Below, piece by piece: positions 1 through 64,000 of a DNA stretch of 64,000 nucleotides (positions are counted from its first letter, which is position 1; every line of letters begins with the position of its first letter). A program made the position numbers and the translations under genes. Below the pieces are notes generated by a model. That model searched no databases. It had not been told where the DNA came from and saw only the letters and a program-made list of their open reading frames with translations. The stretch lies in IMG/VR virus record IMGVR_UViG_3300005941_000003, positions 124,001 through 188,000 of that record, one strand, 5' to 3'.

Positions 1-367
1 AGTTTAGTTTAACTTTATGATCTGCAACTGACTTTGGATTTGCTTTTCTACCTGGTTCATCTGGTATATGCTCATAAGTCATTACACGAAATACAAGTTC
101 ATTTTCTTCAAATGAATCCGGATCTACCGCAAAATCTGCTTGTTTCTTTTTCTTATCTGTGTTTTCATCCCATGCTTCTTTTTGAAGTCGGGTTGCTCTA
201 TTTTTTCTTGCTTCTTCAATTGATGGTATAATGTCATCAACTGAATGTAGAATTATGTCATGTTGTGAGTGCAAGGTGCGATCTTCAAACCAAGAGAAAT
301 TTGATTTGGATGTGTGTATTTGCTTCAACATGTCTTTGTTGTTCAAATAATTTTGTCCACGGGCCAT
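1..367 (-). CDS. Late-transcription sigma factor, T4 gp55-like (5' part only; runs off the left edge; not in the ORF track)
   Basis: My translation from ATG at 367 is MARGQNYLNNKDMLKQIHTSKSNFSWFEDR...KANPKSVADHKVKLN, open to the window edge. NYLNNKDML matches the gp55 N-terminal signature (NYVNNKELL in T4). A GGAG SD lies upstream. Confidence 0.75.
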   Translation of the reverse strand, partial: MARGQNYLNNKDMLKQIHTSKSNFSWFEDRTLHSQHDIILHSVDDIIPSIEEARKNRATRLQKEAWDENTDKKKKQADFAVDPDSFEENELVFRVMTYEHIPDEPGRKANPKSVADHKVKLN

Positions 368-396
368 AATATGGTTCTCCTAAATATATTACTTTC

Positions 397-425
397 ATTA
401 TACTTCCTCTAAACTTACATGTCAA
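397..425 (-). promoter_or_regulatory. Consensus sigma70 promoter driving the gp55-like gene
   Basis: Minus strand reads TTGACA (425-420), 17 nt, TATAAT (402-397). Confidence 0.85.
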
Positions 426-455
426 CTGTTACTTTAACTTCGAACATTATAGCAT

Positions 456-463
456 GATAAATA
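456..463 (+). promoter_or_regulatory. T4-type late promoter (GATAAATA) for the baseplate operon
   Basis: ATGATAAATA also occurs at 8219-8228 and 21684-21693, each time upstream of structural genes. Confidence 0.7.
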
Positions 464-489
464 CATCAATAAGATGTAGGAGATTGTCC

Positions 490-1056
490 ATGAACCCATA
501 TAAGGACACAGAACAAAACGTATACATTACAGACCCTAGCGGAAGACTTTCCGGTGGTGGATTAAACGTGTTTTTCTTTCCGTTCACACCTAACATATCT
601 GTAATGAATACTGCAAACTATACTGCATACGAACTAACACATGCTAACTTCCAACAGCGAGTTTTTGACAGTGGTGCAAATGCTGAGATTAGTGTTACCG
701 CACCAATGATTGTAAGAAATGAAGAAGAAGCAATGTCAGTTATGCAAGGTAGTAACTTCTTTAGAGCAGCAATGAAAATGGGTTTTGGAGAAAGTGATCC
801 ACAAGCAGGTCTCCCACCGCCAATTTTACGTTTTTATGCATACGGCATTTATACAAATGTTCCAGTGGTCGTAACTAACTTTACATGGAACTTCGACAAT
901 GATGTTGACTACGTTGAGTCTGGTTCAATACGAATACCGAAAGTAAGTACGTTTGTTCTTGGATTGGCGACAACATACGGTCCCAAGAATGTAAGACAAA
1001 ACTTTTCAATAGAAGCATACGCAAATGGAAGATTGAAGGGAAGAGGTTATGTATAA
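490..1056 (+). CDS. Baseplate / tail-tube initiator-like protein (gp48/gp54-like)
   Basis: FPFTPNI, THANF and GLPPPILRFYAYG..VPVVVTNF..DVDY motifs are typical of this tube-fold family, and the gene precedes a gp53-like gene. Start moved from 454 to 490 because of the AGGAGA SD at 478-483 and the late promoter at 456. Confidence 0.6.
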   Translation: MNPYKDTEQNVYITDPSGRLSGGGLNVFFFPFTPNISVMNTANYTAYELTHANFQQRVFDSGANAEISVTAPMIVRNEEEAMSVMQGSNFFRAAMKMGFGESDPQAGLPPPILRFYAYGIYTNVPVVVTNFTWNFDNDVDYVESGSIRIPKVSTFVLGLATTYGPKNVRQNFSIEAYANGRLKGRGYV

Positions 1057-1339
1057 AAGTAGTTCTCCTTGGTCACAGACCCCAATCCTTAAAAACAAAA
1101 TTCTGGATATACAAACAAAAAGATATATTCATAAAGATGATCTTGACGAAGAATACACTATACCTGCAAAGTATGAATATCGTCCTGATCTTCTGAGTTA
1201 TGAAAAATATGGAACAGCAAAATGGTGGTGGATTTTTGCTTTACGCAATCCAAACGAAATTATTGATCCTATTAACGATTTTGTTGCAGGTACTGTAATA
1301 CGCATACCATCAAAAAAGAATATAGATGAGATGAAATAA
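1049..1339 (+). CDS. Baseplate wedge protein, gp53/LysM-like
   Basis: YEYRPDLLSYEKYGTAKWWWIFALRNP...GTVIRIP pattern, plus synteny. Confidence 0.8.
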   Translation: MYKSSSPWSQTPILKNKILDIQTKRYIHKDDLDEEYTIPAKYEYRPDLLSYEKYGTAKWWWIFALRNPNEIIDPINDFVAGTVIRIPSKKNIDEMK

Positions 1340-1341
1340 AC

Positions 1342-4300
1342 ATGACAGTTCGTAACGTTAGAAACAATAACCCAGGTAACATTAGACTTAGTAGTACTGA
1401 GTGGGTTGGCGCAGTGCCGGGTAGCGACAGTTCATTCGTGACATTCGCGACACCGGAAGCAGGCGTTCGTGCGATGACCAAGAACCTTTACTCATATCAA
1501 AGTCGATATGGATTGGGTACTGTCAATGAAATGATATCTCGTTGGGCGCCACCCAATGAAAACAACACAACCGCATACGTAAACAGAGTTGCTGCGTCCA
1601 TGGGCGTTGATCCAAACCAAACTATCAATTTAAGAGATAACCCACAGTTAACAGAGCGTATGGTTTCTGTAATGATACGAGAAGAAGGCGGCGCGGAAGC
1701 AGCGAACTATTTTAGTCCTCATATTGCTCAAGGTGTTGTTGATGCAAACAGTTCAACAGTAACATATCCAACATCCACATCACCCGCACAAGTAGATCCT
1801 GCGGTGGCTGGTACTGAAGGATCAACAGGTGCGAGAAACTACAATTCTGCCGCAGACATAACTGCAATTGCTAGACCAGAAGATTTAGCCTCACTAGAAA
1901 GTTCTGTTTCGTGGTTACCGAACGCACTAGATGATTATGAAAATTATACTTACAATTTAGAATTGTTTTTAGTTGATCAACGTTCGGCAGCAGATTTCCT
2001 ATCTCCAACAGGTACGTCTCTTGATAGCATTGTAGACGATGCATGGCCTGGAAGCGGAACACAAAAAATAATAATTGCAAAAACTGGTATAACAACTGAA
2101 TTCAATATACAAGATTTGGAAATACAATCACTCGGTGCGACACATCAAAACTTCGGTATTGTAGGTGCAGCATTGAAATTAAGTTTCTCTATAGTTCAAG
2201 TTGGAAGAAGTAAGTTAGCAGAAATATTGAAATCTGCAACACTACTAGCTGGTTATTCTAATATTGGTTCTGCGAAGTTTTTCTTAAAAATTAATTTTAT
2301 GGGATATGATGAAAATGGCAATTCGTTTAGAATACCAAGATCGACTAAAGTAATACCATTCATAATATCAAATACAGCCGAAGTTCAAACAAGTAGTACT
2401 ATTGCCGGTACTACAACTTCAATTGAAGGTTCAGTAGTTCGTTATGGTGCCATGGATTATGGTGCAGATACAATTTCAACATCATTTGAGTACGAAATAG
2501 GTGATAACGTAGAAGATACTATAAACAATCTTTTAACAAAGTATAATGAATACCTAGTACAAACTAACTTCGGCGGTGATACAAAATTCATCAACACTTA
2601 TTCAGTAAAAGCAATAAACGATGACATAAAAAATGAATTTTTTGTTAATAACAAAGTGATGCTTGATGGCTTCCCAAACTTTGGTTCAGCTAATCATAAT
2701 ACGTACAGAAGTGCGGCGCCCGGACAAATGGCAACTGCAATGCCAATTGGTACTCTAAATCCTGGGACAAGTCTAATGGAAAGTATATTAGATGTGTTCA
2801 TGAATTCAGAAGTTGTTAAACGAAATCTAACAGAGGATCAAGTATCATTTACTGATGTGTTATCTATATATGTAGATTATGTACCTAAGGTAGATGGGTA
2901 CAATGTAATGACAAATACTGAAGGTGCAGATATAACATATTACATTGGCAAAAAGAGAGAACTTGTTGAACAGAGCGCAGCATCAACAATGGTTCATGCC
3001 AAAAACAATAAAACAATCGTTGATGAAATAGTAAACGAAGGTAAATTAAAAAAGATATATCGTTATCTGTATACAGGTAGAAATGATCAAGTTCTTAACT
3101 TTGAAATAAGTTTGAAACAACAATTAATAAAAACCTACGTATCTGCATCTGGTGAACAAATGTGGACAAAACTGTTAGATGATTATGGTATAGTTTTAAA
3201 AAGTGTGTTAGGAAATGATCGTGCGGTTGCTAAACTACAAGAAATGAGTTCAGCCGCTAATACGACACGTAGTTCATTGGAAGAAGCTAGAGCAAGTTTA
3301 CAATCAATGACATCTGATAATACTACATGGATGACCAGTCAAAAAGATAGAATTATTGAATCGTTGACTGCATCCGGTGCACCAGCAGAAGAAGTAGCAC
3401 GGGCGCAAAGCATGTCCCTTGATCAACTACTAGCGCATAATTCAACTATTGGTGCAACTAGTGGTGGAGCAAATGGTGACGGCTTGCGAGGCGGAACAAC
3501 AGATTATCTTGCTCGCGTACTTTCAAATACTCCAATACAACGACTAAGATCCGAGTTTGAAACGAGAACGTCACAATTAGGAGATATTCGTAATACCGTT
3601 AACAACTTACGCGATTCCATTAAGAGTGCAGATGATGAATTAACTAGAGGCATACAGACTATTTTCGGACAAGCGATAAATGCATTGGGTGGAGCAGGTT
3701 TGGTACAGAATTTGTCCACAGCAGGTATACAAACATCAACATCTAATGCTGGTGCAAATTTGGGAACATATGTATTGGCAGAAAACATGACAAGTGATAG
3801 TATAAATTCTATTGCACCGGGTGAACTTTTATCTGTACTCAATGCAGTTTCTACTAATCCTACCATTTTTGTTGAACTAACGAAAGGTATTTTGGCACAC
3901 AATAGACAATTAAAAAGTATTGCAACTAACGACCCAGAGTATGTGGAACTTGCTAAAGAGAAATATTATGAAGCACATTCCGGTGATATTAGCATGATGG
4001 AAGCAACTATGGAAATACGCGGCGATCCTTTCTGGATTGACAATCATATCTCACCTGCAAAGTATCAAAGTGAATTTACAAAAAATACAAACAGCAACTA
4101 TCCAAACGATAGATCAGAACATAACGGATTTAATTATGTTATGATTGTATCAAATGCAGTAGATGGTGAAGATGAAAATGATAATCCAAAAATTGCAAGA
4201 TTGTTAACTTACATTTATAATGTGAAGGGTATAACTAGTAGATTTGATGGTGGTAAATTCACTCAAACATTGGATATGGTTAGATTGCATATCGCTGATG

Positions 4301-4392
4301 GTTACAAGACTACACAAGGATCGGAAGTTTTGGGCAGAAGCATGGTTCCAGTTGAAAATGATAATTCAACAACCAGAAACCTTGCAAGATAA
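1342..4392 (+). CDS. Baseplate hub-like protein with N-terminal lysozyme-like (NNPGN family) domain
   Basis: N-terminus RNNNPGNIR...FATPEAGVRAM...ISRWAPPNENNT.AY. C-terminus MEIRGDPFW...Y.V..ITSRFDGGKFTQTL is hub (gp27/VgrG-type) like. Lies between the gp53- and gp5-like genes. Confidence 0.7.
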   Translation: MTVRNVRNNNPGNIRLSSTEWVGAVPGSDSSFVTFATPEAGVRAMTKNLYSYQSRYGLGTVNEMISRWAPPNENNTTAYVNRVAASMGVDPNQTINLRDNPQLTERMVSVMIREEGGAEAANYFSPHIAQGVVDANSSTVTYPTSTSPAQVDPAVAGTEGSTGARNYNSAADITAIARPEDLASLESSVSWLPNALDDYENYTYNLELFLVDQRSAADFLSPTGTSLDSIVDDAWPGSGTQKIIIAKTGITTEFNIQDLEIQSLGATHQNFGIVGAALKLSFSIVQVGRSKLAEILKSATLLAGYSNIGSAKFFLKINFMGYDENGNSFRIPRSTKVIPFIISNTAEVQTSSTIAGTTTSIEGSVVRYGAMDYGADTISTSFEYEIGDNVEDTINNLLTKYNEYLVQTNFGGDTKFINTYSVKAINDDIKNEFFVNNKVMLDGFPNFGSANHNTYRSAAPGQMATAMPIGTLNPGTSLMESILDVFMNSEVVKRNLTEDQVSFTDVLSIYVDYVPKVDGYNVMTNTEGADITYYIGKKRELVEQSAASTMVHAKNNKTIVDEIVNEGKLKKIYRYLYTGRNDQVLNFEISLKQQLIKTYVSASGEQMWTKLLDDYGIVLKSVLGNDRAVAKLQEMSSAANTTRSSLEEARASLQSMTSDNTTWMTSQKDRIIESLTASGAPAEEVARAQSMSLDQLLAHNSTIGATSGGANGDGLRGGTTDYLARVLSNTPIQRLRSEFETRTSQLGDIRNTVNNLRDSIKSADDELTRGIQTIFGQAINALGGAGLVQNLSTAGIQTSTSNAGANLGTYVLAENMTSDSINSIAPGELLSVLNAVSTNPTIFVELTKGILAHNRQLKSIATNDPEYVELAKEKYYEAHSGDISMMEATMEIRGDPFWIDNHISPAKYQSEFTKNTNSNYPNDRSEHNGFNYVMIVSNAVDGEDENDNPKIARLLTYIYNVKGITSRFDGGKFTQTLDMVRLHIADGYKTTQGSEVLGRSMVPVENDNSTTRNLAR

Positions 4393-4409
4393 AAGTATAG
4401 GAAAAATAA

Positions 4410-6455
4410 ATGAGACCTAGAGGAAAAACTGGCTTAAAAGACATAATAAAATCTGGACAGCGGAATTCTAACAACCCACTGTTAGATAGAGTTAGTAGCG
4501 GCATTTATAGAGCCATAACAGTAGACGCTGCCGATCCAGAAGGTAGAGGTAGACTAGCTGCGTATATACCTGCACTTGGTGGATCATCCGAAAATCCGAT
4601 ATTCTTCCAATATGCAAGTCCATTCGGCGGCTCTAACGGTTCTAGTAACTATGGATTTTTTGCAGTTCCGCCAGATCCGGGCGTAACAATTATGGTATTC
4701 TTTGCAGATGACTCAGATATGACTGCTGGATATTGGTTCGCTGTTCTACAACAAATACCAAACGTTGTAAGTGGTGGTGCAGCCGGTGCGCCACAAGTAG
4801 ATGGTACTGGCCAAGGTCAAGGGGCGTTCGTAGATGCTGAGTCTTCTAAGGGGGCAGTCACTACTATAACTCAAGGTCAAAATCCAGATACTGCAATATT
4901 TTATGATGAAAACGGTAATCCAGTTTACCCTAGGGGCAGTGATCAATCACAATCCGGCGCAACTGCAAGCGGTAGCCAAGGTGATAGGTTACGTGGTCCG
5001 GGTTCAGAACAACGTTGGACCGACGCAGATGTGGCAAGAGTTGAGCAATTAAAAACCGCGGATGAATCATTCGGTGGTGGAGGTAGATTTAGTTTAACAC
5101 CAGCAGAAAAAGCATATGCACAAAGTCGAGGTTATTTAGGTGCTGGTGCAACTGCCTCAGGCGCAGCGGGTGATGGACTTCGTGGTGGAAGTACAACTAG
5201 TAATACAAGTACAACTAGTAATACAACTGAAGGCTCGCCTATACCAAATAGTGGTAGAAACGCAAACTTGGCTGCTCAAGGTACTTATACCGACCCAATA
5301 CGCGGGCAATCAAGTTCTACCCCAATACGGGACGCCAGTTATCAAACGCCGGGACCTAGTAGAGTCTATGGTATGGCGACGCCTGGCCAGTCCGCGATCA
5401 CTTTTGATGACGGTAGTGTGGGAGATGATGGAACTGTTCACCCATCACATGTGCGACTTACAACAGGTAGTGGCGCAAGTTTAATATTAGATGGCACAAA
5501 CGACATGATCTATATGGTAAACTCAAGCGGATCCGGTTGGGTAGAAATAGGAAAAGACGGTAACATCGTTATGTATGGTAGTGGTAGTATTAGCATGAGA
5601 GCCGAAGGGGATTTCAACCTACGTGCAGATCAAAACATAAATTTAGAAGCCGGCGCAAAATTCAATGTTAAAACAGGTGGTAACATCATGTTTGATGGTT
5701 CTGGTCAATTACATTTAAAAAGTTCAGGAACACAATTTTTAGATACTGGTGGGGCTATGCACCTAAAAGTGGGAGCAAATATGTATGCCAGTACTGGCGG
5801 AAAGATGCACTTGAATGGTCCTCAGGCTGCAATGTCTATGGGTATCGGTACGTCTGCAATGCCGGATATACAAAATTTAGAAAGCACAAGAGTTGAAAGT
5901 TCTTGGCAAGGTGGGGGTAGTTCGCTACCAACTGTACCTTCACATGAACCTATGATGAGACCTGCACCAAATAACACAGGTGGTGGGCCCATTGTACCTG
6001 ATCCAAATAGTTACACAGAAAAGACAATCAACGATGTACCTGCCGCGAATTATACAGGCGAGAATGGAAAATTAGATCCTAGCAATCTAGCGTCTATAGG
6101 TAATGGCATTCAAATACGTAAAGATGCAGCGGATGCATGGAACAGAATGGCAGCGGCTGCAAAAGCTGACGGTATTAATTTATCGCCATCGTCTGGATAT
6201 AGATCATACGAACACCAGCTTAGATTGTGGCAAGGCGCTCTTAGAAAATACGGCACACCCGCTGCGGCTCGAAAGTGGGTTGCTCCTCCGGGTAACTCAA
6301 ATCACGGTTGGGGTATCGCGGTTGATGAAGGTGTAATCTACAACAACAGAGCACCGTCAAACCCACATTACAGGTGGCTTAATAGTAATGCGGGTAGATT
6401 TAATTTTTATCAGAGAATGTCTTGGGAACCATGGCATTGGGAATTTAGAGGTTAA
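4410..6455 (+). CDS. Baseplate central spike (gp5-like) with C-terminal VanY/M15B D,D-carboxypeptidase domain
   Basis: OB-fold start (DPEGRGRL...PPDPG..IMVFF), Gly-rich beta-helix repeats and an HEP motif. The C-terminal SGYRS...SNHGWGIAVD...EPWHWE matches the SxHxxGxAxD / ExxH Zn-peptidase motifs. Confidence 0.85.
   Translation: MRPRGKTGLKDIIKSGQRNSNNPLLDRVSSGIYRAITVDAADPEGRGRLAAYIPALGGSSENPIFFQYASPFGGSNGSSNYGFFAVPPDPGVTIMVFFADDSDMTAGYWFAVLQQIPNVVSGGAAGAPQVDGTGQGQGAFVDAESSKGAVTTITQGQNPDTAIFYDENGNPVYPRGSDQSQSGATASGSQGDRLRGPGSEQRWTDADVARVEQLKTADESFGGGGRFSLTPAEKAYAQSRGYLGAGATASGAAGDGLRGGSTTSNTSTTSNTTEGSPIPNSGRNANLAAQGTYTDPIRGQSSSTPIRDASYQTPGPSRVYGMATPGQSAITFDDGSVGDDGTVHPSHVRLTTGSGASLILDGTNDMIYMVNSSGSGWVEIGKDGNIVMYGSGSISMRAEGDFNLRADQNINLEAGAKFNVKTGGNIMFDGSGQLHLKSSGTQFLDTGGAMHLKVGANMYASTGGKMHLNGPQAAMSMGIGTSAMPDIQNLESTRVESSWQGGGSSLPTVPSHEPMMRPAPNNTGGGPIVPDPNSYTEKTINDVPAANYTGENGKLDPSNLASIGNGIQIRKDAADAWNRMAAAAKADGINLSPSSGYRSYEHQLRLWQGALRKYGTPAAARKWVAPPGNSNHGWGIAVDEGVIYNNRAPSNPHYRWLNSNAGRFNFYQRMSWEPWHWEFRG
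5190..5225 (+). repeat. Perfect 18-bp tandem duplication (STTSNT x2) in the spike linker
   Basis: agtacaactagtaataca repeated twice. Confidence 0.9.
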
Positions 6456-6465
6456 GGGGTTATAA

Positions 6466-7110
6466 ATGATTTTTGACAAAAGACAAGGTTCATTATTAAA
6501 TTTAATTCAGTTACCTTTGAATGTGGTTACACCATATGGTACATACCTAGGTGTTGGGTATGATAAAAATAACGAACCAGAGTATATTCTTTCGCATGTA
6601 AGAGTTACTACATTTGAATTAAAAGATTTAGTTTTTTCAGACTTTAGTAAAGAATACATAATGAAAAAAGAGAAACCGATATTGGAACTCACATCTGATA
6701 TGAAAATTGGCTACGATTATGAAGTAACCCCTACAGAACAAAAGTATGGATATATCACAGTTGCATCTAAACGTATTTCATTAGATACTGGTAAGATAAC
6801 AAAAGCAGAAGCGAATTTTATTTTAGAAAAACAATTACGTCACATTGGTACTGTTCTTGAGAATTTCATAACTCAGCCATTGGGTCAGCCACAGTATGAT
6901 GCACTTCTAATATATTTTTATTATGAAGGCGTTAATAGAATTAAAGATAGTGGATTGATTAAGATGATCAATCAAGGGGATGCGTGGTTCTACATCACAG
7001 ATGAAATTCAGACTGGTATAAAAAGAGCGAACGGCAGAGTTGATGAACAACTTGCCGCTCGTAAAATGGATATTGCTAATATGTGGAGTTATGTGCCTGG
7101 TTTTAGTTAA
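6466..7110 (+). CDS. Degenerate GH24 (phage lysozyme)-fold baseplate protein
   Basis: IGY...[10 protein letters not shown]...[16 protein letters not shown]...LIKMINQGD...[12 protein letters not shown] follows the GH24 C-lobe pattern. The catalytic loop is not canonical. Confidence 0.55.
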
Positions 7111-7733
7111 ACTGGGCGCTTATCCATAACTTTATCTGCTAGACCCCATTCAACTGCATCTTCCGCACGTAAGAATGTATCGTATTTCATTGTTTCATAC
7201 AATTCATCAAACGACTTACCAGCAGTATTGTGACTTACATAAATTTCTGTAAGACGCTTATTCAAATCTTTCGCTTCCTGTAGATGGCGAAGATTGTCTT
7301 CCATTTCCATTTCTTGTACATGAACAGAACCACGAGTTCCACCAGTTCCAGATGATACACGGTGAATCATCGTGCGTGAGTTTGGAAGAACATAACGCTT
7401 ACCTGCTGCACCTGCTTGTGCAAGAAGTGAACCCATTGAGGCTGCTTGACCAATTACTGTGGTTGATACGTCTGGTTTAATAAACTGCATCGTATCGTAA
7501 ATTGCAAGTCCTGATGTTACAGAGCCGCCCGGAGAGTTGATATAAAAATGAATATCTTTATCTGGGTTTTCTGCTTCCAGAAACAGAAGTTGCGCACATA
7601 GTAGATCGGCTTGATAGTCATTTACTTCACCAGTTAGGAAGATCACACGTTCTTTAAGAAGGCGTGAGAAGATATCATAACTGCGTTCTCCGTTAGCAGT
7701 TTGATCGACTACCATTGGTACTAGGTTTGGCAT
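7107..7733 (-). CDS. clpP: ATP-dependent Clp protease proteolytic subunit
   Basis: [51 protein letters not shown] (Ser), MIH (His) and YDTFL (Asp). Confidence 0.95.
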
Positions 7734-8141
7734 TTAGTAGGTCCTTGTGTTTTTATGTATATTAATCTGTGATAGTTGAGATTTCATATCAGACAACTCA
7801 TCTGATAGTTCTTTGATTCTACCATATGCTTTATACAATGATTCGGTTAAATCTGCAACCTGTTTTTTAAGTGCATCCACTTCACTAAATTCACTTAAAG
7901 GTTTGGTTTCTTCCCAAAGAACCCAATCACGTGTGTATATTCCTGGGTCCACTTGTGTAGTAAAGGATAAATGTTGCGGTGCAACATTTTTTTCAAATTC
8001 TTCTAGGGTTATTTCTGGGTATTCAAGGTCCATTGCAAATTCATAAGATACATCAACATCGTATAAGGAATAATCTAATTCATCAAACATGTCTAATTGA
8101 TCTTCGAATTCAGTGACACCATAATATTCTTCTTTGGTCAT
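7734..8141 (-). CDS. Hypothetical protein (acidic N-terminus, C-terminal coiled coil)
   Basis: GGAG SD; abuts clpP; heptad-like LKKQVADLTESL...IKELSDEL..MKSQL. Confidence 0.7.
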   Translation of the reverse strand: MTKEEYYGVTEFEDQLDMFDELDYSLYDVDVSYEFAMDLEYPEITLEEFEKNVAPQHLSFTTQVDPGIYTRDWVLWEETKPLSEFSEVDALKKQVADLTESLYKAYGRIKELSDELSDMKSQLSQINIHKNTRTY

Positions 8142-8167
8142 AATGGTAATCTCCTATATGATAGTTT

Positions 8168-8196
8168 ACTATAGCATACGCCTATTTATGTGTCAA
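8168..8196 (-). promoter_or_regulatory. Sigma70 promoter with a nested late ATAAATA element, upstream of the clpP operon
   Basis: Minus strand TTGACA (8196-8191), 17 nt, TATAGT (8173-8168) with extended -10 TG. ATAAATA lies at 8189-8183 inside the spacer. Confidence 0.75.
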
Positions 8197-8220
8197 CTAA
8201 AACTTCGTAGTTTATACGAT

Positions 8221-8228
8221 GATAAATA
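8221..8228 (+). promoter_or_regulatory. T4-type late promoter (GATAAATA)
   Basis: About 30 nt upstream of the gp25-like start; same ATGATAAATA as at 454 and 21684. Confidence 0.7.
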
Positions 8229-8257
8229 CTCTTAACGTAAAAAAGCGAGACCTATAA

Positions 8258-8614
8258 ATGAAACGTTTTAGTGGATTTAGTACAAAGAGCAAATATGCAA
8301 TCAATCATGTTCTCACTGGTAAAGAACTAGTGATCGAAGACTTGATGAATGAAATTATGACTCGCAAAGGCGAGAGAGTAATGATGCCAACTTTTGGTAG
8401 TATTATTCATGATATGATATTTGAACCGCTAACACGTATTACTGTGCAACTTATTGAAGACGATCTGACTGACATTATAAATGCAGAACCAAGATGCGAA
8501 CTAATTTTGCTACAAGTAACAGATAACGATCACAGCGTAAATGTAAGAATTGTAATCAGCATACTTCCATCAAAAGAAGTCACAGAACTAACAATAGATT
8601 TAGAGAGAGAATAA
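8258..8614 (+). CDS. Baseplate wedge subunit gp25-like
   Basis: DL.N.IMTRKGERVMMPTFGS.I.D.IFEP...I...EPR signature. Confidence 0.9.
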   Translation: MKRFSGFSTKSKYAINHVLTGKELVIEDLMNEIMTRKGERVMMPTFGSIIHDMIFEPLTRITVQLIEDDLTDIINAEPRCELILLQVTDNDHSVNVRIVISILPSKEVTELTIDLERE

Positions 8615-8618
8615 TATA

Positions 8619-11600
8619 ATGGCACAAGAAAGAGTTGATACCCTATTCGCCAGTGAAAGTTGGACAGCAGTGTATACTGCGTACTCAAACGTAAGTTTAA
8701 AGGCTTACGACTTCGATACTATTAGAGAAGCATTGCTAATCTATATCAAAGAAACATATCCAGAAAAGTTCAATGACTTTGTATCAAGTTCTGAATTTAT
8801 TGCAATTCTTGACTTAGTTGCTTACTTAGGTCATTCACTTGCATTCCGCTTGGATATGAACACACGTGAAAACTTTCTTGATACCGCAGAGCGCCGTGAA
8901 AGCGTTCTACGTATGGCAAAGACACTGGGATACAACAAATCTCGTCCTGTAAACGCACAAGGTTTTCTAAAAATCACAAGTATCACAACTAACCAACCTA
9001 TCTATGATGGCGAGGGTAACTCTCTAGCAAATAGAACATTACGTTGGAACGATACAAATAATCTAGATTGGTATAGCAACTTTGTTACAGTTTTAAATTC
9101 AGTACTCTCTCCTGAAACAAAAGTTAACAACCCAGTTGCATCAATCACCCGTGATGGCATCGAAACACATTTACATTACATCAATGAAGATCCAGTATCT
9201 AAAGCGGTACGATATTCATTTTCTGCAAATGTTGGTGGAGCTTCTAGAAATTTTGATGTGGTAGGCTCAATCACTGATGGTGATACTATCATAGAACGTG
9301 AACCTGGATCAAAAGACGCATTCACTGTTGTAAACAGAAATGACAACTTAGGCCCATCATCAGATAGAACTGGATTTTTCTTCCTAGCTAAAGCAGGCAA
9401 TCTAAAATATACAGATTTAAATTACGATGTGAAAATACCAAATCGCATTCAACAGGTGTTGGAAAATGATATTTCTAACAATGATGTTTGGCTACAGCGC
9501 ATTGACACTGATGGTAAATTCATTAACACTGTTACGCTAGTTGACAACAATAGCCGTGAAACTGCTATTTTCAACAGTTTACGAAACGGAAACGGTGATA
9601 TTGTAAACGTAACTACTGCGGCAAACAACACAATAGATTTGACATTCCCCGATGGTGTATTTGGAAATGCAGCATATGGTAGATATCGTCTATGGTATCG
9701 TATTGCTGATAATGCAAGTTTTAGTGTCAACCGCGGCGACATTATCAATAAATCTATTACTATACCTTACCTAGGTGCAGATGGTAAATCATATCGTGCA
9801 ACATTTACACTAAGCAGCACTCGTGACTTCACAGAAAACTACGAAGGCGAGAACTACCTAAGCGTGAAGCGCGTTGCTCCTCGTAACTACTATACACAAG
9901 ATCGTATGGTTAACGGTCAGGACTACAACATTCTTCCTTTAACGATGGGGTCTGGTATTGTATCAAAAGTAAAAGCATTCAATACTACATTTGCTGGGAA
10001 ATCACGCCACTTTGAAATGGACGATGTTACAGGTCATCACAGTAACGTCAGCGTCATTGGTGACGATGGTTCAGTGTACGTTGACGACAGATTAACACGC
10101 GTTGTAATCCCTTATCAATCAAACAATGGAAATATCGATGACATAATCAGAAATGAATTTTCAAAAGTTCTTAAACATCCATCGATGGTTAACAAGTATT
10201 ATTATACATACAAAGATACTATAACAACAACATTTACTAATATTGATTGGTTGAGAGTGACTTCCAACCCACTACGCGGCTACCCAGAAGAACAGGGCGC
10301 TGAAGGTGAAACATGGGATGGTGCAGCAAACATAACAGATCGAGATTTCCTACAGATCGGCGGCAAATGGTACAAAGTTGTAACCGTTCATTCGGATGGA
10401 ACATTCACATTGGATTCTATACCTCCTGCAGGTGTTCTACTAGAAAAAAGAATAGTAGGACCCACATATGTATTCCTAGATGAGCATGTGGAAATCATTA
10501 AAAATACCGTTCTAGATGAAACTACAATCACATCATTCCAAATTTTCTACAACTATGACATTACATCTGATCAAGGTATATGGGAACTATATGATGCAGC
10601 ATATGCAATAGAATTCCCGTCACCTGAATTGATATTAGATGTAACATATAAACCTGGATACAGAAACATCAATTCTGAATTTATCATCACATTTACTGGT
10701 ACTGATATTATTCTTGACAGTGCTAATAATGTTAAATTCTATTACAGTAACGGTGATATAGTAATTGATAATAAAACAAACTTAATTAACCGAGACAAAG
10801 TTTCCATTTCTTACTTTGGATCGTCTACATCTGGGTCTGGTGCAACATCGGAAACAACTACTGACGTTATGAACATTGGTACTGGTATCATCGCTATGGA
10901 TGGTGAATTGGCACCATCGTATGACCCCGTTTCAAACACTATAGAATTCCATGTAGATTTTAGTTATTTTGATGCTCCAGAATCTTACAATTTTATTAAT
11001 GATAATGTGTTTATAACTGCGACACAGTATCATCATAAATTAATTTCACCAATTGGGGATGTTATTGAATTTTCTCATGATCAAAACGCGCCTATTGGTT
11101 ACGACCCGGATTGGACTATAGATGGTGTACTTACTAATGCATCTTCTGTTATTTCTGGAACAACGGCTGTTGCAGAAAATGAAAATATCGATGCAACGCT
11201 TACTACAGATCCAAATACATACACATATAGCATTGGTAACATTTTTATTCAAGGTGACCCTGCTGACATCGGTGATGTTGGTAACGTAACAGACGCATAC
11301 GCGACATTATCATCTGATTCATTTGCCACTGCTGGTTTTAAAGGATCTCCTTCGACTAGTTATTTTGTCGAAGCACGCGACACTGGTAAATTCTTTTTTG
11401 TTGATAACAGTTCACTAGATCCATCAGTCACACTAGACACAGTTGTGTCAACTGACATTGGTGTAGAAAAAAGTTACATTATTTCTTATGAACCTGGCAT
11501 TGGCACATACACATTCACATTTGGTGCAAACTCAGTAGTTGCTCCATATGAAAATGATATATATTACAAACAGTTTGCACTTGGTGAAACACTATTTTTC

Positions 11601-12926
11601 TATGCAGGCGGAGACCTTTCATACGATAACTTAGTAGTCAAAGATGATCTTGATAATGTGATATCAAATGCACATCTTGAATTTTTGACCCCAACTGAGA
11701 CCGGGTTAGAAAATACATATAAGATTATATATTGGACTGCACTAGTATCAGTTGGTGATACTATTTCTATTTTTAGAGGTGATTTGGGTATTACCGATCT
11801 TACTGGGGTTATGGTAAACGTAACTGCTGATACAAATATAATTACACCGACTGAAATAAGAACAAATTCATACTTGTCAACTTCTGCGTATGTGTATGGC
11901 AAATTTGTAACAAATGATGGTTATATTGATAATCACAAGATATTACTGACATCTGTTAATACAGATGGCGATCCTATGGGCACGTTTAATGCACTTGAAA
12001 ACGAACTATTAAGTTCATTTATTGTTCTCGAAACATATACAGATAGCAACATAGTTTATGAAAAAATATCACCTAGAGCAATCGCATGTGCAGAACATGT
12101 AGATAGCGTTCCTGGATTTATTAAACCAGAGTATACAACTGATACTGCTGTTCTTTGGTACAACACTACAACTGGTGAATGGTATAGATACATATCTGCT
12201 GCTGGTATCTGGACAACTGATTTTGTGCATGACATTAATTCAGATGGTGACTTAGTTGTTAACTATGTAATTTATCGTGCAGTTCACGGTAGATCATATT
12301 ATGTTGACGACCTAATGACATTCAAGTGGGACCACTATGCAGATAAAGAAAAACGTATTGATCCAAGTACAAGTAATATTATTGATGTTTACATTCTAAC
12401 AACAGATTATGTCAAGAATATCAACACATGGATTTCTAAGAACTTCTTAGGTAATATGCCAGTTCCGCCAAACAACTATGAGTTGACAAAACTAATGTCA
12501 AAGATAACAGAAAAGTCTGCTATCGGTGATCACGTAAGTTACATCCCAGCAAAGTTTAAATTCTTGTTTGGTAGTTCTGCACTTCCAGAAAATCAGGCAG
12601 TGTTTAAAGTAGTGAAACGTGTTGGTACAAACTTTACAGATAGTGAAGTTAAAGCAAGCGTATCGGCAAAAGTAAATGAATACTTTAAACTAGAAAACTG
12701 GGACTTCGGTGATACATTCTACTACTCAGAACTAGCAGCATACCTACACAAAGAACTAGGTGATAGAATTGCAAGTGTTGTTATTACTCCAAAATACAGC
12801 ACATCAACATATTCTAAGATGCTAAGTATTAGCAGTGAACCGAACGAAATATTCCTATCAGTAACATCTTCAAAAGATGTTCAAATCATTCAGTCAATAA
12901 CAGAAACAGACTTAACAGGTGAATAA
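8619..12926 (+). CDS. Baseplate wedge subunit gp6-like (large form)
   Basis: YDFDTIRE.L, LAFRLDMNTRENFLDTAERRESVLRMAKTLGY, FPDGVFG, TQDRMVNGQDY and WDFGDTFYYSEL motifs. Confidence 0.85.
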   Translation: MAQERVDTLFASESWTAVYTAYSNVSLKAYDFDTIREALLIYIKETYPEKFNDFVSSSEFIAILDLVAYLGHSLAFRLDMNTRENFLDTAERRESVLRMAKTLGYNKSRPVNAQGFLKITSITTNQPIYDGEGNSLANRTLRWNDTNNLDWYSNFVTVLNSVLSPETKVNNPVASITRDGIETHLHYINEDPVSKAVRYSFSANVGGASRNFDVVGSITDGDTIIEREPGSKDAFTVVNRNDNLGPSSDRTGFFFLAKAGNLKYTDLNYDVKIPNRIQQVLENDISNNDVWLQRIDTDGKFINTVTLVDNNSRETAIFNSLRNGNGDIVNVTTAANNTIDLTFPDGVFGNAAYGRYRLWYRIADNASFSVNRGDIINKSITIPYLGADGKSYRATFTLSSTRDFTENYEGENYLSVKRVAPRNYYTQDRMVNGQDYNILPLTMGSGIVSKVKAFNTTFAGKSRHFEMDDVTGHHSNVSVIGDDGSVYVDDRLTRVVIPYQSNNGNIDDIIRNEFSKVLKHPSMVNKYYYTYKDTITTTFTNIDWLRVTSNPLRGYPEEQGAEGETWDGAANITDRDFLQIGGKWYKVVTVHSDGTFTLDSIPPAGVLLEKRIVGPTYVFLDEHVEIIKNTVLDETTITSFQIFYNYDITSDQGIWELYDAAYAIEFPSPELILDVTYKPGYRNINSEFIITFTGTDIILDSANNVKFYYSNGDIVIDNKTNLINRDKVSISYFGSSTSGSGATSETTTDVMNIGTGIIAMDGELAPSYDPVSNTIEFHVDFSYFDAPESYNFINDNVFITATQYHHKLISPIGDVIEFSHDQNAPIGYDPDWTIDGVLTNASSVISGTTAVAENENIDATLTTDPNTYTYSIGNIFIQGDPADIGDVGNVTDAYATLSSDSFATAGFKGSPSTSYFVEARDTGKFFFVDNSSLDPSVTLDTVVSTDIGVEKSYIISYEPGIGTYTFTFGANSVVAPYENDIYYKQFALGETLFFYAGGDLSYDNLVVKDDLDNVISNAHLEFLTPTETGLENTYKIIYWTALVSVGDTISIFRGDLGITDLTGVMVNVTADTNIITPTEIRTNSYLSTSAYVYGKFVTNDGYIDNHKILLTSVNTDGDPMGTFNALENELLSSFIVLETYTDSNIVYEKISPRAIACAEHVDSVPGFIKPEYTTDTAVLWYNTTTGEWYRYISAAGIWTTDFVHDINSDGDLVVNYVIYRAVHGRSYYVDDLMTFKWDHYADKEKRIDPSTSNIIDVYILTTDYVKNINTWISKNFLGNMPVPPNNYELTKLMSKITEKSAIGDHVSYIPAKFKFLFGSSALPENQAVFKVVKRVGTNFTDSEVKASVSAKVNEYFKLENWDFGDTFYYSELAAYLHKELGDRIASVVITPKYSTSTYSKMLSISSEPNEIFLSVTSSKDVQIIQSITETDLTGE

Positions 12927-12928
12927 TA

Positions 12929-15900
12929 ATGGCAAATAAGATTTACGACTTTCTTCCAGCCCATTTGCAAAATAAAGAGCTAGAGACAATATTTGAAGCA
13001 ACACTTGAACGTGTATTTTCTAAAGGTAATATAGAAAAAACACGCGCATACGTTGGTAGAAAAGAAAAAGGGGTGTATAAGAAAGACGATGCATATCTTT
13101 CATACCCTACATTCTCGTACTCTAGAACGAATTATTCGCTTGAGCCAGTGTTTTCTAATGTGAGCATTAACGAGAATATTTTTTACGACGATTTAATAAA
13201 TTCTCTATACAATCATGGTTCGCTAACAAACGACCATAGACGGCTATTTCAATGTGATAGAAACACAGTAAACTTACCTATCGATATCGATAAGTTTGTG
13301 AACTGGAGTAGCTATTACTGGGTAAGTCCGCTATTTGCTCCAAATGAGAATATAAACGGTTCGGACATCAGAAGTTATGTTACTATTGATCGTATGGAGA
13401 CCCCAAACAACTGGTGGTCGTTCAATAACTCTTGGTATCATTACGATGACATTAAACATTTAATTGATGAAACAAATAGAAATGAACTTCATCAAGCACA
13501 AAGACCTATTATTGAGTTCGACAATAGGCTTTCACTTGATGATGAATCTTTGAACAAAGCGTTCGATTCTGTTGAAATAACTGAACCTAAGTTTTTGATA
13601 TTCGACAGTGAAAACAATTATATAACATCTGCAAAGATATTTTCATACGTAACAGGTGATTATGCATATGATTCTGAATTGGGTCTATATGCAAAATTGA
13701 GTGTTGGTGATTATGCAAGTGAGTATAACTATACAATAGATATTGATGTAGATGTTTTCTACAATGTAGATACTGTTGGGTTGACAAACATTTATATTCC
13801 AACAGAATTTAACTACAGAAACTACCGTCAAGAAGTGAGTGAAAACGCAATTTCATCTATTGAATTACTACATGAACCTATCGATACAAATAGTGTTGAT
13901 GTGTATTTCGACGGTATAAAACAGTATGGTAATTACTCGATTGTAAATGATATCGTTGTTTTCGACAATACAGTTGAAGACAAATTTGTTTATGTTGATT
14001 ATTGTACAAAGAATGAAGTTACTATTGAGGGTGCAGGTAATTATCAGCGTATTGACCCTGCAATAGAATTTAACCCAGATAACTCATATCACACTAATGT
14101 AGAACTAACATATTCTGTACTGTTTGAGCATTTTATTCGTATCATGGAAACTGTTCCGGGTATGGACGTAAATCCTGTTGGTCACAGTCCATTTAGAAAT
14201 CTAGGTGACAACAGTGACAAATTACGCTTCAACAATTACGGTAGTGTAATGGTTAGAACAAATACAGACACAAAGTTCGGATACTTCTGTGTCACAAAAG
14301 ATGACTACAACCCGTTCGATGCGATTGAAACACTATCATCTGCGTATAGTTCATATAAGAATAAGTTTGTTACACGTGTTCGCGAAATTCTGTCAGAAGC
14401 AGGAAGTGATTCAAAAACAGATTCAGAAATACTAGAACAAGCTATCACTAATATTATTGCACTTCAAGGTCGCCCGTTGATGTTTAAAGACATTAACATG
14501 ATAAATTTCGGTAAAGAATATGCACATTATGAAGAACAACCAGTTGACGTTGTTATAGGTTCCAGTGAGCAATTTACTCCTGAGTTCTCTAAACCAGTTG
14601 TTGATGAATACGACATTTATGTATATGTTAATGGCAAACTGCAAGTTTTACGAACAGACTATGTAATGTCAATCGGTAATACAACTGTCAATTTTACTAA
14701 CGGTTACGTTGGTCAGGTAGGAGACGAAATTACTGTAAGATATTATATCAATAGCGAAGACGTATACATACCGCCTAGCTCAACTAAACTAGGTTTAAAC
14801 CCTGCATATGTACCTATCATAGTGACAGACAATGAATATGAAAATTCAGTAGATTTTATTGTAGGACACGATGGTTCAAAAACACCTGTATGGGGTGATA
14901 GAACAGATTCGATTCTATTAGAATTTGAAATTCGTTGCTATAACAACGTCCAAGATAAGTCATTCAACTACATAGACTATCAACACTACGGTCCATTCGA
15001 ATGGGCAGACGATAGCTATACATTGAATGAAAAGAATTACATTATGTATCCGTTCTTCAAAAAATGGATGTTAAAAAACAATGTAGACAGTCTAGAAAAC
15101 GTATCATACGACCCCAATAACTGGAAGACATGGAATTATAAATTCGTCAATGATATCACTCCCGGTAACTGGAGAGGTATGTATAGATATGTATATGGTA
15201 CTGACAACTTATTGAATGAACCTTGGTTGGTATTGGGTGTAGCATCAAAGCCTGCAAATTTCGATTTGTTCTATGGTACAGATTATACAACTGAGCAATT
15301 TTGGACAGATATTCTAAATGATGCAGGAAAGACTGCGCCAATTCCAGTAGACGCTTCTGGTAATCTAAGAACACCAGAAGATTTGTTCTTTGGTGGAAAT
15401 CTGTCAACCGATGACATTTCAAATATGAATTTAGATTGGGAATTCGGTGACGGGTCTCCAGTAGAATTTGCATGGCTAAGAAGTAGTGAATTCCCATTCA
15501 TTGCATTCTTGCAGATGATGATTGAACATCCTTTTGAAGTGCTTGATCGTTATAATTCACAAGTTAAAAATGTAATAGCACTATATAACAAGTTCAAAGG
15601 TCTCGACACAGACACTATACTTGCTGATTTAGAAAACTATGAATTTAGACTTGGTTCTAAACTTGGCGGGTTTGTGAACAACTTAAAGTTGTATGCTGAA
15701 AACACAAGTATCGGTAACAGTAATTTCACTGAAATTCCAAGAGACAACTTTGATTTACTTGTACATAAAGGCGAGCCAAATAGAAGTGAATTCTTTAGTG
15801 CTATCGTTATCGAAAAAGTTTCAATTGATACACCACATCCGATTTATGACATAAATGATATACTGTCATACAATAAAGGTGATATTGTATTAAATTCAAA

Positions 15901-18900
15901 CGACAAAAAGTATTACAGACGTAAAGTAGAAACCCCAACACAAAAAGAAATTGATCAAACGATTAACTTTGACTACAATGCTTGGACGCTGATATCACAA
16001 CCTAAGACGCGTTCATTTGGTTACAGAATTCATGGGTATGATGACTTTAACCCAGTGTTCTACGCATTAGATTGGGACAAGACATCAGAGGCAAAATTAT
16101 ATGCTACTGATGGCGATCCGCTACCTATCAACGATTGGATTTCTGGTGTAGGGTATAAAAATTCAGAATACTCAATTTATAATGGTCAGGTTTATGTATG
16201 CTTAGAACAGCATACATCAAGTACAATATTCGACAATGATTTCAAATATTGGAAACAATTATCAAGTAGACCTAGAACAAATCAAGTATTTGCGAATGGT
16301 TATAGTAAAGTACAAAACGATCAAGTCAAAGTCTTTAATTATGGTGATATCCTAACATCACTAGATGATGTTGCACATCTAATGGTTGGCTATCAAGAAT
16401 ATCTAAAACTTGTTGGTTGGAACTTTACAGATGTTGACAGCGAAGACAGTTCAATCATTGATTACGAAACTTTACTTCTAAAGTTCTTAGACTGGTCAGC
16501 AGAAACACACCAACCTGGCGAATTTATAACTCTATCACCAATGATTATCACTGGTGAATTCTCTGCGCCATATGGTGTTGCAAGTGTAACAAAAGAAACT
16601 CATCAAAACTACTATCGTGTAGTTGATAACATGGGTAGACTAATACCTGATACTGCAATTAAGTTCTATACAGATGGCGAAGTACTTCGTTGGGAATCTA
16701 GTGTACCAGTGTATGGTATGAAGATTGATATTAGCGACTTTGAACATGCTATCATTGTTGATCGTGAAGATTCATATGGTGACACAATTTACGATCCGCT
16801 AATGCACAATAGAAACCTGCGTCTAATAATTGACTGTAATAGAACTACAGATTGGGACGGAACTATGACCACAGAGGGTTATCTGTTGTACGGAAACACG
16901 ATGGTTCCTAACTTTGAAACAATTATTGAAGATACACGAAACTATAGAGATACGCTAGTTGATCAGAATTTAGAAGTTGTTAACTTACTAAAGTCTAATC
17001 AGTATGGTAGCGCAACTAGAACATACTTAGACAATCATAAAGTTGAACCAGAGAGTCAGCTTGAATTCTATAAAGGATTCTTAGCAGCAAAGGGTAAAAA
17101 AGATAGTATTGATCGTTTAATTAACAAAAATTCAAATATTAATAAAGTCGAACAGTTTGGTGTTTGGGCACACAAGTATGCAGAATTTGGTAAAACAAAT
17201 AACACAATACATGCGAATGCAACTGTAAATGTGAAAGATATGAAATCTAACCCACATCTTATTGATTTTGGTGATGTTGAAAAACGTTTTGTCAAAACAT
17301 CTGAACCTTATACTGCAAACTTCAAAACAACAGGTTATGTTGACAGCAGTTTAGTGAATTACACTGTGTCTGGTGAAAGTGCGCTAGAAACATTAGATAA
17401 CACCTTAATCTTTGAGGGCGATCTAGCATGGATACAATTCGACCCAGAAAGAGATTGGGACGTTAAGCGTCTTGGGGAAATCGCTGAAATAGATTATGTA
17501 CGTGAAACTAGTGATGGTCAATTATGTGTAGCACTTACAAATAGTATTGATACTACAGATACCGTGTTCTTACGAATTAATGATTCAAATATAGACCCAG
17601 TTATTAATGGATATTATTACCTGATCGAAGAAGGAACAAGAGACATTTCTGGTCTGACAGTGTACGAATATCTTGTATTTGAAACAAACTATGAACCGGT
17701 TTCAATTGAAATCGATACAACTACTAGCGACTCTATATATGTGCCTACATCAAATAATATTGGTGTTGAAGCAATTGGTACAATTAGTTTCCCTCAATTT
17801 TTATCAGGTGATACATTACTAATTAATGGTACTTCGTACATATATGCGGATGCAGCAGCTACTGGATATATCTCAATTGTAGGTGCTGATACTGCTACAG
17901 ATCCGTTTGTTCAACCTGGAGACACAATGCGTGTTGCGGTGTACAGTAGTGTGACAACTATAGAAAACGCAAACACAAACATCACATTTACTGGTACCGT
18001 GGCTGATACGACATATCCTGTAACATCAGTATATGGAGATATTATAGTAATAGATGGGACACCAATAAGCATAGATTATAGTTCTACTCAGAGTATAACA
18101 GAAGTTTCTACTGCAACTGAGACCACTGTGATTTCTAATGGTAAGACTGTGATAGTTGACGGCAATACAGTTGCGTTTGCAAATATAGAAATATTGGGTA
18201 CTATTGTATCGCCGACAATCACATCCACAAAGGCACTAAACATAAACGGTACAAATATTACGTTCACTGTTGCAGACCCGTTAACACCGCTAACTGCACA
18301 AGAAATCGTTGACACGATTAATGCTTCCTCAACTGGTTTGAGTGCTACACTGAATGTTGATGACAAGATCGACGTGGTGTTCTCTGGTATGATTTTAGAA
18401 ATGTCAGGTACTGCAATTCAAGACATTGGATTGGGTACAGAAAATACACTACGAATTTCTAAATTACAAAACGTGGCATCAGAACTAAATGTAATCACAG
18501 GTATAACATCATACGTTGATGCAACAGGTCATCTGGTAATTGGTTCATCTCTATCACAAATGACACTTTCCGGCACAGCGTTAACATCATTGGGATTCGA
18601 AGCTGGTACTTATGAGTCAACAACTGATCCGAACAAGACAAGTATCGTGAACCAAATTAACAGTTCTGGAATACCTAACGTATCTGCGTCTGCTACTTCG
18701 GTCGGTGTTAGAATTACAAAAAATGGATCAGTTCTAACTGTGACTGAGGATTCTTCAACACCTGGTGCGATGACACGTTTAGGTTTCACCACATCATCAG
18801 TTGAAGTTGACGCCCTTGATTTGATTGTGGAACAGTTAAACAGTGTAATTTTTGAGAATGATACTAACATAGGTACTGCATTAGCGACAGTTGATCGTAG

Positions 18901-21667
18901 AATCAAAATACTATCACCGCAGTTTTCTATTGTTCTTAGTGATGTGTCTGGTAACACATTGGCTGATCTGGGTCTAGTGTCGGGTACGTATTCTAATACT
19001 GGCGGTAATATACAACCGGTATATACATTTGCATCAATAATCAACTCAGTATCCACAGACGTTAGAGTAACAGTTACGTCAGATGGAAGAATGGTATTCA
19101 CAAGTGATGCGCCTACATTGACATTCCAAGGAACGTCTTCTTCTATGCTGACAAAGGTAGGGCTGAGAACCGAATACACAAGTATCACAAGTAACAGCAA
19201 TTTCAAAATTATGCGTTGGAATTCGGTTCGTTACTCACCAGAATTCAACAACGTTGATTTTGATGACTGGTATCGTGATCTTGGATTGAATAGTCAAACG
19301 ACACTATGGGTCGATGAATATACGAACGGAAAATGGGCAGTACTAAATCGTAGTGATGTTGGGTTCCTTTCAGTTGTAGCGACACAAAGTTCACGTGTTG
19401 ATTCAACTAAAATGAACAGACTTATTGCAAAAGATGAATCAGATACATTTAAAACTTATTATGTGTATGATCCACTATATGGCCGTCTACCTGGTGAACT
19501 ACTGAAAAATATAAACTACATAACATGGGAAAACCCTGCAAAATATGATAGTGTGACATCATCAGATGTGTGGTTGGATGATCATGTAGGAGAAGTTTGG
19601 TGGGATACAGCTAATGTAAGATATTACAGATATCACGATTACGGTGATAAGCTAGGAAATATCGATGTATCATACGTAAGAAAATTCTGGGGTAAACTTG
19701 TACCCGGTTCAGAGATTGTTGTTAAGAAGTGGACCACATCACAAGTGCTACCTTCAACTGTAACAGATTATAATACATATACATACTACGACATTGTTTC
19801 AAATGCGCTAGTTACAAAGTATTACTACTGGGCTGAAACAGAGCAACGTACAGGAAATGAAATCACTATTAGTGATATCAGTGCGATGATCTCCTCTCCA
19901 ATAGGAACAAACTATTTTATTCCAGTAACAGATAATTCTATTATCGTTACCAATAAAGCGAATACGTTTGTTGGTAAGACTGTAGACTTTGAATTGCGTT
20001 ATAATATTACATCGGATACAACTGAATTGCATACTGAGTGGGAATTGTTCAACGATGATATCAATTCAAACCATGCAGGATACGCTAAAACTCAAATCAT
20101 AAATGATTTAGCATTACGCGAAGTTCAATCTTCTGTAGTATTTGAAATAGATGACGCGTCAGTATCGGATCCAACTTATGTTACATACGAACATCAAATG
20201 TTTGAAGATTGCACAATTGAAAACACTGTTGTGTCAGTTAACAGCGAATTCGTGTTGCCAAACAACATCGTGTTCGACAACGGTATCATGACCGTCATTA
20301 ACGATGGATATTTGATCGGTGATGTCGTGTGCGTGTATAAACTTGAAACATTGCAACCAATGTTAATCAAGAACACAAATACTGCAAGATCAAACTTTGC
20401 AAGTATTGTAAATGATATAATGTCACATAAAAACATCGATGCTTTTGCACCACAGTGGAGAGAATATGTCTCAGTAAGTTATGCTGTTAATTTGCATGAT
20501 TGGGTATTAAATGATGATTTTCAAAATACAGATGACTATGAGTACACATCAAATTCATATAACATTGATATGATTGATATGTATAACAATGGTGTTAATT
20601 CATTTAAAATAACCATAGATAAAAATGATGTATATGATTCATATTACTATCCAGTTAATGGTGAACTTCGACTAGTGAAGCGATCAAATTCAGCAATCAA
20701 TCTATCATTTGAAGATATGGTTTATCCTATAAACTCATATGATACGTATTTTGATAACGTAGTAGCAGTACAGATTATAGAATTTATCAATATGATAGAA
20801 GATAACGGTGGTGATGAAATTATGAAACAGATTGTTATCGGTATGGTAGATTACATGTTTACAGAACGACATGATCACGAATTGTCAATATTCAAGACAA
20901 GTTATATTGATGTGAACTTTACATATCGTCCATTGGCACAACATGCAGTATATCAAAGAGATTCATACCAAGATATGCTAGATTACATTAACGAAACAAA
21001 ACCGTATCACGTTAAAGTTCGTAATGTGAAATCAAAGTATACATTAGAAGATGATATTATAAGTGATGTTTCAGAAGAACGCCACATTGAAATAACAATG
21101 GACTTTGGTAACAACAGCAGATATAAACTTAACGTCCTTTCTGGTGAAGGAAACGATAATATAGCAGATGCGACTACAGGTGAGAATATCACAACAACGT
21201 ATGATGCTGGTAAATTACTGCGTAATGACGTTGACTTGACTAGTGAACCTGATGGTTTTGATACTGGTTTTGTACAAGCATATGCGAATGACGCAGTTTT
21301 ATTCAAAGAAGTAAATTGGACAGATGAAACTAGATTGACACTTGACAATTTGAAGTTTTATGTATATGATCAGTTTGGTAGAGGTTATATTGTACACATA
21401 GGACAGACAGATACCGTAAGCAACGTATACGGTAACAAAATCGTAGTTAACGACGAAACTCTGTTTAGGTCTGCAAAGTCAAAAACAAAGAGGCTAATTG
21501 CGCTTGAAAATGAGAACGGTCTTGAATTCATGATGTATGATAATTTATCTGGTGCAGAATTAAATATTTCGGACAGAGGCCTTTACACAGGTCTTTATGG
21601 TAATTTCTCAAGCGGTGATGCAATATTTGTAGTAGATCATATTGAGACCATAACAGCTGGTAACTAA
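12929..21667 (+). CDS. Very large baseplate wedge / virion structural protein (gp7-like position), 2912 aa
   Basis: Follows gp6. N-terminal IYDFLP..LQ...F and C-terminal YINETKPYHVKVR motifs. Contains CBM5/12-like W-x5-Y segments and a Ser/Thr-rich repeat region. Confidence 0.7.
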   Translation: MANKIYDFLPAHLQNKELETIFEATLERVFSKGNIEKTRAYVGRKEKGVYKKDDAYLSYPTFSYSRTNYSLEPVFSNVSINENIFYDDLINSLYNHGSLTNDHRRLFQCDRNTVNLPIDIDKFVNWSSYYWVSPLFAPNENINGSDIRSYVTIDRMETPNNWWSFNNSWYHYDDIKHLIDETNRNELHQAQRPIIEFDNRLSLDDESLNKAFDSVEITEPKFLIFDSENNYITSAKIFSYVTGDYAYDSELGLYAKLSVGDYASEYNYTIDIDVDVFYNVDTVGLTNIYIPTEFNYRNYRQEVSENAISSIELLHEPIDTNSVDVYFDGIKQYGNYSIVNDIVVFDNTVEDKFVYVDYCTKNEVTIEGAGNYQRIDPAIEFNPDNSYHTNVELTYSVLFEHFIRIMETVPGMDVNPVGHSPFRNLGDNSDKLRFNNYGSVMVRTNTDTKFGYFCVTKDDYNPFDAIETLSSAYSSYKNKFVTRVREILSEAGSDSKTDSEILEQAITNIIALQGRPLMFKDINMINFGKEYAHYEEQPVDVVIGSSEQFTPEFSKPVVDEYDIYVYVNGKLQVLRTDYVMSIGNTTVNFTNGYVGQVGDEITVRYYINSEDVYIPPSSTKLGLNPAYVPIIVTDNEYENSVDFIVGHDGSKTPVWGDRTDSILLEFEIRCYNNVQDKSFNYIDYQHYGPFEWADDSYTLNEKNYIMYPFFKKWMLKNNVDSLENVSYDPNNWKTWNYKFVNDITPGNWRGMYRYVYGTDNLLNEPWLVLGVASKPANFDLFYGTDYTTEQFWTDILNDAGKTAPIPVDASGNLRTPEDLFFGGNLSTDDISNMNLDWEFGDGSPVEFAWLRSSEFPFIAFLQMMIEHPFEVLDRYNSQVKNVIALYNKFKGLDTDTILADLENYEFRLGSKLGGFVNNLKLYAENTSIGNSNFTEIPRDNFDLLVHKGEPNRSEFFSAIVIEKVSIDTPHPIYDINDILSYNKGDIVLNSNDKKYYRRKVETPTQKEIDQTINFDYNAWTLISQPKTRSFGYRIHGYDDFNPVFYALDWDKTSEAKLYATDGDPLPINDWISGVGYKNSEYSIYNGQVYVCLEQHTSSTIFDNDFKYWKQLSSRPRTNQVFANGYSKVQNDQVKVFNYGDILTSLDDVAHLMVGYQEYLKLVGWNFTDVDSEDSSIIDYETLLLKFLDWSAETHQPGEFITLSPMIITGEFSAPYGVASVTKETHQNYYRVVDNMGRLIPDTAIKFYTDGEVLRWESSVPVYGMKIDISDFEHAIIVDREDSYGDTIYDPLMHNRNLRLIIDCNRTTDWDGTMTTEGYLLYGNTMVPNFETIIEDTRNYRDTLVDQNLEVVNLLKSNQYGSATRTYLDNHKVEPESQLEFYKGFLAAKGKKDSIDRLINKNSNINKVEQFGVWAHKYAEFGKTNNTIHANATVNVKDMKSNPHLIDFGDVEKRFVKTSEPYTANFKTTGYVDSSLVNYTVSGESALETLDNTLIFEGDLAWIQFDPERDWDVKRLGEIAEIDYVRETSDGQLCVALTNSIDTTDTVFLRINDSNIDPVINGYYYLIEEGTRDISGLTVYEYLVFETNYEPVSIEIDTTTSDSIYVPTSNNIGVEAIGTISFPQFLSGDTLLINGTSYIYADAAATGYISIVGADTATDPFVQPGDTMRVAVYSSVTTIENANTNITFTGTVADTTYPVTSVYGDIIVIDGTPISIDYSSTQSITEVSTATETTVISNGKTVIVDGNTVAFANIEILGTIVSPTITSTKALNINGTNITFTVADPLTPLTAQEIVDTINASSTGLSATLNVDDKIDVVFSGMILEMSGTAIQDIGLGTENTLRISKLQNVASELNVITGITSYVDATGHLVIGSSLSQMTLSGTALTSLGFEAGTYESTTDPNKTSIVNQINSSGIPNVSASATSVGVRITKNGSVLTVTEDSSTPGAMTRLGFTTSSVEVDALDLIVEQLNSVIFENDTNIGTALATVDRRIKILSPQFSIVLSDVSGNTLADLGLVSGTYSNTGGNIQPVYTFASIINSVSTDVRVTVTSDGRMVFTSDAPTLTFQGTSSSMLTKVGLRTEYTSITSNSNFKIMRWNSVRYSPEFNNVDFDDWYRDLGLNSQTTLWVDEYTNGKWAVLNRSDVGFLSVVATQSSRVDSTKMNRLIAKDESDTFKTYYVYDPLYGRLPGELLKNINYITWENPAKYDSVTSSDVWLDDHVGEVWWDTANVRYYRYHDYGDKLGNIDVSYVRKFWGKLVPGSEIVVKKWTTSQVLPSTVTDYNTYTYYDIVSNALVTKYYYWAETEQRTGNEITISDISAMISSPIGTNYFIPVTDNSIIVTNKANTFVGKTVDFELRYNITSDTTELHTEWELFNDDINSNHAGYAKTQIINDLALREVQSSVVFEIDDASVSDPTYVTYEHQMFEDCTIENTVVSVNSEFVLPNNIVFDNGIMTVINDGYLIGDVVCVYKLETLQPMLIKNTNTARSNFASIVNDIMSHKNIDAFAPQWREYVSVSYAVNLHDWVLNDDFQNTDDYEYTSNSYNIDMIDMYNNGVNSFKITIDKNDVYDSYYYPVNGELRLVKRSNSAINLSFEDMVYPINSYDTYFDNVVAVQIIEFINMIEDNGGDEIMKQIVIGMVDYMFTERHDHELSIFKTSYIDVNFTYRPLAQHAVYQRDSYQDMLDYINETKPYHVKVRNVKSKYTLEDDIISDVSEERHIEITMDFGNNSRYKLNVLSGEGNDNIADATTGENITTTYDAGKLLRNDVDLTSEPDGFDTGFVQAYANDAVLFKEVNWTDETRLTLDNLKFYVYDQFGRGYIVHIGQTDTVSNVYGNKIVVNDETLFRSAKSKTKRLIALENENGLEFMMYDNLSGAELNISDRGLYTGLYGNFSSGDAIFVVDHIETITAGN

Positions 21668-21685
21668 ATGATAGATGCAAGAAAT

Positions 21686-21693
21686 GATAAATA
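21686..21693 (+). promoter_or_regulatory. T4-type late promoter (GATAAATA)
   Basis: Intergenic, upstream of the GGAG SD and ATG 21724. Confidence 0.7.
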
Positions 21694-21723
21694 TAATATA
21701 ATGAAATCGGAGTAATTTTTTAG

Positions 21724-22386
21724 ATGTTTAACGAGAAAACAGAACCAAAAATCATTGGTGCTATTAAAATTTTTGATAAAGACACCGGTGAAGTGTTGGT
21801 TAAAAAGCGCAACGCAATACACCCAGGTAACATGGCGTATATCTTAGCATGTGCGCTAGGCGGAACACCTACCAGTATCAATCCAGGCGGCGCGACCCCA
21901 TCTATAAATTGGATGGCATTCGGCAACGGTGGCTCAACATCTACTACGACTATCTCTTATAAATCACCTAACGTTTTTACAACTTATGACCAGTATCCAA
22001 TTATATCAAGTAACGCTACGCTATATAACAAAACATATCAGCAGGAGTTACTTGATACAACCGTATACTATCCTGGCCAAGAAGTTGATCTGACGGAGAC
22101 TATTCCAAACAGTACATCAAAGATAAAATTCAGAGTTGAAATGGATCATGCGCAAGTTTCTGCAATGACAGGCGAAACTACACCTGTATCTGACAGTTCA
22201 ACAGACGATGCCGCAATTGCGGCATTTACTTTTGATGAAATTGGTTTAATTTCAGGTGTGACAGTAAATGACGAATTGGACGAATCTAGATCACTTTTAG
22301 TGACACACGTGACATTTCACCCAGTGTTGCTATCAGCGAACAGAACAATAATTATAGAATATACGATAACAATACAACTTGGGTAA
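21724..22386 (+). CDS. Virion structural protein (baseplate / tail-fibre attachment-like)
   Basis: KRNAIHPGNM, FTFDEIGL and THVTFHPV..SANR.I.I.YTI motifs, typical of jumbo-myovirus tail modules. Confidence 0.6.
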   Translation: MFNEKTEPKIIGAIKIFDKDTGEVLVKKRNAIHPGNMAYILACALGGTPTSINPGGATPSINWMAFGNGGSTSTTTISYKSPNVFTTYDQYPIISSNATLYNKTYQQELLDTTVYYPGQEVDLTETIPNSTSKIKFRVEMDHAQVSAMTGETTPVSDSSTDDAAIAAFTFDEIGLISGVTVNDELDESRSLLVTHVTFHPVLLSANRTIIIEYTITIQLG

Positions 22387-22416
22387 TATGAGATCCGGAA
22401 ACTCATATTATCTTTT
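22384..22416 (+). terminator. Stem-loop followed by a short T run (possible terminator or processing site)
   Basis: taatatgag (22384-22392) pairs with ctcatatta (22402-22410), followed by tctttt. Confidence 0.45.
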
Positions 22417-22447
22417 AAAACTTGACTAGTCAAAATGGGAGTACAAC

Positions 22448-23335
22448 ATGGCTGTTGGATCTACAATTTATTTCAATGATCTATCGACGCTGCGCGATAC
22501 AATGAATACAATACTTAATGGCAGCGCCGTTGGTTCAGGTTATAACCAGGGTCACGCGGTAGCGGCAAACCCAGCAACTGGCGATCTAATCGATGATGCA
22601 TATTATGATTCGCTTTACAGTGCTGCGGCAAAGATTGCTAACTTTTACAACATAACAAACCCATTCACCGCGGTGAATGCAGGTACAGTTGTATCATGGT
22701 CGCATTATGGATCAAACGCTGCATCATTTAATAGTACACTAACAACTCAACATGCGGCTCCTTGGACATACGCAGTTGACTGGGATACGTCAGTTTCATC
22801 AGTTCTTTCCTCAAGTGTATCAAACTGGAATGCTGCACATACATTTGACTTTAACTTAACATTTAGTAGTACAGCACACATGAACTCATGGTTCACAGCA
22901 GGTGGTGATATTAGAATTTCAGCATCACATAACAGTTCGGCAGACGCACAGGCAGCATCATGGCAGCAACTTTGCACCGAACTTGGTACATTTGTGATAA
23001 GTGTACAACCAACAAATAGTACAAACGTAGACCTAGCAACAGTCAAAAAGTACAGTGAACTTGGTACATCATATGCGACTATTAAACAAGAGTATGCAAA
23101 CGATACATATTATTCAATGAACACAATACAAGTTCAAGCATATAAATCTGCTACTGTTGTTTATGTTCGTGTAATTATTGACGATGCTCACGTTGGTGGT
23201 ACTTATGGTACACAGACTGGTAGTGACATTGTATCTGGTACAACAACTGTTTCGGTTTCTTCAAGAACAACAAGTAACGCTACGGGTTCAGTAGTTATTG
23301 CGGCACCTACATACAACGTTACATCTAACCTATAA
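22448..23335 (+). CDS. Virion structural / fibre-like protein (paralog of the next gene)
   Basis: Ser/Thr/Ala-rich. Shares GY.Q, F..GG..RI, W..L, DDAH, D.V.GT.TVS and PTY motifs with 23354-24331. Confidence 0.55.
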   Translation: MAVGSTIYFNDLSTLRDTMNTILNGSAVGSGYNQGHAVAANPATGDLIDDAYYDSLYSAAAKIANFYNITNPFTAVNAGTVVSWSHYGSNAASFNSTLTTQHAAPWTYAVDWDTSVSSVLSSSVSNWNAAHTFDFNLTFSSTAHMNSWFTAGGDIRISASHNSSADAQAASWQQLCTELGTFVISVQPTNSTNVDLATVKKYSELGTSYATIKQEYANDTYYSMNTIQVQAYKSATVVYVRVIIDDAHVGGTYGTQTGSDIVSGTTTVSVSSRTTSNATGSVVIAAPTYNVTSNL

Positions 23336-23353
23336 TTTTAAGAAGGAACTGTT

Positions 23354-24331
23354 ATGGCACCACAGAGTTACTACATCGGCGGGAAAATAAGAGCATCAGA
23401 CCTAAGTGCTTGGTACAACGATCTTAACAATATCGTTGGCGTCGGTGTTGGTGATTCTGGATATGGACAGTCACAACTGTACACAGATGTTTCTCACATT
23501 ATTCCGGGTTATAAGATAAAATCAGAAGATTGGGATCGTCTACTTGTAGTAATGCACCATGCGGCGAGACACCAAGGTACATCTATAACAGTACCAACAG
23601 ATGTTAACGACCCAGCTTTCCCAGGTATAAACAAAGTTATTGAAATTATTACTGACTTGGAATTCGATATGAATTCTATTATATCAAATAAATTAAATGC
23701 TAACTTGGCATATATGACTCTTGCGGGTAATAAGTTAGCATCATCAAACACATACTATGATCCACAATCCGGTACTCCCACATGGACTGGTACTGTGTTT
23801 TATGAATTCAACGCGACATTCGCAGACGAAGATACACGCAGACACTTCTTTAATACGGGCGGAGAAGTGCGCATTGATAACTCTCTTACAAATGTCGATA
23901 TCTCTCATGCACAGTCTGTGGCTTGGGAAGAACTTATTTCAACAGTTGGTGTTATAAAATTTGCGATTAACACAACATCAAGTACTGGTGAAGTAGGTAC
24001 ACCTGGTCCTGGTTTTACGTCACTTACAACATCGTATGAACTTGTGTATACTAAAGGTGGTACTGCTGATTATGCGCAAAACCAAATCAACGTATATGCA
24101 AAACTTTCAGGTACAAACGAAATCGATTTCAAGATATCATTCGATGATGCACACCTCGCAGATAGCGGTACATGGGAGAACCCACCGGACAGTGGTTCTT
24201 GGACCGGTACAGACTATGTTGCAGGTACATTAACTGTTAGTATCGGCGATCTATATGCAGACGATACAACAACAGATGGTGTTGCTCTTGCAAGTACTCT
24301 CCCAACATACTCACATATCACTGAACTTTAA
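23354..24331 (+). CDS. Virion structural / fibre-like protein (paralog of the previous gene)
   Basis: Same shared motifs; AGGA SD. Confidence 0.55.
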   Translation: MAPQSYYIGGKIRASDLSAWYNDLNNIVGVGVGDSGYGQSQLYTDVSHIIPGYKIKSEDWDRLLVVMHHAARHQGTSITVPTDVNDPAFPGINKVIEIITDLEFDMNSIISNKLNANLAYMTLAGNKLASSNTYYDPQSGTPTWTGTVFYEFNATFADEDTRRHFFNTGGEVRIDNSLTNVDISHAQSVAWEELISTVGVIKFAINTTSSTGEVGTPGPGFTSLTTSYELVYTKGGTADYAQNQINVYAKLSGTNEIDFKISFDDAHLADSGTWENPPDSGSWTGTDYVAGTLTVSIGDLYADDTTTDGVALASTLPTYSHITEL

Positions 24332-24334
24332 TAG

Positions 24335-24363
24335 TTGACTTTCATTTAGATCGGTAGTATACT
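24335..24363 (+). promoter_or_regulatory. Sigma70 promoter at the start of the glyco-island
   Basis: TTGACT (24335-40), 17 nt, TATACT (24358-63); AGGAG SD downstream. Confidence 0.8.
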
Positions 24364-24386
24364 CAAAGTAATATAGGAGTATAACT

Positions 24387-24758
24387 ATGGCTACAGATAT
24401 CCCAACAGAAAAGCTAATGAAGCTAGAACGTGCGCTTGAAACATCAAACGCGATGCAGACATTCAACCTTGCAAAAAATAATTTAAAAGTTAAAACACAA
24501 AATCTTCTATCGTATTCACACAACGGTGGCATCTTCAAAGTAGATCAAGGTCTAATCTCATTCGTTAACTATGTTATTGAATCCGGTAAAGATACTGTTG
24601 TGATTCTAGATAAGAATGAAATTCCAATTAAGATTGAAAATCTTTCACAATTCTTGGAAGATATTTCAAGTCTATATTTCGAAGCAGTAAATGAATATTA
24701 TAATGACTATGAAAAACTTCGTAGTTCACGTAAGATTGAAAAGGTACTAGAAATCTAA
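24387..24758 (+). CDS. Hypothetical protein (possibly fibre-assembly chaperone-like)
   Basis: Strong SD; TAATG coupling to the next gene. The function guess rests only on size and position. Confidence 0.6.
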   Translation: MATDIPTEKLMKLERALETSNAMQTFNLAKNNLKVKTQNLLSYSHNGGIFKVDQGLISFVNYVIESGKDTVVILDKNEIPIKIENLSQFLEDISSLYFEAVNEYYNDYEKLRSSRKIEKVLEI

Positions 24759-25624
24759 TGAGTAAAGGAATTCTCATATTTGCTAGAAACAATAGCACTA
24801 TAAAGTATGGAGAGATTGCCTGCCAGTGCGCTGGATTTGCAAAAGCGAATCTAAAAAAGTTTGATGAAATATGTTTAGTTACTGATCAAGAGACGTACAA
24901 TTCTGCATCCACAGAGATTGATTTTTGGTTCGACAGAGTTATCATTCAAGAAAAGATTCTAGAAAATAACAAACGTATGTTCAAAGACACAACAGCATCG
25001 ACACAGATTGATCAATTTTTTAATCTTGATCGTAGTATGGCATACCAACTTTCTCCATATGATGAAACTCTGATAATAGATGCAGACTACTTTGTATTGA
25101 GTAATGCATTAGATAATGTTTGGGGCAGTGAAAATAATTTCATGATCAACAAAAAGTATCGTGATATTGCTGGAATTCACGATACAGATGTTCATTACAT
25201 TGATGAATTTACTATTCCTATGCATTGGGCAACTGTTATATATTTTAGAAAATCTGATATTGCTGAGGACATTTTTACGCTAGTAACTCATATAAAAGAA
25301 CATTATCCATATTACAAAGATTTGTATAACTGTTCTGGTGGTATGTTTAGAAATGATTACGCGTTTAGTATCGCGTTGCATATATTGAACGGAAATATGG
25401 ATTCTAGTATACCAAGTTTACCTATTGAATATTTGAATAACAGTTTTGATACTGACGACATTTTTAGAGTGAATTCAACAAACGATATTATCATGTTTTG
25501 TTCAAAGAAAGAAAATCGAAGCGAACATATACTTGGAAGATTTGTAAACACCGACATCCACATCATGAATAAGTATGCATTAAGTAGACATTTGGATGAA
25601 TTTAGAAAGGTGTTACATGACTAA
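24758..25624 (+). CDS. GT-A fold glycosyltransferase-like protein (GT8 / mannosyltransferase-like)
   Basis: KGILIFA.NN...Y...A start and SPYDETLIIDADY DxD motif. Confidence 0.7.
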   Translation: MSKGILIFARNNSTIKYGEIACQCAGFAKANLKKFDEICLVTDQETYNSASTEIDFWFDRVIIQEKILENNKRMFKDTTASTQIDQFFNLDRSMAYQLSPYDETLIIDADYFVLSNALDNVWGSENNFMINKKYRDIAGIHDTDVHYIDEFTIPMHWATVIYFRKSDIAEDIFTLVTHIKEHYPYYKDLYNCSGGMFRNDYAFSIALHILNGNMDSSIPSLPIEYLNNSFDTDDIFRVNSTNDIIMFCSKKENRSEHILGRFVNTDIHIMNKYALSRHLDEFRKVLHD

Positions 25625-26477
25625 AGGTTATATTGCTATTGCACAGAATAACGCGGAAACAGATTACTTAAATCTGACATATGCTATGGCGTTAAGTCTG
25701 AAAGCAACACAAAAAGAAAATGCAATATGTGTATGTGTTGACGAACAAACAAAAGCACTCATTACTGATAAACACCGAGAAGTATTTGATCACATCGTGG
25801 ACATCCCTTTCGGTGATCCCGCCATATATCAATTATGGAAAATTCAAAACAAATGGAAATATGCACATATGACTCCGTTTGATGAAACCATTATTCTTGA
25901 TTGTGACCAAGTATTTACTGGTAGCGTAGATCATTGGTGGAAGCATCTTGCACGTAAAGATGTTTGGGCGTGTACGAATGTCAAAACATTTAGAGGCGAA
26001 AATGCAACAAGTGATTACTACCGAACCAAGTTTACAGAGTTGGATCTTCCTAATGTCTATAGTAATTTTACGTATTTTAAGAAGAATGAAAAAGGATTCG
26101 AATTCTTCAAGATGGTAGAACTCATTATGGAAAATTGGACTGTTTTCTATGATCAGTTCTTGAAAGGCAAAGGCCAGAATTGGATCAGCGCAGACGTTGC
26201 ATATGCGCTTGCAATAAAACTACTTGACATCGAAAACGAAGTATGCGATTATGACATTAAGGATGTGCCTACATTCGTGCATATGAAAAGTTACATTCAA
26301 AACGTTAATCGTGCAAAGATCGACAGTGTATGGACAAAATCTATTACTAGTGATTTAGCAGATGACGGCACCGTGACTATTGGCAACTATAAACAAAACT
26401 TGCCCGTACACTATGTCGAAAAAGACTGGATGACAGCGGAAAAAATAAAAGTATATGAGAGGCTATTAGGTATATGA
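25617..26477 (+). CDS. GT-A fold glycosyltransferase-like protein (paralog of the previous gene)
   Basis: KGYIAIAQNN, TPFDETIILDCD and FVHMK motifs. Start moved from 25596 to 25617 (AAGGTG SD, alignment with the paralog). Confidence 0.7.
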   Translation: MTKGYIAIAQNNAETDYLNLTYAMALSLKATQKENAICVCVDEQTKALITDKHREVFDHIVDIPFGDPAIYQLWKIQNKWKYAHMTPFDETIILDCDQVFTGSVDHWWKHLARKDVWACTNVKTFRGENATSDYYRTKFTELDLPNVYSNFTYFKKNEKGFEFFKMVELIMENWTVFYDQFLKGKGQNWISADVAYALAIKLLDIENEVCDYDIKDVPTFVHMKSYIQNVNRAKIDSVWTKSITSDLADDGTVTIGNYKQNLPVHYVEKDWMTAEKIKVYERLLGI

Positions 26478-27052
26478 TCAGTCTAAAAGAAAAAGATGAT
26501 AACACTAAAGCCAGAGTAGTTGTGTTTGGTACAGATGGTATTATAACAAAAATTTCAACAGTTGTGACAGGTGAAGAAACAAACTATGCATGGTTCGAGT
26601 TTGACACCATTAGACCATTTTTAACTGGTGAATATAAATTCTCTGACTATGTTGTTACTAAAACTAAGAACCCGCTTATATATCAGATAACAAAGAAAAG
26701 TATTGACTTTAAATCCCGGTCATCTGAAAAACAAATACAAAAAGTAACAAAGAATGATGATCCAGAACTAACTATAAAGTTTGATGGCAAACGTCTTGAA
26801 TTTACTTTAAACAAAAAACTTGTAGATGAAGCAAACGTTGTCAGTGGAAATGAAGTACTAATCGCAGGCAATGCGGTGCATCCATTTCACATTACATTTA
26901 AGGATAAGCCCGATTTCATTCTAAAGACTGTGACTATACCATATACTGATCTATTTTGCGGCGAGACTGTATCTTTAGATTTTAACTATGACCCGACTAA
27001 GATAAGTATATACACAAAAAAGTACTTCAATACATACTCTATGGAGCAATAA
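26474..27052 (+). CDS. Hypothetical protein
   Basis: ATGA overlap with the upstream stop; no recognisable motif. Confidence 0.65.
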   Translation: MISLKEKDDNTKARVVVFGTDGIITKISTVVTGEETNYAWFEFDTIRPFLTGEYKFSDYVVTKTKNPLIYQITKKSIDFKSRSSEKQIQKVTKNDDPELTIKFDGKRLEFTLNKKLVDEANVVSGNEVLIAGNAVHPFHITFKDKPDFILKTVTIPYTDLFCGETVSLDFNYDPTKISIYTKKYFNTYSMEQ

Positions 27053-28030
27053 ATGACAAAGCTAGTTATAGGCGACTTGGACATATTTTATCTAAGCTAT
27101 GATGAACCAAACAAAGAAGAACATTGGGCGAATCTTTTGCAAAAGTTCCCATACGCAAAGCGCGTAGATGGTGTAAAAGGTTTCGATAACGCACATAAGG
27201 AATGCGCGAGACAAAGTGACACTGATCGTTTTATCACGATTGATGGTGATAACATCGTAGACGAAAAGTTCTTTAACATTGAATTATCATTCCCAGAAGA
27301 TACAGATTTGAAAAATTCTGTTATCTCTTGGAGTGCTAAAAACATCGTTAATGGTTTAGTATATGGTAATGGTGGTATCAAATGTTGGCCAGTAGACCTT
27401 GTACTAGAAATGCAAACACATGAAAATGCAGTTGACGAAACAAAGAAGGTTGACTTCTGTTGGGACCTGAACTATATTCAGATGAACAATGTGTACTCAA
27501 TGGTGTTCAATGCGGGCTCGCCATTCCAAGCATTCCGTGCAGGATATCGTGAAGGTGTAAAAATGTCCCTTGATGAAGGTAAAACTGTACCAGCGGAAGA
27601 CTTCAAGAAGCGCATATGGCCAAAGAACTATGAACGACTATTAACTTGGTGTAACGTTGGTTCGGATATTGAGAATGGAATTTGGGCAATTTATGGTGCG
27701 CGGCTTGGTTGTTATGATGTAAACTTGAATCCAAACTTTGTTCTAGAGAATATCTCTAGTTACGATTGGTTCAAAGACTACTTTGAAAAACAAATTCTAC
27801 CAGAGTTTGAAGGCGGCGAAGAAACTTGCATGAGAACAAAAGTGAAATGGGATTACGATAAACTTTATACTGCATGTCTTGATCTAGGTGACACATTATC
27901 TGATAAGATAGGTATGGAACTTTGTGACCCAACTACAGAATTGTCTGCGTTCTTTAAACGCGTTTATACGAATCCACCAAGAGTAATGAACCCACTGGCA
28001 ACTGAAAAACAAACTGGCTGGGATAGGTAA
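27053..28030 (+). CDS. Glycosyltransferase-like protein (GT-A, DxD)
   Basis: FYLSYDEPN, RVDGVKGFDNAH, FITIDGDN and YGNGGIK motifs. Confidence 0.6.
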   Translation: MTKLVIGDLDIFYLSYDEPNKEEHWANLLQKFPYAKRVDGVKGFDNAHKECARQSDTDRFITIDGDNIVDEKFFNIELSFPEDTDLKNSVISWSAKNIVNGLVYGNGGIKCWPVDLVLEMQTHENAVDETKKVDFCWDLNYIQMNNVYSMVFNAGSPFQAFRAGYREGVKMSLDEGKTVPAEDFKKRIWPKNYERLLTWCNVGSDIENGIWAIYGARLGCYDVNLNPNFVLENISSYDWFKDYFEKQILPEFEGGEETCMRTKVKWDYDKLYTACLDLGDTLSDKIGMELCDPTTELSAFFKRVYTNPPRVMNPLATEKQTGWDR

Positions 28031-28033
28031 TTA

Positions 28034-29851
28034 ATGGCTAATTATGACGACGATGCGGTCAATACACGCGTCAAGTTAAATCAGATATCTCCATCTATGT
28101 GTATGGCGAAGTGGTTGCAAGTGAGTTTGCACTTACCACAGGGTCGTACACATAGTTGTTATCACCCTCCAACACATACCATCCCACTAGATGAACTACG
28201 TGCAAATCCAAACGCACTACATAATACCTCTTTCAAAATGCTTGAACGCAAACAAATGAAAGAAGGCAAAAGACCTGAGGGTTGTCAGTATTGCTGGAAC
28301 GTAGAAGACGCACCAAATCCACCTGAAGGCGGCAGATTAAGTGATAGACATTATCGTTCTAGTGAATGGTGGGTACAAGAAGCATGGGATGAAGTTGTTA
28401 ATAACCCTTGGAACCATGACATATCTCCTAGATACGTTGAAGTAAATTTCAACCAAGCGTGTAACTTTAAATGTGCATACTGTTCTCCCCATTTGTCAAC
28501 AGCATGGGAAGACGATATTAAACAGCATGGGGCTTTCAAGTTTTCAAATAACACCCGCCACAATGAAATTACAAGTTTAGAGAGAAGTGGCTTAATGCCG
28601 CTAAAACTTTCACAAAAAGAAAATCCTTATATTTCTGCATTTTGGGAATGGTGGCCTACTGTATATCCCAACTTGAAAATATTCCGTATGACTGGCGGTG
28701 AACCTCTTATGGATAAAAACACATTTAAGGTGTTGGATTACATACGAGAAAACCCAAATCCAGAATTAGAGATATCTCTTACTACAAATATGTGCCCACC
28801 AGACGATGCGCTGTTTGATAAGTTTATGGACAAAATTAAAAAACTTGAAGAACCTATTATTCCTGAAAAGAGCAACACCCGTGTTGAGTTTGATAAGAGT
28901 ATATATTTGAAGCCACCAGTAGAGGGTAAACGTAAATTAGTATTTTACGTACAAGACCCAAAAGATGGTTCTGATTGGAAGACATGGGAACAGAAAGTTA
29001 TCTATGAAACACTACAGGGTGTATTTGTGGAATCTATGGTCCCAAATACGAAAACAATAAAGTTTAAGGAAATCGAACAGACTTTCACTGCATTAGGTCC
29101 ATGTGATGACGAAGATGACCATAGTTTTGTGTATGCAGCCGACTATGTTCTGGATAAAGAATATAATGTGTGGGAACATCAATATGAGAACGTATACGTC
29201 AAGCACATCAGTGTTTTCATAAGTCTAGATTCTGTCGGAGAGCAAGCAGAATACATCCGTGATGGTTTAGATTTCGAAAAATTAAAACGAAATGTTGACA
29301 GACTATTAAACGAAACACAACGTGTTAGTGTTACATTTATCAATACATTTAATATTCTAAGTATTCCTGGGTTGAAAGGTTTTCTAGAATATATGTTAGA
29401 GTTAAGACGTAAGTTTGGATACCAACATCAATTCGACAACAAACATAGAAAACCCGGACAACGAGTTTGGTTTGACATACCATATTTGAGATATCCTGAC
29501 TGGATTACGATACAACTTTGTGACCAAGATATGTTAGATACGATGCAAGAGTATATCGATTTCATGAAACAAAATGTGTTATCTAATGCTGATTATGGTT
29601 TGTCATATCATGGTTTTAAGAACTACGAAGTGTTGAAATTAGAACGAGATTTAGCTTGGGCAAAAACAGGTGATAAGCTCACTGAACAAGAACTAAGTGA
29701 TAAACTAGTAAGATTTTACGATTACTTCAACGAATACGATAGACGTAGAAATAAAAACTTTTTAGAAACATTCCCAGAAATGACAGATTTCTGGTTAGAA
29801 GCAAGAGAAGAACGAGAGATAAGATATGGGAAGAAAATACTGGGAAGGTGA
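28034..29851 (+). CDS. Radical SAM protein with N-terminal Twitch-type domain (#1; large internal insertion)
   Basis: MC.AKW...SCYH...CQYC N-domain; CNFKCAYC; TGGEPL. Confidence 0.9.
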   Translation: MANYDDDAVNTRVKLNQISPSMCMAKWLQVSLHLPQGRTHSCYHPPTHTIPLDELRANPNALHNTSFKMLERKQMKEGKRPEGCQYCWNVEDAPNPPEGGRLSDRHYRSSEWWVQEAWDEVVNNPWNHDISPRYVEVNFNQACNFKCAYCSPHLSTAWEDDIKQHGAFKFSNNTRHNEITSLERSGLMPLKLSQKENPYISAFWEWWPTVYPNLKIFRMTGGEPLMDKNTFKVLDYIRENPNPELEISLTTNMCPPDDALFDKFMDKIKKLEEPIIPEKSNTRVEFDKSIYLKPPVEGKRKLVFYVQDPKDGSDWKTWEQKVIYETLQGVFVESMVPNTKTIKFKEIEQTFTALGPCDDEDDHSFVYAADYVLDKEYNVWEHQYENVYVKHISVFISLDSVGEQAEYIRDGLDFEKLKRNVDRLLNETQRVSVTFINTFNILSIPGLKGFLEYMLELRRKFGYQHQFDNKHRKPGQRVWFDIPYLRYPDWITIQLCDQDMLDTMQEYIDFMKQNVLSNADYGLSYHGFKNYEVLKLERDLAWAKTGDKLTEQELSDKLVRFYDYFNEYDRRRNKNFLETFPEMTDFWLEAREEREIRYGKKILGR

Positions 29852-31385
29852 AACCTTTCAACTATTCAAAGAACGTATGATCGATTCCGTTAGCGAGAGT
29901 TTTTGCGCAGCGAAATGGTACAATGCTACGATCTGGTTGGGACATGGGCAGACTGCAAGTTGTCACCACCCACCCGGTCACTGGATTCCGCTAGATGAAT
30001 TAAAGGAAAACTTTACTGCTATCCACAACACAAAGCATAAAAAGAAAATGCGTAAGATGATGCAGGAAGGTGATCGACCAGCAGAATGCGAATACTGTTG
30101 GAAAGTTGAAGACATGGGCAGAAATAACATTTCTGACCGCGTGTATAAGACTGAAATCTTTACAGACGAAGATATCATCGCAGCAGGCGATATGCCTTGG
30201 GATGCAGATGTTGAACTTCGTACATTAGAAATTGCGTTTGACCGAGCATGTAACTTTAAATGCTCATATTGTAATCCGGCATTCAGCAGTGCATGGGTTA
30301 AAGATATCAATACATATGGTGCATATCAAAATATTCAGTCCGATGGGCGTGGACACTTTGTTGACACCGCGGAATGGGCAAAACCAATAGCAGACAAAGA
30401 AGATAACAATCCATATATTCAAGCGTTTTGGAAATGGTGGGAATCAAGTCTATCTGACAACCTTGAAGAAATCCGTATCACTGGCGGCGAACCCATTATG
30501 CATACTGGTACTTGGAAACTGTTTGATTGGTTTGAAAAAAATCCAACACGCGGTAGAAATATGAGATTTGCAATCAACTCTAACTTGAATCCAGAGACAA
30601 ACAAGGTTCTTGATAAGATGATTGAAAAATCTTGGCATATACCTCATTTTGAAATTTATACATCTGCGGAAGCACATGGTAAAGGACAAGAGTACATACG
30701 TGATGGCATGGATTACGAATTCTGGAAATCTAATCTTCACCGTATTATGCGCGAGTCAAATGTAAAGAAAACAAACATGATGATGACTATTAACTCATTG
30801 TGCCTTGATACTATTACTGACTTTATGGATGATATGTTAGAGTTTAGAAAAGAATATGGCAGAGAACGCGCACCTGTAATGTCTCTAAACATTCTGCGTT
30901 TCCCATCATTCCAAAGTGCTGCAATTCTACCCGAACACATTAAAACACATTTCAAAAATAAAATTGAAGTTTGGTTTAATCAAGATGGATTGCAACAGCA
31001 ACTTCACGATGGTGAAAAGGCACAAATACAACGTCTTATTGATTATCTTGATGTTGTAAAAACACCACACCGTAATACCGCAGAAACCCCAAAACTATAC
31101 AATGACTTTAAGACATTCTTTGCACAGTACGATATTCGTAGAGGGAAAAGTTTTAGAGATTCATTTAGTCCAATTTTTGTTGAATGGTTTGATAGTATAG
31201 AAGCAGATTCCCCTTCCGCAGAAGATATTCTAAGCAAGCGTATCGTTCTTAATAGTACAATATCCGATCACGATCCGGCAACTATGGATGAGTATGAAGG
31301 TGGTGATGACGCGCATGAACAAAAGAAAACAGTAGGTGGATGGGATACTGAAACTGATTCTTTAGGTGGCGTAGTAGTAGAATAA
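29826..31385 (+). CDS. Radical SAM protein with N-terminal Twitch-type domain (#2)
   Basis: FCAAKW...SCHH...CEYC; CNFKCSYC; TGGEPI. Confidence 0.9.
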   Translation: MGRKYWEGETFQLFKERMIDSVSESFCAAKWYNATIWLGHGQTASCHHPPGHWIPLDELKENFTAIHNTKHKKKMRKMMQEGDRPAECEYCWKVEDMGRNNISDRVYKTEIFTDEDIIAAGDMPWDADVELRTLEIAFDRACNFKCSYCNPAFSSAWVKDINTYGAYQNIQSDGRGHFVDTAEWAKPIADKEDNNPYIQAFWKWWESSLSDNLEEIRITGGEPIMHTGTWKLFDWFEKNPTRGRNMRFAINSNLNPETNKVLDKMIEKSWHIPHFEIYTSAEAHGKGQEYIRDGMDYEFWKSNLHRIMRESNVKKTNMMMTINSLCLDTITDFMDDMLEFRKEYGRERAPVMSLNILRFPSFQSAAILPEHIKTHFKNKIEVWFNQDGLQQQLHDGEKAQIQRLIDYLDVVKTPHRNTAETPKLYNDFKTFFAQYDIRRGKSFRDSFSPIFVEWFDSIEADSPSAEDILSKRIVLNSTISDHDPATMDEYEGGDDAHEQKKTVGGWDTETDSLGGVVVE

Positions 31386-31400
31386 CACAAGTGATGCAAG

Positions 31401-32015
31401 ATGAAAATTTTAATTTTAAATTCAATGGGAAGATCCGGTACCACGATGTTACAGGATGCAATTTCTACCGAATACAATCTTAGCAATCTAGGAGAATACC
31501 TTCGAGGTGACTATGATGAAAAATTGAAACATCTTGCATCTACCAATGATTGGGTTTGTAAATATTTTGTCGAATATGGTGATTCACGAAATCATCTAGA
31601 CGATATAAGTTTTATAAATCCAGATTTGATTGTAGTAAATTATCGCAATGACTTGATTGAGCAATACCTCAGTTTTCAAATAAGTCTGTGCAATGACAAA
31701 TGGAATTCTACCGATAAATTATCCTATAGCTCTTTTGAGATTAGCGATTTGCCAAACAGCATAGATTCGTTTTTTCACAGTATTATATTATTTAAAAATA
31801 TTATAGCTGCGTTAAAAAATGTTTATACCATAGAACAAGTTTCATACGAAGAAATAAGCACGGGTAAAATACCAGTTTCTATATTGAAACACCCTCCAGT
31901 GTTCAATACGGTTAAGCAAAATACAATGCTAGAAAAAATAAATCTAGTAAAAAATTATAATCAAGTAAAAGACTACTGGGATGATAAAAACTATGAATAT
32001 CATTTCTTCAACTAA
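31401..32015 (+). CDS. Sulfotransferase-like protein (Stf0-like P-loop)
   Basis: SMGRSGTT 5'-PSB loop, LGEY, YRNDLIEQYLS (3'-PB-like R..S) and VSYEE. Confidence 0.6.
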   Translation: MKILILNSMGRSGTTMLQDAISTEYNLSNLGEYLRGDYDEKLKHLASTNDWVCKYFVEYGDSRNHLDDISFINPDLIVVNYRNDLIEQYLSFQISLCNDKWNSTDKLSYSSFEISDLPNSIDSFFHSIILFKNIIAALKNVYTIEQVSYEEISTGKIPVSILKHPPVFNTVKQNTMLEKINLVKNYNQVKDYWDDKNYEYHFFN

Positions 32016-33096
32016 AATACACGCTGGTTCCCGCCCGACAATAATTTTAGATGGTGACAAGTTAATAGTCTCATTCGATACATATGATCGCGAACATACC
32101 TGCTTAGTTTTACAAGATTTTATAGAAAACAATCGTTCAGACCATTTATATCTCACGATGTTTAATGTCACTGAGGCCTTTCTCAATATGGATTCCGGTT
32201 TATATTTTAAACGTATAAATGATATAGCTTCAAAGGTAAAATATTCGGAGTTCATCAATTGCAATCTCATGGTAGGAGAACATGCAAGCTATTCATCGAA
32301 GTTTCTGTTAACCGACCCGCTCGTAATTGATAAGTTCACCTGTTATCCATATACATTTCTAAATCGAACAATCAACAACATTACCAGTACATTATGTAAA
32401 TCTCCAGATTATCATAATATCCGACCTTCTAAACATGCAATATGTTACAATGGTAATCCTATACTACCACGTGCAATGATACTGGATGGATTAGCAGAAA
32501 TCGGTATGTTGAAAAATTTACATTACAGTTGGATGTTACGCACACGTATAACTGAAAATCTGTTTCAACTATACGATTATTATGTTAAAAATTTCGATTA
32601 TAAGACAAAAGTAGTCCTAGATCATGATGACATATCGATTGGTATAAATCAAGATACCGTTGATGATTTTTTATATTTCAATGACAGTTTAATAGAGATA
32701 GGTGCCGAAACTAATCCAGAGCCGTATCAGTTGATCTACACCGAGAAAACTTGGAAGCCAATATTGTTAGGTAAATTTTTTCTTCTTTATGCACATGCAT
32801 GGTATTACGAAAACTTAGAAAAAATGGGGTTTCAACTATATGATGAAGTTTTTGATTATTCATTTGATCAAGAGTTTGATACTAATAAACGTCTTAGTAT
32901 GTATATCGATGAAGTTAAAAGATTATTATCTATACCTATAGAAGAATTACAACAACAGCTAATTGACATTAATCATAAAGTAATATATAATAAAGAACTT
33001 GCCATCAAACTTAACACCAACACAAACGAATTAGTAAGTAAATATTCGTTTATGTCCCCAAACGTTATGAGGAACTCATTGCATGACACTGAATAG
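31981..33096 (+). CDS. Glycosyltransferase-like protein, 'TEKT' family (#1)
   Basis: C-terminal ET...YTEKTWKPILLGKFF...L.KMGFQLYDEVFDYSFD motif shared with 37426 and 57965. The start could be 31993. Confidence 0.5.
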   Translation: MIKTMNIISSTKIHAGSRPTIILDGDKLIVSFDTYDREHTCLVLQDFIENNRSDHLYLTMFNVTEAFLNMDSGLYFKRINDIASKVKYSEFINCNLMVGEHASYSSKFLLTDPLVIDKFTCYPYTFLNRTINNITSTLCKSPDYHNIRPSKHAICYNGNPILPRAMILDGLAEIGMLKNLHYSWMLRTRITENLFQLYDYYVKNFDYKTKVVLDHDDISIGINQDTVDDFLYFNDSLIEIGAETNPEPYQLIYTEKTWKPILLGKFFLLYAHAWYYENLEKMGFQLYDEVFDYSFDQEFDTNKRLSMYIDEVKRLLSIPIEELQQQLIDINHKVIYNKELAIKLNTNTNELVSKYSFMSPNVMRNSLHDTE

Positions 33097-34501
33097 AAAA
33101 ATACCAATTTGGAAAAACGACGGTAGTTGTTCTTCTGATAGTCCAAATAAGACATTTTGTATGGCACCGTGGACTCATACATATATATCTCCACAGGGTG
33201 AGCGGCGCATGTGCTGTGCGAGCAGGGAACAACACCAATTCCAAAAGCAATACATAGACGCCTCGAATGATGAAAAGTATGGTGAAGTCACAGAAAGTAA
33301 AACTGCTGCCGATGATTTTAATCCTCTCACTCTTGAGGAACATTGGAACTCTCCATACATGAGAGACATACGTAAGAAACTGATGGCGGGTGAAACTATA
33401 CCACAATGTGATGTATGCAATGATGATATTTTGAGCCTTAGTTCGTATCGCAAATGGTTCACTGGCGTACTGTTCAAAGACAAGATACAACAGGCATTTG
33501 ATAGTACCGATGATGATGGGTACACTACCATGCCAACAATATCTTTTGATTATCGTTTTTCTAATTTATGCAACTTTAAGTGTCGCATGTGCGGTGAACT
33601 TCTTAGTTCAAGCTGGGAAGCAGAAAAGAAAAAACACAATATGTGGAGTCCAGAGAATCAACCATTCATGCAGCATGATGTGAAAAGAAAAATGAATGCA
33701 TTTCAAGTTAATGTTGTTGAACCTGAATTCAGAGCCGCAGTTGATGCCGGTATAGTAGAAGAAATTTATTGGGTCGGCGGCGAACCGTTAATGTATGATA
33801 TACATTGGGAAACTCTGGAAAAAATGGTACAGAATGGATCTGCAAAGAATTGCTATTTGCGATACAATTCCAACTTGTCTCGCGTAACGTACAAAGATAA
33901 AAATTTATATGACTATCTTCCACAATTTAAAAACTGGATGATGTGCGCAAGTATCGACGGTACAGGTAAGATTGTAGAATTCATTCGTAGTGGAATTGTA
34001 TGGAAAGAATGGTTAGAAAACTTTAAGCAAGGTGTTGAACTTCCTAATGGCAAAGAACGTATGATACTAGACCTGACAATTACTGGTCCTGGTATGTTTG
34101 CACTAAAAGATTTGTTTGATCTATCACAAGAACTTGGAGTTCGGATAGAAACAAAGATGATGTTTGCCTTTCACCCAGATATTGTATTTTCTCCGTTTGC
34201 TTGGCCAAAAGAAATACTACATCGTATTATAGATGAAAATCTCGCATACATGGAACCACGTGCAACTAATCGTCAGATGACACTTATAAATACGCTTAAA
34301 GAAATGAAAAAGCGACAAACACATATGGAGCAATGGCCAGATACATGGCTTCAAGAAAGTAGAAACGGTAGAAGTTTTCAAGCACATCTTAGTGAAATAC
34401 GCCAAGATAAACTTACAGGCATACCAACACTTGAAGAAATATATAAAGAACATGACACCGAACTTTATGAATGGTGGATGCGATATAACGAACATAACTG
34501 A
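33083..34501 (+). CDS. Radical SAM protein with N-terminal Twitch-type domain (#3)
   Basis: FCMAPW...MCC...CDVC; CNFKCRMC; VGGEPL; ASIDG. Confidence 0.92.
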   Translation: MTLNRKIPIWKNDGSCSSDSPNKTFCMAPWTHTYISPQGERRMCCASREQHQFQKQYIDASNDEKYGEVTESKTAADDFNPLTLEEHWNSPYMRDIRKKLMAGETIPQCDVCNDDILSLSSYRKWFTGVLFKDKIQQAFDSTDDDGYTTMPTISFDYRFSNLCNFKCRMCGELLSSSWEAEKKKHNMWSPENQPFMQHDVKRKMNAFQVNVVEPEFRAAVDAGIVEEIYWVGGEPLMYDIHWETLEKMVQNGSAKNCYLRYNSNLSRVTYKDKNLYDYLPQFKNWMMCASIDGTGKIVEFIRSGIVWKEWLENFKQGVELPNGKERMILDLTITGPGMFALKDLFDLSQELGVRIETKMMFAFHPDIVFSPFAWPKEILHRIIDENLAYMEPRATNRQMTLINTLKEMKKRQTHMEQWPDTWLQESRNGRSFQAHLSEIRQDKLTGIPTLEEIYKEHDTELYEWWMRYNEHN

Positions 34502-34509
34502 GGTTGTAA

Positions 34510-35361
34510 ATGGAAGAATGGCGTAAAAATATAGGAGCGGATGATGAATATTTTTTAAATTCATGTCCGGTTGACACTTATGATAACCCAAATTTGGGAT
34601 CGGAAAATAGAAGTATACGTGTTCGCTGGTATCCATCCGATAGCAAAGACAACTATATAGAATCTGGAAATGCATATACAATCGATAGTGTAGATTATGA
34701 TTTAAATAAACATGGGTTTCGGTGTGACGAGTTCGATGACATACGTGATAGTAAAAATAAAAAACTGATTGTGTTCGGATGCAGTAATACTTTTGGTATA
34801 GGCTTACCTGAACATCATATTTGGCCATATGAAGTAAAAAGATTACTTGAAAAAAAATACAACGAGAAGATCGATTTAATAAATCTTGCTATGCCAGGTA
34901 CTGGTTCGGACGATACAGTGCGCGTAATTAGTATGTTGGGTGACAGCTTTCATCCTAATTTTGTATGCTGCTTTACCCCACCTGTGTTTAGAAAAACTTA
35001 TACTGACCATAGCGGTAAGATATTTAATTATTTGCTATCTAATCAATATAACAAAAATTATCATGACTCGGATTGGAAACGAGTAAATTCTATCGGAGAA
35101 GCAATGGTGGATATATCTCCGCAATCTTTTTATTACGGTCAATATGTTGCAGAAAGTTTAGTTCGCACCTATGCAAAATTAAATAATGCCACCCATAAAA
35201 TAATAACAACTGCACATTACTTGGATGATATGATTGCTACATATGACATAGATAAAAATGAAGGCCCATGGAAATCTAAAGCAAGAGATTCTATGCACTA
35301 CGGTAGACACTTTCATAAGATGTTGGCAATTAAATTTATAGAAGGTTTGTTTAATGAGTGA
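34510..35361 (+). CDS. SGNH/GDSL-like hydrolase or acyltransferase (#1)
   Basis: NKHGFR, VFGCSNTFG, INLAMPG and DSMHYG (DxxH) motifs. Confidence 0.7.
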   Translation: MEEWRKNIGADDEYFLNSCPVDTYDNPNLGSENRSIRVRWYPSDSKDNYIESGNAYTIDSVDYDLNKHGFRCDEFDDIRDSKNKKLIVFGCSNTFGIGLPEHHIWPYEVKRLLEKKYNEKIDLINLAMPGTGSDDTVRVISMLGDSFHPNFVCCFTPPVFRKTYTDHSGKIFNYLLSNQYNKNYHDSDWKRVNSIGEAMVDISPQSFYYGQYVAESLVRTYAKLNNATHKIITTAHYLDDMIATYDIDKNEGPWKSKARDSMHYGRHFHKMLAIKFIEGLFNE

Positions 35362-36598
35362 TACATTTTGCGTTTTACCATGGTTGCATTTAGCATCGCA
35401 CCCGCATGGGGGTATAACATTATGTTGCAATGCAAATCATGAATATGGTGTTTCTAGGTCTAGGAACAAAACATCAAACTCTAATAACAACCCTCGCAGC
35501 ACTGATGGTGATCAATTCCTTGATTTAAAAAATCAGAGCATACAAGAAATAATGAACGGTGATACCTTTAAAGAAGTTAGACTGCAAATGCTAGAGGGTA
35601 AAAAACCATACGCATGTTTACGTTGCTACAAAGAAGAATCTATTGGTATTGTAAGCAAGCGTGTGAAAGAAAACAGAGAATATCCACATTTTACAATTGA
35701 ACAGGCAAAATCATTAACTGCACCAGACGGTACGATTGCCAATATAAATTTAGAATTTGTTGAACTTAGACTAGGTAACATTTGTAATGTTAAATGTAGA
35801 ACTTGCAACCCATGGAGTAGTTCAAAATGGATATCAGACTATCAAAAGTTAAGAGAAGAATATCCTGATCTGGGAGAATTCAATAAAGATCACAACCAGT
35901 TTGATTGGCCAGAACAAGAGAAATTTTGGGAAGATTTGTTTGAGCATACAAAAGATGCAAAGGTATTTTACATCAATGGCGGTGAACCTACGTTGATTAA
36001 AGAACACTTCAAGTTCTTGCAACGGATGATCGATGCCGGTAGAACTAACGTATGTCTACGTTATAACATTAATATGACAAACATGAATGAAGAAATCATA
36101 GAAATATGGAAACAGTTTGATGACATAGATATAGGTTTCAGCATCGATGATCTTAGTGACAGAAACGAATATATTAGAAATCCAACTAAATGGGAAGATG
36201 TTATGTCAACTGTTGATATGTTACTTCCACACAGATGTGATATACAATTCAGCATAACACAAACTGTTAGTTGGATGAACTTCCCATATCTTGGTGAGTT
36301 CTATGAATGGGCAAGTGGCCTAGGTATATATGTACACCATAATATGGTTAACGATCCGAAAATATTCTCTCCTAATGTACTACCGTTAGAATATCGTAAA
36401 GATGTAATAAAAAGACTGTCAAACATATTACCTAATGACAAAATAAATGCATTAAGGCAGTTTGAACAAAACGAAACGGATATAGAACTTTTACGCAGAG
36501 CAATAAACTACACCGATTCTTTAGACAGAATGCGCAGAGAAAAGTTCGATGTGGTGTTTCCAGAATTATCGTTTTTGAGAAAATTATATGAAAAATGA
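35354..36598 (+). CDS. Radical SAM protein with N-terminal Twitch-type domain (#4)
   Basis: FCVLPW...LCC...CLRC; CNVKCRTC; NGGEPT. Confidence 0.92.
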   Translation: MSDTFCVLPWLHLASHPHGGITLCCNANHEYGVSRSRNKTSNSNNNPRSTDGDQFLDLKNQSIQEIMNGDTFKEVRLQMLEGKKPYACLRCYKEESIGIVSKRVKENREYPHFTIEQAKSLTAPDGTIANINLEFVELRLGNICNVKCRTCNPWSSSKWISDYQKLREEYPDLGEFNKDHNQFDWPEQEKFWEDLFEHTKDAKVFYINGGEPTLIKEHFKFLQRMIDAGRTNVCLRYNINMTNMNEEIIEIWKQFDDIDIGFSIDDLSDRNEYIRNPTKWEDVMSTVDMLLPHRCDIQFSITQTVSWMNFPYLGEFYEWASGLGIYVHHNMVNDPKIFSPNVLPLEYRKDVIKRLSNILPNDKINALRQFEQNETDIELLRRAINYTDSLDRMRREKFDVVFPELSFLRKLYEK

Positions 36599-37457
36599 AT
36601 TTAGTTTTCTATCTGGTCCGGGCGGCAGGCGAGACATAGAACATAGTGAGAATCCAAATAGACATTGGTACAAAATAGATGACTTCTATAACAATACCTT
36701 ACAGACTAGATCGCAAATCACGAATTTAGATGAATTATATAATAAAAAGATTATAATCGTTGTTGGAGATAGTTTTACATTTGGAGATGGCGTTTATTAC
36801 ATTGATACATATGCCCACCTTTTGCATACTGATTTCTTCAATAAAGAAGACTATGTAGTAATAAATGTAGGTGTACCGGGTATATCGAATGACCGAATAA
36901 TACAAATAACACAAAATTGGGTTAATGAATTTTCGTCCCAAATCGAATGTATAATTGTGGGAATGTCATTCTTATCTAGAAGATCATACTTTTTTGATAA
37001 CGAATATACGCGTGACCATAATAACGACATCTACACAATGGAAAAATCTGATGTGAATACATACAACTTTAATCCTTCTACGACAGTTCCGACAACTAGA
37101 AACGGTTTACCTATTCGTGATAAGTACAATGCGTTTCTGGAACTAAACACTCGTATAAATGATTACAGAGAGTTTGAAAAAAATTTATTGCTATTAAAGT
37201 ATATTTCAATAGTATACAACATAAAAATATATTGGTGGGGCTGGTTGAATTTAATGTTCACGAAACACGACAGAGAGTTTCTAATAAGTACATTTGATTT
37301 TAACACAATGAGATACATAAACGTAGATGATATAACCGACCAGTTAGAGACCATATCATCGGATGATCGACACTGGAATCCGCGCGGTCATCGCCGCGTA
37401 GCAGATTACATAATAAAGTTTTTAAATGATGACTACTGTAAACAATTCACTCTTTAG
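36588..37457 (+). CDS. SGNH/GDSL-like hydrolase or acyltransferase (#2)
   Basis: VVGDSFTFGDG, INVGVPGISN and DDRHWN..GH motifs. Confidence 0.75.
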   Translation: MKNEFSFLSGPGGRRDIEHSENPNRHWYKIDDFYNNTLQTRSQITNLDELYNKKIIIVVGDSFTFGDGVYYIDTYAHLLHTDFFNKEDYVVINVGVPGISNDRIIQITQNWVNEFSSQIECIIVGMSFLSRRSYFFDNEYTRDHNNDIYTMEKSDVNTYNFNPSTTVPTTRNGLPIRDKYNAFLELNTRINDYREFEKNLLLLKYISIVYNIKIYWWGWLNLMFTKHDREFLISTFDFNTMRYINVDDITDQLETISSDDRHWNPRGHRRVADYIIKFLNDDYCKQFTL

Positions 37458-38613
37458 AGGTACCGGAGATTCACCATGGTGGTATTACATGTCAAAGGTG
37501 TACAATTTGAATTTGGAATTCTCTGACGTTTCTCCTCTGTGTATCTATGAACCGAATATATCACAAGAGTTGGGCAATCACGGTATAAGCATTGTAAAAG
37601 ACGGCAGCGTAGTAGATATACTACCTGACAATAGTAAAGTCATAATTAGCACGGTGCAGGAACCTATATCTGCCTTAGGTAAATTCAAATATCATGAAAA
37701 CGTAGATATACCTAATGTCTTGGTATCTAATGGCGCAAATACATCTAACGTGTGTTTTGTATCAGGTGACTTTTTCGTCAACGAATTCAACAATACTGAT
37801 ATGAAAACGTTTTTTGTTCCTGGGTGGAATCATTTATTCTGGGACGAAAAGGCAGAACCCATCGATTTACAAACTCGTTCATATGACCATTTGTTTTTAA
37901 GTTTCAATCGTATACACAAGCCGCACAGAATGTATTTTATGTGCAGACTACATGAATTAAAACTCTTAGAACGTAACTTAGTTAGTTGTGCTGATATTAT
38001 CGATGGTGAAACATTTGAGCAACATATGACTTGGATATACAATGACAAGAACGAATACCTTAACATATATGATCCAAACAATCTAATAGATATAGAAAAG
38101 TTGAAAAGTATTGCATCTGATATACAAACATCATTGCCGTATGTACTAGATGTATCGAACTTTCAAGAAAATGGATGTTTTGAAAGCGATACATTTAATA
38201 CTAGTTTACCATTCTATCAGAATAGCTTCATGAGTGTGATCACTGAAAGCAATGCTGTAGGTCCCGGATGCTATATATCGGAGGCTATATTTAGACCATT
38301 TGTTTTCATGCAGCCATTTTTAACAGTTGCGCAACCTAGAACTTTACAAGTGTTGCGAGAATGGGGGTTTGATGTATTTGATGACTTATTTGACAATAGC
38401 TATGACTTAGAACCCGATATGTTTAAACGTACAGAGATGGTACTAGAACAAATACAAAAGTTTTCACAACTTACACCAGAACAACTTAAAAAAATAACAC
38501 TTGATTTAGAACCAAGATTGTTGTATAATCATAACAGATATTACAGTAATGAATTCAAACAAATTAGTGCAAGTTATTTTAAAGATGTTTTGGCGTGGCT
38601 AGATGAAAAGTAA
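37426..38613 (+). CDS. Glycosyltransferase-like protein, 'TEKT' family (#2)
   Basis: FLSFNR..KPHR and VITES...ISEAIFRP....QPF...LREWGFDVFDDLFDNSYD. Confidence 0.5.
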   Translation: MMTTVNNSLFRGTGDSPWWYYMSKVYNLNLEFSDVSPLCIYEPNISQELGNHGISIVKDGSVVDILPDNSKVIISTVQEPISALGKFKYHENVDIPNVLVSNGANTSNVCFVSGDFFVNEFNNTDMKTFFVPGWNHLFWDEKAEPIDLQTRSYDHLFLSFNRIHKPHRMYFMCRLHELKLLERNLVSCADIIDGETFEQHMTWIYNDKNEYLNIYDPNNLIDIEKLKSIASDIQTSLPYVLDVSNFQENGCFESDTFNTSLPFYQNSFMSVITESNAVGPGCYISEAIFRPFVFMQPFLTVAQPRTLQVLREWGFDVFDDLFDNSYDLEPDMFKRTEMVLEQIQKFSQLTPEQLKKITLDLEPRLLYNHNRYYSNEFKQISASYFKDVLAWLDEK

Positions 38614-38989
38614 AAAACTATCACCTGACGTATTCGAGGACCATCGCGGAGTTATTCTTAGCTTTCCGCTTGATGTGAATGATTCACCTGTGGTCGAATA
38701 CAACCTAATGATAACATTAAAAGGCGATGAGCGCGGTTATCACTATCATCCACATTTTGATGAGTACATGATAGTTGTTGATGGGGAATGCTTATTCAAA
38801 GAATTTTCATCAGATGGTGATCACAAAGAAATGATAATGCGTGAAGGTGACAGCATTAAAATACCGACCGGCACTGCACATACATTTACTGCATTAACTG
38901 ATTTTAAATTTGTTAGTCTACTAACTAAGCGTTGGGATGACAGCGTTCCGCCAATTGTTAAAGTTAACAATAACGGAGAACCGTTATGA
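38603..38989 (+). CDS. Cupin-fold protein (NDP-sugar isomerase/epimerase-like, FdtA/RmlC-like)
   Basis: FEDHRG, RGYHYHP...E and IP.G.AH motifs. Confidence 0.75.
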   Translation: MKSKKLSPDVFEDHRGVILSFPLDVNDSPVVEYNLMITLKGDERGYHYHPHFDEYMIVVDGECLFKEFSSDGDHKEMIMREGDSIKIPTGTAHTFTALTDFKFVSLLTKRWDDSVPPIVKVNNNGEPL

Positions 38990-39885
38990 TCAAGTATATG
39001 GATTTCATCGTTGGTATAACATTTAAGAATGGATATGAGGTATTCATACGTCCATACGATACCGAACTTAATAGAACGTTCATAGAAAAATCAAATTTTA
39101 AAAAATTAGATAAACCATTATATTATCAGCTAGACACAACATATGTTGGGTTTTCGGATAGACAAATATCTTTGATAGAGAACAAAGAAGAAATAAAAAA
39201 AGAAAGTATAGAACGAATCATAAAATCATTTAATGATCTAAATATGGAGTTACATCCTGCACTAGTTAGGGGCGAACTTACATTAGAAGATTGTAATGAA
39301 ATACATCGTATCTTTACTACAAACTTTTTAGAGTTAAGACACAACCGACCTCCATCTGAAATAACAGTTTTGAATGAAACATTACAAGGTATTAATCACG
39401 GCGTTCATGATTATGAAAGTGTGTTACATAGTGAAAATTACATGGAATGCGACGAACTGCCTAGAACAATACTTGTGGGATATGAAATATGGGATCAAAT
39501 GGGAGAGTTTGCGTACAACGTACCCAATACATATGATCGTACAGAACTAGCTGATTTATACGACCATGCTGATGTTTTTTACTGGGATGATTGCAGGCTT
39601 GGTAGAAACTTTGCAACTGCTTGGTATATGGGCGATGATCCTATGGCTTGGGACGTTGCTGATATAGATGCAATTGTTCCTATTTTTAAACTAGGTAACA
39701 ATAAGATAAAAAGACTTTATGGTGATACAAAATTTTTAGATTGGCTAGCAAAGGGTAACTATGATTTTACTGTACCATTCAAAGATTTACCTTTTGGAAA
39801 AATCATAAATCCAATTGAATTCACTAATGAAACTGTTACTAATATGTACAGACCTACAGAGATAAAAATATATGAATCCATTTGA
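38986..39885 (+). CDS. Hypothetical protein
   Basis: ATGA-coupled 299-aa ORF; no motif I can assign. Confidence 0.65.
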   Translation: MIKYMDFIVGITFKNGYEVFIRPYDTELNRTFIEKSNFKKLDKPLYYQLDTTYVGFSDRQISLIENKEEIKKESIERIIKSFNDLNMELHPALVRGELTLEDCNEIHRIFTTNFLELRHNRPPSEITVLNETLQGINHGVHDYESVLHSENYMECDELPRTILVGYEIWDQMGEFAYNVPNTYDRTELADLYDHADVFYWDDCRLGRNFATAWYMGDDPMAWDVADIDAIVPIFKLGNNKIKRLYGDTKFLDWLAKGNYDFTVPFKDLPFGKIINPIEFTNETVTNMYRPTEIKIYESI

Positions 39886-40480
39886 ATACGTACATGAGTT
39901 TGAACGACAGGTAGCAGAATACGCAGGAGCACCTTATGGTATAGCAACCGACTGTTGCAGTCATGCTATATTCCTAAGTGCAATGTATTACAAACTCAAA
40001 CATGGTACTCCGGAAAAAGTCACACTTCCTACTCACACATATGTGAGTGCAGCAATGCAATTGCGCCATGCAGGTTACAATATCACATTCGAAGATTTTG
40101 AATGGGAAGGTGCGTACACTATAGAACCTACAAATATTGTTGATGCTGCCCCACGCTTTACTAAAGGTATGTATGTTCCCGGAACATACCACTGTGTGAG
40201 TTTTCAATATAAGAAAATTCTAAGTACAATTAAAGGCGGTATGATACTAACTGACGACGAAGAATTTTACAAATGGGCGCAACGTGCAACACATGATGGA
40301 AGAGACATGTCGTTGCCATACGAACAAGATACAATAACGATGCTTGGATATCATATGTTTATGACACCAGAGACCGCATTAATGGGACTCGAAAAGATGA
40401 AAACTATCCCAGACTTCAACAAAGATATTGCTGGTAGTTATACATACCCAGATATTAGCTATACAAATGGACTAAATTAA
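39872..40480 (+). CDS. Short DegT/DnrJ/EryC1-family PLP aminotransferase
   Basis: FERQVAEY.GA.Y..A, VDAA and SFQYKK.L..IKGGMILTDD motifs; only 202 aa. Confidence 0.8.
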   Translation: MNPFEYVHEFERQVAEYAGAPYGIATDCCSHAIFLSAMYYKLKHGTPEKVTLPTHTYVSAAMQLRHAGYNITFEDFEWEGAYTIEPTNIVDAAPRFTKGMYVPGTYHCVSFQYKKILSTIKGGMILTDDEEFYKWAQRATHDGRDMSLPYEQDTITMLGYHMFMTPETALMGLEKMKTIPDFNKDIAGSYTYPDISYTNGLN

Positions 40481-41673
40481 TGGCACACATAAAAGAAATA
40501 ACAGAATGTCGCAGTTGCGGAAGCAGCGAGTTTACAACAGTATTCGATATGGGCGACTTGAAAATCAATGCGTTTATGGCAGAACCGAATACAGATATTG
40601 GTACAGCACCGCTAACTTTGTTACATTGTTTTCATTGTGACCTAGTTCAACTGTCACATACAGTACGTGAAGAAGACCTTTATAAAAATTATTGGTACCT
40701 AAGCAGACTTAATAAGAAGATTGTAGACAATCTACAAAGTATCACAGTTGCAGCACAGAAACATGTGTCACTTTCAGATGGTGATATCGTTTTAGATATT
40801 GGTGCCAATGATGGTACTCTGTTGAGTTTTTATTCAGAGAACGTGATCAAAGTAGGATGTGATCCTGCGCAAAATATCAAGAGCGAACTTGAGAAAAACT
40901 GCGACATAACTATAAGTGATTTCTTTACTAAAGAAACTTATCGAAGCGCAGTAGGTAGCAAGAATGTAAAAGTTGTAACTACTATCGCTATGTTCTATGA
41001 CCTAGACAATCCAAATAAATTTGTTCAAGATATCAAGAGCATCCTTGCAGATGACGGTCTGTGGATTTGTCAGCTTATGACTGCTAGACCAATGCTTGAT
41101 ACAAACGATATCGGAAACGTAATCCATGAACATATCGAATACTATTCTTATAAAGCACTTGTGAATCTACTTGAACGTAATGGTCTAGAAATTTATGATC
41201 TAGTAGAAAACGATATTAATGGTGGTAGTTATCAGTTGTATATTCGTCATCTATCTCAAGGTTCTATGGAATTCGAAGAAGACTGTTCACAAGAACGTTA
41301 TGTTGAATGGCAGCGTAACATGGAAATCAACCGTGAGAAAACTATGAACTTCTTGCGAAGCGAAGTTGCAAATGGTAAAAAAGTGTATATCATGGGCGCA
41401 AGTACAAAAGGTAACACTATCATGCAGTACTACGGACTTGATGGCGATATCATTTCTGGCGCGGCAGAAATACACCCAGATAAGATAGGAAAATATCTTG
41501 TTGGTAGTAGTATACCAATTGTCCACGAAGATGAAGCAAAAGAAAAAGCAGATTACTTCTTGGTATTCCCATTCCACTTTAAAGACATATTTGTAAATAA
41601 GATTTTAAAGGATTGGATTACAGAGGGCGGCAAGCTAGTATTTTGTACACCAACATTTGAGGTAATCGGGTAA
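40480..41673 (+). CDS. NDP-hexose C-methyltransferase (TcaB9/NovU/EryBIII-like)
   Basis: Zn site CRSC...CFHC.LVQL, LDIGANDG.LL, HEHIEYYS and GASTKGNT. Confidence 0.9.
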   Translation: MAHIKEITECRSCGSSEFTTVFDMGDLKINAFMAEPNTDIGTAPLTLLHCFHCDLVQLSHTVREEDLYKNYWYLSRLNKKIVDNLQSITVAAQKHVSLSDGDIVLDIGANDGTLLSFYSENVIKVGCDPAQNIKSELEKNCDITISDFFTKETYRSAVGSKNVKVVTTIAMFYDLDNPNKFVQDIKSILADDGLWICQLMTARPMLDTNDIGNVIHEHIEYYSYKALVNLLERNGLEIYDLVENDINGGSYQLYIRHLSQGSMEFEEDCSQERYVEWQRNMEINREKTMNFLRSEVANGKKVYIMGASTKGNTIMQYYGLDGDIISGAAEIHPDKIGKYLVGSSIPIVHEDEAKEKADYFLVFPFHFKDIFVNKILKDWITEGGKLVFCTPTFEVIG

Positions 41674-42428
41674 TGTTAAGTAAAGAACCACATAGCGAGT
41701 TAAACAATCTATTTCGTCGCAATTGGTTGCGCGACGATCTAGAAACCATGTATACTATATCACCTATATCAACGATGAGTGCGTCTCGTATGCAAGCAGT
41801 CATGGATGCAATTCGATATGTAAAAGCAAAGGACATACCGGGAGACATCGTAGAATGTGGTGTATTCATGGGCGGTAACATTGCCCTCGCACTTGCAGAA
41901 ATGTACAATTTGGATTTAGATAGAAAGTTTTGGGCATATGATACATTCGAAGGTGTACCCAGAAAAGAATTGATCGACACTGATAGAGAGATTGAAATAC
42001 ATAGCTCAGGTGCAGGAGAGAGTGTGGAACGTTGGTATAACGAAGAAGACCAATGGTGCTACTGTCCCAAAGATGGGGTAATAGAAAATGTTGCCAATGT
42101 CATTCCAAAACTTATCCCAGACTTATACGATGCAAATCGTATGATCGACAAGAAAGTAAACTTTGTTGAAGGTTCAGTGTTAGATACTATTCCTAATATA
42201 CTACCAGAAAAAATATCGTTCATACGTTTAGATATGGACATTGCCGTACCAACTAAACATGCACTTGAACATTTGTGGGATTTAGTATCAATAGGTGGGG
42301 TAATGCACATCGATGATTACAATATGTTTGGCGGAGTTCATGAAGCAGTAGATGAATTCTTTAAAGATAAATTTGTTTACATTCAAGAGATTGATTATGC
42401 TGCATCTGCTATTGTGAGGCTTTCGTAA
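41673..42428 (+). CDS. TylF/MycF/NovP-family O-methyltransferase
   Basis: GDIVECGV..GG, YDTFEG, IRLDMD and GG...IDDY motifs. Confidence 0.9.
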   Translation: MLSKEPHSELNNLFRRNWLRDDLETMYTISPISTMSASRMQAVMDAIRYVKAKDIPGDIVECGVFMGGNIALALAEMYNLDLDRKFWAYDTFEGVPRKELIDTDREIEIHSSGAGESVERWYNEEDQWCYCPKDGVIENVANVIPKLIPDLYDANRMIDKKVNFVEGSVLDTIPNILPEKISFIRLDMDIAVPTKHALEHLWDLVSIGGVMHIDDYNMFGGVHEAVDEFFKDKFVYIQEIDYAASAIVRLS

Positions 42429-42955
42429 TGGTATTAAAAACAAGTGATAGTATGATTGGTAAAACTGCCAGATACATTGGTAATATGGAAGAGGGCGAAG
42501 TATGCCTAGTGATGATCATATGTAATCATTGTCCGTATGTTCTATTCAGAATGCCACAGATATCACAATTAGTTAAAGACTACAAAGATTCGGTTCGTAT
42601 AGTTGCAGTCAACAGTAACGATGCTTCACCAACAACAGAAGATTCACACCCAGAAGATGCCCCAGAGTTTATGCCAGAGTTCATAGAGGAATGGGATTTG
42701 CAATGTGATTATATATTTGATGAAGATCAAAGTATTGCAAAAGACTATGGTGCCGTATGTACACCAGAATTCTACGTTGTAGATAGAGAAGGTATTATAG
42801 TATATCACGGCGAATTAGACCCATCGCATATATCTAACAGATTAATGCCAACTGGAAGTAGTCTTCGTCACGCAATTGACTTGGCTCTAGTAAATAAAAC
42901 TATCGATTGGGACCCTAACCCAAGTTTTGGATGTAGTGTAAAGTGGAAAAACTAA
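42428..42955 (+). CDS. Thioredoxin-family / peroxiredoxin-like redoxin
   Basis: ICNHCPYV, VNSND, DEDQ.IAK.YGA.CTPEF and GCSVKWK motifs. Confidence 0.85.
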   Translation: MVLKTSDSMIGKTARYIGNMEEGEVCLVMIICNHCPYVLFRMPQISQLVKDYKDSVRIVAVNSNDASPTTEDSHPEDAPEFMPEFIEEWDLQCDYIFDEDQSIAKDYGAVCTPEFYVVDREGIIVYHGELDPSHISNRLMPTGSSLRHAIDLALVNKTIDWDPNPSFGCSVKWKN

Positions 42956-43750
42956 ATGAAGATAGGTATAGTAGGAAGTGAAGGTGTAGTAGGTCGCGCA
43001 TGTACTGCAGGCTTTGCGCGGCTTGGATACAATGTTATCAAGCATGATATTAGTTTAATGACTAAACTACTTTCTGTGTTAGAAGCAGAGATTGTTTTTA
43101 TATGTGTGCCTACACCAAGCGATTCTACAGGGAAGTGCGACACCAGTATTGTAGAAAGCGTTGTTGCAGAATTGTATAGTTTAAACTATACAGGGGTTGT
43201 AGCTATTAAATCTACAGTAGAACCGGGTACTACGCAACGATTGATAGAACAGTATGATGACCGTATTGTATTTGTTCCTGAGTTTTTAAAAGAACGAAGT
43301 GCGGAATATGACTTCGTGTTCGACCATAGACTTCTACTTGTCGGAACAGACAATGTAAATTACTACTACCTAGTACAGCGTTCACATGGTAACCTACCAA
43401 AAGATATTATGCGCGTGTCTCCGACAGAAGCAGAATTGATGAAGTATTATCACAATACATTCAATGCAACACGTATTGTGTTCGCCAATGTTATGTATGA
43501 GATTGCAGAAAAAATGGGGGTGTCATATGACAAGATCAAGGAAGCGTTCTTGAAAAACAATGACATGCCAGATGAATATCTTGATGTAAAACCAGAACTG
43601 CGAGGTTATGGTGGAGCATGTCTACCAAAAGATGTTCTCGCAATGCAACGCGCTTGTGAACAACTTGGATTACCTCACCACCTATTTGAAGCAATAGATA
43701 AAGAGAACAGACTGTTTGAAACGACAGTATTTGATGGGATGAGAAAATGA
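42956..43750 (+). CDS. UDP-glucose/GDP-mannose dehydrogenase family protein, short form
   Basis: FICVPTP, IKSTVEPGTT, PEFLKE, EAELMKY..N and GYGGACLPKD motifs; lacks the C-terminal domain. Confidence 0.85.
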   Translation: MKIGIVGSEGVVGRACTAGFARLGYNVIKHDISLMTKLLSVLEAEIVFICVPTPSDSTGKCDTSIVESVVAELYSLNYTGVVAIKSTVEPGTTQRLIEQYDDRIVFVPEFLKERSAEYDFVFDHRLLLVGTDNVNYYYLVQRSHGNLPKDIMRVSPTEAELMKYYHNTFNATRIVFANVMYEIAEKMGVSYDKIKEAFLKNNDMPDEYLDVKPELRGYGGACLPKDVLAMQRACEQLGLPHHLFEAIDKENRLFETTVFDGMRK

Positions 43751-44637
43751 AAATACTTGTTACAGGCGCAGCGGGATTTATAGGCAATGCGATAGCAAAA
43801 GAACTTAAAGGATCGGACCATGAAGTTATTTTAACTGATATACTCATGCCAGATGAATTACATGGTCATGCTTATACATACGCAGATTTAACAAATCAAG
43901 ATGCAGTTAATAACTTACCGGATGTTGACGTTGTATATCACATGTGTGCATATAATAATACGGCACACTTCTATTCTAAACCAATGAGTGTCATTGATTC
44001 TACGCTTACCCCTACAATATACTTACTGCAACGTTATAAGTCAATAAAAAAATTCATATACGCAAGTAGCAGTGAGATATATGCAGGTGCTATACAACTC
44101 GGTATATCCGATATACCAACACCAGAAGTAAATGTAGGGATAATTAATGGCATTGACAACCCACGTTGGAGTTATGCAGGTAGTAAACTCATGGGAGAAA
44201 TACTAGTACACGCCGCGCACGTCGAGCATGGGCTAAATTATGCAATCATTCGTTATCACAACGTATACGGTAAACGCCAGAAAGCACACTTTATACCAGA
44301 GTATGCAGAGCGTATACAAAACGATGACCGCACATTATACGGCGCGGATCAAACACGTGCATTCTTGTACATAGATGATGCTGCGAAATTGACAGCCATG
44401 GTTGCAGACGTATTAGAAAATGATACTATACATATTGGTAACCCAAAAGAGATTACTATAAAACTGGTGGCGGCGATGATACGTGATATTCTTTTAGTAC
44501 ATACCAAACCAGAATACAAAGATGCACCTGAAGGTAGTGTAGATAGAAGATGTGCAGATATTTCTAAACTATTAGAACTATTCCCAGATTTTAAATTCAC
44601 AGGGCTAGATGCGGGTCTTAGAAAAACTCTGCTATAA
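43747..44637 (+). CDS. NAD-dependent epimerase/dehydratase (extended SDR)
   Basis: VTGAAGFIG, ASSSEIY, YAGSK (YxxxK) and RYHNVYG motifs. Confidence 0.9.
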   Translation: MKILVTGAAGFIGNAIAKELKGSDHEVILTDILMPDELHGHAYTYADLTNQDAVNNLPDVDVVYHMCAYNNTAHFYSKPMSVIDSTLTPTIYLLQRYKSIKKFIYASSSEIYAGAIQLGISDIPTPEVNVGIINGIDNPRWSYAGSKLMGEILVHAAHVEHGLNYAIIRYHNVYGKRQKAHFIPEYAERIQNDDRTLYGADQTRAFLYIDDAAKLTAMVADVLENDTIHIGNPKEITIKLVAAMIRDILLVHTKPEYKDAPEGSVDRRCADISKLLELFPDFKFTGLDAGLRKTLL

Positions 44638-44640
44638 ATA
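44633..44640 (+). promoter_or_regulatory. Late promoter TATAAATA, 5 nt before ATG 44646 (leaderless)
   Basis: TATAAATA-cgaac-ATG; no SD. Confidence 0.7.
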
Positions 44641-44645
44641 CGAAC

Positions 44646-45773
44646 ATGAAATGCCCACTAGTTACCAATCATCTAGAAATAAACTCAAGCGGCGAATTCA
44701 AACCGTGTTGTATTAGTTCGAAGCGATTTGCTATTGACAATAAGATAGCAAATGCAGATACCCATACCATAGATGATATAATACAACACAGTGATCGTAA
44801 CGAGTGGATTAAAAATTTTGATGCAAACTATGAAACTGATTGTAGACAATGCTATGAAGTAGAACGTAGTGGTGGTGAAAGTAAGCGCATCAGAGAACTT
44901 AGAGATTGGCGAACTAACTATCATTTCAAATCTGATACATTGCAATCTCTTGATTTGAAGATGGGTAATACCTGTAATCTCGCTTGTGCAATATGCGCAC
45001 CAGATAGCAGCAGTAAATGGGCATCAATATACAAACAACTTGGTTACGATACTGGTATACGACTACAACGTTGGCCAGAACGTGATGAATTTTGGGAACA
45101 ACTCAACCAACACGCCCAAAACATACAAAAGATAGAACTTGCTGGCGGCGAACCGTTTATGATTAAGAAGCAAGAAATACTAATCAACTTCTTAATAGAA
45201 CGAGACTTAGCAAAGAATATAGATATAACTTGGTTTACAAACTGTACTATATGGCCAGAGAATATTGTGAAGCACTTTGATAAGTTCAAACAAGTTCGTA
45301 TAATGCTTAGTATCGACAATACGGGTGAACAATTCGAATACATACGATACCCTGCAAAATGGAATGAAGCATATGATATATTCTTGAAGTTCAAGGAGTT
45401 ACATAGTCGCAAGATAGTAAATCTAGGCATATCACATTCTATAGGATTACTAAATGTATGGAGATTACCAGAGTTTCACGCGTGGTGCAGACAGCACGAA
45501 GTATCTGTATTCAACAATCTTATAATGAATCCACTAAGTGCAAAAGACTTACCGAAAGAGTTTAAATTGCGAGTAGCAGAAAAGTTGAGTAAGTGTAGCG
45601 ACCCCTCATACCAACATAACCCAGTTGTTGGAGAAAACAATTGGCTCATACAGTTTATGATGGGAGACAGTGATAACAATCTACAGCATCTCACTGAAAA
45701 AGTTATACCATCTCGTCCGACGATAGATATATATGAGGCGTTTCCTGAATTGAAAGGAATGTTAAATGTATGA
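44646..45773 (+). CDS. Radical SAM protein with N-terminal Twitch-type domain (#5)
   Basis: KCPL...PCC...CRQC; CNLACAIC; AGGEPF. Confidence 0.92.
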   Translation: MKCPLVTNHLEINSSGEFKPCCISSKRFAIDNKIANADTHTIDDIIQHSDRNEWIKNFDANYETDCRQCYEVERSGGESKRIRELRDWRTNYHFKSDTLQSLDLKMGNTCNLACAICAPDSSSKWASIYKQLGYDTGIRLQRWPERDEFWEQLNQHAQNIQKIELAGGEPFMIKKQEILINFLIERDLAKNIDITWFTNCTIWPENIVKHFDKFKQVRIMLSIDNTGEQFEYIRYPAKWNEAYDIFLKFKELHSRKIVNLGISHSIGLLNVWRLPEFHAWCRQHEVSVFNNLIMNPLSAKDLPKEFKLRVAEKLSKCSDPSYQHNPVVGENNWLIQFMMGDSDNNLQHLTEKVIPSRPTIDIYEAFPELKGMLNV

Positions 45774-46560
45774 TACTCTTTGGCTAGGTTGTTCACATAG
45801 TTCTGGTAGTTATTGTAAAGATACTGGAGAACTTATAGACCAATCTCATAGTATTCCATCCGTTCTTGCGACAAAACTAAATCAACGTTGGAAAAGCATT
45901 TCATTTCCAGGTGATGGGGTGATGAAATATGCAGAAGCAGTGAAGTTGCTTGATGAAAACAAGTTATTATCCAATTTTAGAAATATAATCATACAGCGCA
46001 CTTATGAGCCTCGTATGACGTTTTTTAATGATAGCGATTATATTTACGATAGAATACTAGAATACGTAAACGACCCAAATCGATTTGAAACTATTATATC
46101 AGTAAGACCACCAACCGAACGTACTTTTTCTCTTTTCGCACATCAGAACTACGATCAGTATCATTCTAAATTTGCAGGTAAAGAAATAGAATTAATAGAT
46201 ATGTTTGAAAATATATCTCACAGTGTTGATCCCAGAGAAAGCACCACAGAGACTACACAGTATCCAAGTCTTTGGGTTGATGTGCATTATGATTATATAA
46301 AATATACTGCGGATAAAAACAATTGCAAATTGTATATGTTTGATTACGTGGGCAGTTTTAGAAACCAAAATCGTAGATGGAAAATTAACAAACCATTTAA
46401 ACGCACACTTATTAATGGTGATCAAGATTTTGTTTTCCACCATCTTACAGAACAAAATAGATTAGATTTGTTAGCGTCTGCACAGCACCCTACACACGGT
46501 GCAGTTGATTTGCTGGTAGACATATTATATAAAGAGTTGAATGATGAAGAATATAAATGA
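45766..46560 (+). CDS. SGNH-like protein (#3)
   Basis: WLGCSHSSG, SFPGDG and C-terminal AQHPT motifs. Confidence 0.55.
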   Translation: MYDTLWLGCSHSSGSYCKDTGELIDQSHSIPSVLATKLNQRWKSISFPGDGVMKYAEAVKLLDENKLLSNFRNIIIQRTYEPRMTFFNDSDYIYDRILEYVNDPNRFETIISVRPPTERTFSLFAHQNYDQYHSKFAGKEIELIDMFENISHSVDPRESTTETTQYPSLWVDVHYDYIKYTADKNNCKLYMFDYVGSFRNQNRRWKINKPFKRTLINGDQDFVFHHLTEQNRLDLLASAQHPTHGAVDLLVDILYKELNDEEYK

Positions 46561-47734
46561 CGCGTTTTGTATTGCACCATGGATGCATATGCATGTGGAA
46601 CCAGATGGTGAAGTGCAACTATGCTGTGCATCAAACTGGAAACACGAACATCAGCGCAGTCTCGGCAATCTAAACGAAAGCAGCCCAGAAGAAATCTGGA
46701 ATAACTCACAGTATCGTATGGTGCGTAAGAATATGCTAGAGGGTCGTAAGATGCCTCAGTATTGCTCACCTTGTTATGATCGTGAAGCAGGTGCTATTAA
46801 CCAAACAGAGAGACAGCGTTTCAATCGCGAGTTTGCAAATACATTTGATTTAGTTCCTACTACACTGAGTGACGGTACACTAGATACACTAAAGCTAAAG
46901 TATCTAGACATTCGATTTAACAATCTATGTAATCTAAAGTGTCGTACATGTGGTCCTGATTGGAGTACAAGCTGGGCAAACGAAATGGGTATTGAGAAGC
47001 CACTACTATACAACAACACGTGGCGTAAGTTACTACCGTATCTAGATCAATTAGAGAAAGTATACTTTGCTGGCGGTGAACCACTTATGACCCCAGAACA
47101 CTACGATTTCTTAGAACAACTTGTCGAGATTAACCCAAACATTGAATTGTTATACACATCAAACTTTAGTAGACTATCGCTAAAGAACCGTCATGTGTTA
47201 GATTACTGGCCTAAGTTTAAACTTGTAAGTGCTATTGCTAGTATAGATCATTACGGTGAACATGCAGCATATGTTCGCACAGGCAGTGACTATAATACGA
47301 TAGTAAAAAATATAAAAGAGTTACAGAACGCCGGGCATCGCAACATTCAACCAGCAGTAACAAGTGTGTATTCTATATACAATGCAACCCGTCTCGGTGA
47401 TTTCGTTATTCGACTATTCGAAGACGGTGTTATACAAACTATGGATCAGATTGTATTCAACATACTGGTTAACCCAGATTATCAAATGGCAACAATTATA
47501 CCAGAAAGTGCGCTAGAATTTGCTATAGCTAACACACAAAAAGGTATAGATTATCTGATATCACATGGGCACAACCCACAGAAATTACAGAGCGCAATAG
47601 ACTGGTTGACATCAAATTGGAACTATGATAAGATCAAATTCAACAAGTTTGTAGAATACAATCTAGACTTAGATACTAAGCGCGGCACTGACTTCTATAC
47701 TATGTATCCAGAGTTCGGCGAGTGTAGGGATTAG
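46541..47734 (+). CDS. Radical SAM protein with N-terminal Twitch-type domain (#6)
   Basis: FCIAPW...LCC...CSPC; CNLKCRTC; AGGEPL. Confidence 0.92.
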   Translation: MMKNINDAFCIAPWMHMHVEPDGEVQLCCASNWKHEHQRSLGNLNESSPEEIWNNSQYRMVRKNMLEGRKMPQYCSPCYDREAGAINQTERQRFNREFANTFDLVPTTLSDGTLDTLKLKYLDIRFNNLCNLKCRTCGPDWSTSWANEMGIEKPLLYNNTWRKLLPYLDQLEKVYFAGGEPLMTPEHYDFLEQLVEINPNIELLYTSNFSRLSLKNRHVLDYWPKFKLVSAIASIDHYGEHAAYVRTGSDYNTIVKNIKELQNAGHRNIQPAVTSVYSIYNATRLGDFVIRLFEDGVIQTMDQIVFNILVNPDYQMATIIPESALEFAIANTQKGIDYLISHGHNPQKLQSAIDWLTSNWNYDKIKFNKFVEYNLDLDTKRGTDFYTMYPEFGECRD

Positions 47735-47803
47735 CGCCGCGCGGGGCGAAGTTCGAGCGGCACCAAGATAATCCCGGAACAAGCCATCGGAGATGGCTTG
47801 GTT
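47735..47803. other. GC-rich intergenic element with hairpins
   Basis: gccgc/gcggc (47736-47761) and the perfect caagccatc-gga-gatggcttg hairpin (47780-47800), followed by aaaatttttt. Confidence 0.6.
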
Positions 47804-47823
47804 AGGAAAATTTTTTGGAGCAT

Positions 47824-47843
47824 TAAGTGCGCACTTATAAATA
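47824..47843 (+). promoter_or_regulatory. 14-bp palindrome overlapping a late promoter TATAAATA that lies 5 nt before ATG 47849
   Basis: taagtgcgcactta (47824-37); TATAAATA (47836-43)-tatct-ATG. Confidence 0.7.
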
Positions 47844-47848
47844 TATCT

Positions 47849-49108
47849 ATGGAACCTAAAGCAAACAATTCATTCTGTTACTATCCTTTCACCGCACTTG
47901 CCGTAAAACGTTGGGTACAGGGTAAGTTTTCACCTTTTCCATGCTGTAATTCTGGACATTTACTTAATGCAGAATGGGAATCAAATTTTCCCAAAAATGC
48001 TACCCTAGATGCTGCATTTCATTCAAAACCTATGAATGATCTTAGACAAGATATGTTAGCTAATCGTAAGCCTGATATATGTGGAGTATGTTGGCGTAGA
48101 GAGAAACATTATGGAAGTTCTCCAAGATTGCATAGCGCACATATACTTAAAGGTAACACCATTGACATACACAATCCTCAACTACAAGTGTTAGATATTG
48201 GTACTGGAAATACCTGCAATTTAAGATGTAGAATGTGTACTCCATTTTCATCTAGTGAGTTGATGAAAGATAGAGACCAATTTGTAGAACGTAATGTAAA
48301 GTATTGGAGAAGTTTTCCATATACTGACGAAATCTTAAAGAGTGAATCCATCAATAAGTTTGACAAAAACAATGAAGATTGGACCAGTATATTTGACACC
48401 ATTGAAAACTACACTTATATAAAAGCTAGTGGTGGAGAAACATTACTATCAAATCAGTTCATAGACTTCCTACAAAAATGTATAGATGAAGATCATGCCC
48501 AGAACATAATACTTCAAATTACTACAAATGCTACACAGTTGACGAAACCAAACATAGAGAGATTAAAGAAGTTCAAAGGGTTAGAGTTCATATTCTCTAT
48601 AGATGGGATAGACAAGATATATGAATACATTAGATATCCACAATCGTTTGATAAGTTAGAACGCAGTATAGATAAATTCTTTGATAACGGATTGATAAAA
48701 GGAACGCTAGACATAAACTATACACTCACAGTATATAATGTTCATGACATAGAAAACACGATAGACTGGGTTTACAAGTTGAGTAAGCGTTATGATACAT
48801 TCATAAACTTTACAATAAGCAATGTGTTTCAAACAACACCCTTTGACATAAGTGGACTAACACCAGAGATACTACAACCTATATACGATAGAGTTGTAGA
48901 CTTAGAGGGTTACTATAGGGAACAGATTAATCTGAATACAGTAGAGGGCATCAATCATATAGCACGATGTATAGAACAGGGTGTAGATACCAAGATGAGG
49001 GATAAGTTTATATACTTAACACATGAGTTCGATAAGAACAGGGATCAATGCTATTCAGACTATGTACATCCCATACTAGCGGCGTATATAGAGGCGAATA
49101 CGGTATAG
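47849..49108 (+). CDS. Radical SAM protein with N-terminal Twitch-type domain (#7)
   Basis: FCYYPF...PCC...CGVC; CNLRCRMC; SGGETL; FSIDG. Start moved from TTG 47798 to ATG 47849. Confidence 0.9.
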   Translation: MEPKANNSFCYYPFTALAVKRWVQGKFSPFPCCNSGHLLNAEWESNFPKNATLDAAFHSKPMNDLRQDMLANRKPDICGVCWRREKHYGSSPRLHSAHILKGNTIDIHNPQLQVLDIGTGNTCNLRCRMCTPFSSSELMKDRDQFVERNVKYWRSFPYTDEILKSESINKFDKNNEDWTSIFDTIENYTYIKASGGETLLSNQFIDFLQKCIDEDHAQNIILQITTNATQLTKPNIERLKKFKGLEFIFSIDGIDKIYEYIRYPQSFDKLERSIDKFFDNGLIKGTLDINYTLTVYNVHDIENTIDWVYKLSKRYDTFINFTISNVFQTTPFDISGLTPEILQPIYDRVVDLEGYYREQINLNTVEGINHIARCIEQGVDTKMRDKFIYLTHEFDKNRDQCYSDYVHPILAAYIEANTV

Positions 49109-49175
49109 GGGTAAGTTGAGGCATAGTGTTACGGAAAACCAAAAAAATGCTTGCGGGATGGCCTCAGATTCGCGG

Positions 49176-49204
49176 AGTATAGCACCTGAAAAATAAAAGT
49201 TCAA
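49176..49204 (-). promoter_or_regulatory. Sigma70-like promoter pointing antisense into rSAM #7
   Basis: Minus strand TTGAAC, 17 nt, TATACT with extended -10 TG; no substantial minus-strand ORF follows. Confidence 0.45.
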
Positions 49205-49235
49205 CTCTTTTTTTACTAGAAGTGGAAAAAATATT

Positions 49236-50441
49236 ATGAAAGATTCTGAAAATTTTTGTATACTACCATGGGTTCATATGCATATATGGCCTAACGGTAC
49301 TACCTATCCTTGCTGTTTAGCTACGAATGACTACGTGATAGGGGATACGAATACACACTCTATGCTAGAGATATGGAATAGTCCTAAGCAACGTATGCTA
49401 CGCAAGAACATAATGAGTGGTAAGCCTACGAGTGGGTGTACACGTTGTTATGAACACGAAGCTAATGGTATACGTAGTATGAGACAGAATATGAATAATG
49501 ACTATGCACATCATTATGATAGAGTAGACTTAACATACCCAGATGGTAGCTTAGATGATATACATATGGCTTATCTAGATATACGCTTCTCTAATATATG
49601 TAACATGCGTTGTCGTACATGTGGCCCTGAACTATCCAGTGGATGGGTAGATGATGCTGTAAAGACTGGTAGATATCGTGCAGATCAACCTAAGATATTA
49701 AAGATAAAGCCTACACTAGCAGAATTCTGGGAGGATGTAGAACCATGGATAGGCAGTGTAGAACGTATATACTTTGCTGGTGGTGAGCCGCTGATTATGG
49801 ATGAACACTATAAGATCCTAGAGCATTTGATTTCGATAGGTAAAACAGATATACCTATAGCATACAATACTAACTTTTCTCGCTTGACATACAAGAGCCA
49901 TGATGTTATAGAGTTATGGCGGCAGTTTAGTGATATTACAGTAGGTGCCTCACTAGATGCTAAAGGTAATCGCGCTGAGTATATGCGTAAGGGTACAGTA
50001 TGGGCTGACATCTGTGCTAACCGTGAACGTATGATACGTGAAGTCCCACATGTAAAGTTTATGATTAGTTCGACAGTAAGTGCTTATAATGTGATGACTA
50101 TAACTGAATTTTGGGATGATTGGATTACACGTGGATGGGTTGATCCTCTACAGATAGATGTGAATATGTTGCTATTCCCTGAACATCATCGTTTACAAGT
50201 GCTGCCAGAAGGTTTGCGTAACATTGCTAAAGATCGTATTGGGGAATATATCGAGCGGTGGGGTATACTAGAACGTGATGATAATGGTAGAACTAGTAGT
50301 GGATTACTTGGGTTAGTACGTGCGTTAGATGGTAGTGAAAAGGGTTGGTTTAAGTTCTGTCATAAGAATGTAGCGTTAGATGCTATACGCGGTGAGAGTT
50401 TCTATACTGTATTCCCAGAGTTCATGCCCTATGCGCTTTAG
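49236..50441 (+). CDS. Radical SAM protein with N-terminal Twitch-type domain (#8)
   Basis: FCILPW...PCC...CTRC; CNMRCRTC; AGGEPL. Confidence 0.92.
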   Translation: MKDSENFCILPWVHMHIWPNGTTYPCCLATNDYVIGDTNTHSMLEIWNSPKQRMLRKNIMSGKPTSGCTRCYEHEANGIRSMRQNMNNDYAHHYDRVDLTYPDGSLDDIHMAYLDIRFSNICNMRCRTCGPELSSGWVDDAVKTGRYRADQPKILKIKPTLAEFWEDVEPWIGSVERIYFAGGEPLIMDEHYKILEHLISIGKTDIPIAYNTNFSRLTYKSHDVIELWRQFSDITVGASLDAKGNRAEYMRKGTVWADICANRERMIREVPHVKFMISSTVSAYNVMTITEFWDDWITRGWVDPLQIDVNMLLFPEHHRLQVLPEGLRNIAKDRIGEYIERWGILERDDNGRTSSGLLGLVRALDGSEKGWFKFCHKNVALDAIRGESFYTVFPEFMPYAL

Positions 50442-51340
50442 TAAAGTTGTACACCGCGATTGTTTAACACAAGACGTTCCCAACCTTGATTAACCCATAC
50501 ATTTTGATTGTAGTCTAGTATTTCTTCTACAGTCATATCAGGGGTACATCCATCACGATATATAGCGGAGTGTAGTGTAAACTGCCCATGTTGTGGTGGT
50601 AACGGTTTACACTTTAAACCATGTACTACAACATCATGTAATGTTTCTTCGAACAATGAATCGTCTATGCGTGGTGTGCTGAAACGTTTTAACATCTGAT
50701 CTAAGTAATGATCCCCTATCATAGGGAATGCCCAAGATGCAGTAGCGTAACGCGCAACAAACCATGTATCATTCACAGCGGTGTTTTCAAATACACCATT
50801 GAAGTAAATTTGCCTACGGTTGATATGGCCAAATGGGTCTACATTCTTTCTAGTATGAAACTCGGGTACTAGATCGTAACGCCATTTAACGACATGACTA
50901 TAACTTGTACCAGTACTGGTTGCATACTCTAACATAGCTTTACTTGCGTGACTTACGGAGTATGCTTGTGAGAGATAACCGATACCCATAAGGTCACGGT
51001 TTTTACCCCAATTATTATAATGAGTTTCGTACAAATCTATTAACTCATGATATGAAGTTACAGTTGAGTATCTAGGTTGTAGTACACTTACATCAGTTAG
51101 TGGTACAGGTTTAATGCGTTCCCGTAACCAATTTGATGGTATATTGCCGGTCTTTAAGTTTGATCTGATTGATGCCCATTCTTCGTTATCATCTATTACG
51201 ATATCATCAGCGGTTTGATGACAAAAGAAATCCACATCATATCCACTGTTGCCCAACCCCTTGAATTGTTCTACAATACGAGGTGCGGTGTCAGCAATCG
51301 TGCGAGTTCTACCAGTCATTAATACAGCAATCTTTTTCAT
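50438..51340 (-). CDS. Glycosyltransferase-like protein (K-IAV...WRYDL family, #1)
   Basis: MKKIAVLMTG..R, VDFFCH, VVKWRYDL and VNDTWF motifs; paralog of 53112-54050. Start moved from 51376 to 51340. Confidence 0.55.
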   Translation of the reverse strand: MKKIAVLMTGRTRTIADTAPRIVEQFKGLGNSGYDVDFFCHQTADDIVIDDNEEWASIRSNLKTGNIPSNWLRERIKPVPLTDVSVLQPRYSTVTSYHELIDLYETHYNNWGKNRDLMGIGYLSQAYSVSHASKAMLEYATSTGTSYSHVVKWRYDLVPEFHTRKNVDPFGHINRRQIYFNGVFENTAVNDTWFVARYATASWAFPMIGDHYLDQMLKRFSTPRIDDSLFEETLHDVVVHGLKCKPLPPQHGQFTLHSAIYRDGCTPDMTVEEILDYNQNVWVNQGWERLVLNNRGVQLY

Positions 51341-51345
51341 ATATG

Positions 51346-51361
51346 TATTTAGTACTAAATA
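51346..51361. promoter_or_regulatory. Perfect 16-bp palindrome forming a bidirectional late promoter (CTAAATA on both strands)
   Basis: tatttagtactaaata; ATG 5 nt away on the minus strand (51340) and 6 nt away on the plus strand (51368). Confidence 0.75.
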
Positions 51362-51367
51362 TGGATA

Positions 51368-52078
51368 ATGATACATGAATTTAAGACTGGACGCAGTGGT
51401 TCTACAGTTGCATTAATCGCATATGGGAACGGTACTGCTATACACAAAACTAATGTACGGAATGCTGAGAAGGTGGTAGAGTTGATGCGTAACTCACCGC
51501 TACCAACACCAGTGGTATATGAATATACTGATAGTTCTATTACACTAGAGTATATACCTGGTATCCCTATGCGTAAGCACATCTATACTATGAACAAGAG
51601 TGAACTAGACCGTACTGTTGGGATATTGCGTGACTATATAAGTGATTGTCTCGCAAAGTCTACTCCCTATGATTATAGTGCTGAGATTGCTGCTAAAGAG
51701 TCGAGTACCGGATACCAGGCGCGAATCACCAATCCAGTCTTCCCCAAATACAATATACACGGTGATTTGACAATTGACAACCTTTTATGTTATGAAGGTA
51801 AAATATATTTCATAGACTATAACTATACTGAATTAGATTCCATATACTTTGATGTAAATAAACTACGACAAGACTTAGATGGGCTGTGGTTCGCACGTAA
51901 TCATACCCCCAATGTAACTGTTAAGATGAACTTAAACTATATCAAGCGACATCTAGACTGTGCATTTCCGGGAATGTTCCGTGATGATCTTTACAGATTT
52001 CAGTTAAGTCGTATACTCCCCTATGTGAGTGGAGCAGAACATGAGTTCATAATGAGAGAAATAAAACGATGCGAGTAA
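51368..52078 (+). CDS. APH/choline-kinase-like phosphotransferase
   Basis: GRSGS, LEYIPG, IHGDLTIDNLL, YFIDY and D..KLRQDL motifs. Confidence 0.8.
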   Translation: MIHEFKTGRSGSTVALIAYGNGTAIHKTNVRNAEKVVELMRNSPLPTPVVYEYTDSSITLEYIPGIPMRKHIYTMNKSELDRTVGILRDYISDCLAKSTPYDYSAEIAAKESSTGYQARITNPVFPKYNIHGDLTIDNLLCYEGKIYFIDYNYTELDSIYFDVNKLRQDLDGLWFARNHTPNVTVKMNLNYIKRHLDCAFPGMFRDDLYRFQLSRILPYVSGAEHEFIMREIKRCE

Positions 52079-53115
52079 TTGTGCCATGCGCTGGACGCAG
52101 TAGTAGATTCCCTAATACTAGACCTAAATATTTGTTAACAATGCCAGACGGAGAATTGATGCTACAACATGTAGTACGCAATTGGATAGAAGATTATCCG
52201 GTAACTGTTGTAATAAATCGTGAACACGAAGAACAGTATCGTGTAATAGATATTATAGAAAGAATATGGGGGAAACTAGTAAGTGTGCATATAGTTGAAC
52301 ACTATACTAATGGTCCTGCTGAAACTATATATGAGACTGTTAAAGCGTGGGATGACACACCGTTCTATGTGCAGGACTGTGATAGTTTGTTTAATATTAA
52401 ACTACCTGCCGTTAATCGTAACTTTGTAGCGCACGTAGACCTAAATGATTATCCTACTCTAACTAACATTGCTGCTAAGAGTTTTGTTACACTACACGAA
52501 GAACTGCTTTCAAACATTGTAGAGAAGCGATTGATTAGTGACAACGTATGTGTGGGAGGTTATGGGTTTCATAGTTCATATGGGTATAGACATCACTATG
52601 AACTGTTAGTAGAACGTCAAGGTAAAGATTCTGAACTATTCATATCACATGTTATCAAAACAATGATGGAAAACGGTTGCATATTCGGTGGGGTTCGTGC
52701 TATAAACTACTTAGATTGTGGTACATACGAATCATTTATAGAGAATCAGAAACGTCATGCCACTATATTCTGTGACCTTGATGGAGTAGTATTCTATAAT
52801 CAATCACGATACTTTGAGAACAACTATTCTATAGAACCTAAACTAAAGCCACAGGCAGTGTCATTCTTATTGGGTAAGCAAGAGAACGGTGCGCATATAG
52901 TGTTCACTACCGCCAGACCTAGTGGCGCTGCTGGCATAACTGAGGCTGCATTAGGTGCGGCCGGGTTTAAAGATTATAGAATACTATACGATCTACCACA
53001 TGCCCCACGTATGTTAATCAATGATGTGAGTGCATCTAACCCATGGCCTAGTGCTATAGCTATTAACTCACCACGTGATGATGACGATTACTGGAAAGCT
53101 GTACAAGAACGTTAA
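52069..53115 (+). CDS. Nucleotidyltransferase (GT-A / NTP_transferase) fused to a C-terminal HAD phosphatase
   Basis: IVPCAGRSSRF...PKYLL, GPAET, QDCD and DCGT; then FCDLDGV, FTTARP and LIND. Confidence 0.8.
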   Translation: MRVIVPCAGRSSRFPNTRPKYLLTMPDGELMLQHVVRNWIEDYPVTVVINREHEEQYRVIDIIERIWGKLVSVHIVEHYTNGPAETIYETVKAWDDTPFYVQDCDSLFNIKLPAVNRNFVAHVDLNDYPTLTNIAAKSFVTLHEELLSNIVEKRLISDNVCVGGYGFHSSYGYRHHYELLVERQGKDSELFISHVIKTMMENGCIFGGVRAINYLDCGTYESFIENQKRHATIFCDLDGVVFYNQSRYFENNYSIEPKLKPQAVSFLLGKQENGAHIVFTTARPSGAAGITEAALGAAGFKDYRILYDLPHAPRMLINDVSASNPWPSAIAINSPRDDDDYWKAVQER

Positions 53116-54050
53116 CCACCATAGCCTTCATTAGATATACTATGATCTGGTGGTATGTCTTGTCTAAACAGTCGCAAGTATTCATCTAGTTCGCCATCAT
53201 TTAGTTCAAAGAAATCACCCCGCACACTGACATTGGGTCTTACAAAGTTATCTGAAATTAAACCAGCAATTTTGTCGCATTCTGTGACTAATCTATGCAA
53301 ATTGTTTTGTGCGATGTACTGTAGAAATGCTGCTTCTAAGTATATACCGCGACTATCGCCTGTACGAGTTGCAGCATATACATCGGTATGAACAGTCTTG
53401 AATAACGGTATTGCAGATGAATTAAATCCAAACCAACGATCATTATTACCATCAATTAGTAATCCACCTATCTGATATGGTATATCACAGAGTATTGCAG
53501 GTGGTGAAGTCTTTTTAAAGAAGAACTGTTGTGCCTTTGCGATAAATGATGTTGGGGTATCTTGTAAATGTTCTACAACTAAATCTGCGAATGCTTTATA
53601 GTTAATCAACAGATCATAACGCCATCTGACTATCATATCGTAATTTGCAAGATCATATTCATGTAGTACACGTTGTAATCCCCAAAACTGTGCAGTTAAG
53701 TTTACATAAGGTATGAAATGATCGCGGTCTTCGTCAAATCCTTCTGCGCTATGCATATCACTAAACGAACTGCGAACTATACCTTTAGTATAAGGCCTTA
53801 GCGCAGTTACGGTGCGCTCTTGTAATTCTGGTGATTCGTCTGGTAAATGCTCTGTTAACGACAGAGACTTGAATACTGTACCACCATCCCAAACCCTAGG
53901 GAATTTACTATGATCATTCCACAAATGCAAGTAATAATCAACCGCCACGCCACGTCTACGCAATTCATCAAACGCTCCATACAGTGCATCATAGTTCTCA
54001 CTACGTGCATTACACAGTCCAACAAATACTACAGCTATACGTTTCTTCAT
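53112..54050 (-). CDS. Glycosyltransferase-like protein (K-IAV...WRYDL family, #2)
   Basis: MKKRIAVVFVG, VDYYLHLW, YDMIVRWRYDL and NNDRWF motifs. Confidence 0.55.
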   Translation of the reverse strand: MKKRIAVVFVGLCNARSENYDALYGAFDELRRRGVAVDYYLHLWNDHSKFPRVWDGGTVFKSLSLTEHLPDESPELQERTVTALRPYTKGIVRSSFSDMHSAEGFDEDRDHFIPYVNLTAQFWGLQRVLHEYDLANYDMIVRWRYDLLINYKAFADLVVEHLQDTPTSFIAKAQQFFFKKTSPPAILCDIPYQIGGLLIDGNNDRWFGFNSSAIPLFKTVHTDVYAATRTGDSRGIYLEAAFLQYIAQNNLHRLVTECDKIAGLISDNFVRPNVSVRGDFFELNDGELDEYLRLFRQDIPPDHSISNEGYGG

Positions 54051-54055
54051 AATAA

Positions 54056-54067
54056 TATTTATAAATA
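54056..54067. promoter_or_regulatory. Perfect 12-bp palindrome forming overlapping bidirectional TATAAATA late promoters
   Basis: tatttataaata; ATG exactly 5 nt downstream on both strands (54050 minus, 54073 plus). Confidence 0.8.
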
Positions 54068-54072
54068 TGGTT

Positions 54073-54981
54073 ATGATCGAATATGCTTATATAGAAACCA
54101 CCAATCACTGTAACCTACAATGCTCATTCTGCAATAGACATGAGGTTATAGGGCCACTACAACACATGCCATTACAACGGTTTACAAGATTAATGGAAAG
54201 GCTTAAGGATCATCCTATACATACAGCCAAACTAATGGGTATGGGGGAACCATTCATGCATCCACAATTCGATAAGATTACTAGTACATTTAAGGAATAC
54301 TTTCCCGAATCATTCTTAATCTCCGCTACTAACTGTCAATATACCCTATCACAAGCACCATGGTTCGTCAACTCCCTAAAGCATATTGATATGTTATATC
54401 TATCTATAGATGGGTATCAAGAAACATATGAACGATTCCGTCCACCAAGCAAGTGGAATAAACTAATAAAGTTCTTAGATGAATTATCTACAGTAGATAG
54501 ACACAATTGTCGTATAGTGGTTAATTATGTAGTAAATCCAGGCAATGTAGATGATATTGAACCAGTATATCATGACATCGTATTAAAATATAATCTAGCT
54601 GAATTACGTCTTAACATAGCACAAGACTGGAGTCAAGATAAAAACATGACGGGCGGGTATACCCCAGAACAACTAGAATATCTAAAAGGTTGGGATTCCG
54701 CTATACAGGGTAAAAGTGAATGGGATTATGATCAATGCTTCTGGGTAAAGAACGGTTTATACACTACTGTAGAGGGTAGAGTTCTAGCATGTTGTATGAA
54801 TACTGGTGCGAAAGAATTTGGGAATATATTTTCGGATACTATAGAGAATATTCATGGTGATCTAGAATTCATGAGAGTTAAACATGGGTGTGCCACTAAT
54901 AAGCCAACTGAACACTGTGCTAACTGTTCATATAAAGAATTGGTCCCTATACTGAAAGAACTGGGTATCCATCGTGCCTAA
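54073..54981 (+). CDS. Radical SAM protein with C-terminal SPASM/Twitch domain (#9, conventional architecture)
   Basis: IETTNHCNLQCSFC, GMGEPFMH, LSIDG and C-terminal C.W...ACC...G...C..C. Start moved from 54067 to 54073. Confidence 0.9.
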   Translation: MIEYAYIETTNHCNLQCSFCNRHEVIGPLQHMPLQRFTRLMERLKDHPIHTAKLMGMGEPFMHPQFDKITSTFKEYFPESFLISATNCQYTLSQAPWFVNSLKHIDMLYLSIDGYQETYERFRPPSKWNKLIKFLDELSTVDRHNCRIVVNYVVNPGNVDDIEPVYHDIVLKYNLAELRLNIAQDWSQDKNMTGGYTPEQLEYLKGWDSAIQGKSEWDYDQCFWVKNGLYTTVEGRVLACCMNTGAKEFGNIFSDTIENIHGDLEFMRVKHGCATNKPTEHCANCSYKELVPILKELGIHRA

Positions 54982-56065
54982 AATAAATCCACATATTCTA
55001 AACGTAGAACGTCATAGGGCTCCCTATAGTCCAGTGGATCGCGTACGGTTACATGCAAGTGAACGGGATGTCCCATTCTCAGATGAGTTGATGAGTGCGT
55101 TCTACAGTCGTTTAGATACCCATACGGTGAGTTATTATCCGAATACAGATAGTGGATATAGTGAACTATCACGTTTTTGTGGACATAATAAGAAACATTT
55201 AACTCTATATGAAGGATCCGATCGTGCTATACGGGATATCTTTACAGTATACGGTATACCGAATAGTGAATGTATTATGATGGACCCATGCTTTCCCATG
55301 TATTCCGTATACGCTGTTATGCATGGTTTAACGGTTAAAAGTATTCCAAACACGGTGGCCGTGTGGCCTAAATGGTTAGATGGGGTTTCTACAAGTATAA
55401 AAAAGGGTATAGACACGGTGGCCGACTGGCCTAAAAGGCCTTTCGATATTTTAATTAATTCTATTAATTCTAATACCTCTATAGTGATACTGTCTAATCC
55501 CGGTACTCCCTACGGAGAGTTATATAGTTATTCCGAATTAATTCATTTAATTTCCGTATGTGAGGGATTTAATTGTTTATTAGTTATAGATGAAGCCTAT
55601 ATAGAGTTTGCCGCTACTAGCAGTTTAGAGTGGAGTGCTATAGCGAGTGATAGTTGTATTGTTATACGTACTCTTAGTAAGGGATATGGGAGCGCCGGTA
55701 TACGTATTGGGTATACTATTAGTAGTGAATTGAATAGGGATTTATTATCCCGTGTGAGTAGTATGAATGTTATTAGTGCTCCGGCTGTTGTGTGGTTATC
55801 TATAGTGAATGATTATAGAAGTGAATTCGATAGTTATATATTATCCGTTATTACACACAGAGCTAGTATTGAGCATACGTGTAGATTGCGTGGTATTCCC
55901 TATATAGTGGGTAAGACTAACTTTGTGCATTTGGGATTTAGTTTTAGTGATAGATTTATTACGCGGCCAGTATTGATAGATGGGGTTGAGTATACACGAT
56001 TATCGGTACCGGGATGTAGTAATAGTATGCGTATGTTATTGGGAGAATTAAATGCGTTGGCGTAG
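54974..56065 (+). CDS. Class I/II PLP-dependent enzyme (HisC/CobD-like aminotransferase or decarboxylase)
   Basis: GSD.AI, PCFPMY, SNPGTPYG, IDEAYIEF and RTLSKGYGSAGIRIGY motifs; GTG start. Confidence 0.85.
   Translation: MPKINPHILNVERHRAPYSPVDRVRLHASERDVPFSDELMSAFYSRLDTHTVSYYPNTDSGYSELSRFCGHNKKHLTLYEGSDRAIRDIFTVYGIPNSECIMMDPCFPMYSVYAVMHGLTVKSIPNTVAVWPKWLDGVSTSIKKGIDTVADWPKRPFDILINSINSNTSIVILSNPGTPYGELYSYSELIHLISVCEGFNCLLVIDEAYIEFAATSSLEWSAIASDSCIVIRTLSKGYGSAGIRIGYTISSELNRDLLSRVSSMNVISAPAVVWLSIVNDYRSEFDSYILSVITHRASIEHTCRLRGIPYIVGKTNFVHLGFSFSDRFITRPVLIDGVEYTRLSVPGCSNSMRMLLGELNALA
55350..55440. repeat. Imperfect 23-bp direct repeat (63-nt period) with internal inverted repeats, inside the CDS
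   Basis: acacggtggccgtgtggcctaaa (55350-72) and acacggtggccgactggcctaaa (55413-35); hairpins acacgg-tgg-ccgtgt and ggcct-aaa-aggcc. Confidence 0.85.
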
Positions 56066-56717
56066 ACTGTTTACATTTGGATGTTCTTATACAGAATATT
56101 ATTGGGAAACATGGGCTGATATTATAGGGCGAGATTTGGGTATACCGTACTATAATTATGGATTAAGTGGTTGTGGTAATAGTTTAATTGCACATCGTAT
56201 GTTAGAAGCAGATATAGAACATGGTTTGAGTTCTGACGATTTAATATTAGTAAATTGGACTAGCTGGTGGAGAGAAGATCGTGTTAATCCGCGAGGGGAT
56301 TGGTTGGTACGTGGTCACATCTTTAATAACCCACATTATTCGGGTGAATTTATTAAACGTTATTGGAACACATATAATGATACTGCAAAGAATGCTGGTG
56401 CGATAATTAGTAGCAATCGTGCATTTCCAATTGTGTTTCAGTCTCACATGACTGATTATGAAATAGATGATTACGCCGATGCTTTGAAAAGTTTTTCTAC
56501 ATTGGTTTCTGCATTACCAGAAAAACATTTATTTGATGTTTCAAATAATTCTAAATTTGGCGGTACTAGTGCAGATGCGCACCCAGATATATTATGTCAT
56601 TTAAATCATGCTATTAAAATTTATGATTATTGCGGGTTAACTATGTCAGAGGAAACTGTAGAATGGTGTAATGCGCGACAAGAAGAACTAATAAATAGAA
56701 ATAAGAAAAAAACTTAA
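56052..56717 (+). CDS. SGNH-like protein (#4)
   Basis: LFTFGCSYT, NYGLSGCGN, VNWTS..REDR and DAHP motifs. Confidence 0.7.
   Translation: MRWRRLFTFGCSYTEYYWETWADIIGRDLGIPYYNYGLSGCGNSLIAHRMLEADIEHGLSSDDLILVNWTSWWREDRVNPRGDWLVRGHIFNNPHYSGEFIKRYWNTYNDTAKNAGAIISSNRAFPIVFQSHMTDYEIDDYADALKSFSTLVSALPEKHLFDVSNNSKFGGTSADAHPDILCHLNHAIKIYDYCGLTMSEETVEWCNARQEELINRNKKKT
56691..56697 (+). promoter_or_regulatory. Probable late promoter ATAAATA upstream of the full-length UDP-Glc dehydrogenase
   Basis: About 40 nt upstream of ATG 56736, with a GGAG SD in between. Confidence 0.45.
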
Positions 56718-56735
56718 AATAACGGAGAGTATTGA

Positions 56736-57965
56736 ATGAGTAAAATTGGATTTATTGGCGTTGGTAAACTAGGCATGCCCTGTGCAGAAACGGTTGCACG
56801 TAAGGGACATGATACGAAAGGTTACGATGTAGCACCACGTAGCAGTGAACATATCACAGTGGTGAATTCAATTGAAGAACTTGTACATGATCGTGATATT
56901 GTGTTTATTGCAGTACCTACACCACATGATCCTCTTTACGATGGCAATGCTCCAACTGCACATTTAGAGCCAAAAGACTTTGATTATTCTATTGTGCGAG
57001 AATGTATCATTGAAGCAAACAAACATATGAATTCTAGTCAATTACTAGTATTAATTAGTACAGTTTTGCCGGGAACAACTCGCCGTGAATTTATTAAACA
57101 TATTACTAACCCACGATTTGTTTATAACCCATATTTAATTGCGATGGGTTCGGTTGCATGGGATATGGTAAATCCAGAGATGGTTATGATCGGTACGCAA
57201 GATGGCGATGCTAATGGTGATGCGCGTGAATTAACTGATTTCTATCGTACAATTATGGAAAATGATCCTCGCTATGTAGTAGGTACTTGGGACGAATGCG
57301 AAGCAATTAAAGTATTTTACAATACATTTATTTCCGCTAAAATCGGTCTTGTTAATATGATTCAAGATGTTGCAGAGGCGCAAGGTAATATTAATGTTGA
57401 CGTAGTTACTGATGCACTAGCACAATCAACAATGCGTATTATGGGACCACAGTATATGAAAGCCGGTATGGGAGATGGCGGCGGTTGTCACCCACGTGAT
57501 AATATTGCACTACGATATATGGCAAGTGAATTAAATCTAGGCTATGATTTATTTGATTCGATTATGGGCGCACGTGAAATTCAAGCAAAGAATATTGCAA
57601 AGCGTCTTGCATATTATGCAACAAAGCATTCACTGCCAGTTGTTATTCACGGCAAAGCATACAAGCCAAATGTCCCATATGTCGAGGGCAGCTATTCTAT
57701 GTTAATCGGCAGCTATCTAGATGAAAGGGGCATTCATCATTATTATGTTGATCCATTGACAGGTGATACTGTTATTCCTTCTGGACCAGCTGTATTTTTA
57801 ATGGCTCACAGTGCGTCAACTACATATGAATATACTGGAAATACGCACGAAGATAAATTGTATTGTGAAATTCCACAAGGTTCAATTGTCATTGACCCAT
57901 GGCGTAAATTCGAAAAAGTGGATGGCATTACTGTTTATCATTATGGAAATTCGAGACAGAATTAA
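56736..57965 (+). CDS. UDP-glucose/GDP-mannose 6-dehydrogenase family protein (full length)
   Basis: GFIGVGKLG, IAVPTP, STVLPGTT, KVFYNTFIS, GDGGGCHPRD, GKAYKP and IDPW motifs. Confidence 0.9.
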   Translation: MSKIGFIGVGKLGMPCAETVARKGHDTKGYDVAPRSSEHITVVNSIEELVHDRDIVFIAVPTPHDPLYDGNAPTAHLEPKDFDYSIVRECIIEANKHMNSSQLLVLISTVLPGTTRREFIKHITNPRFVYNPYLIAMGSVAWDMVNPEMVMIGTQDGDANGDARELTDFYRTIMENDPRYVVGTWDECEAIKVFYNTFISAKIGLVNMIQDVAEAQGNINVDVVTDALAQSTMRIMGPQYMKAGMGDGGGCHPRDNIALRYMASELNLGYDLFDSIMGAREIQAKNIAKRLAYYATKHSLPVVIHGKAYKPNVPYVEGSYSMLIGSYLDERGIHHYYVDPLTGDTVIPSGPAVFLMAHSASTTYEYTGNTHEDKLYCEIPQGSIVIDPWRKFEKVDGITVYHYGNSRQN

Positions 57966-59188
57966 TGATTTTTCAAATTGATAAACTAATTGATAACCTA
58001 AAAAATAATAATTGGAATTATTTTTGGGATAGAATTAATATTGATGAATATGTCGCCAGACCTACAGCAATTTATATATACGCCGGGGGTAATGGTGACC
58101 TAGAATATGTACACATGCCATATAATAAATTTTTTCAAGATTTTATGGAAAAATACAAATTAAAGATTACCAGTGAATTAAATAGAGAGATAAGAACAGG
58201 TAAAATATTTGAAAGACCTATAGTTTTTCAAACATGTGAAGGTTTTACATTAGAAGAAAATACTCAATTTATAAGAGATATTTTAAATGAATATACAGAT
58301 AAAATACCGGATATTTTTAATAGAGTTATATTAATTCATTCAAGTTTTAACCATTCACTTGATACATATAGAGTTAATAACGTTATAAGACTTCACGATA
58401 TTGTATTCACCTTTGTTTATCTTGCAGGCAAATACCCTAAATATTTTGTTGATAAAGATTATAGTATAATACCAACAGAAAAAAGTTTTAAAAAAATATT
58501 CGGATGTTTTATTACCAGAAATGCATATGATAGGGTAAAAATATACTATCATATAATTAAAAACTATAAAAATGATAGTGTTGCATATTGTCATAGTTCA
58601 GAAATACAAAAAGCATTAAATGATATATTTGATGATTATGACATTGATCAACACACAAATCATGATATGGTAAAAGTAAATCAAAATATTGACAATTTAA
58701 ATAAAACCTATCAACAGTTTGTAATAACCGATTTACAAGAAAAAATGAAAGACGTATTTGTTGATGTTATTAGTGAAACTGTATTTTTTGAGGATAATAA
58801 TGTTTGGGTTACAGAAAAAACAGTTACACCTATAACACTTGGTTTACCTTTTATTATTTCATCAACCTCTGGAATTTATGAGTTGTTACATTATTTGGGA
58901 TTTAAAACATTTTCAGATTTTTGGGACGAATCATTTGACGCTGAGACTGATCATATAGAACGTAATAAAAAATTTTTGAATACATTAGATTATATAGCAG
59001 AAACATATAATACCGAAGAAAAAAGAAAAGAAGCATACAAAAAGATGCTTCCAATTCTAGAACATAATCGCCAGCGTATGATTTATTTTTTTGAAAACCC
59101 AAGAGAAGTGTTAGGTTATATCAAACACACAGATAAAGCAATTGCAGAATTAGAATCTATATTAAAATCCGCATATCCAAATAGTTAA
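57965..59188 (+). CDS. Glycosyltransferase-like protein, 'TEKT' family (#3; very AT-rich)
   Basis: VISET...VTEKTVTPI..GLPFI...LGFKTFSDFWDESFD motif. Confidence 0.5.
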   Translation: MIFQIDKLIDNLKNNNWNYFWDRINIDEYVARPTAIYIYAGGNGDLEYVHMPYNKFFQDFMEKYKLKITSELNREIRTGKIFERPIVFQTCEGFTLEENTQFIRDILNEYTDKIPDIFNRVILIHSSFNHSLDTYRVNNVIRLHDIVFTFVYLAGKYPKYFVDKDYSIIPTEKSFKKIFGCFITRNAYDRVKIYYHIIKNYKNDSVAYCHSSEIQKALNDIFDDYDIDQHTNHDMVKVNQNIDNLNKTYQQFVITDLQEKMKDVFVDVISETVFFEDNNVWVTEKTVTPITLGLPFIISSTSGIYELLHYLGFKTFSDFWDESFDAETDHIERNKKFLNTLDYIAETYNTEEKRKEAYKKMLPILEHNRQRMIYFFENPREVLGYIKHTDKAIAELESILKSAYPNS

Positions 59189-59952
59189 TCTCTGCGTTCA
59201 ATATCGTCTTCTGTTAGTTTATCTCCCATCCAAACTTCAATTACTTTAGCAGGAGTTTCTCCAACATTTACTGCTTTGTGCCAGCATAATGCAGGTATAT
59301 CAAAACTGTTTCCTTGTGGAACAATAAATGTTTGTTTGCCTTCATCATCTTCTACTGTTATTTCAATGACGCCTTCAATAACATGCCAGTGTTCACTACG
59401 ATTAAAATGGCGCTGATCACTCAAAGATTTACCTGCTTCAAATTCTAGTTCTTTTACTTGCCAACCGGGACCTTTATGTAGAACGGTATAAATGCCCCAT
59501 GCACGTTCGGTCTTTGGTTTACTCCAGTTTTCAAGTATCCAAGACGAACTATTCATCTTTCGTGAACCGCCTACTTTCCAAGCAAATTCAACATCTTTAT
59601 TATCGTGAAATGTTTTAAACTCTGGTACGTTTGTGTTAACGCGGTCTCCGCCATTTGCAAAGACTACTTTCCACTTAGATCCTTTAGTTGATAGAACTTG
59701 CATAATAGCGGCACATGCAGTGCCATCATCGTCGTTGAACCCTATAACTTCATCAACCATTTCTAAGTGTTTGATAATATTTGCACGTTCCTCAAACGAC
59801 ATAAATGGTCTACCCTTTTTTCGAGTAAGCCAAGCGTCACTATTCACACCTACAATTAGATGGTCTCCCAACTCTTTGGCAGCTTTGAAATATTCGATAT
59901 GTCCTGAATGCAGTGGGTCAAACCCACCAGTCACTAAAACTACTTTACTCAT
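59185..59952 (-). CDS. Cytidylyltransferase (HIGH family) fused to an MPI type II-like cupin
   Basis: TGGFDPLHSGH, VGVNSD.WL.RKKG, FANGGDR and K.NSSS; then RAWG.Y...SLSDQRH..RSEHW. Confidence 0.88.
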   Translation of the reverse strand: MSKVVLVTGGFDPLHSGHIEYFKAAKELGDHLIVGVNSDAWLTRKKGRPFMSFEERANIIKHLEMVDEVIGFNDDDGTACAAIMQVLSTKGSKWKVVFANGGDRVNTNVPEFKTFHDNKDVEFAWKVGGSRKMNSSSWILENWSKPKTERAWGIYTVLHKGPGWQVKELEFEAGKSLSDQRHFNRSEHWHVIEGVIEITVEDDEGKQTFIVPQGNSFDIPALCWHKAVNVGETPAKVIEVWMGDKLTEDDIERRD

Positions 59953-61144
59953 TATTCACCTCAACAAATGGTTTTGTACGTTCCCATAGCCATGGGTTGA
60001 ATTCACCCCAATGCTCATTTCGTATTCTATTCACTGCGGCATCGGTGTTGACAAAATGTTTAAAGTCGCCTGTCTCATTTAATTCGTTCAGCATCCACTT
60101 GAATATAGAATAACCTGGGTAGTTGTCTGATATAGAATTTAAATATTCTGCTACTTCTTTTTTAACTTCGTCTGGTAGATTTCTAGGTAGCATCCAATCA
60201 GGACCATCCGCCATAACATAATGTGTCCAGCGCATTCCCTTTTGTAGTGAATAATCAATCAACTCGTGGAACGAATTACAGTTGTAGATAGATGCAACAC
60301 TATGGAAACTGATAGTGGTTTTGCTCTTAGTTGCTTTGCGAGTTTTTTCCCACTCCAAGAACCAATCAACTACTTCCTCTACTCTCTGCCAAGAACTACC
60401 TTTGCGTAGAAAATCGTTCAACTTACCATAACTGTCTACACTCAATTGCACGTTGACTTCTTTGCATTGATTTAGTAGACCGGTCAATTCTTCGTTTGGG
60501 GTAGTTGTGGTATTTGTTGCAATAAGTATCTTTAATTCAGGTAGATTACATTTCTTTAGAACACTAATGAATTTCTCTTGCTCCATCAGAGGTTCGCCGC
60601 CGATCATTTTGATAAACTTTAGATTACTTAAATCGTAGTCTTCAATGATACTATTCTTTGCGACAACACCACGTCTTGGTTCGCCGCCCCATCCTAGCTT
60701 TTTAGCATCTGCGTACCAGTTTGTACTTAATTCAGGTCCGCACATACGACATCTGTTATTGCATACGTTACTCAGTGCAAGGTCGATGTTTGTTAGATAG
60801 TGATAATCTCTGTTTGAATTTTCTGCAAATTCAGCAGCATCAGGAATACCAAAGTTAATGAAAGGAGATGAAATGTCAGTACGCATACTGCTACCAGAAA
60901 TTTCTTCGTCGCGATAACAGCTTGCACAACCTGGGTGCGCTTCATCGTTGCGCATCTTTTCACGAAGATCAACCATGAAAGGGTGATTGAATGGATCAGG
61001 GTGATCAATTCTTAAATCTTCTGGTACTTCTTCTTGTCTGAAATAACAACATGGAAAAATCCCACCATCTGGTCTAATAGCCAGATGATGGAATGGAAGT
61101 GGACATGCGTGTTTATGTTTTATTTGGAAATTTCTGTCTGCCAT
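59945..61144 (-). CDS. Radical SAM protein with N-terminal Twitch-type domain (#10)
   Basis: ACPLPF...PCC...CASC; CNNRCRMC; IGGEPL. Confidence 0.92.
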   Translation of the reverse strand: MADRNFQIKHKHACPLPFHHLAIRPDGGIFPCCYFRQEEVPEDLRIDHPDPFNHPFMVDLREKMRNDEAHPGCASCYRDEEISGSSMRTDISSPFINFGIPDAAEFAENSNRDYHYLTNIDLALSNVCNNRCRMCGPELSTNWYADAKKLGWGGEPRRGVVAKNSIIEDYDLSNLKFIKMIGGEPLMEQEKFISVLKKCNLPELKILIATNTTTTPNEELTGLLNQCKEVNVQLSVDSYGKLNDFLRKGSSWQRVEEVVDWFLEWEKTRKATKSKTTISFHSVASIYNCNSFHELIDYSLQKGMRWTHYVMADGPDWMLPRNLPDEVKKEVAEYLNSISDNYPGYSIFKWMLNELNETGDFKHFVNTDAAVNRIRNEHWGEFNPWLWERTKPFVEVNNE

Positions 61145-61170
61145 AATAAGTCCTATATTATATACGAACT

Positions 61171-61177
61171 TATTTAT
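61171..61177 (-). promoter_or_regulatory. Probable late promoter ATAAATA for the rSAM #10 / cytidylyltransferase pair
   Basis: Overlaps the upstream stop codon; AGGA SD before ATG 61144. Confidence 0.55.
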
Positions 61178-61968
61178 GCAAACTTTACGTAGTTCAAACG
61201 AGTTTCTTTGATATCAGGTTCGCGCCATACTGTTTCGAAACTCTTTACTTTCGCGTTGATTTTGAATACGCCAGTGTGGTTTGCAATTGATTCTTTGGAA
61301 GTAAAGAAAGAAACACGATTGCCGTCAATAGTGATAGCAGATACATTATAGCCTCCGTATTGTTCTGATTTACGTTTGTTGATAATTTCAATCTCAGTGT
61401 CGATTACACCACCAGCGGCGCCGATGTGTGCGCTCAGTGCGCTACGATCCCGAAGCGATTTTGATTCTTCTTCGCGCTTATCATAGAATGGCACGTATGC
61501 GACGATTCCGATATCTGAATAACTTACTTCGTCTTTTGCGATGAAACCATGAACACCGCGCTCAAACTCATTCATATTATCACTCAAAACTTTGAACATG
61601 AATTCAAGTTCGAGCCGTGCAATAATATCACGCGCCTGTTCGATTAGTTTTTCACTGATTTGACCAGGGAATGACAGCAGTGCAGCAATTGTGATACTAC
61701 GATTAGAATCGCGTTTCATAAGATAGCGAGTACTTTCAGTCCCGTCTATATTCATGTGTGTGATATATTCATTTACCGGACTTGTGGCTTTGATATATTC
61801 ACCATCATTGAAATCTATTGCCAACAAAGCGGCGGCAAGAGCCACTTCTTTCGGATGCTTTTTTTCTTTAAAATCTTGCAGTTCAGTATAGTGGTAACTA
61901 TCTAAACAAGTATCAAAGCGTCCAAAATACTTAACGCCGCGTTCTCCTGGGATATGATCCATACTCAT
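61174..61968 (-). CDS. Hypothetical protein with a probable C-terminal OB-fold
   Basis: HIG..G...EIEI...GNRVSFF...KINAKVK...ETRLNYVK pattern. Confidence 0.55.
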   Translation of the reverse strand: MSMDHIPGERGVKYFGRFDTCLDSYHYTELQDFKEKKHPKEVALAAALLAIDFNDGEYIKATSPVNEYITHMNIDGTESTRYLMKRDSNRSITIAALLSFPGQISEKLIEQARDIIARLELEFMFKVLSDNMNEFERGVHGFIAKDEVSYSDIGIVAYVPFYDKREEESKSLRDRSALSAHIGAAGGVIDTEIEIINKRKSEQYGGYNVSAITIDGNRVSFFTSKESIANHTGVFKINAKVKSFETVWREPDIKETRLNYVKFA

Positions 61969-61972
61969 TGTT

Positions 61973-62179
61973 TTACTCGCAATCTATTGTCTTATTTACT
62001 TCACATTCAAGATAGTAGATATCTTCATAATATGAACCAAGAATAGTGTCACGTTCTATTTGAACAATTGCTAACCACTGTCCTACGCGAACCGGATCAG
62101 TTACGAATACAGCAGATGTAACAGTTACAAACGTAACAGCAGCGATAATAACAAGGTCACGAACATTCGAAAGATTCAT
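61973..62179 (-). CDS. Small hypothetical membrane protein
   Basis: Hydrophobic LVIIAAVTFVTVTSAVFV segment; tightly packed between its neighbours. Confidence 0.6.
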   Translation of the reverse strand: MNLSNVRDLVIIAAVTFVTVTSAVFVTDPVRVGQWLAIVQIERDTILGSYYEDIYYLECEVNKTIDCE

Positions 62180-62181
62180 GA

Positions 62182-62457
62182 TTACACCCGAATTTTGTTA
62201 ATGTTACGGAGATCAGCATCGTGATCGTCAACAATCTTCCCCGAAGGGAAGTAGAAGCGACGAGAACCGTTGCCTTCAATTTGATCGGTGTCGAGATAGC
62301 GATAACCACGATAGTTACCAGTTTCAAACAGAATAGCTTCCATCAGCGCACAAACACCTTCGCGTTCATCAGCAGTGGTGTTTTCAGCAGCGAGGAACGA
62401 GTTTGCCATACGCAGAATTTTGCCAACTTCAACAGTCTTACGAGCAACTTTAGCCAT
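62182..62457 (-). CDS. Small early hypothetical protein
   Basis: AAGGAG SD and its own promoter cassette. Confidence 0.75.
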   Translation of the reverse strand: MAKVARKTVEVGKILRMANSFLAAENTTADEREGVCALMEAILFETGNYRGYRYLDTDQIEGNGSRRFYFPSGKIVDDHDADLRNINKIRV

Positions 62458-62460
62458 TGT

Positions 62461-62521
62461 GAGTCTCCTTCTCTTGACTACAGTATTAATATAGCATGAT
62501 TCGTGTGATTGTCAAGAATTA
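62461..62521 (-). promoter_or_regulatory. Repeated early promoter/5'UTR cassette, copy 1 (TTGACA..TGATTCG..CTATAT)
   Basis: Minus strand CTTGACAatcacacGAATCatgCTATATTaatac...gtagtcaagagaaggag; TGATTCG at 62497-62503. Confidence 0.8.
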
Positions 62522-62803
62522 AAAACCAATACTTTCACCATTTGCAATCTTTTCTACATAAGAAGAACCAAGAGTGCAGAGTTTAATTTCATCGCGCTTA
62601 CCGCCAGCAGCAACACATTCGTCAACCATTTTGTTTGCCGCTTCCTGCATCATACGAGTGAAGCGTTGCTGATCTGCCACAGTGAGCGAACGGAACATGT
62701 CCGCCATCGTGCTTTCAAAGTAGCCTGCAGCGTATGCATGTGAGCCGTATACTTGACGACTGGCGTCGCTGAAGTCTTTTGCGTATTCTTTAAAGTCCTG
62801 CAT
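62519..62803 (-). CDS. Small early hypothetical protein
   Basis: GAGG SD and its own promoter cassette. Confidence 0.75.
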   Translation of the reverse strand: MQDFKEYAKDFSDASRQVYGSHAYAAGYFESTMADMFRSLTVADQQRFTRMMQEAANKMVDECVAAGGKRDEIKLCTLGSSYVEKIANGESIGF

Positions 62804-62806
62804 AGT

Positions 62807-62865
62807 GTGTCCTCTCTCTGACTACTCTATTAATATAGCATGATTCGTTGTATTGTCAAGAATTA
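62807..62865 (-). promoter_or_regulatory. Repeated early promoter/5'UTR cassette, copy 2
   Basis: Near-identical to copy 1 (tattaatatagcatgattcgt...attgtcaagaatta); TGATTCG at 62841-62847. Confidence 0.8.
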
Positions 62866-63060
62866 ATCGAATGCTACCTTGACAACATTGCCATCTGGAT
62901 CGAACATAGTGCTTACACGACCTTTGCATTTGCTGCTAGTCCGGCAACGCCACCAACTGTCAGCTTGGTCCTGAGTGTCAACAAATACAGAACTCCACTC
63001 AAGAACCCCACTTGGGTTCTCGGCATTTAGACGATTGTATTGTGCGCGGAGTTCCCACAT
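62863..63060 (-). CDS. Small early hypothetical protein
   Basis: GAGAG SD; flanked by promoter cassettes. Confidence 0.65.
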   Translation of the reverse strand: MWELRAQYNRLNAENPSGVLEWSSVFVDTQDQADSWWRCRTSSKCKGRVSTMFDPDGNVVKVAFD

Positions 63061-63065
63061 GTTTA

Positions 63066-63118
63066 ACTCTCTCTTGATTACAAGACAGTTATATAGTGAT
63101 TCGTTTTAACTGTCAACT
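63066..63118 (-). promoter_or_regulatory. Repeated early promoter/5'UTR cassette, copy 3
   Basis: TTGACA (63116-11), TGATTCG (63097-63103), CTATATAAC -10 region and gtaatcaagagagag leader. Confidence 0.7.
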
Positions 63119-63258
63119 ATTAAAATGGTGGATCTTCTGGTACTTTATCTTCCAACTTTCCACTCATAATGTCCCACACACGTTGCTTTTCCATATGTTC
63201 AACATAATGAGAGCGACGACCGTCCTTGATATATGAACATTCGTGCGATTGTCAAGTA

Positions 63259-63266
63259 GATAAATA
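63259..63266 (+). promoter_or_regulatory. Late promoter GATAAATA
   Basis: Upstream of the AGGAG SD and ATG 63292. Confidence 0.65.
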
Positions 63267-63291
63267 AAGTTAGAAGTTAATAGGAGTTACT

Positions 63292-64000
63292 ATGTTATAC
63301 GCAAATGGATGCAGTTTTACATACGGTACAGGTCTTGCACTAAAAGATAAAGCATGGCCTTTTGAACTAGCAGAGTTGTTAGGTTTCGATAGAACAGAAA
63401 CAGTCACGGAAGCACAACGAGGCGTGTCAAATCAATACATTGTACGCAATACGATCACGACAGTTAGTGAACTTATACAGAATGGTAAGAAGCCATTTGT
63501 TGCTATTGGGCTAACTGCACCCAGTAGACGCGAACATTTTATAAAGGAAAAGAATATTCTAATTCACAATATTCCTGCACATGAGTATCATGGTAACATT
63601 ATGTTAGATGAACAAACAAACAGAGATTTAGATTTGTTTAACACTCTATACATGAAACATTTCTGGTCACCAGTTTATGACTTTCATACATACTTGATGC
63701 ATGTGGTACAGATACAAAACTTCTGCAAACAGAATGATCTAGAGTATGTTATATTCAATAGTTTGAACTTGACTCCAAATCTTCTTGAACCTACTAAGTT
63801 TACAGAACTTTGTGAGCAAGCGGACATGGGTCCGGTACTTGCACAATTAGATATGACACATATATATGAACAGCAGACATTCTTTACATACATGCACGAC
63901 AACGAACTGTTCTTTGACCAAGAAGGCGATGAACGATACATGCATCCAAATGAACAAGCACACAGTGAGTGGGCAAAGATCATATTCGATGATATCGAAA
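63292..64000 (+). CDS. SGNH-like protein (#5; runs off the right edge; not in the ORF track)
   Basis: My translation is MLYANGCSFTYGTG...AWP...AQRGVSNQYI...GLTAPSRRE...YMHPNEQAHSEWAKII, open to the edge; AGGAG SD. Confidence 0.8.
   Translation, partial: MLYANGCSFTYGTGLALKDKAWPFELAELLGFDRTETVTEAQRGVSNQYIVRNTITTVSELIQNGKKPFVAIGLTAPSRREHFIKEKNILIHNIPAHEYHGNIMLDEQTNRDLDLFNTLYMKHFWSPVYDFHTYLMHVVQIQNFCKQNDLEYVIFNSLNLTPNLLEPTKFTELCEQADMGPVLAQLDMTHIYEQQTFFTYMHDNELFFDQEGDERYMHPNEQAHSEWAKIIFDDIE

What the first reader, a model, noticed from the sequence alone, without database searches (positions are those of the whole stretch)
50438..54981. Two perfect palindromes act as back-to-back late promoters, each with a paralogous GT-like gene on its left
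Seen: tatttagtactaaata (51346-61) and tatttataaata (54056-67) fill most of the 27- and 22-nt gaps between divergent ATGs. In both cases the leftward gene is a K-IAV...WRYDL paralog whose stop overlaps the convergent gene's stop by 4 nt. Inference: an ultra-compact bidirectional promoter, possible because the late element is a single short box, which lets genes insert in inverted orientation. The arrangement arose twice or by cassette duplication.
Basis: partly seen in the sequence, partly recalled or inferred. Interest (0 to 1): 0.68.

Follow-up and report, generated by a model that had tools for sequence, protein, structure and literature searches.

The report
Back-to-back leaderless phage late promoters
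In an uncultured marine jumbo phage, two tiny gaps between oppositely oriented genes each hold two head-to-head late-promoter boxes 5-6 bases from the start codons, most likely a two-way promoter making leaderless messages; T4 has the same two-way box, so this is a compact variant of a known design.

Summary
TATTTAGTACTAAATA (51346-51361) and TATTTATAAATA (54056-54067) lie between divergent ATGs. The leftward genes are distant paralogs (23% identity) with a GT-A glycosyltransferase fold. The window belongs to a marine metagenomic jumbo phage related to Atu_ph07 and RaK2-type phages, and it encodes a gp55-family late sigma factor. Its genome-wide upstream motif is (tGA)TAAATA(c).

TAAATA-N5-ATG occurs 15 times in the genome, against 1-5 for other spacings. 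Twelve of these ATGs open long ORFs, and none has a Shine-Dalgarno sequence. Three of the four starts at the palindromes are N5 and one is N6.

In relatives the half-sites drift apart (spacers 0, 1, 2, 4, 5, 12 nt) while box-to-ATG spacing holds. This means two independent boxes, each tied to its own gene; the palindromy is incidental.

CAT-N5-TATTTATAAATA-N5-ATG occurs in at least 119 IMG/VR contigs, 106 with ORFs on both sides. An N3 control gave 17 contigs and 1 such case. Pelagiphage HTVC008M has the same design at its gp2/gp4 genes.

T4 carries TATTTATAAATA between divergent late genes 26 and 51, but with Shine-Dalgarno leaders. The two-way late promoter is therefore known; the double-leaderless form appears undescribed. 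No RNA data exist, so initiation is inferred, not shown.

The parts
50438..51340 (-). GT1: 300-aa GT-A-like protein (MKKIAV...WRYDL). It is the inverted gene and is predicted to be leaderless.
   Evidence: ORF and start read. Orthologs at 62-89% identity start at the same Met. Paralog of GT2.
51346..51361 (.). Palindrome 1. Two abutting late-promoter boxes, ACTAAATA on each strand (minus-strand box 51346-51353, plus-strand box 51354-51361).
   Evidence: In relatives the spacer between the TATTTA and TAAATA half-sites varies (4, 2, 1, 0 nt) while the flanks are kept.
51368..52078 (+). Kinase-like gene (236 aa, weak APH/RIO-type hits). The box is 6 nt upstream of the ATG.
   Evidence: The L024 ortholog is 36% identical.
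52069..53115 (+). NTP-transferase-domain gene (348 aa). It converges on GT2 with a 4-nt overlap (TTAA).
53112..54050 (-). GT2: 312-aa GT-A-fold protein (MKKRIAV...WRYDL). It is the inverted gene and is predicted to be leaderless.
   Evidence: AF2 model with pLDDT 89.6. GT-A matches. TAAATA-N5-ATG.
54056..54067 (.). Palindrome 2. Two TATAAATA boxes overlapping by 4 nt (minus-strand box 54056-54063, plus-strand box 54060-54067).
   Evidence: Conserved in L019-L023. The same 12-mer lies between T4 genes 26 and 51.
54073..54981 (+). Radical SAM/SPASM gene (302 aa from MIEYAY). The box is 5 nt upstream. The alternative ATG at 54067 is not conserved.
49236..50441 (+). SPASM-radical SAM gene (401 aa). 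It converges on GT1 with a 4-nt overlap (TTAG).
44635..44648 (+). Another TAAATA-N5-ATG site, at the start of a 375-aa SPASM-rSAM gene.
47838..47851 (+). Another TAAATA-N5-ATG site, at the start of a 419-aa rSAM gene. It follows a conserved GC-rich spacer with a hairpin.
1..367 (-). 5' part of the gp55-family late sigma factor gene. The whole gene is G000:C1:123573-124367.
   Evidence: phrog_12791 at E 1.7e-81. T4 gp55 matches it at E 2.3e-4.

Best explanation
Each gap holds two oppositely oriented copies of the phage's gp55-type late-promoter box (consensus tGATAAATAc, a relative of T4 TATAAATA). The copies abut at site 1 and overlap by 4 nt at site 2. This promoter type needs only one short -10-like box and no -35 element, so two boxes fit back to back in 12-16 bp.

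Each box lies 5 nt (6 nt for the kinase gene) upstream of its own ATG. Host RNA polymerase carrying the phage sigma would therefore start at or next to the A of the ATG and make leaderless mRNAs in both directions. One polymerase can occupy the site at a time.

The arrangement lets a single inverted gene sit inside a long plus-strand sugar-biosynthesis cluster with no intergenic overhead, and it restarts plus-strand expression just after the inverted gene. The perfect palindromy is a by-product of juxtaposing two boxes, not a functional unit.

Shown: the sequences, spacing statistics, conservation, the sigma gene and the protein fold. Inferred: initiation at these sites, late timing and leaderless translation.
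For: - A gp55-family sigma is encoded at the window's left edge.
- ATAAATA is enriched 27-fold in the 40 nt upstream of ORF starts: 32 of 64 genomic copies lie there. It precedes the tail sheath and virion-protein genes with GGAG-containing leaders of 20-36 nt.
- No conserved -35-like positions appear upstream of the box.
- TAAATA-N5-ATG occurs 15 times, against 1-5 for spacings 0-15. Twelve of the 15 open ORFs of at least 60 codons. Seven of those 12 have no alternative upstream start, and none has room for a Shine-Dalgarno sequence.
- Only ATG is enriched at N5. GTG gives 1 site and TTG 4, with no long ORFs.
- The 342-kb version of this phage has 12 ATAAATA-N5-ATG sites and 0 at N3.
- In relatives at 92% to 34% identity the half-site spacer is 0, 1, 2, 4, 5 or 12 nt, while TAAATA-N5-ATG is kept for GT1 and GT2. 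Even co-directional GT2-clade homologs keep N5.
106 of 119 have ORFs of at least 60 codons on both sides, and the 102 sites with complete ORFs on both sides fall into 21 distinct gene-pair types. The N3/N3 control gave 17 contigs, 1 with ORFs on both sides.
- With the seeded site masked, other TATAAATA-Nx-ATG sites in those loci peak at N5 (45 sites, 40 opening long ORFs).
- 11 of 17 larger such contigs encode a gp55-family protein.
- HTVC008M has CAT-N5-TATTTA-N4-TAAATA-N5-ATG at the annotated starts of its gp2-like and gp4-like late genes.
- T4 has TATTTATAAATA between late genes 26 and 51.
- The T4 late box lies about one helical turn upstream of the start site (PMC2988020).
- Symmetric bidirectional promoters in E. 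coli commonly have start sites 18, 10 or 23 bp apart (PMC12825309). The ATG-to-ATG distance at site 2 is 23 bp.
Against: - There are no transcript data. All 24 public runs that hold the sequence are DNA metagenomes.
- Site 1 uses CTAAATA, which has a C where 36 of 54 boxes have an A, so it may be weak.
- The kinase gene is N6, and N7 in L024, so a 1-2 nt leader or a shifted start site has to be assumed.
- Cultured clade relatives (Atu_ph07, Serratia BF, Vibrio 2.275.O, Phosso) and cyanophages show no N5 enrichment. T4 has only one TATAAATA-N5-ATG. Leaderless late genes are therefore not a general T4-superfamily habit.
- No terminators separate the convergent genes. Read-through from upstream promoters could therefore also transcribe the plus-strand genes.
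Confidence: 0.7

Rival explanations
1. The palindromes are operators for a dimeric DNA-binding regulator, a repressor or activator that controls both divergent genes, rather than promoters.
For: Both are perfect inverted repeats located exactly between divergent starts.
Against: - Half-site spacing varies from 0 to 12 nt among relatives, while each half-site keeps its distance to its own ATG. A dimeric protein would need fixed half-site spacing.
- The half-site is the same box found singly upstream of about 50 other genes.
- These are the only two such palindromes in 246 kb, so a dedicated regulator would have only two sites.
Confidence: 0.05
2. The boxes next to the ATGs are not active promoters. 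The genes are transcribed by read-through from distant promoters, or as antisense for the inverted genes, and TAAATA-N5-ATG acts as an AU-rich translation-initiation context that replaces a Shine-Dalgarno sequence. Alternatively, only one direction fires.
For: No terminators lie between the convergent genes, so plus-strand read-through is plausible. Site 1 has a weaker box variant. There are no RNA data.
Against: - The inverted GT genes have no other upstream promoter on the minus strand. The next minus-strand sequence upstream is the coding region of a plus-strand gene.
- The same motif, with the same flanks, acts at variable distances of 18-45 nt upstream of genes that do have Shine-Dalgarno leaders. 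That is promoter-like, not ribosome-site-like.
- The sharp N5 peak with an ATG-only preference is the classic leaderless signature.
- gp55 co-occurs with the pattern in other contigs.
Confidence: 0.15
3. Chance AT-rich palindromes in short AT-rich gaps, with no function.
For: The genome is AT-rich (61% A+T). In 4 of 100 shuffles of the window, two matches appear somewhere.
Against: - Both sites fall in the two tightest divergent gaps with N5/N6 spacing on all four sides.
- The half-sites are conserved down to 34-38% protein identity.
- The N3 control gives 7-fold fewer hits and almost none flanked by ORFs.
Confidence: 0.02
4. The palindromes form DNA cruciforms or RNA hairpins that act structurally, for example as terminators or processing sites.
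For: They are inverted repeats.
Against: Predicted stability is negligible: -1.4 and -2.1 kcal/mol, z -0.27 and -0.91 against shuffles. The stems are AT-only. The sites lie at gene starts, not gene ends. Changes in spacer length among relatives are not compensatory in any structural sense.
Confidence: 0.02

Closest known systems
Phage T4 genes 26/51 divergent late promoters
   Same: The identical 12-mer TATTTATAAATA (T4 116450-116461) lies between divergent late baseplate genes, giving TATAAATA in both directions. From my own memory, and not found in the held library: Scarlato et al. 1989, Virology 171:475, described overlapping late promoters directing divergent transcription of this cluster.
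   Different: In T4 both genes have 17-21 nt leaders with an AAGGAG Shine-Dalgarno sequence. Here the ATGs lie 5-6 nt from the boxes with no Shine-Dalgarno sequence, which predicts leaderless mRNAs. T4 has only one TATAAATA-N5-ATG in its genome.
Symmetry-based bidirectional promoters of bacteria (Warman et al. 2021; PMC12825309)
   Same: A short pseudo-symmetric -10-type element drives divergent transcription. Common start-site spacings are 18, 10 and 23 bp. The ATG-to-ATG distance at site 2 is 23 bp.
   Different: Those are sigma-70 promoters, many of which produce non-coding or leadered RNAs. Here the box is a phage gp55-type late element and both products are predicted leaderless mRNAs for real genes.
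Leaderless mRNAs with a -10 box at a fixed distance from the ATG (lambda cI; Actinobacteria; 5'-terminal AUG recognition, Brock et al. 2008 as cited in PMC5312081)
   Same: There is a fixed short distance between the -10-like box and the ATG, no Shine-Dalgarno sequence, and an ATG-only preference.
   Different: To my knowledge, and in the library searches, this has not been described for gp55-type late promoters. Here it also occurs on both strands of one element.
Pelagibacter phage HTVC008M gp2-like/gp4-like intergenic site
   Same: CAT-gttac-TATTTA-tatc-TAAATA-aggat-ATG at the annotated starts. This is the same architecture as site 1, with a 4-nt spacer and N5 on both sides. Genome-wide it has 14 N5 sites against 2 at N3.
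   Different: A different phage family (Kyanoviridae-like T4 relative), and the genes are structural rather than sugar-pathway genes. It is also untested experimentally.
Predicted ATAAATA late promoters of RaK2/GAP32/CBB-type jumbo phages (PMC5259590)
   Same: Same broad clade by DNA polymerase. These phages have a gp55-like sigma and an ATAAATA motif upstream of structural genes.
   Different: The cultured members tested here show no N5 enrichment.
GT-A fold glycosyltransferases / Pfam DUF7796
   Same: The GT2 model matches GlcAT-S/P, WrtF, Mnn9, GtrB, BoGT6a and SpsA at Z 10-11 over 170-220 residues, with Foldseek probability 1.0. 8 of 64 family members hit DUF7796.
   Different: No Pfam glycosyltransferase family is matched. 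Identity to solved structures is 6-14%. The family is very small, 87 representatives among 1.84 billion. Donor and acceptor are unknown.

Membership tests
T4-type (gp55-dependent) late promoter | A TATAAATA-like box is the only conserved element, with no -35 element | tested here: met
   Site 2 is TATAAATA on both strands and site 1 is ACTAAATA. The genome consensus is tGATAAATAc, with under 0.3 bit of information at the positions further upstream, u14-u4.
T4-type (gp55-dependent) late promoter | The phage encodes a gp55-family sigma factor | tested here: met
   phrog_12791 at E 1.7e-81, G000:123573-124367. T4 gp55 matches it at E 2.3e-4.
T4-type (gp55-dependent) late promoter | The box precedes late (virion) genes | tested here: met
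   Boxes lie upstream of the tail sheath gene (genome 82176 to 82139) and of a virion structural protein gene (window 458).
T4-type (gp55-dependent) late promoter | Transcription starts about 6 nt downstream of the box, late in infection, and depends on gp55 (plus gp33 and gp45) | not testable with these tools
   No RNA runs hold the sequence and the phage is uncultured. gp33 and gp45 homologs were not searched for.
Bidirectional promoter (shared or overlapping -10 symmetry) | Opposed -10-type elements overlap or abut within one short symmetric sequence | tested here: met
   The 8-mers overlap by 4 nt at site 2 and abut at site 1.
Bidirectional promoter (shared or overlapping -10 symmetry) | Divergent start sites on both strands | not testable with these tools
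   No RNA data. The only support is the conserved box-to-ATG spacing on both sides.
Leaderless mRNA genes | The promoter box lies at a fixed short distance from the start codon, genome-wide | tested here: met
   N5 has 15 sites against 1-5 for other spacings, and 12 of the 15 open long ORFs. The same peak appears in other contigs.
Leaderless mRNA genes | No Shine-Dalgarno sequence, and the start codon is AUG | tested here: met
   The 5-nt spacers contain no GGAG. GTG and TTG are not enriched at N5.
Leaderless mRNA genes | The mRNA 5' end coincides with the AUG and is translated | not testable with these tools
   This needs 5'-end mapping and toeprinting or proteomics.
GT-A fold glycosyltransferase | Rossmann-like alpha/beta/alpha nucleotide-sugar-binding fold | tested here: met
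   AF2 model with pLDDT 89.6 and pTM 0.91. Z 10-11 to many GT-A enzymes. Foldseek E 3e-6 and above.
GT-A fold glycosyltransferase | DxD-type metal/nucleotide-binding motif and a catalytic base | tested here: inconclusive
   R144, D146 (in WRYDL) and D204 are invariant across 64 members. They were not mapped onto a ligand-bound template.
GT-A fold glycosyltransferase | Sequence membership in a curated glycosyltransferase family | tested here: not met
   There is no Pfam hit for either protein. Only DUF7796 is hit, by 8 of 64 relatives. Both proteins hit phrog_13607, of unknown function, weakly.

The most novel reading that the evidence does not exclude
A large, mostly uncultured set of gp55-encoding marine phages, including this jumbo phage and the pelagiphage HTVC008M, expresses many late genes as leaderless mRNAs from a TATAAATA-N5-ATG module. 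The 22-28 bp double module (CAT-N5-box/box-N5-ATG) would then be a portable, self-sufficient two-way expression unit. It would let single genes be inserted or swapped in inverted orientation inside operon-like clusters with no intergenic cost. Replacement of the inverted partner gene in L024 supports this.
Probability: 0.5. Interest if true: 0.6.

Novelty: new variant of a known kind. Interest (0 to 1): 0.45.

Why it matters
- **Annotation.** The N5 rule gives exact start codons and promoter calls for T4-superfamily phages in metagenomes. Gene callers disagreed here between the 54067 and 54073 starts.
- **Host translation.** It predicts that these phages rely on leaderless translation late in infection, which says something about the translation apparatus of their marine hosts.
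- **Function of the sugar cluster.** It places a roughly 37-kb sugar and radical-SAM cluster under late promoters. That points to a late function such as modification of virions or of the cell surface.
- **Engineering.** A 22-bp element that expresses two genes divergently with no untranslated region is about the smallest bidirectional expression unit imaginable, and it can be tested with T4 components.
- **Limit on the claim.** It is not a new principle. T4 already has the same palindrome at genes 26 and 51.

Tried and rejected
- **Cultured phage collection.** Megablast of the region and tblastn of both GT-like proteins found nothing.
- **IMG/VR protein-pattern scans.** These returned only the same phage.
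- **RNA evidence.** The run search returned 24 DNA metagenome runs and no RNA run. Read laying was therefore not used, because contigs cannot show start sites.
- **Structural-element idea.** Rejected: the hairpins are negligible and the window has no Rfam match.
- **First AF2 model.** The 8-sequence alignment gave pLDDT 58.7 and the model was discarded. The 64-sequence model was used instead.
- **Recent cassette duplication.** Rejected on the family tree. This was a quick IQ-TREE run; the careful search did not finish.
- **N5 as a clade-wide habit.** Rejected for cultured RaK2/Atu_ph07-type phages and for the cyanophages Syn9, P-SSM2 and S-PM2.
- **Downstream initiator motif.** A position-specific look for one found only weak AT bias.
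- **Literature.** Searches for a prior description of leaderless gp55-type late genes or palindromic late promoters found nothing specific. The 1989 T4 paper and the T4 genome review are not held.

Full report
**What the window is.** The window is bases 124001-188000 of a 245,963-bp single contig with 38.7% GC. IMG/VR holds the same phage as a 342,181-bp contig whose ends overlap and which CheckV rates 92% complete. Twenty-four marine metagenome DNA runs hold the region and no RNA run does. The DNA polymerase is 41-49% identical to those of Sinorhizobium phage Phosso, Agrobacterium phage Atu_ph07, Vibrio phage 2.275.O, Yersinia fHe-Yen9-04 and Serratia BF. The phage is therefore an uncultured marine member of the RaK2/Atu_ph07-type, T4-related jumbo phages. 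PHROG hits include tail sheath, baseplate, tail fibre and ribonucleotide reductase. A gp55-family late sigma factor gene (phrog_12791, E 1.7e-81) spans the left edge of the window.

**Observation check.** TATTTAGTACTAAATA is at 51346-51361 and TATTTATAAATA at 54056-54067. The divergent ATGs are at 51340/51368 (27-nt gap) and 54050/54073 (22-nt gap). The leftward proteins of 300 and 312 aa carry K-IAV and WRYDL. The convergent ORFs overlap by 4 nt, TTAG and TTAA. The two proteins are only 23% identical. TATTTA-N0-6-TAAATA occurs nowhere else in the window or in the 246-kb contig.

**The box is the genome's main upstream motif.** ATAAATA is enriched 27-fold in the 40 nt upstream of ORF starts. 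The consensus is tGATAAATAc, with no conserved -35-like positions. Most boxes lie 18-45 nt upstream of a start, with a GGAG Shine-Dalgarno sequence in between. Examples include the tail sheath gene and a virion protein gene. The CBB paper predicted the same ATAAATA late motif and a gp55-like sigma for this clade (PMC5259590). Other divergent pairs in this genome use two separate boxes 30-40 nt apart, each with a Shine-Dalgarno leader.

**A second class: box-N5-ATG.**
- TAAATA-N5-ATG occurs 15 times, against 1-5 for every other spacing from 0 to 15. Twelve of the 15 ATGs open ORFs of at least 60 codons.
- The 5-nt spacers hold no Shine-Dalgarno sequence, and seven of the 12 have no alternative upstream start.
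- GTG and TTG are not enriched at N5.
- The T4 late box lies about one helical turn upstream of the start site (PMC2988020). A box ending 5 nt before the ATG therefore puts +1 on the A, which is the classic signature of leaderless mRNAs.
- Three of the four starts at the two palindromes are N5 and the kinase gene is N6.
- Five of the 12 long-ORF N5 genes lie within 44.6-54.1 kb of the window.

**Relatives show two independent half-sites.** Homologs of the GT-like proteins were found in metagenome contigs.
- At site 1 the sequence between the half-sites is GTAC here, GC in L019/L025-27, G in L023 and nothing in L024. The flanks TATCCA and CATAT, which set the distance to the ATGs, are kept.
- At site 2, L019-L023 keep TATTTATAAATA. 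L024 has two separate boxes, and L172/L173 have a 12-nt spacer. GT2 remains N5 in all of these.
- In L176/L177, whose GT gene (P0012) is a GT1-clade homolog, the half-sites are 5 nt apart and the GT gene has a 33-nt leader with AGGAG instead.
- Co-directional GT2-clade homologs (L171, L174) still carry TAAATA-N5-ATG.
- Variable half-site spacing with fixed box-to-ATG spacing argues against a dimeric-operator reading. It also makes the perfect palindromy incidental.

**The design is widespread.**
106 of them have ORFs of at least 60 codons on both sides. The 102 with complete ORFs fall into 21 distinct gene-pair types and 38 protein families.
- The N3/N3 control, with the same number of specified bases, gave 17 contigs, 1 with ORFs on both sides.
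- With the seeded site masked, other TATAAATA-Nx-ATG sites in those loci peak at N5 (45 sites, 40 opening long ORFs).
- 11 of 17 larger contigs encode a gp55-family protein.
- Among cultured phages, Pelagibacter phage HTVC008M has 14 N5 sites against 2 at N3. It has CAT-gttac-TATTTA-tatc-TAAATA-aggat-ATG at the annotated starts of its gp2-like and gp4-like genes.
- The cyanophages Syn9, P-SSM2 and S-PM2, and the cultured jumbo relatives, are not enriched.

**Precedent in T4.** T4 contains TATTTATAAATA once, at 116450-116461. It lies between divergent late baseplate genes 26 and 51, each with a 17-21 nt leader containing AAGGAG. I recall a 1989 Virology paper by Scarlato et al. on overlapping late promoters directing divergent transcription there. 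It is not in the held library, so this rests on memory. Symmetry-based bidirectional sigma-70 promoters are also established, with common start-site spacings of 18, 10 and 23 bp (PMC12825309). The two-way late promoter is therefore known in kind. What I did not find described is the double-leaderless form.

**The GT-like genes and their context.**
- Neither protein has a Pfam family.
- A profile search found only 87 relatives among 1.84 billion representatives, and 8 of 64 hit DUF7796.
- With a 64-sequence alignment the GT2 model reached pLDDT 89.6 and pTM 0.91. It matches GT-A glycosyltransferases at Z 10-11 and Foldseek probability 1.0. R144, D146 and D204 are invariant. 'GT-like' is therefore supported at the fold level only.
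- On a quick tree, GT1 and GT2 sit in opposite deep halves of the family, separated by a split with support 98. They are not a recent cassette duplication.
- In L024 the kinase ortholog (36% identity) keeps its position at a TATTTATAAATA site, but the inverted partner is an aminotransferase-like gene. This fits the idea that inverted genes can be swapped at such sites.
- The surrounding plus-strand cluster (about 21.7-59 kb) encodes C- and O-methyltransferases, two UDP-sugar dehydrogenases, an epimerase/dehydratase, an aminotransferase, an NTP-transferase and at least 9 radical SAM proteins.

**Mechanism and limits.** The best reading (confidence about 0.7) is two opposed gp55-type boxes, each starting a leaderless mRNA at its own ATG. 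The plus-strand box also restarts the cluster after each inverted gene. No terminator separates the convergent genes, so antisense overlap has to be tolerated. This point is unexplained. Initiation, timing and leaderless translation are all inferences. The phage is uncultured and no RNA data exist.

Noticed in passing
window 44646-45773, 46541-47734, 49236-50441, 33083-34501, 35354-36598: At least five radical SAM proteins have the SPASM domain at the N-terminus, before the radical SAM core. This is the reverse of the usual order. The rSAM at 54073 has the usual order.
   Followed up: no
window 21700-59200: A plus-strand cluster of about 37 kb mixes sugar-nucleotide enzymes with at least 9 radical SAM proteins and many ORFs that have no family. 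The enzymes include C-methyltransferase, TylF-like O-methyltransferase, two UDP-sugar dehydrogenases, an epimerase/dehydratase, an aminotransferase, an NTP-transferase and a kinase-like protein. It appears to be driven by late-type boxes at 21688, 44635, 47838, 51356, 54062 and 56692.
   Followed up: partly
window 47735-47848: This is the only sizeable intergenic gap in the cluster. It is GC-rich and nearly identical in relatives L025 and L027. It contains an AAGCCATC-GGAG-GATGGCTT hairpin followed by a T-run, just before the TAAATA-N5-ATG of the 419-aa rSAM gene. It has no Rfam match.
   Followed up: partly
window 63060-63292; genome 60287-60325 and 213868-213929: A conserved motif of about 30 nt (tgattaca..actgttataNNgtgattcgt) recurs next to the start of the leftward gene in three divergent gaps. 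It may be an early- or middle-promoter or an operator element, distinct from the late box.
   Followed up: no
window 8141-8258: A divergent gap holds two separate TAAATA boxes about 33 nt apart. The leftward box overlaps a sigma-70-like TTGACA-N17-TATAGT, so that box may belong to an early promoter.
   Followed up: no
whole contig (G000) versus IMGVR_UViG_3300027757_000397: The 246-kb contig is incomplete (CheckV 67%). A 342-kb version exists whose ends overlap inside the GT1 gene, which implies a circular or terminally redundant map.
   Followed up: partly
window 12929-21667: A single ORF of 2,912 aa follows one of 1,435 aa (8619-12926), downstream of the lysozyme/baseplate-hub-like genes. 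These are presumably giant virion or fibre proteins and were not examined.
   Followed up: no
L024:2587-2612 and L176:3198-3253: In distant relatives the gene leftward of the double box sits N7 (L024 kinase) or N4 (L172 and L176) from its box instead of N5/N6. The box-to-ATG distance on that side is therefore less strict than on the GT side.
   Followed up: partly
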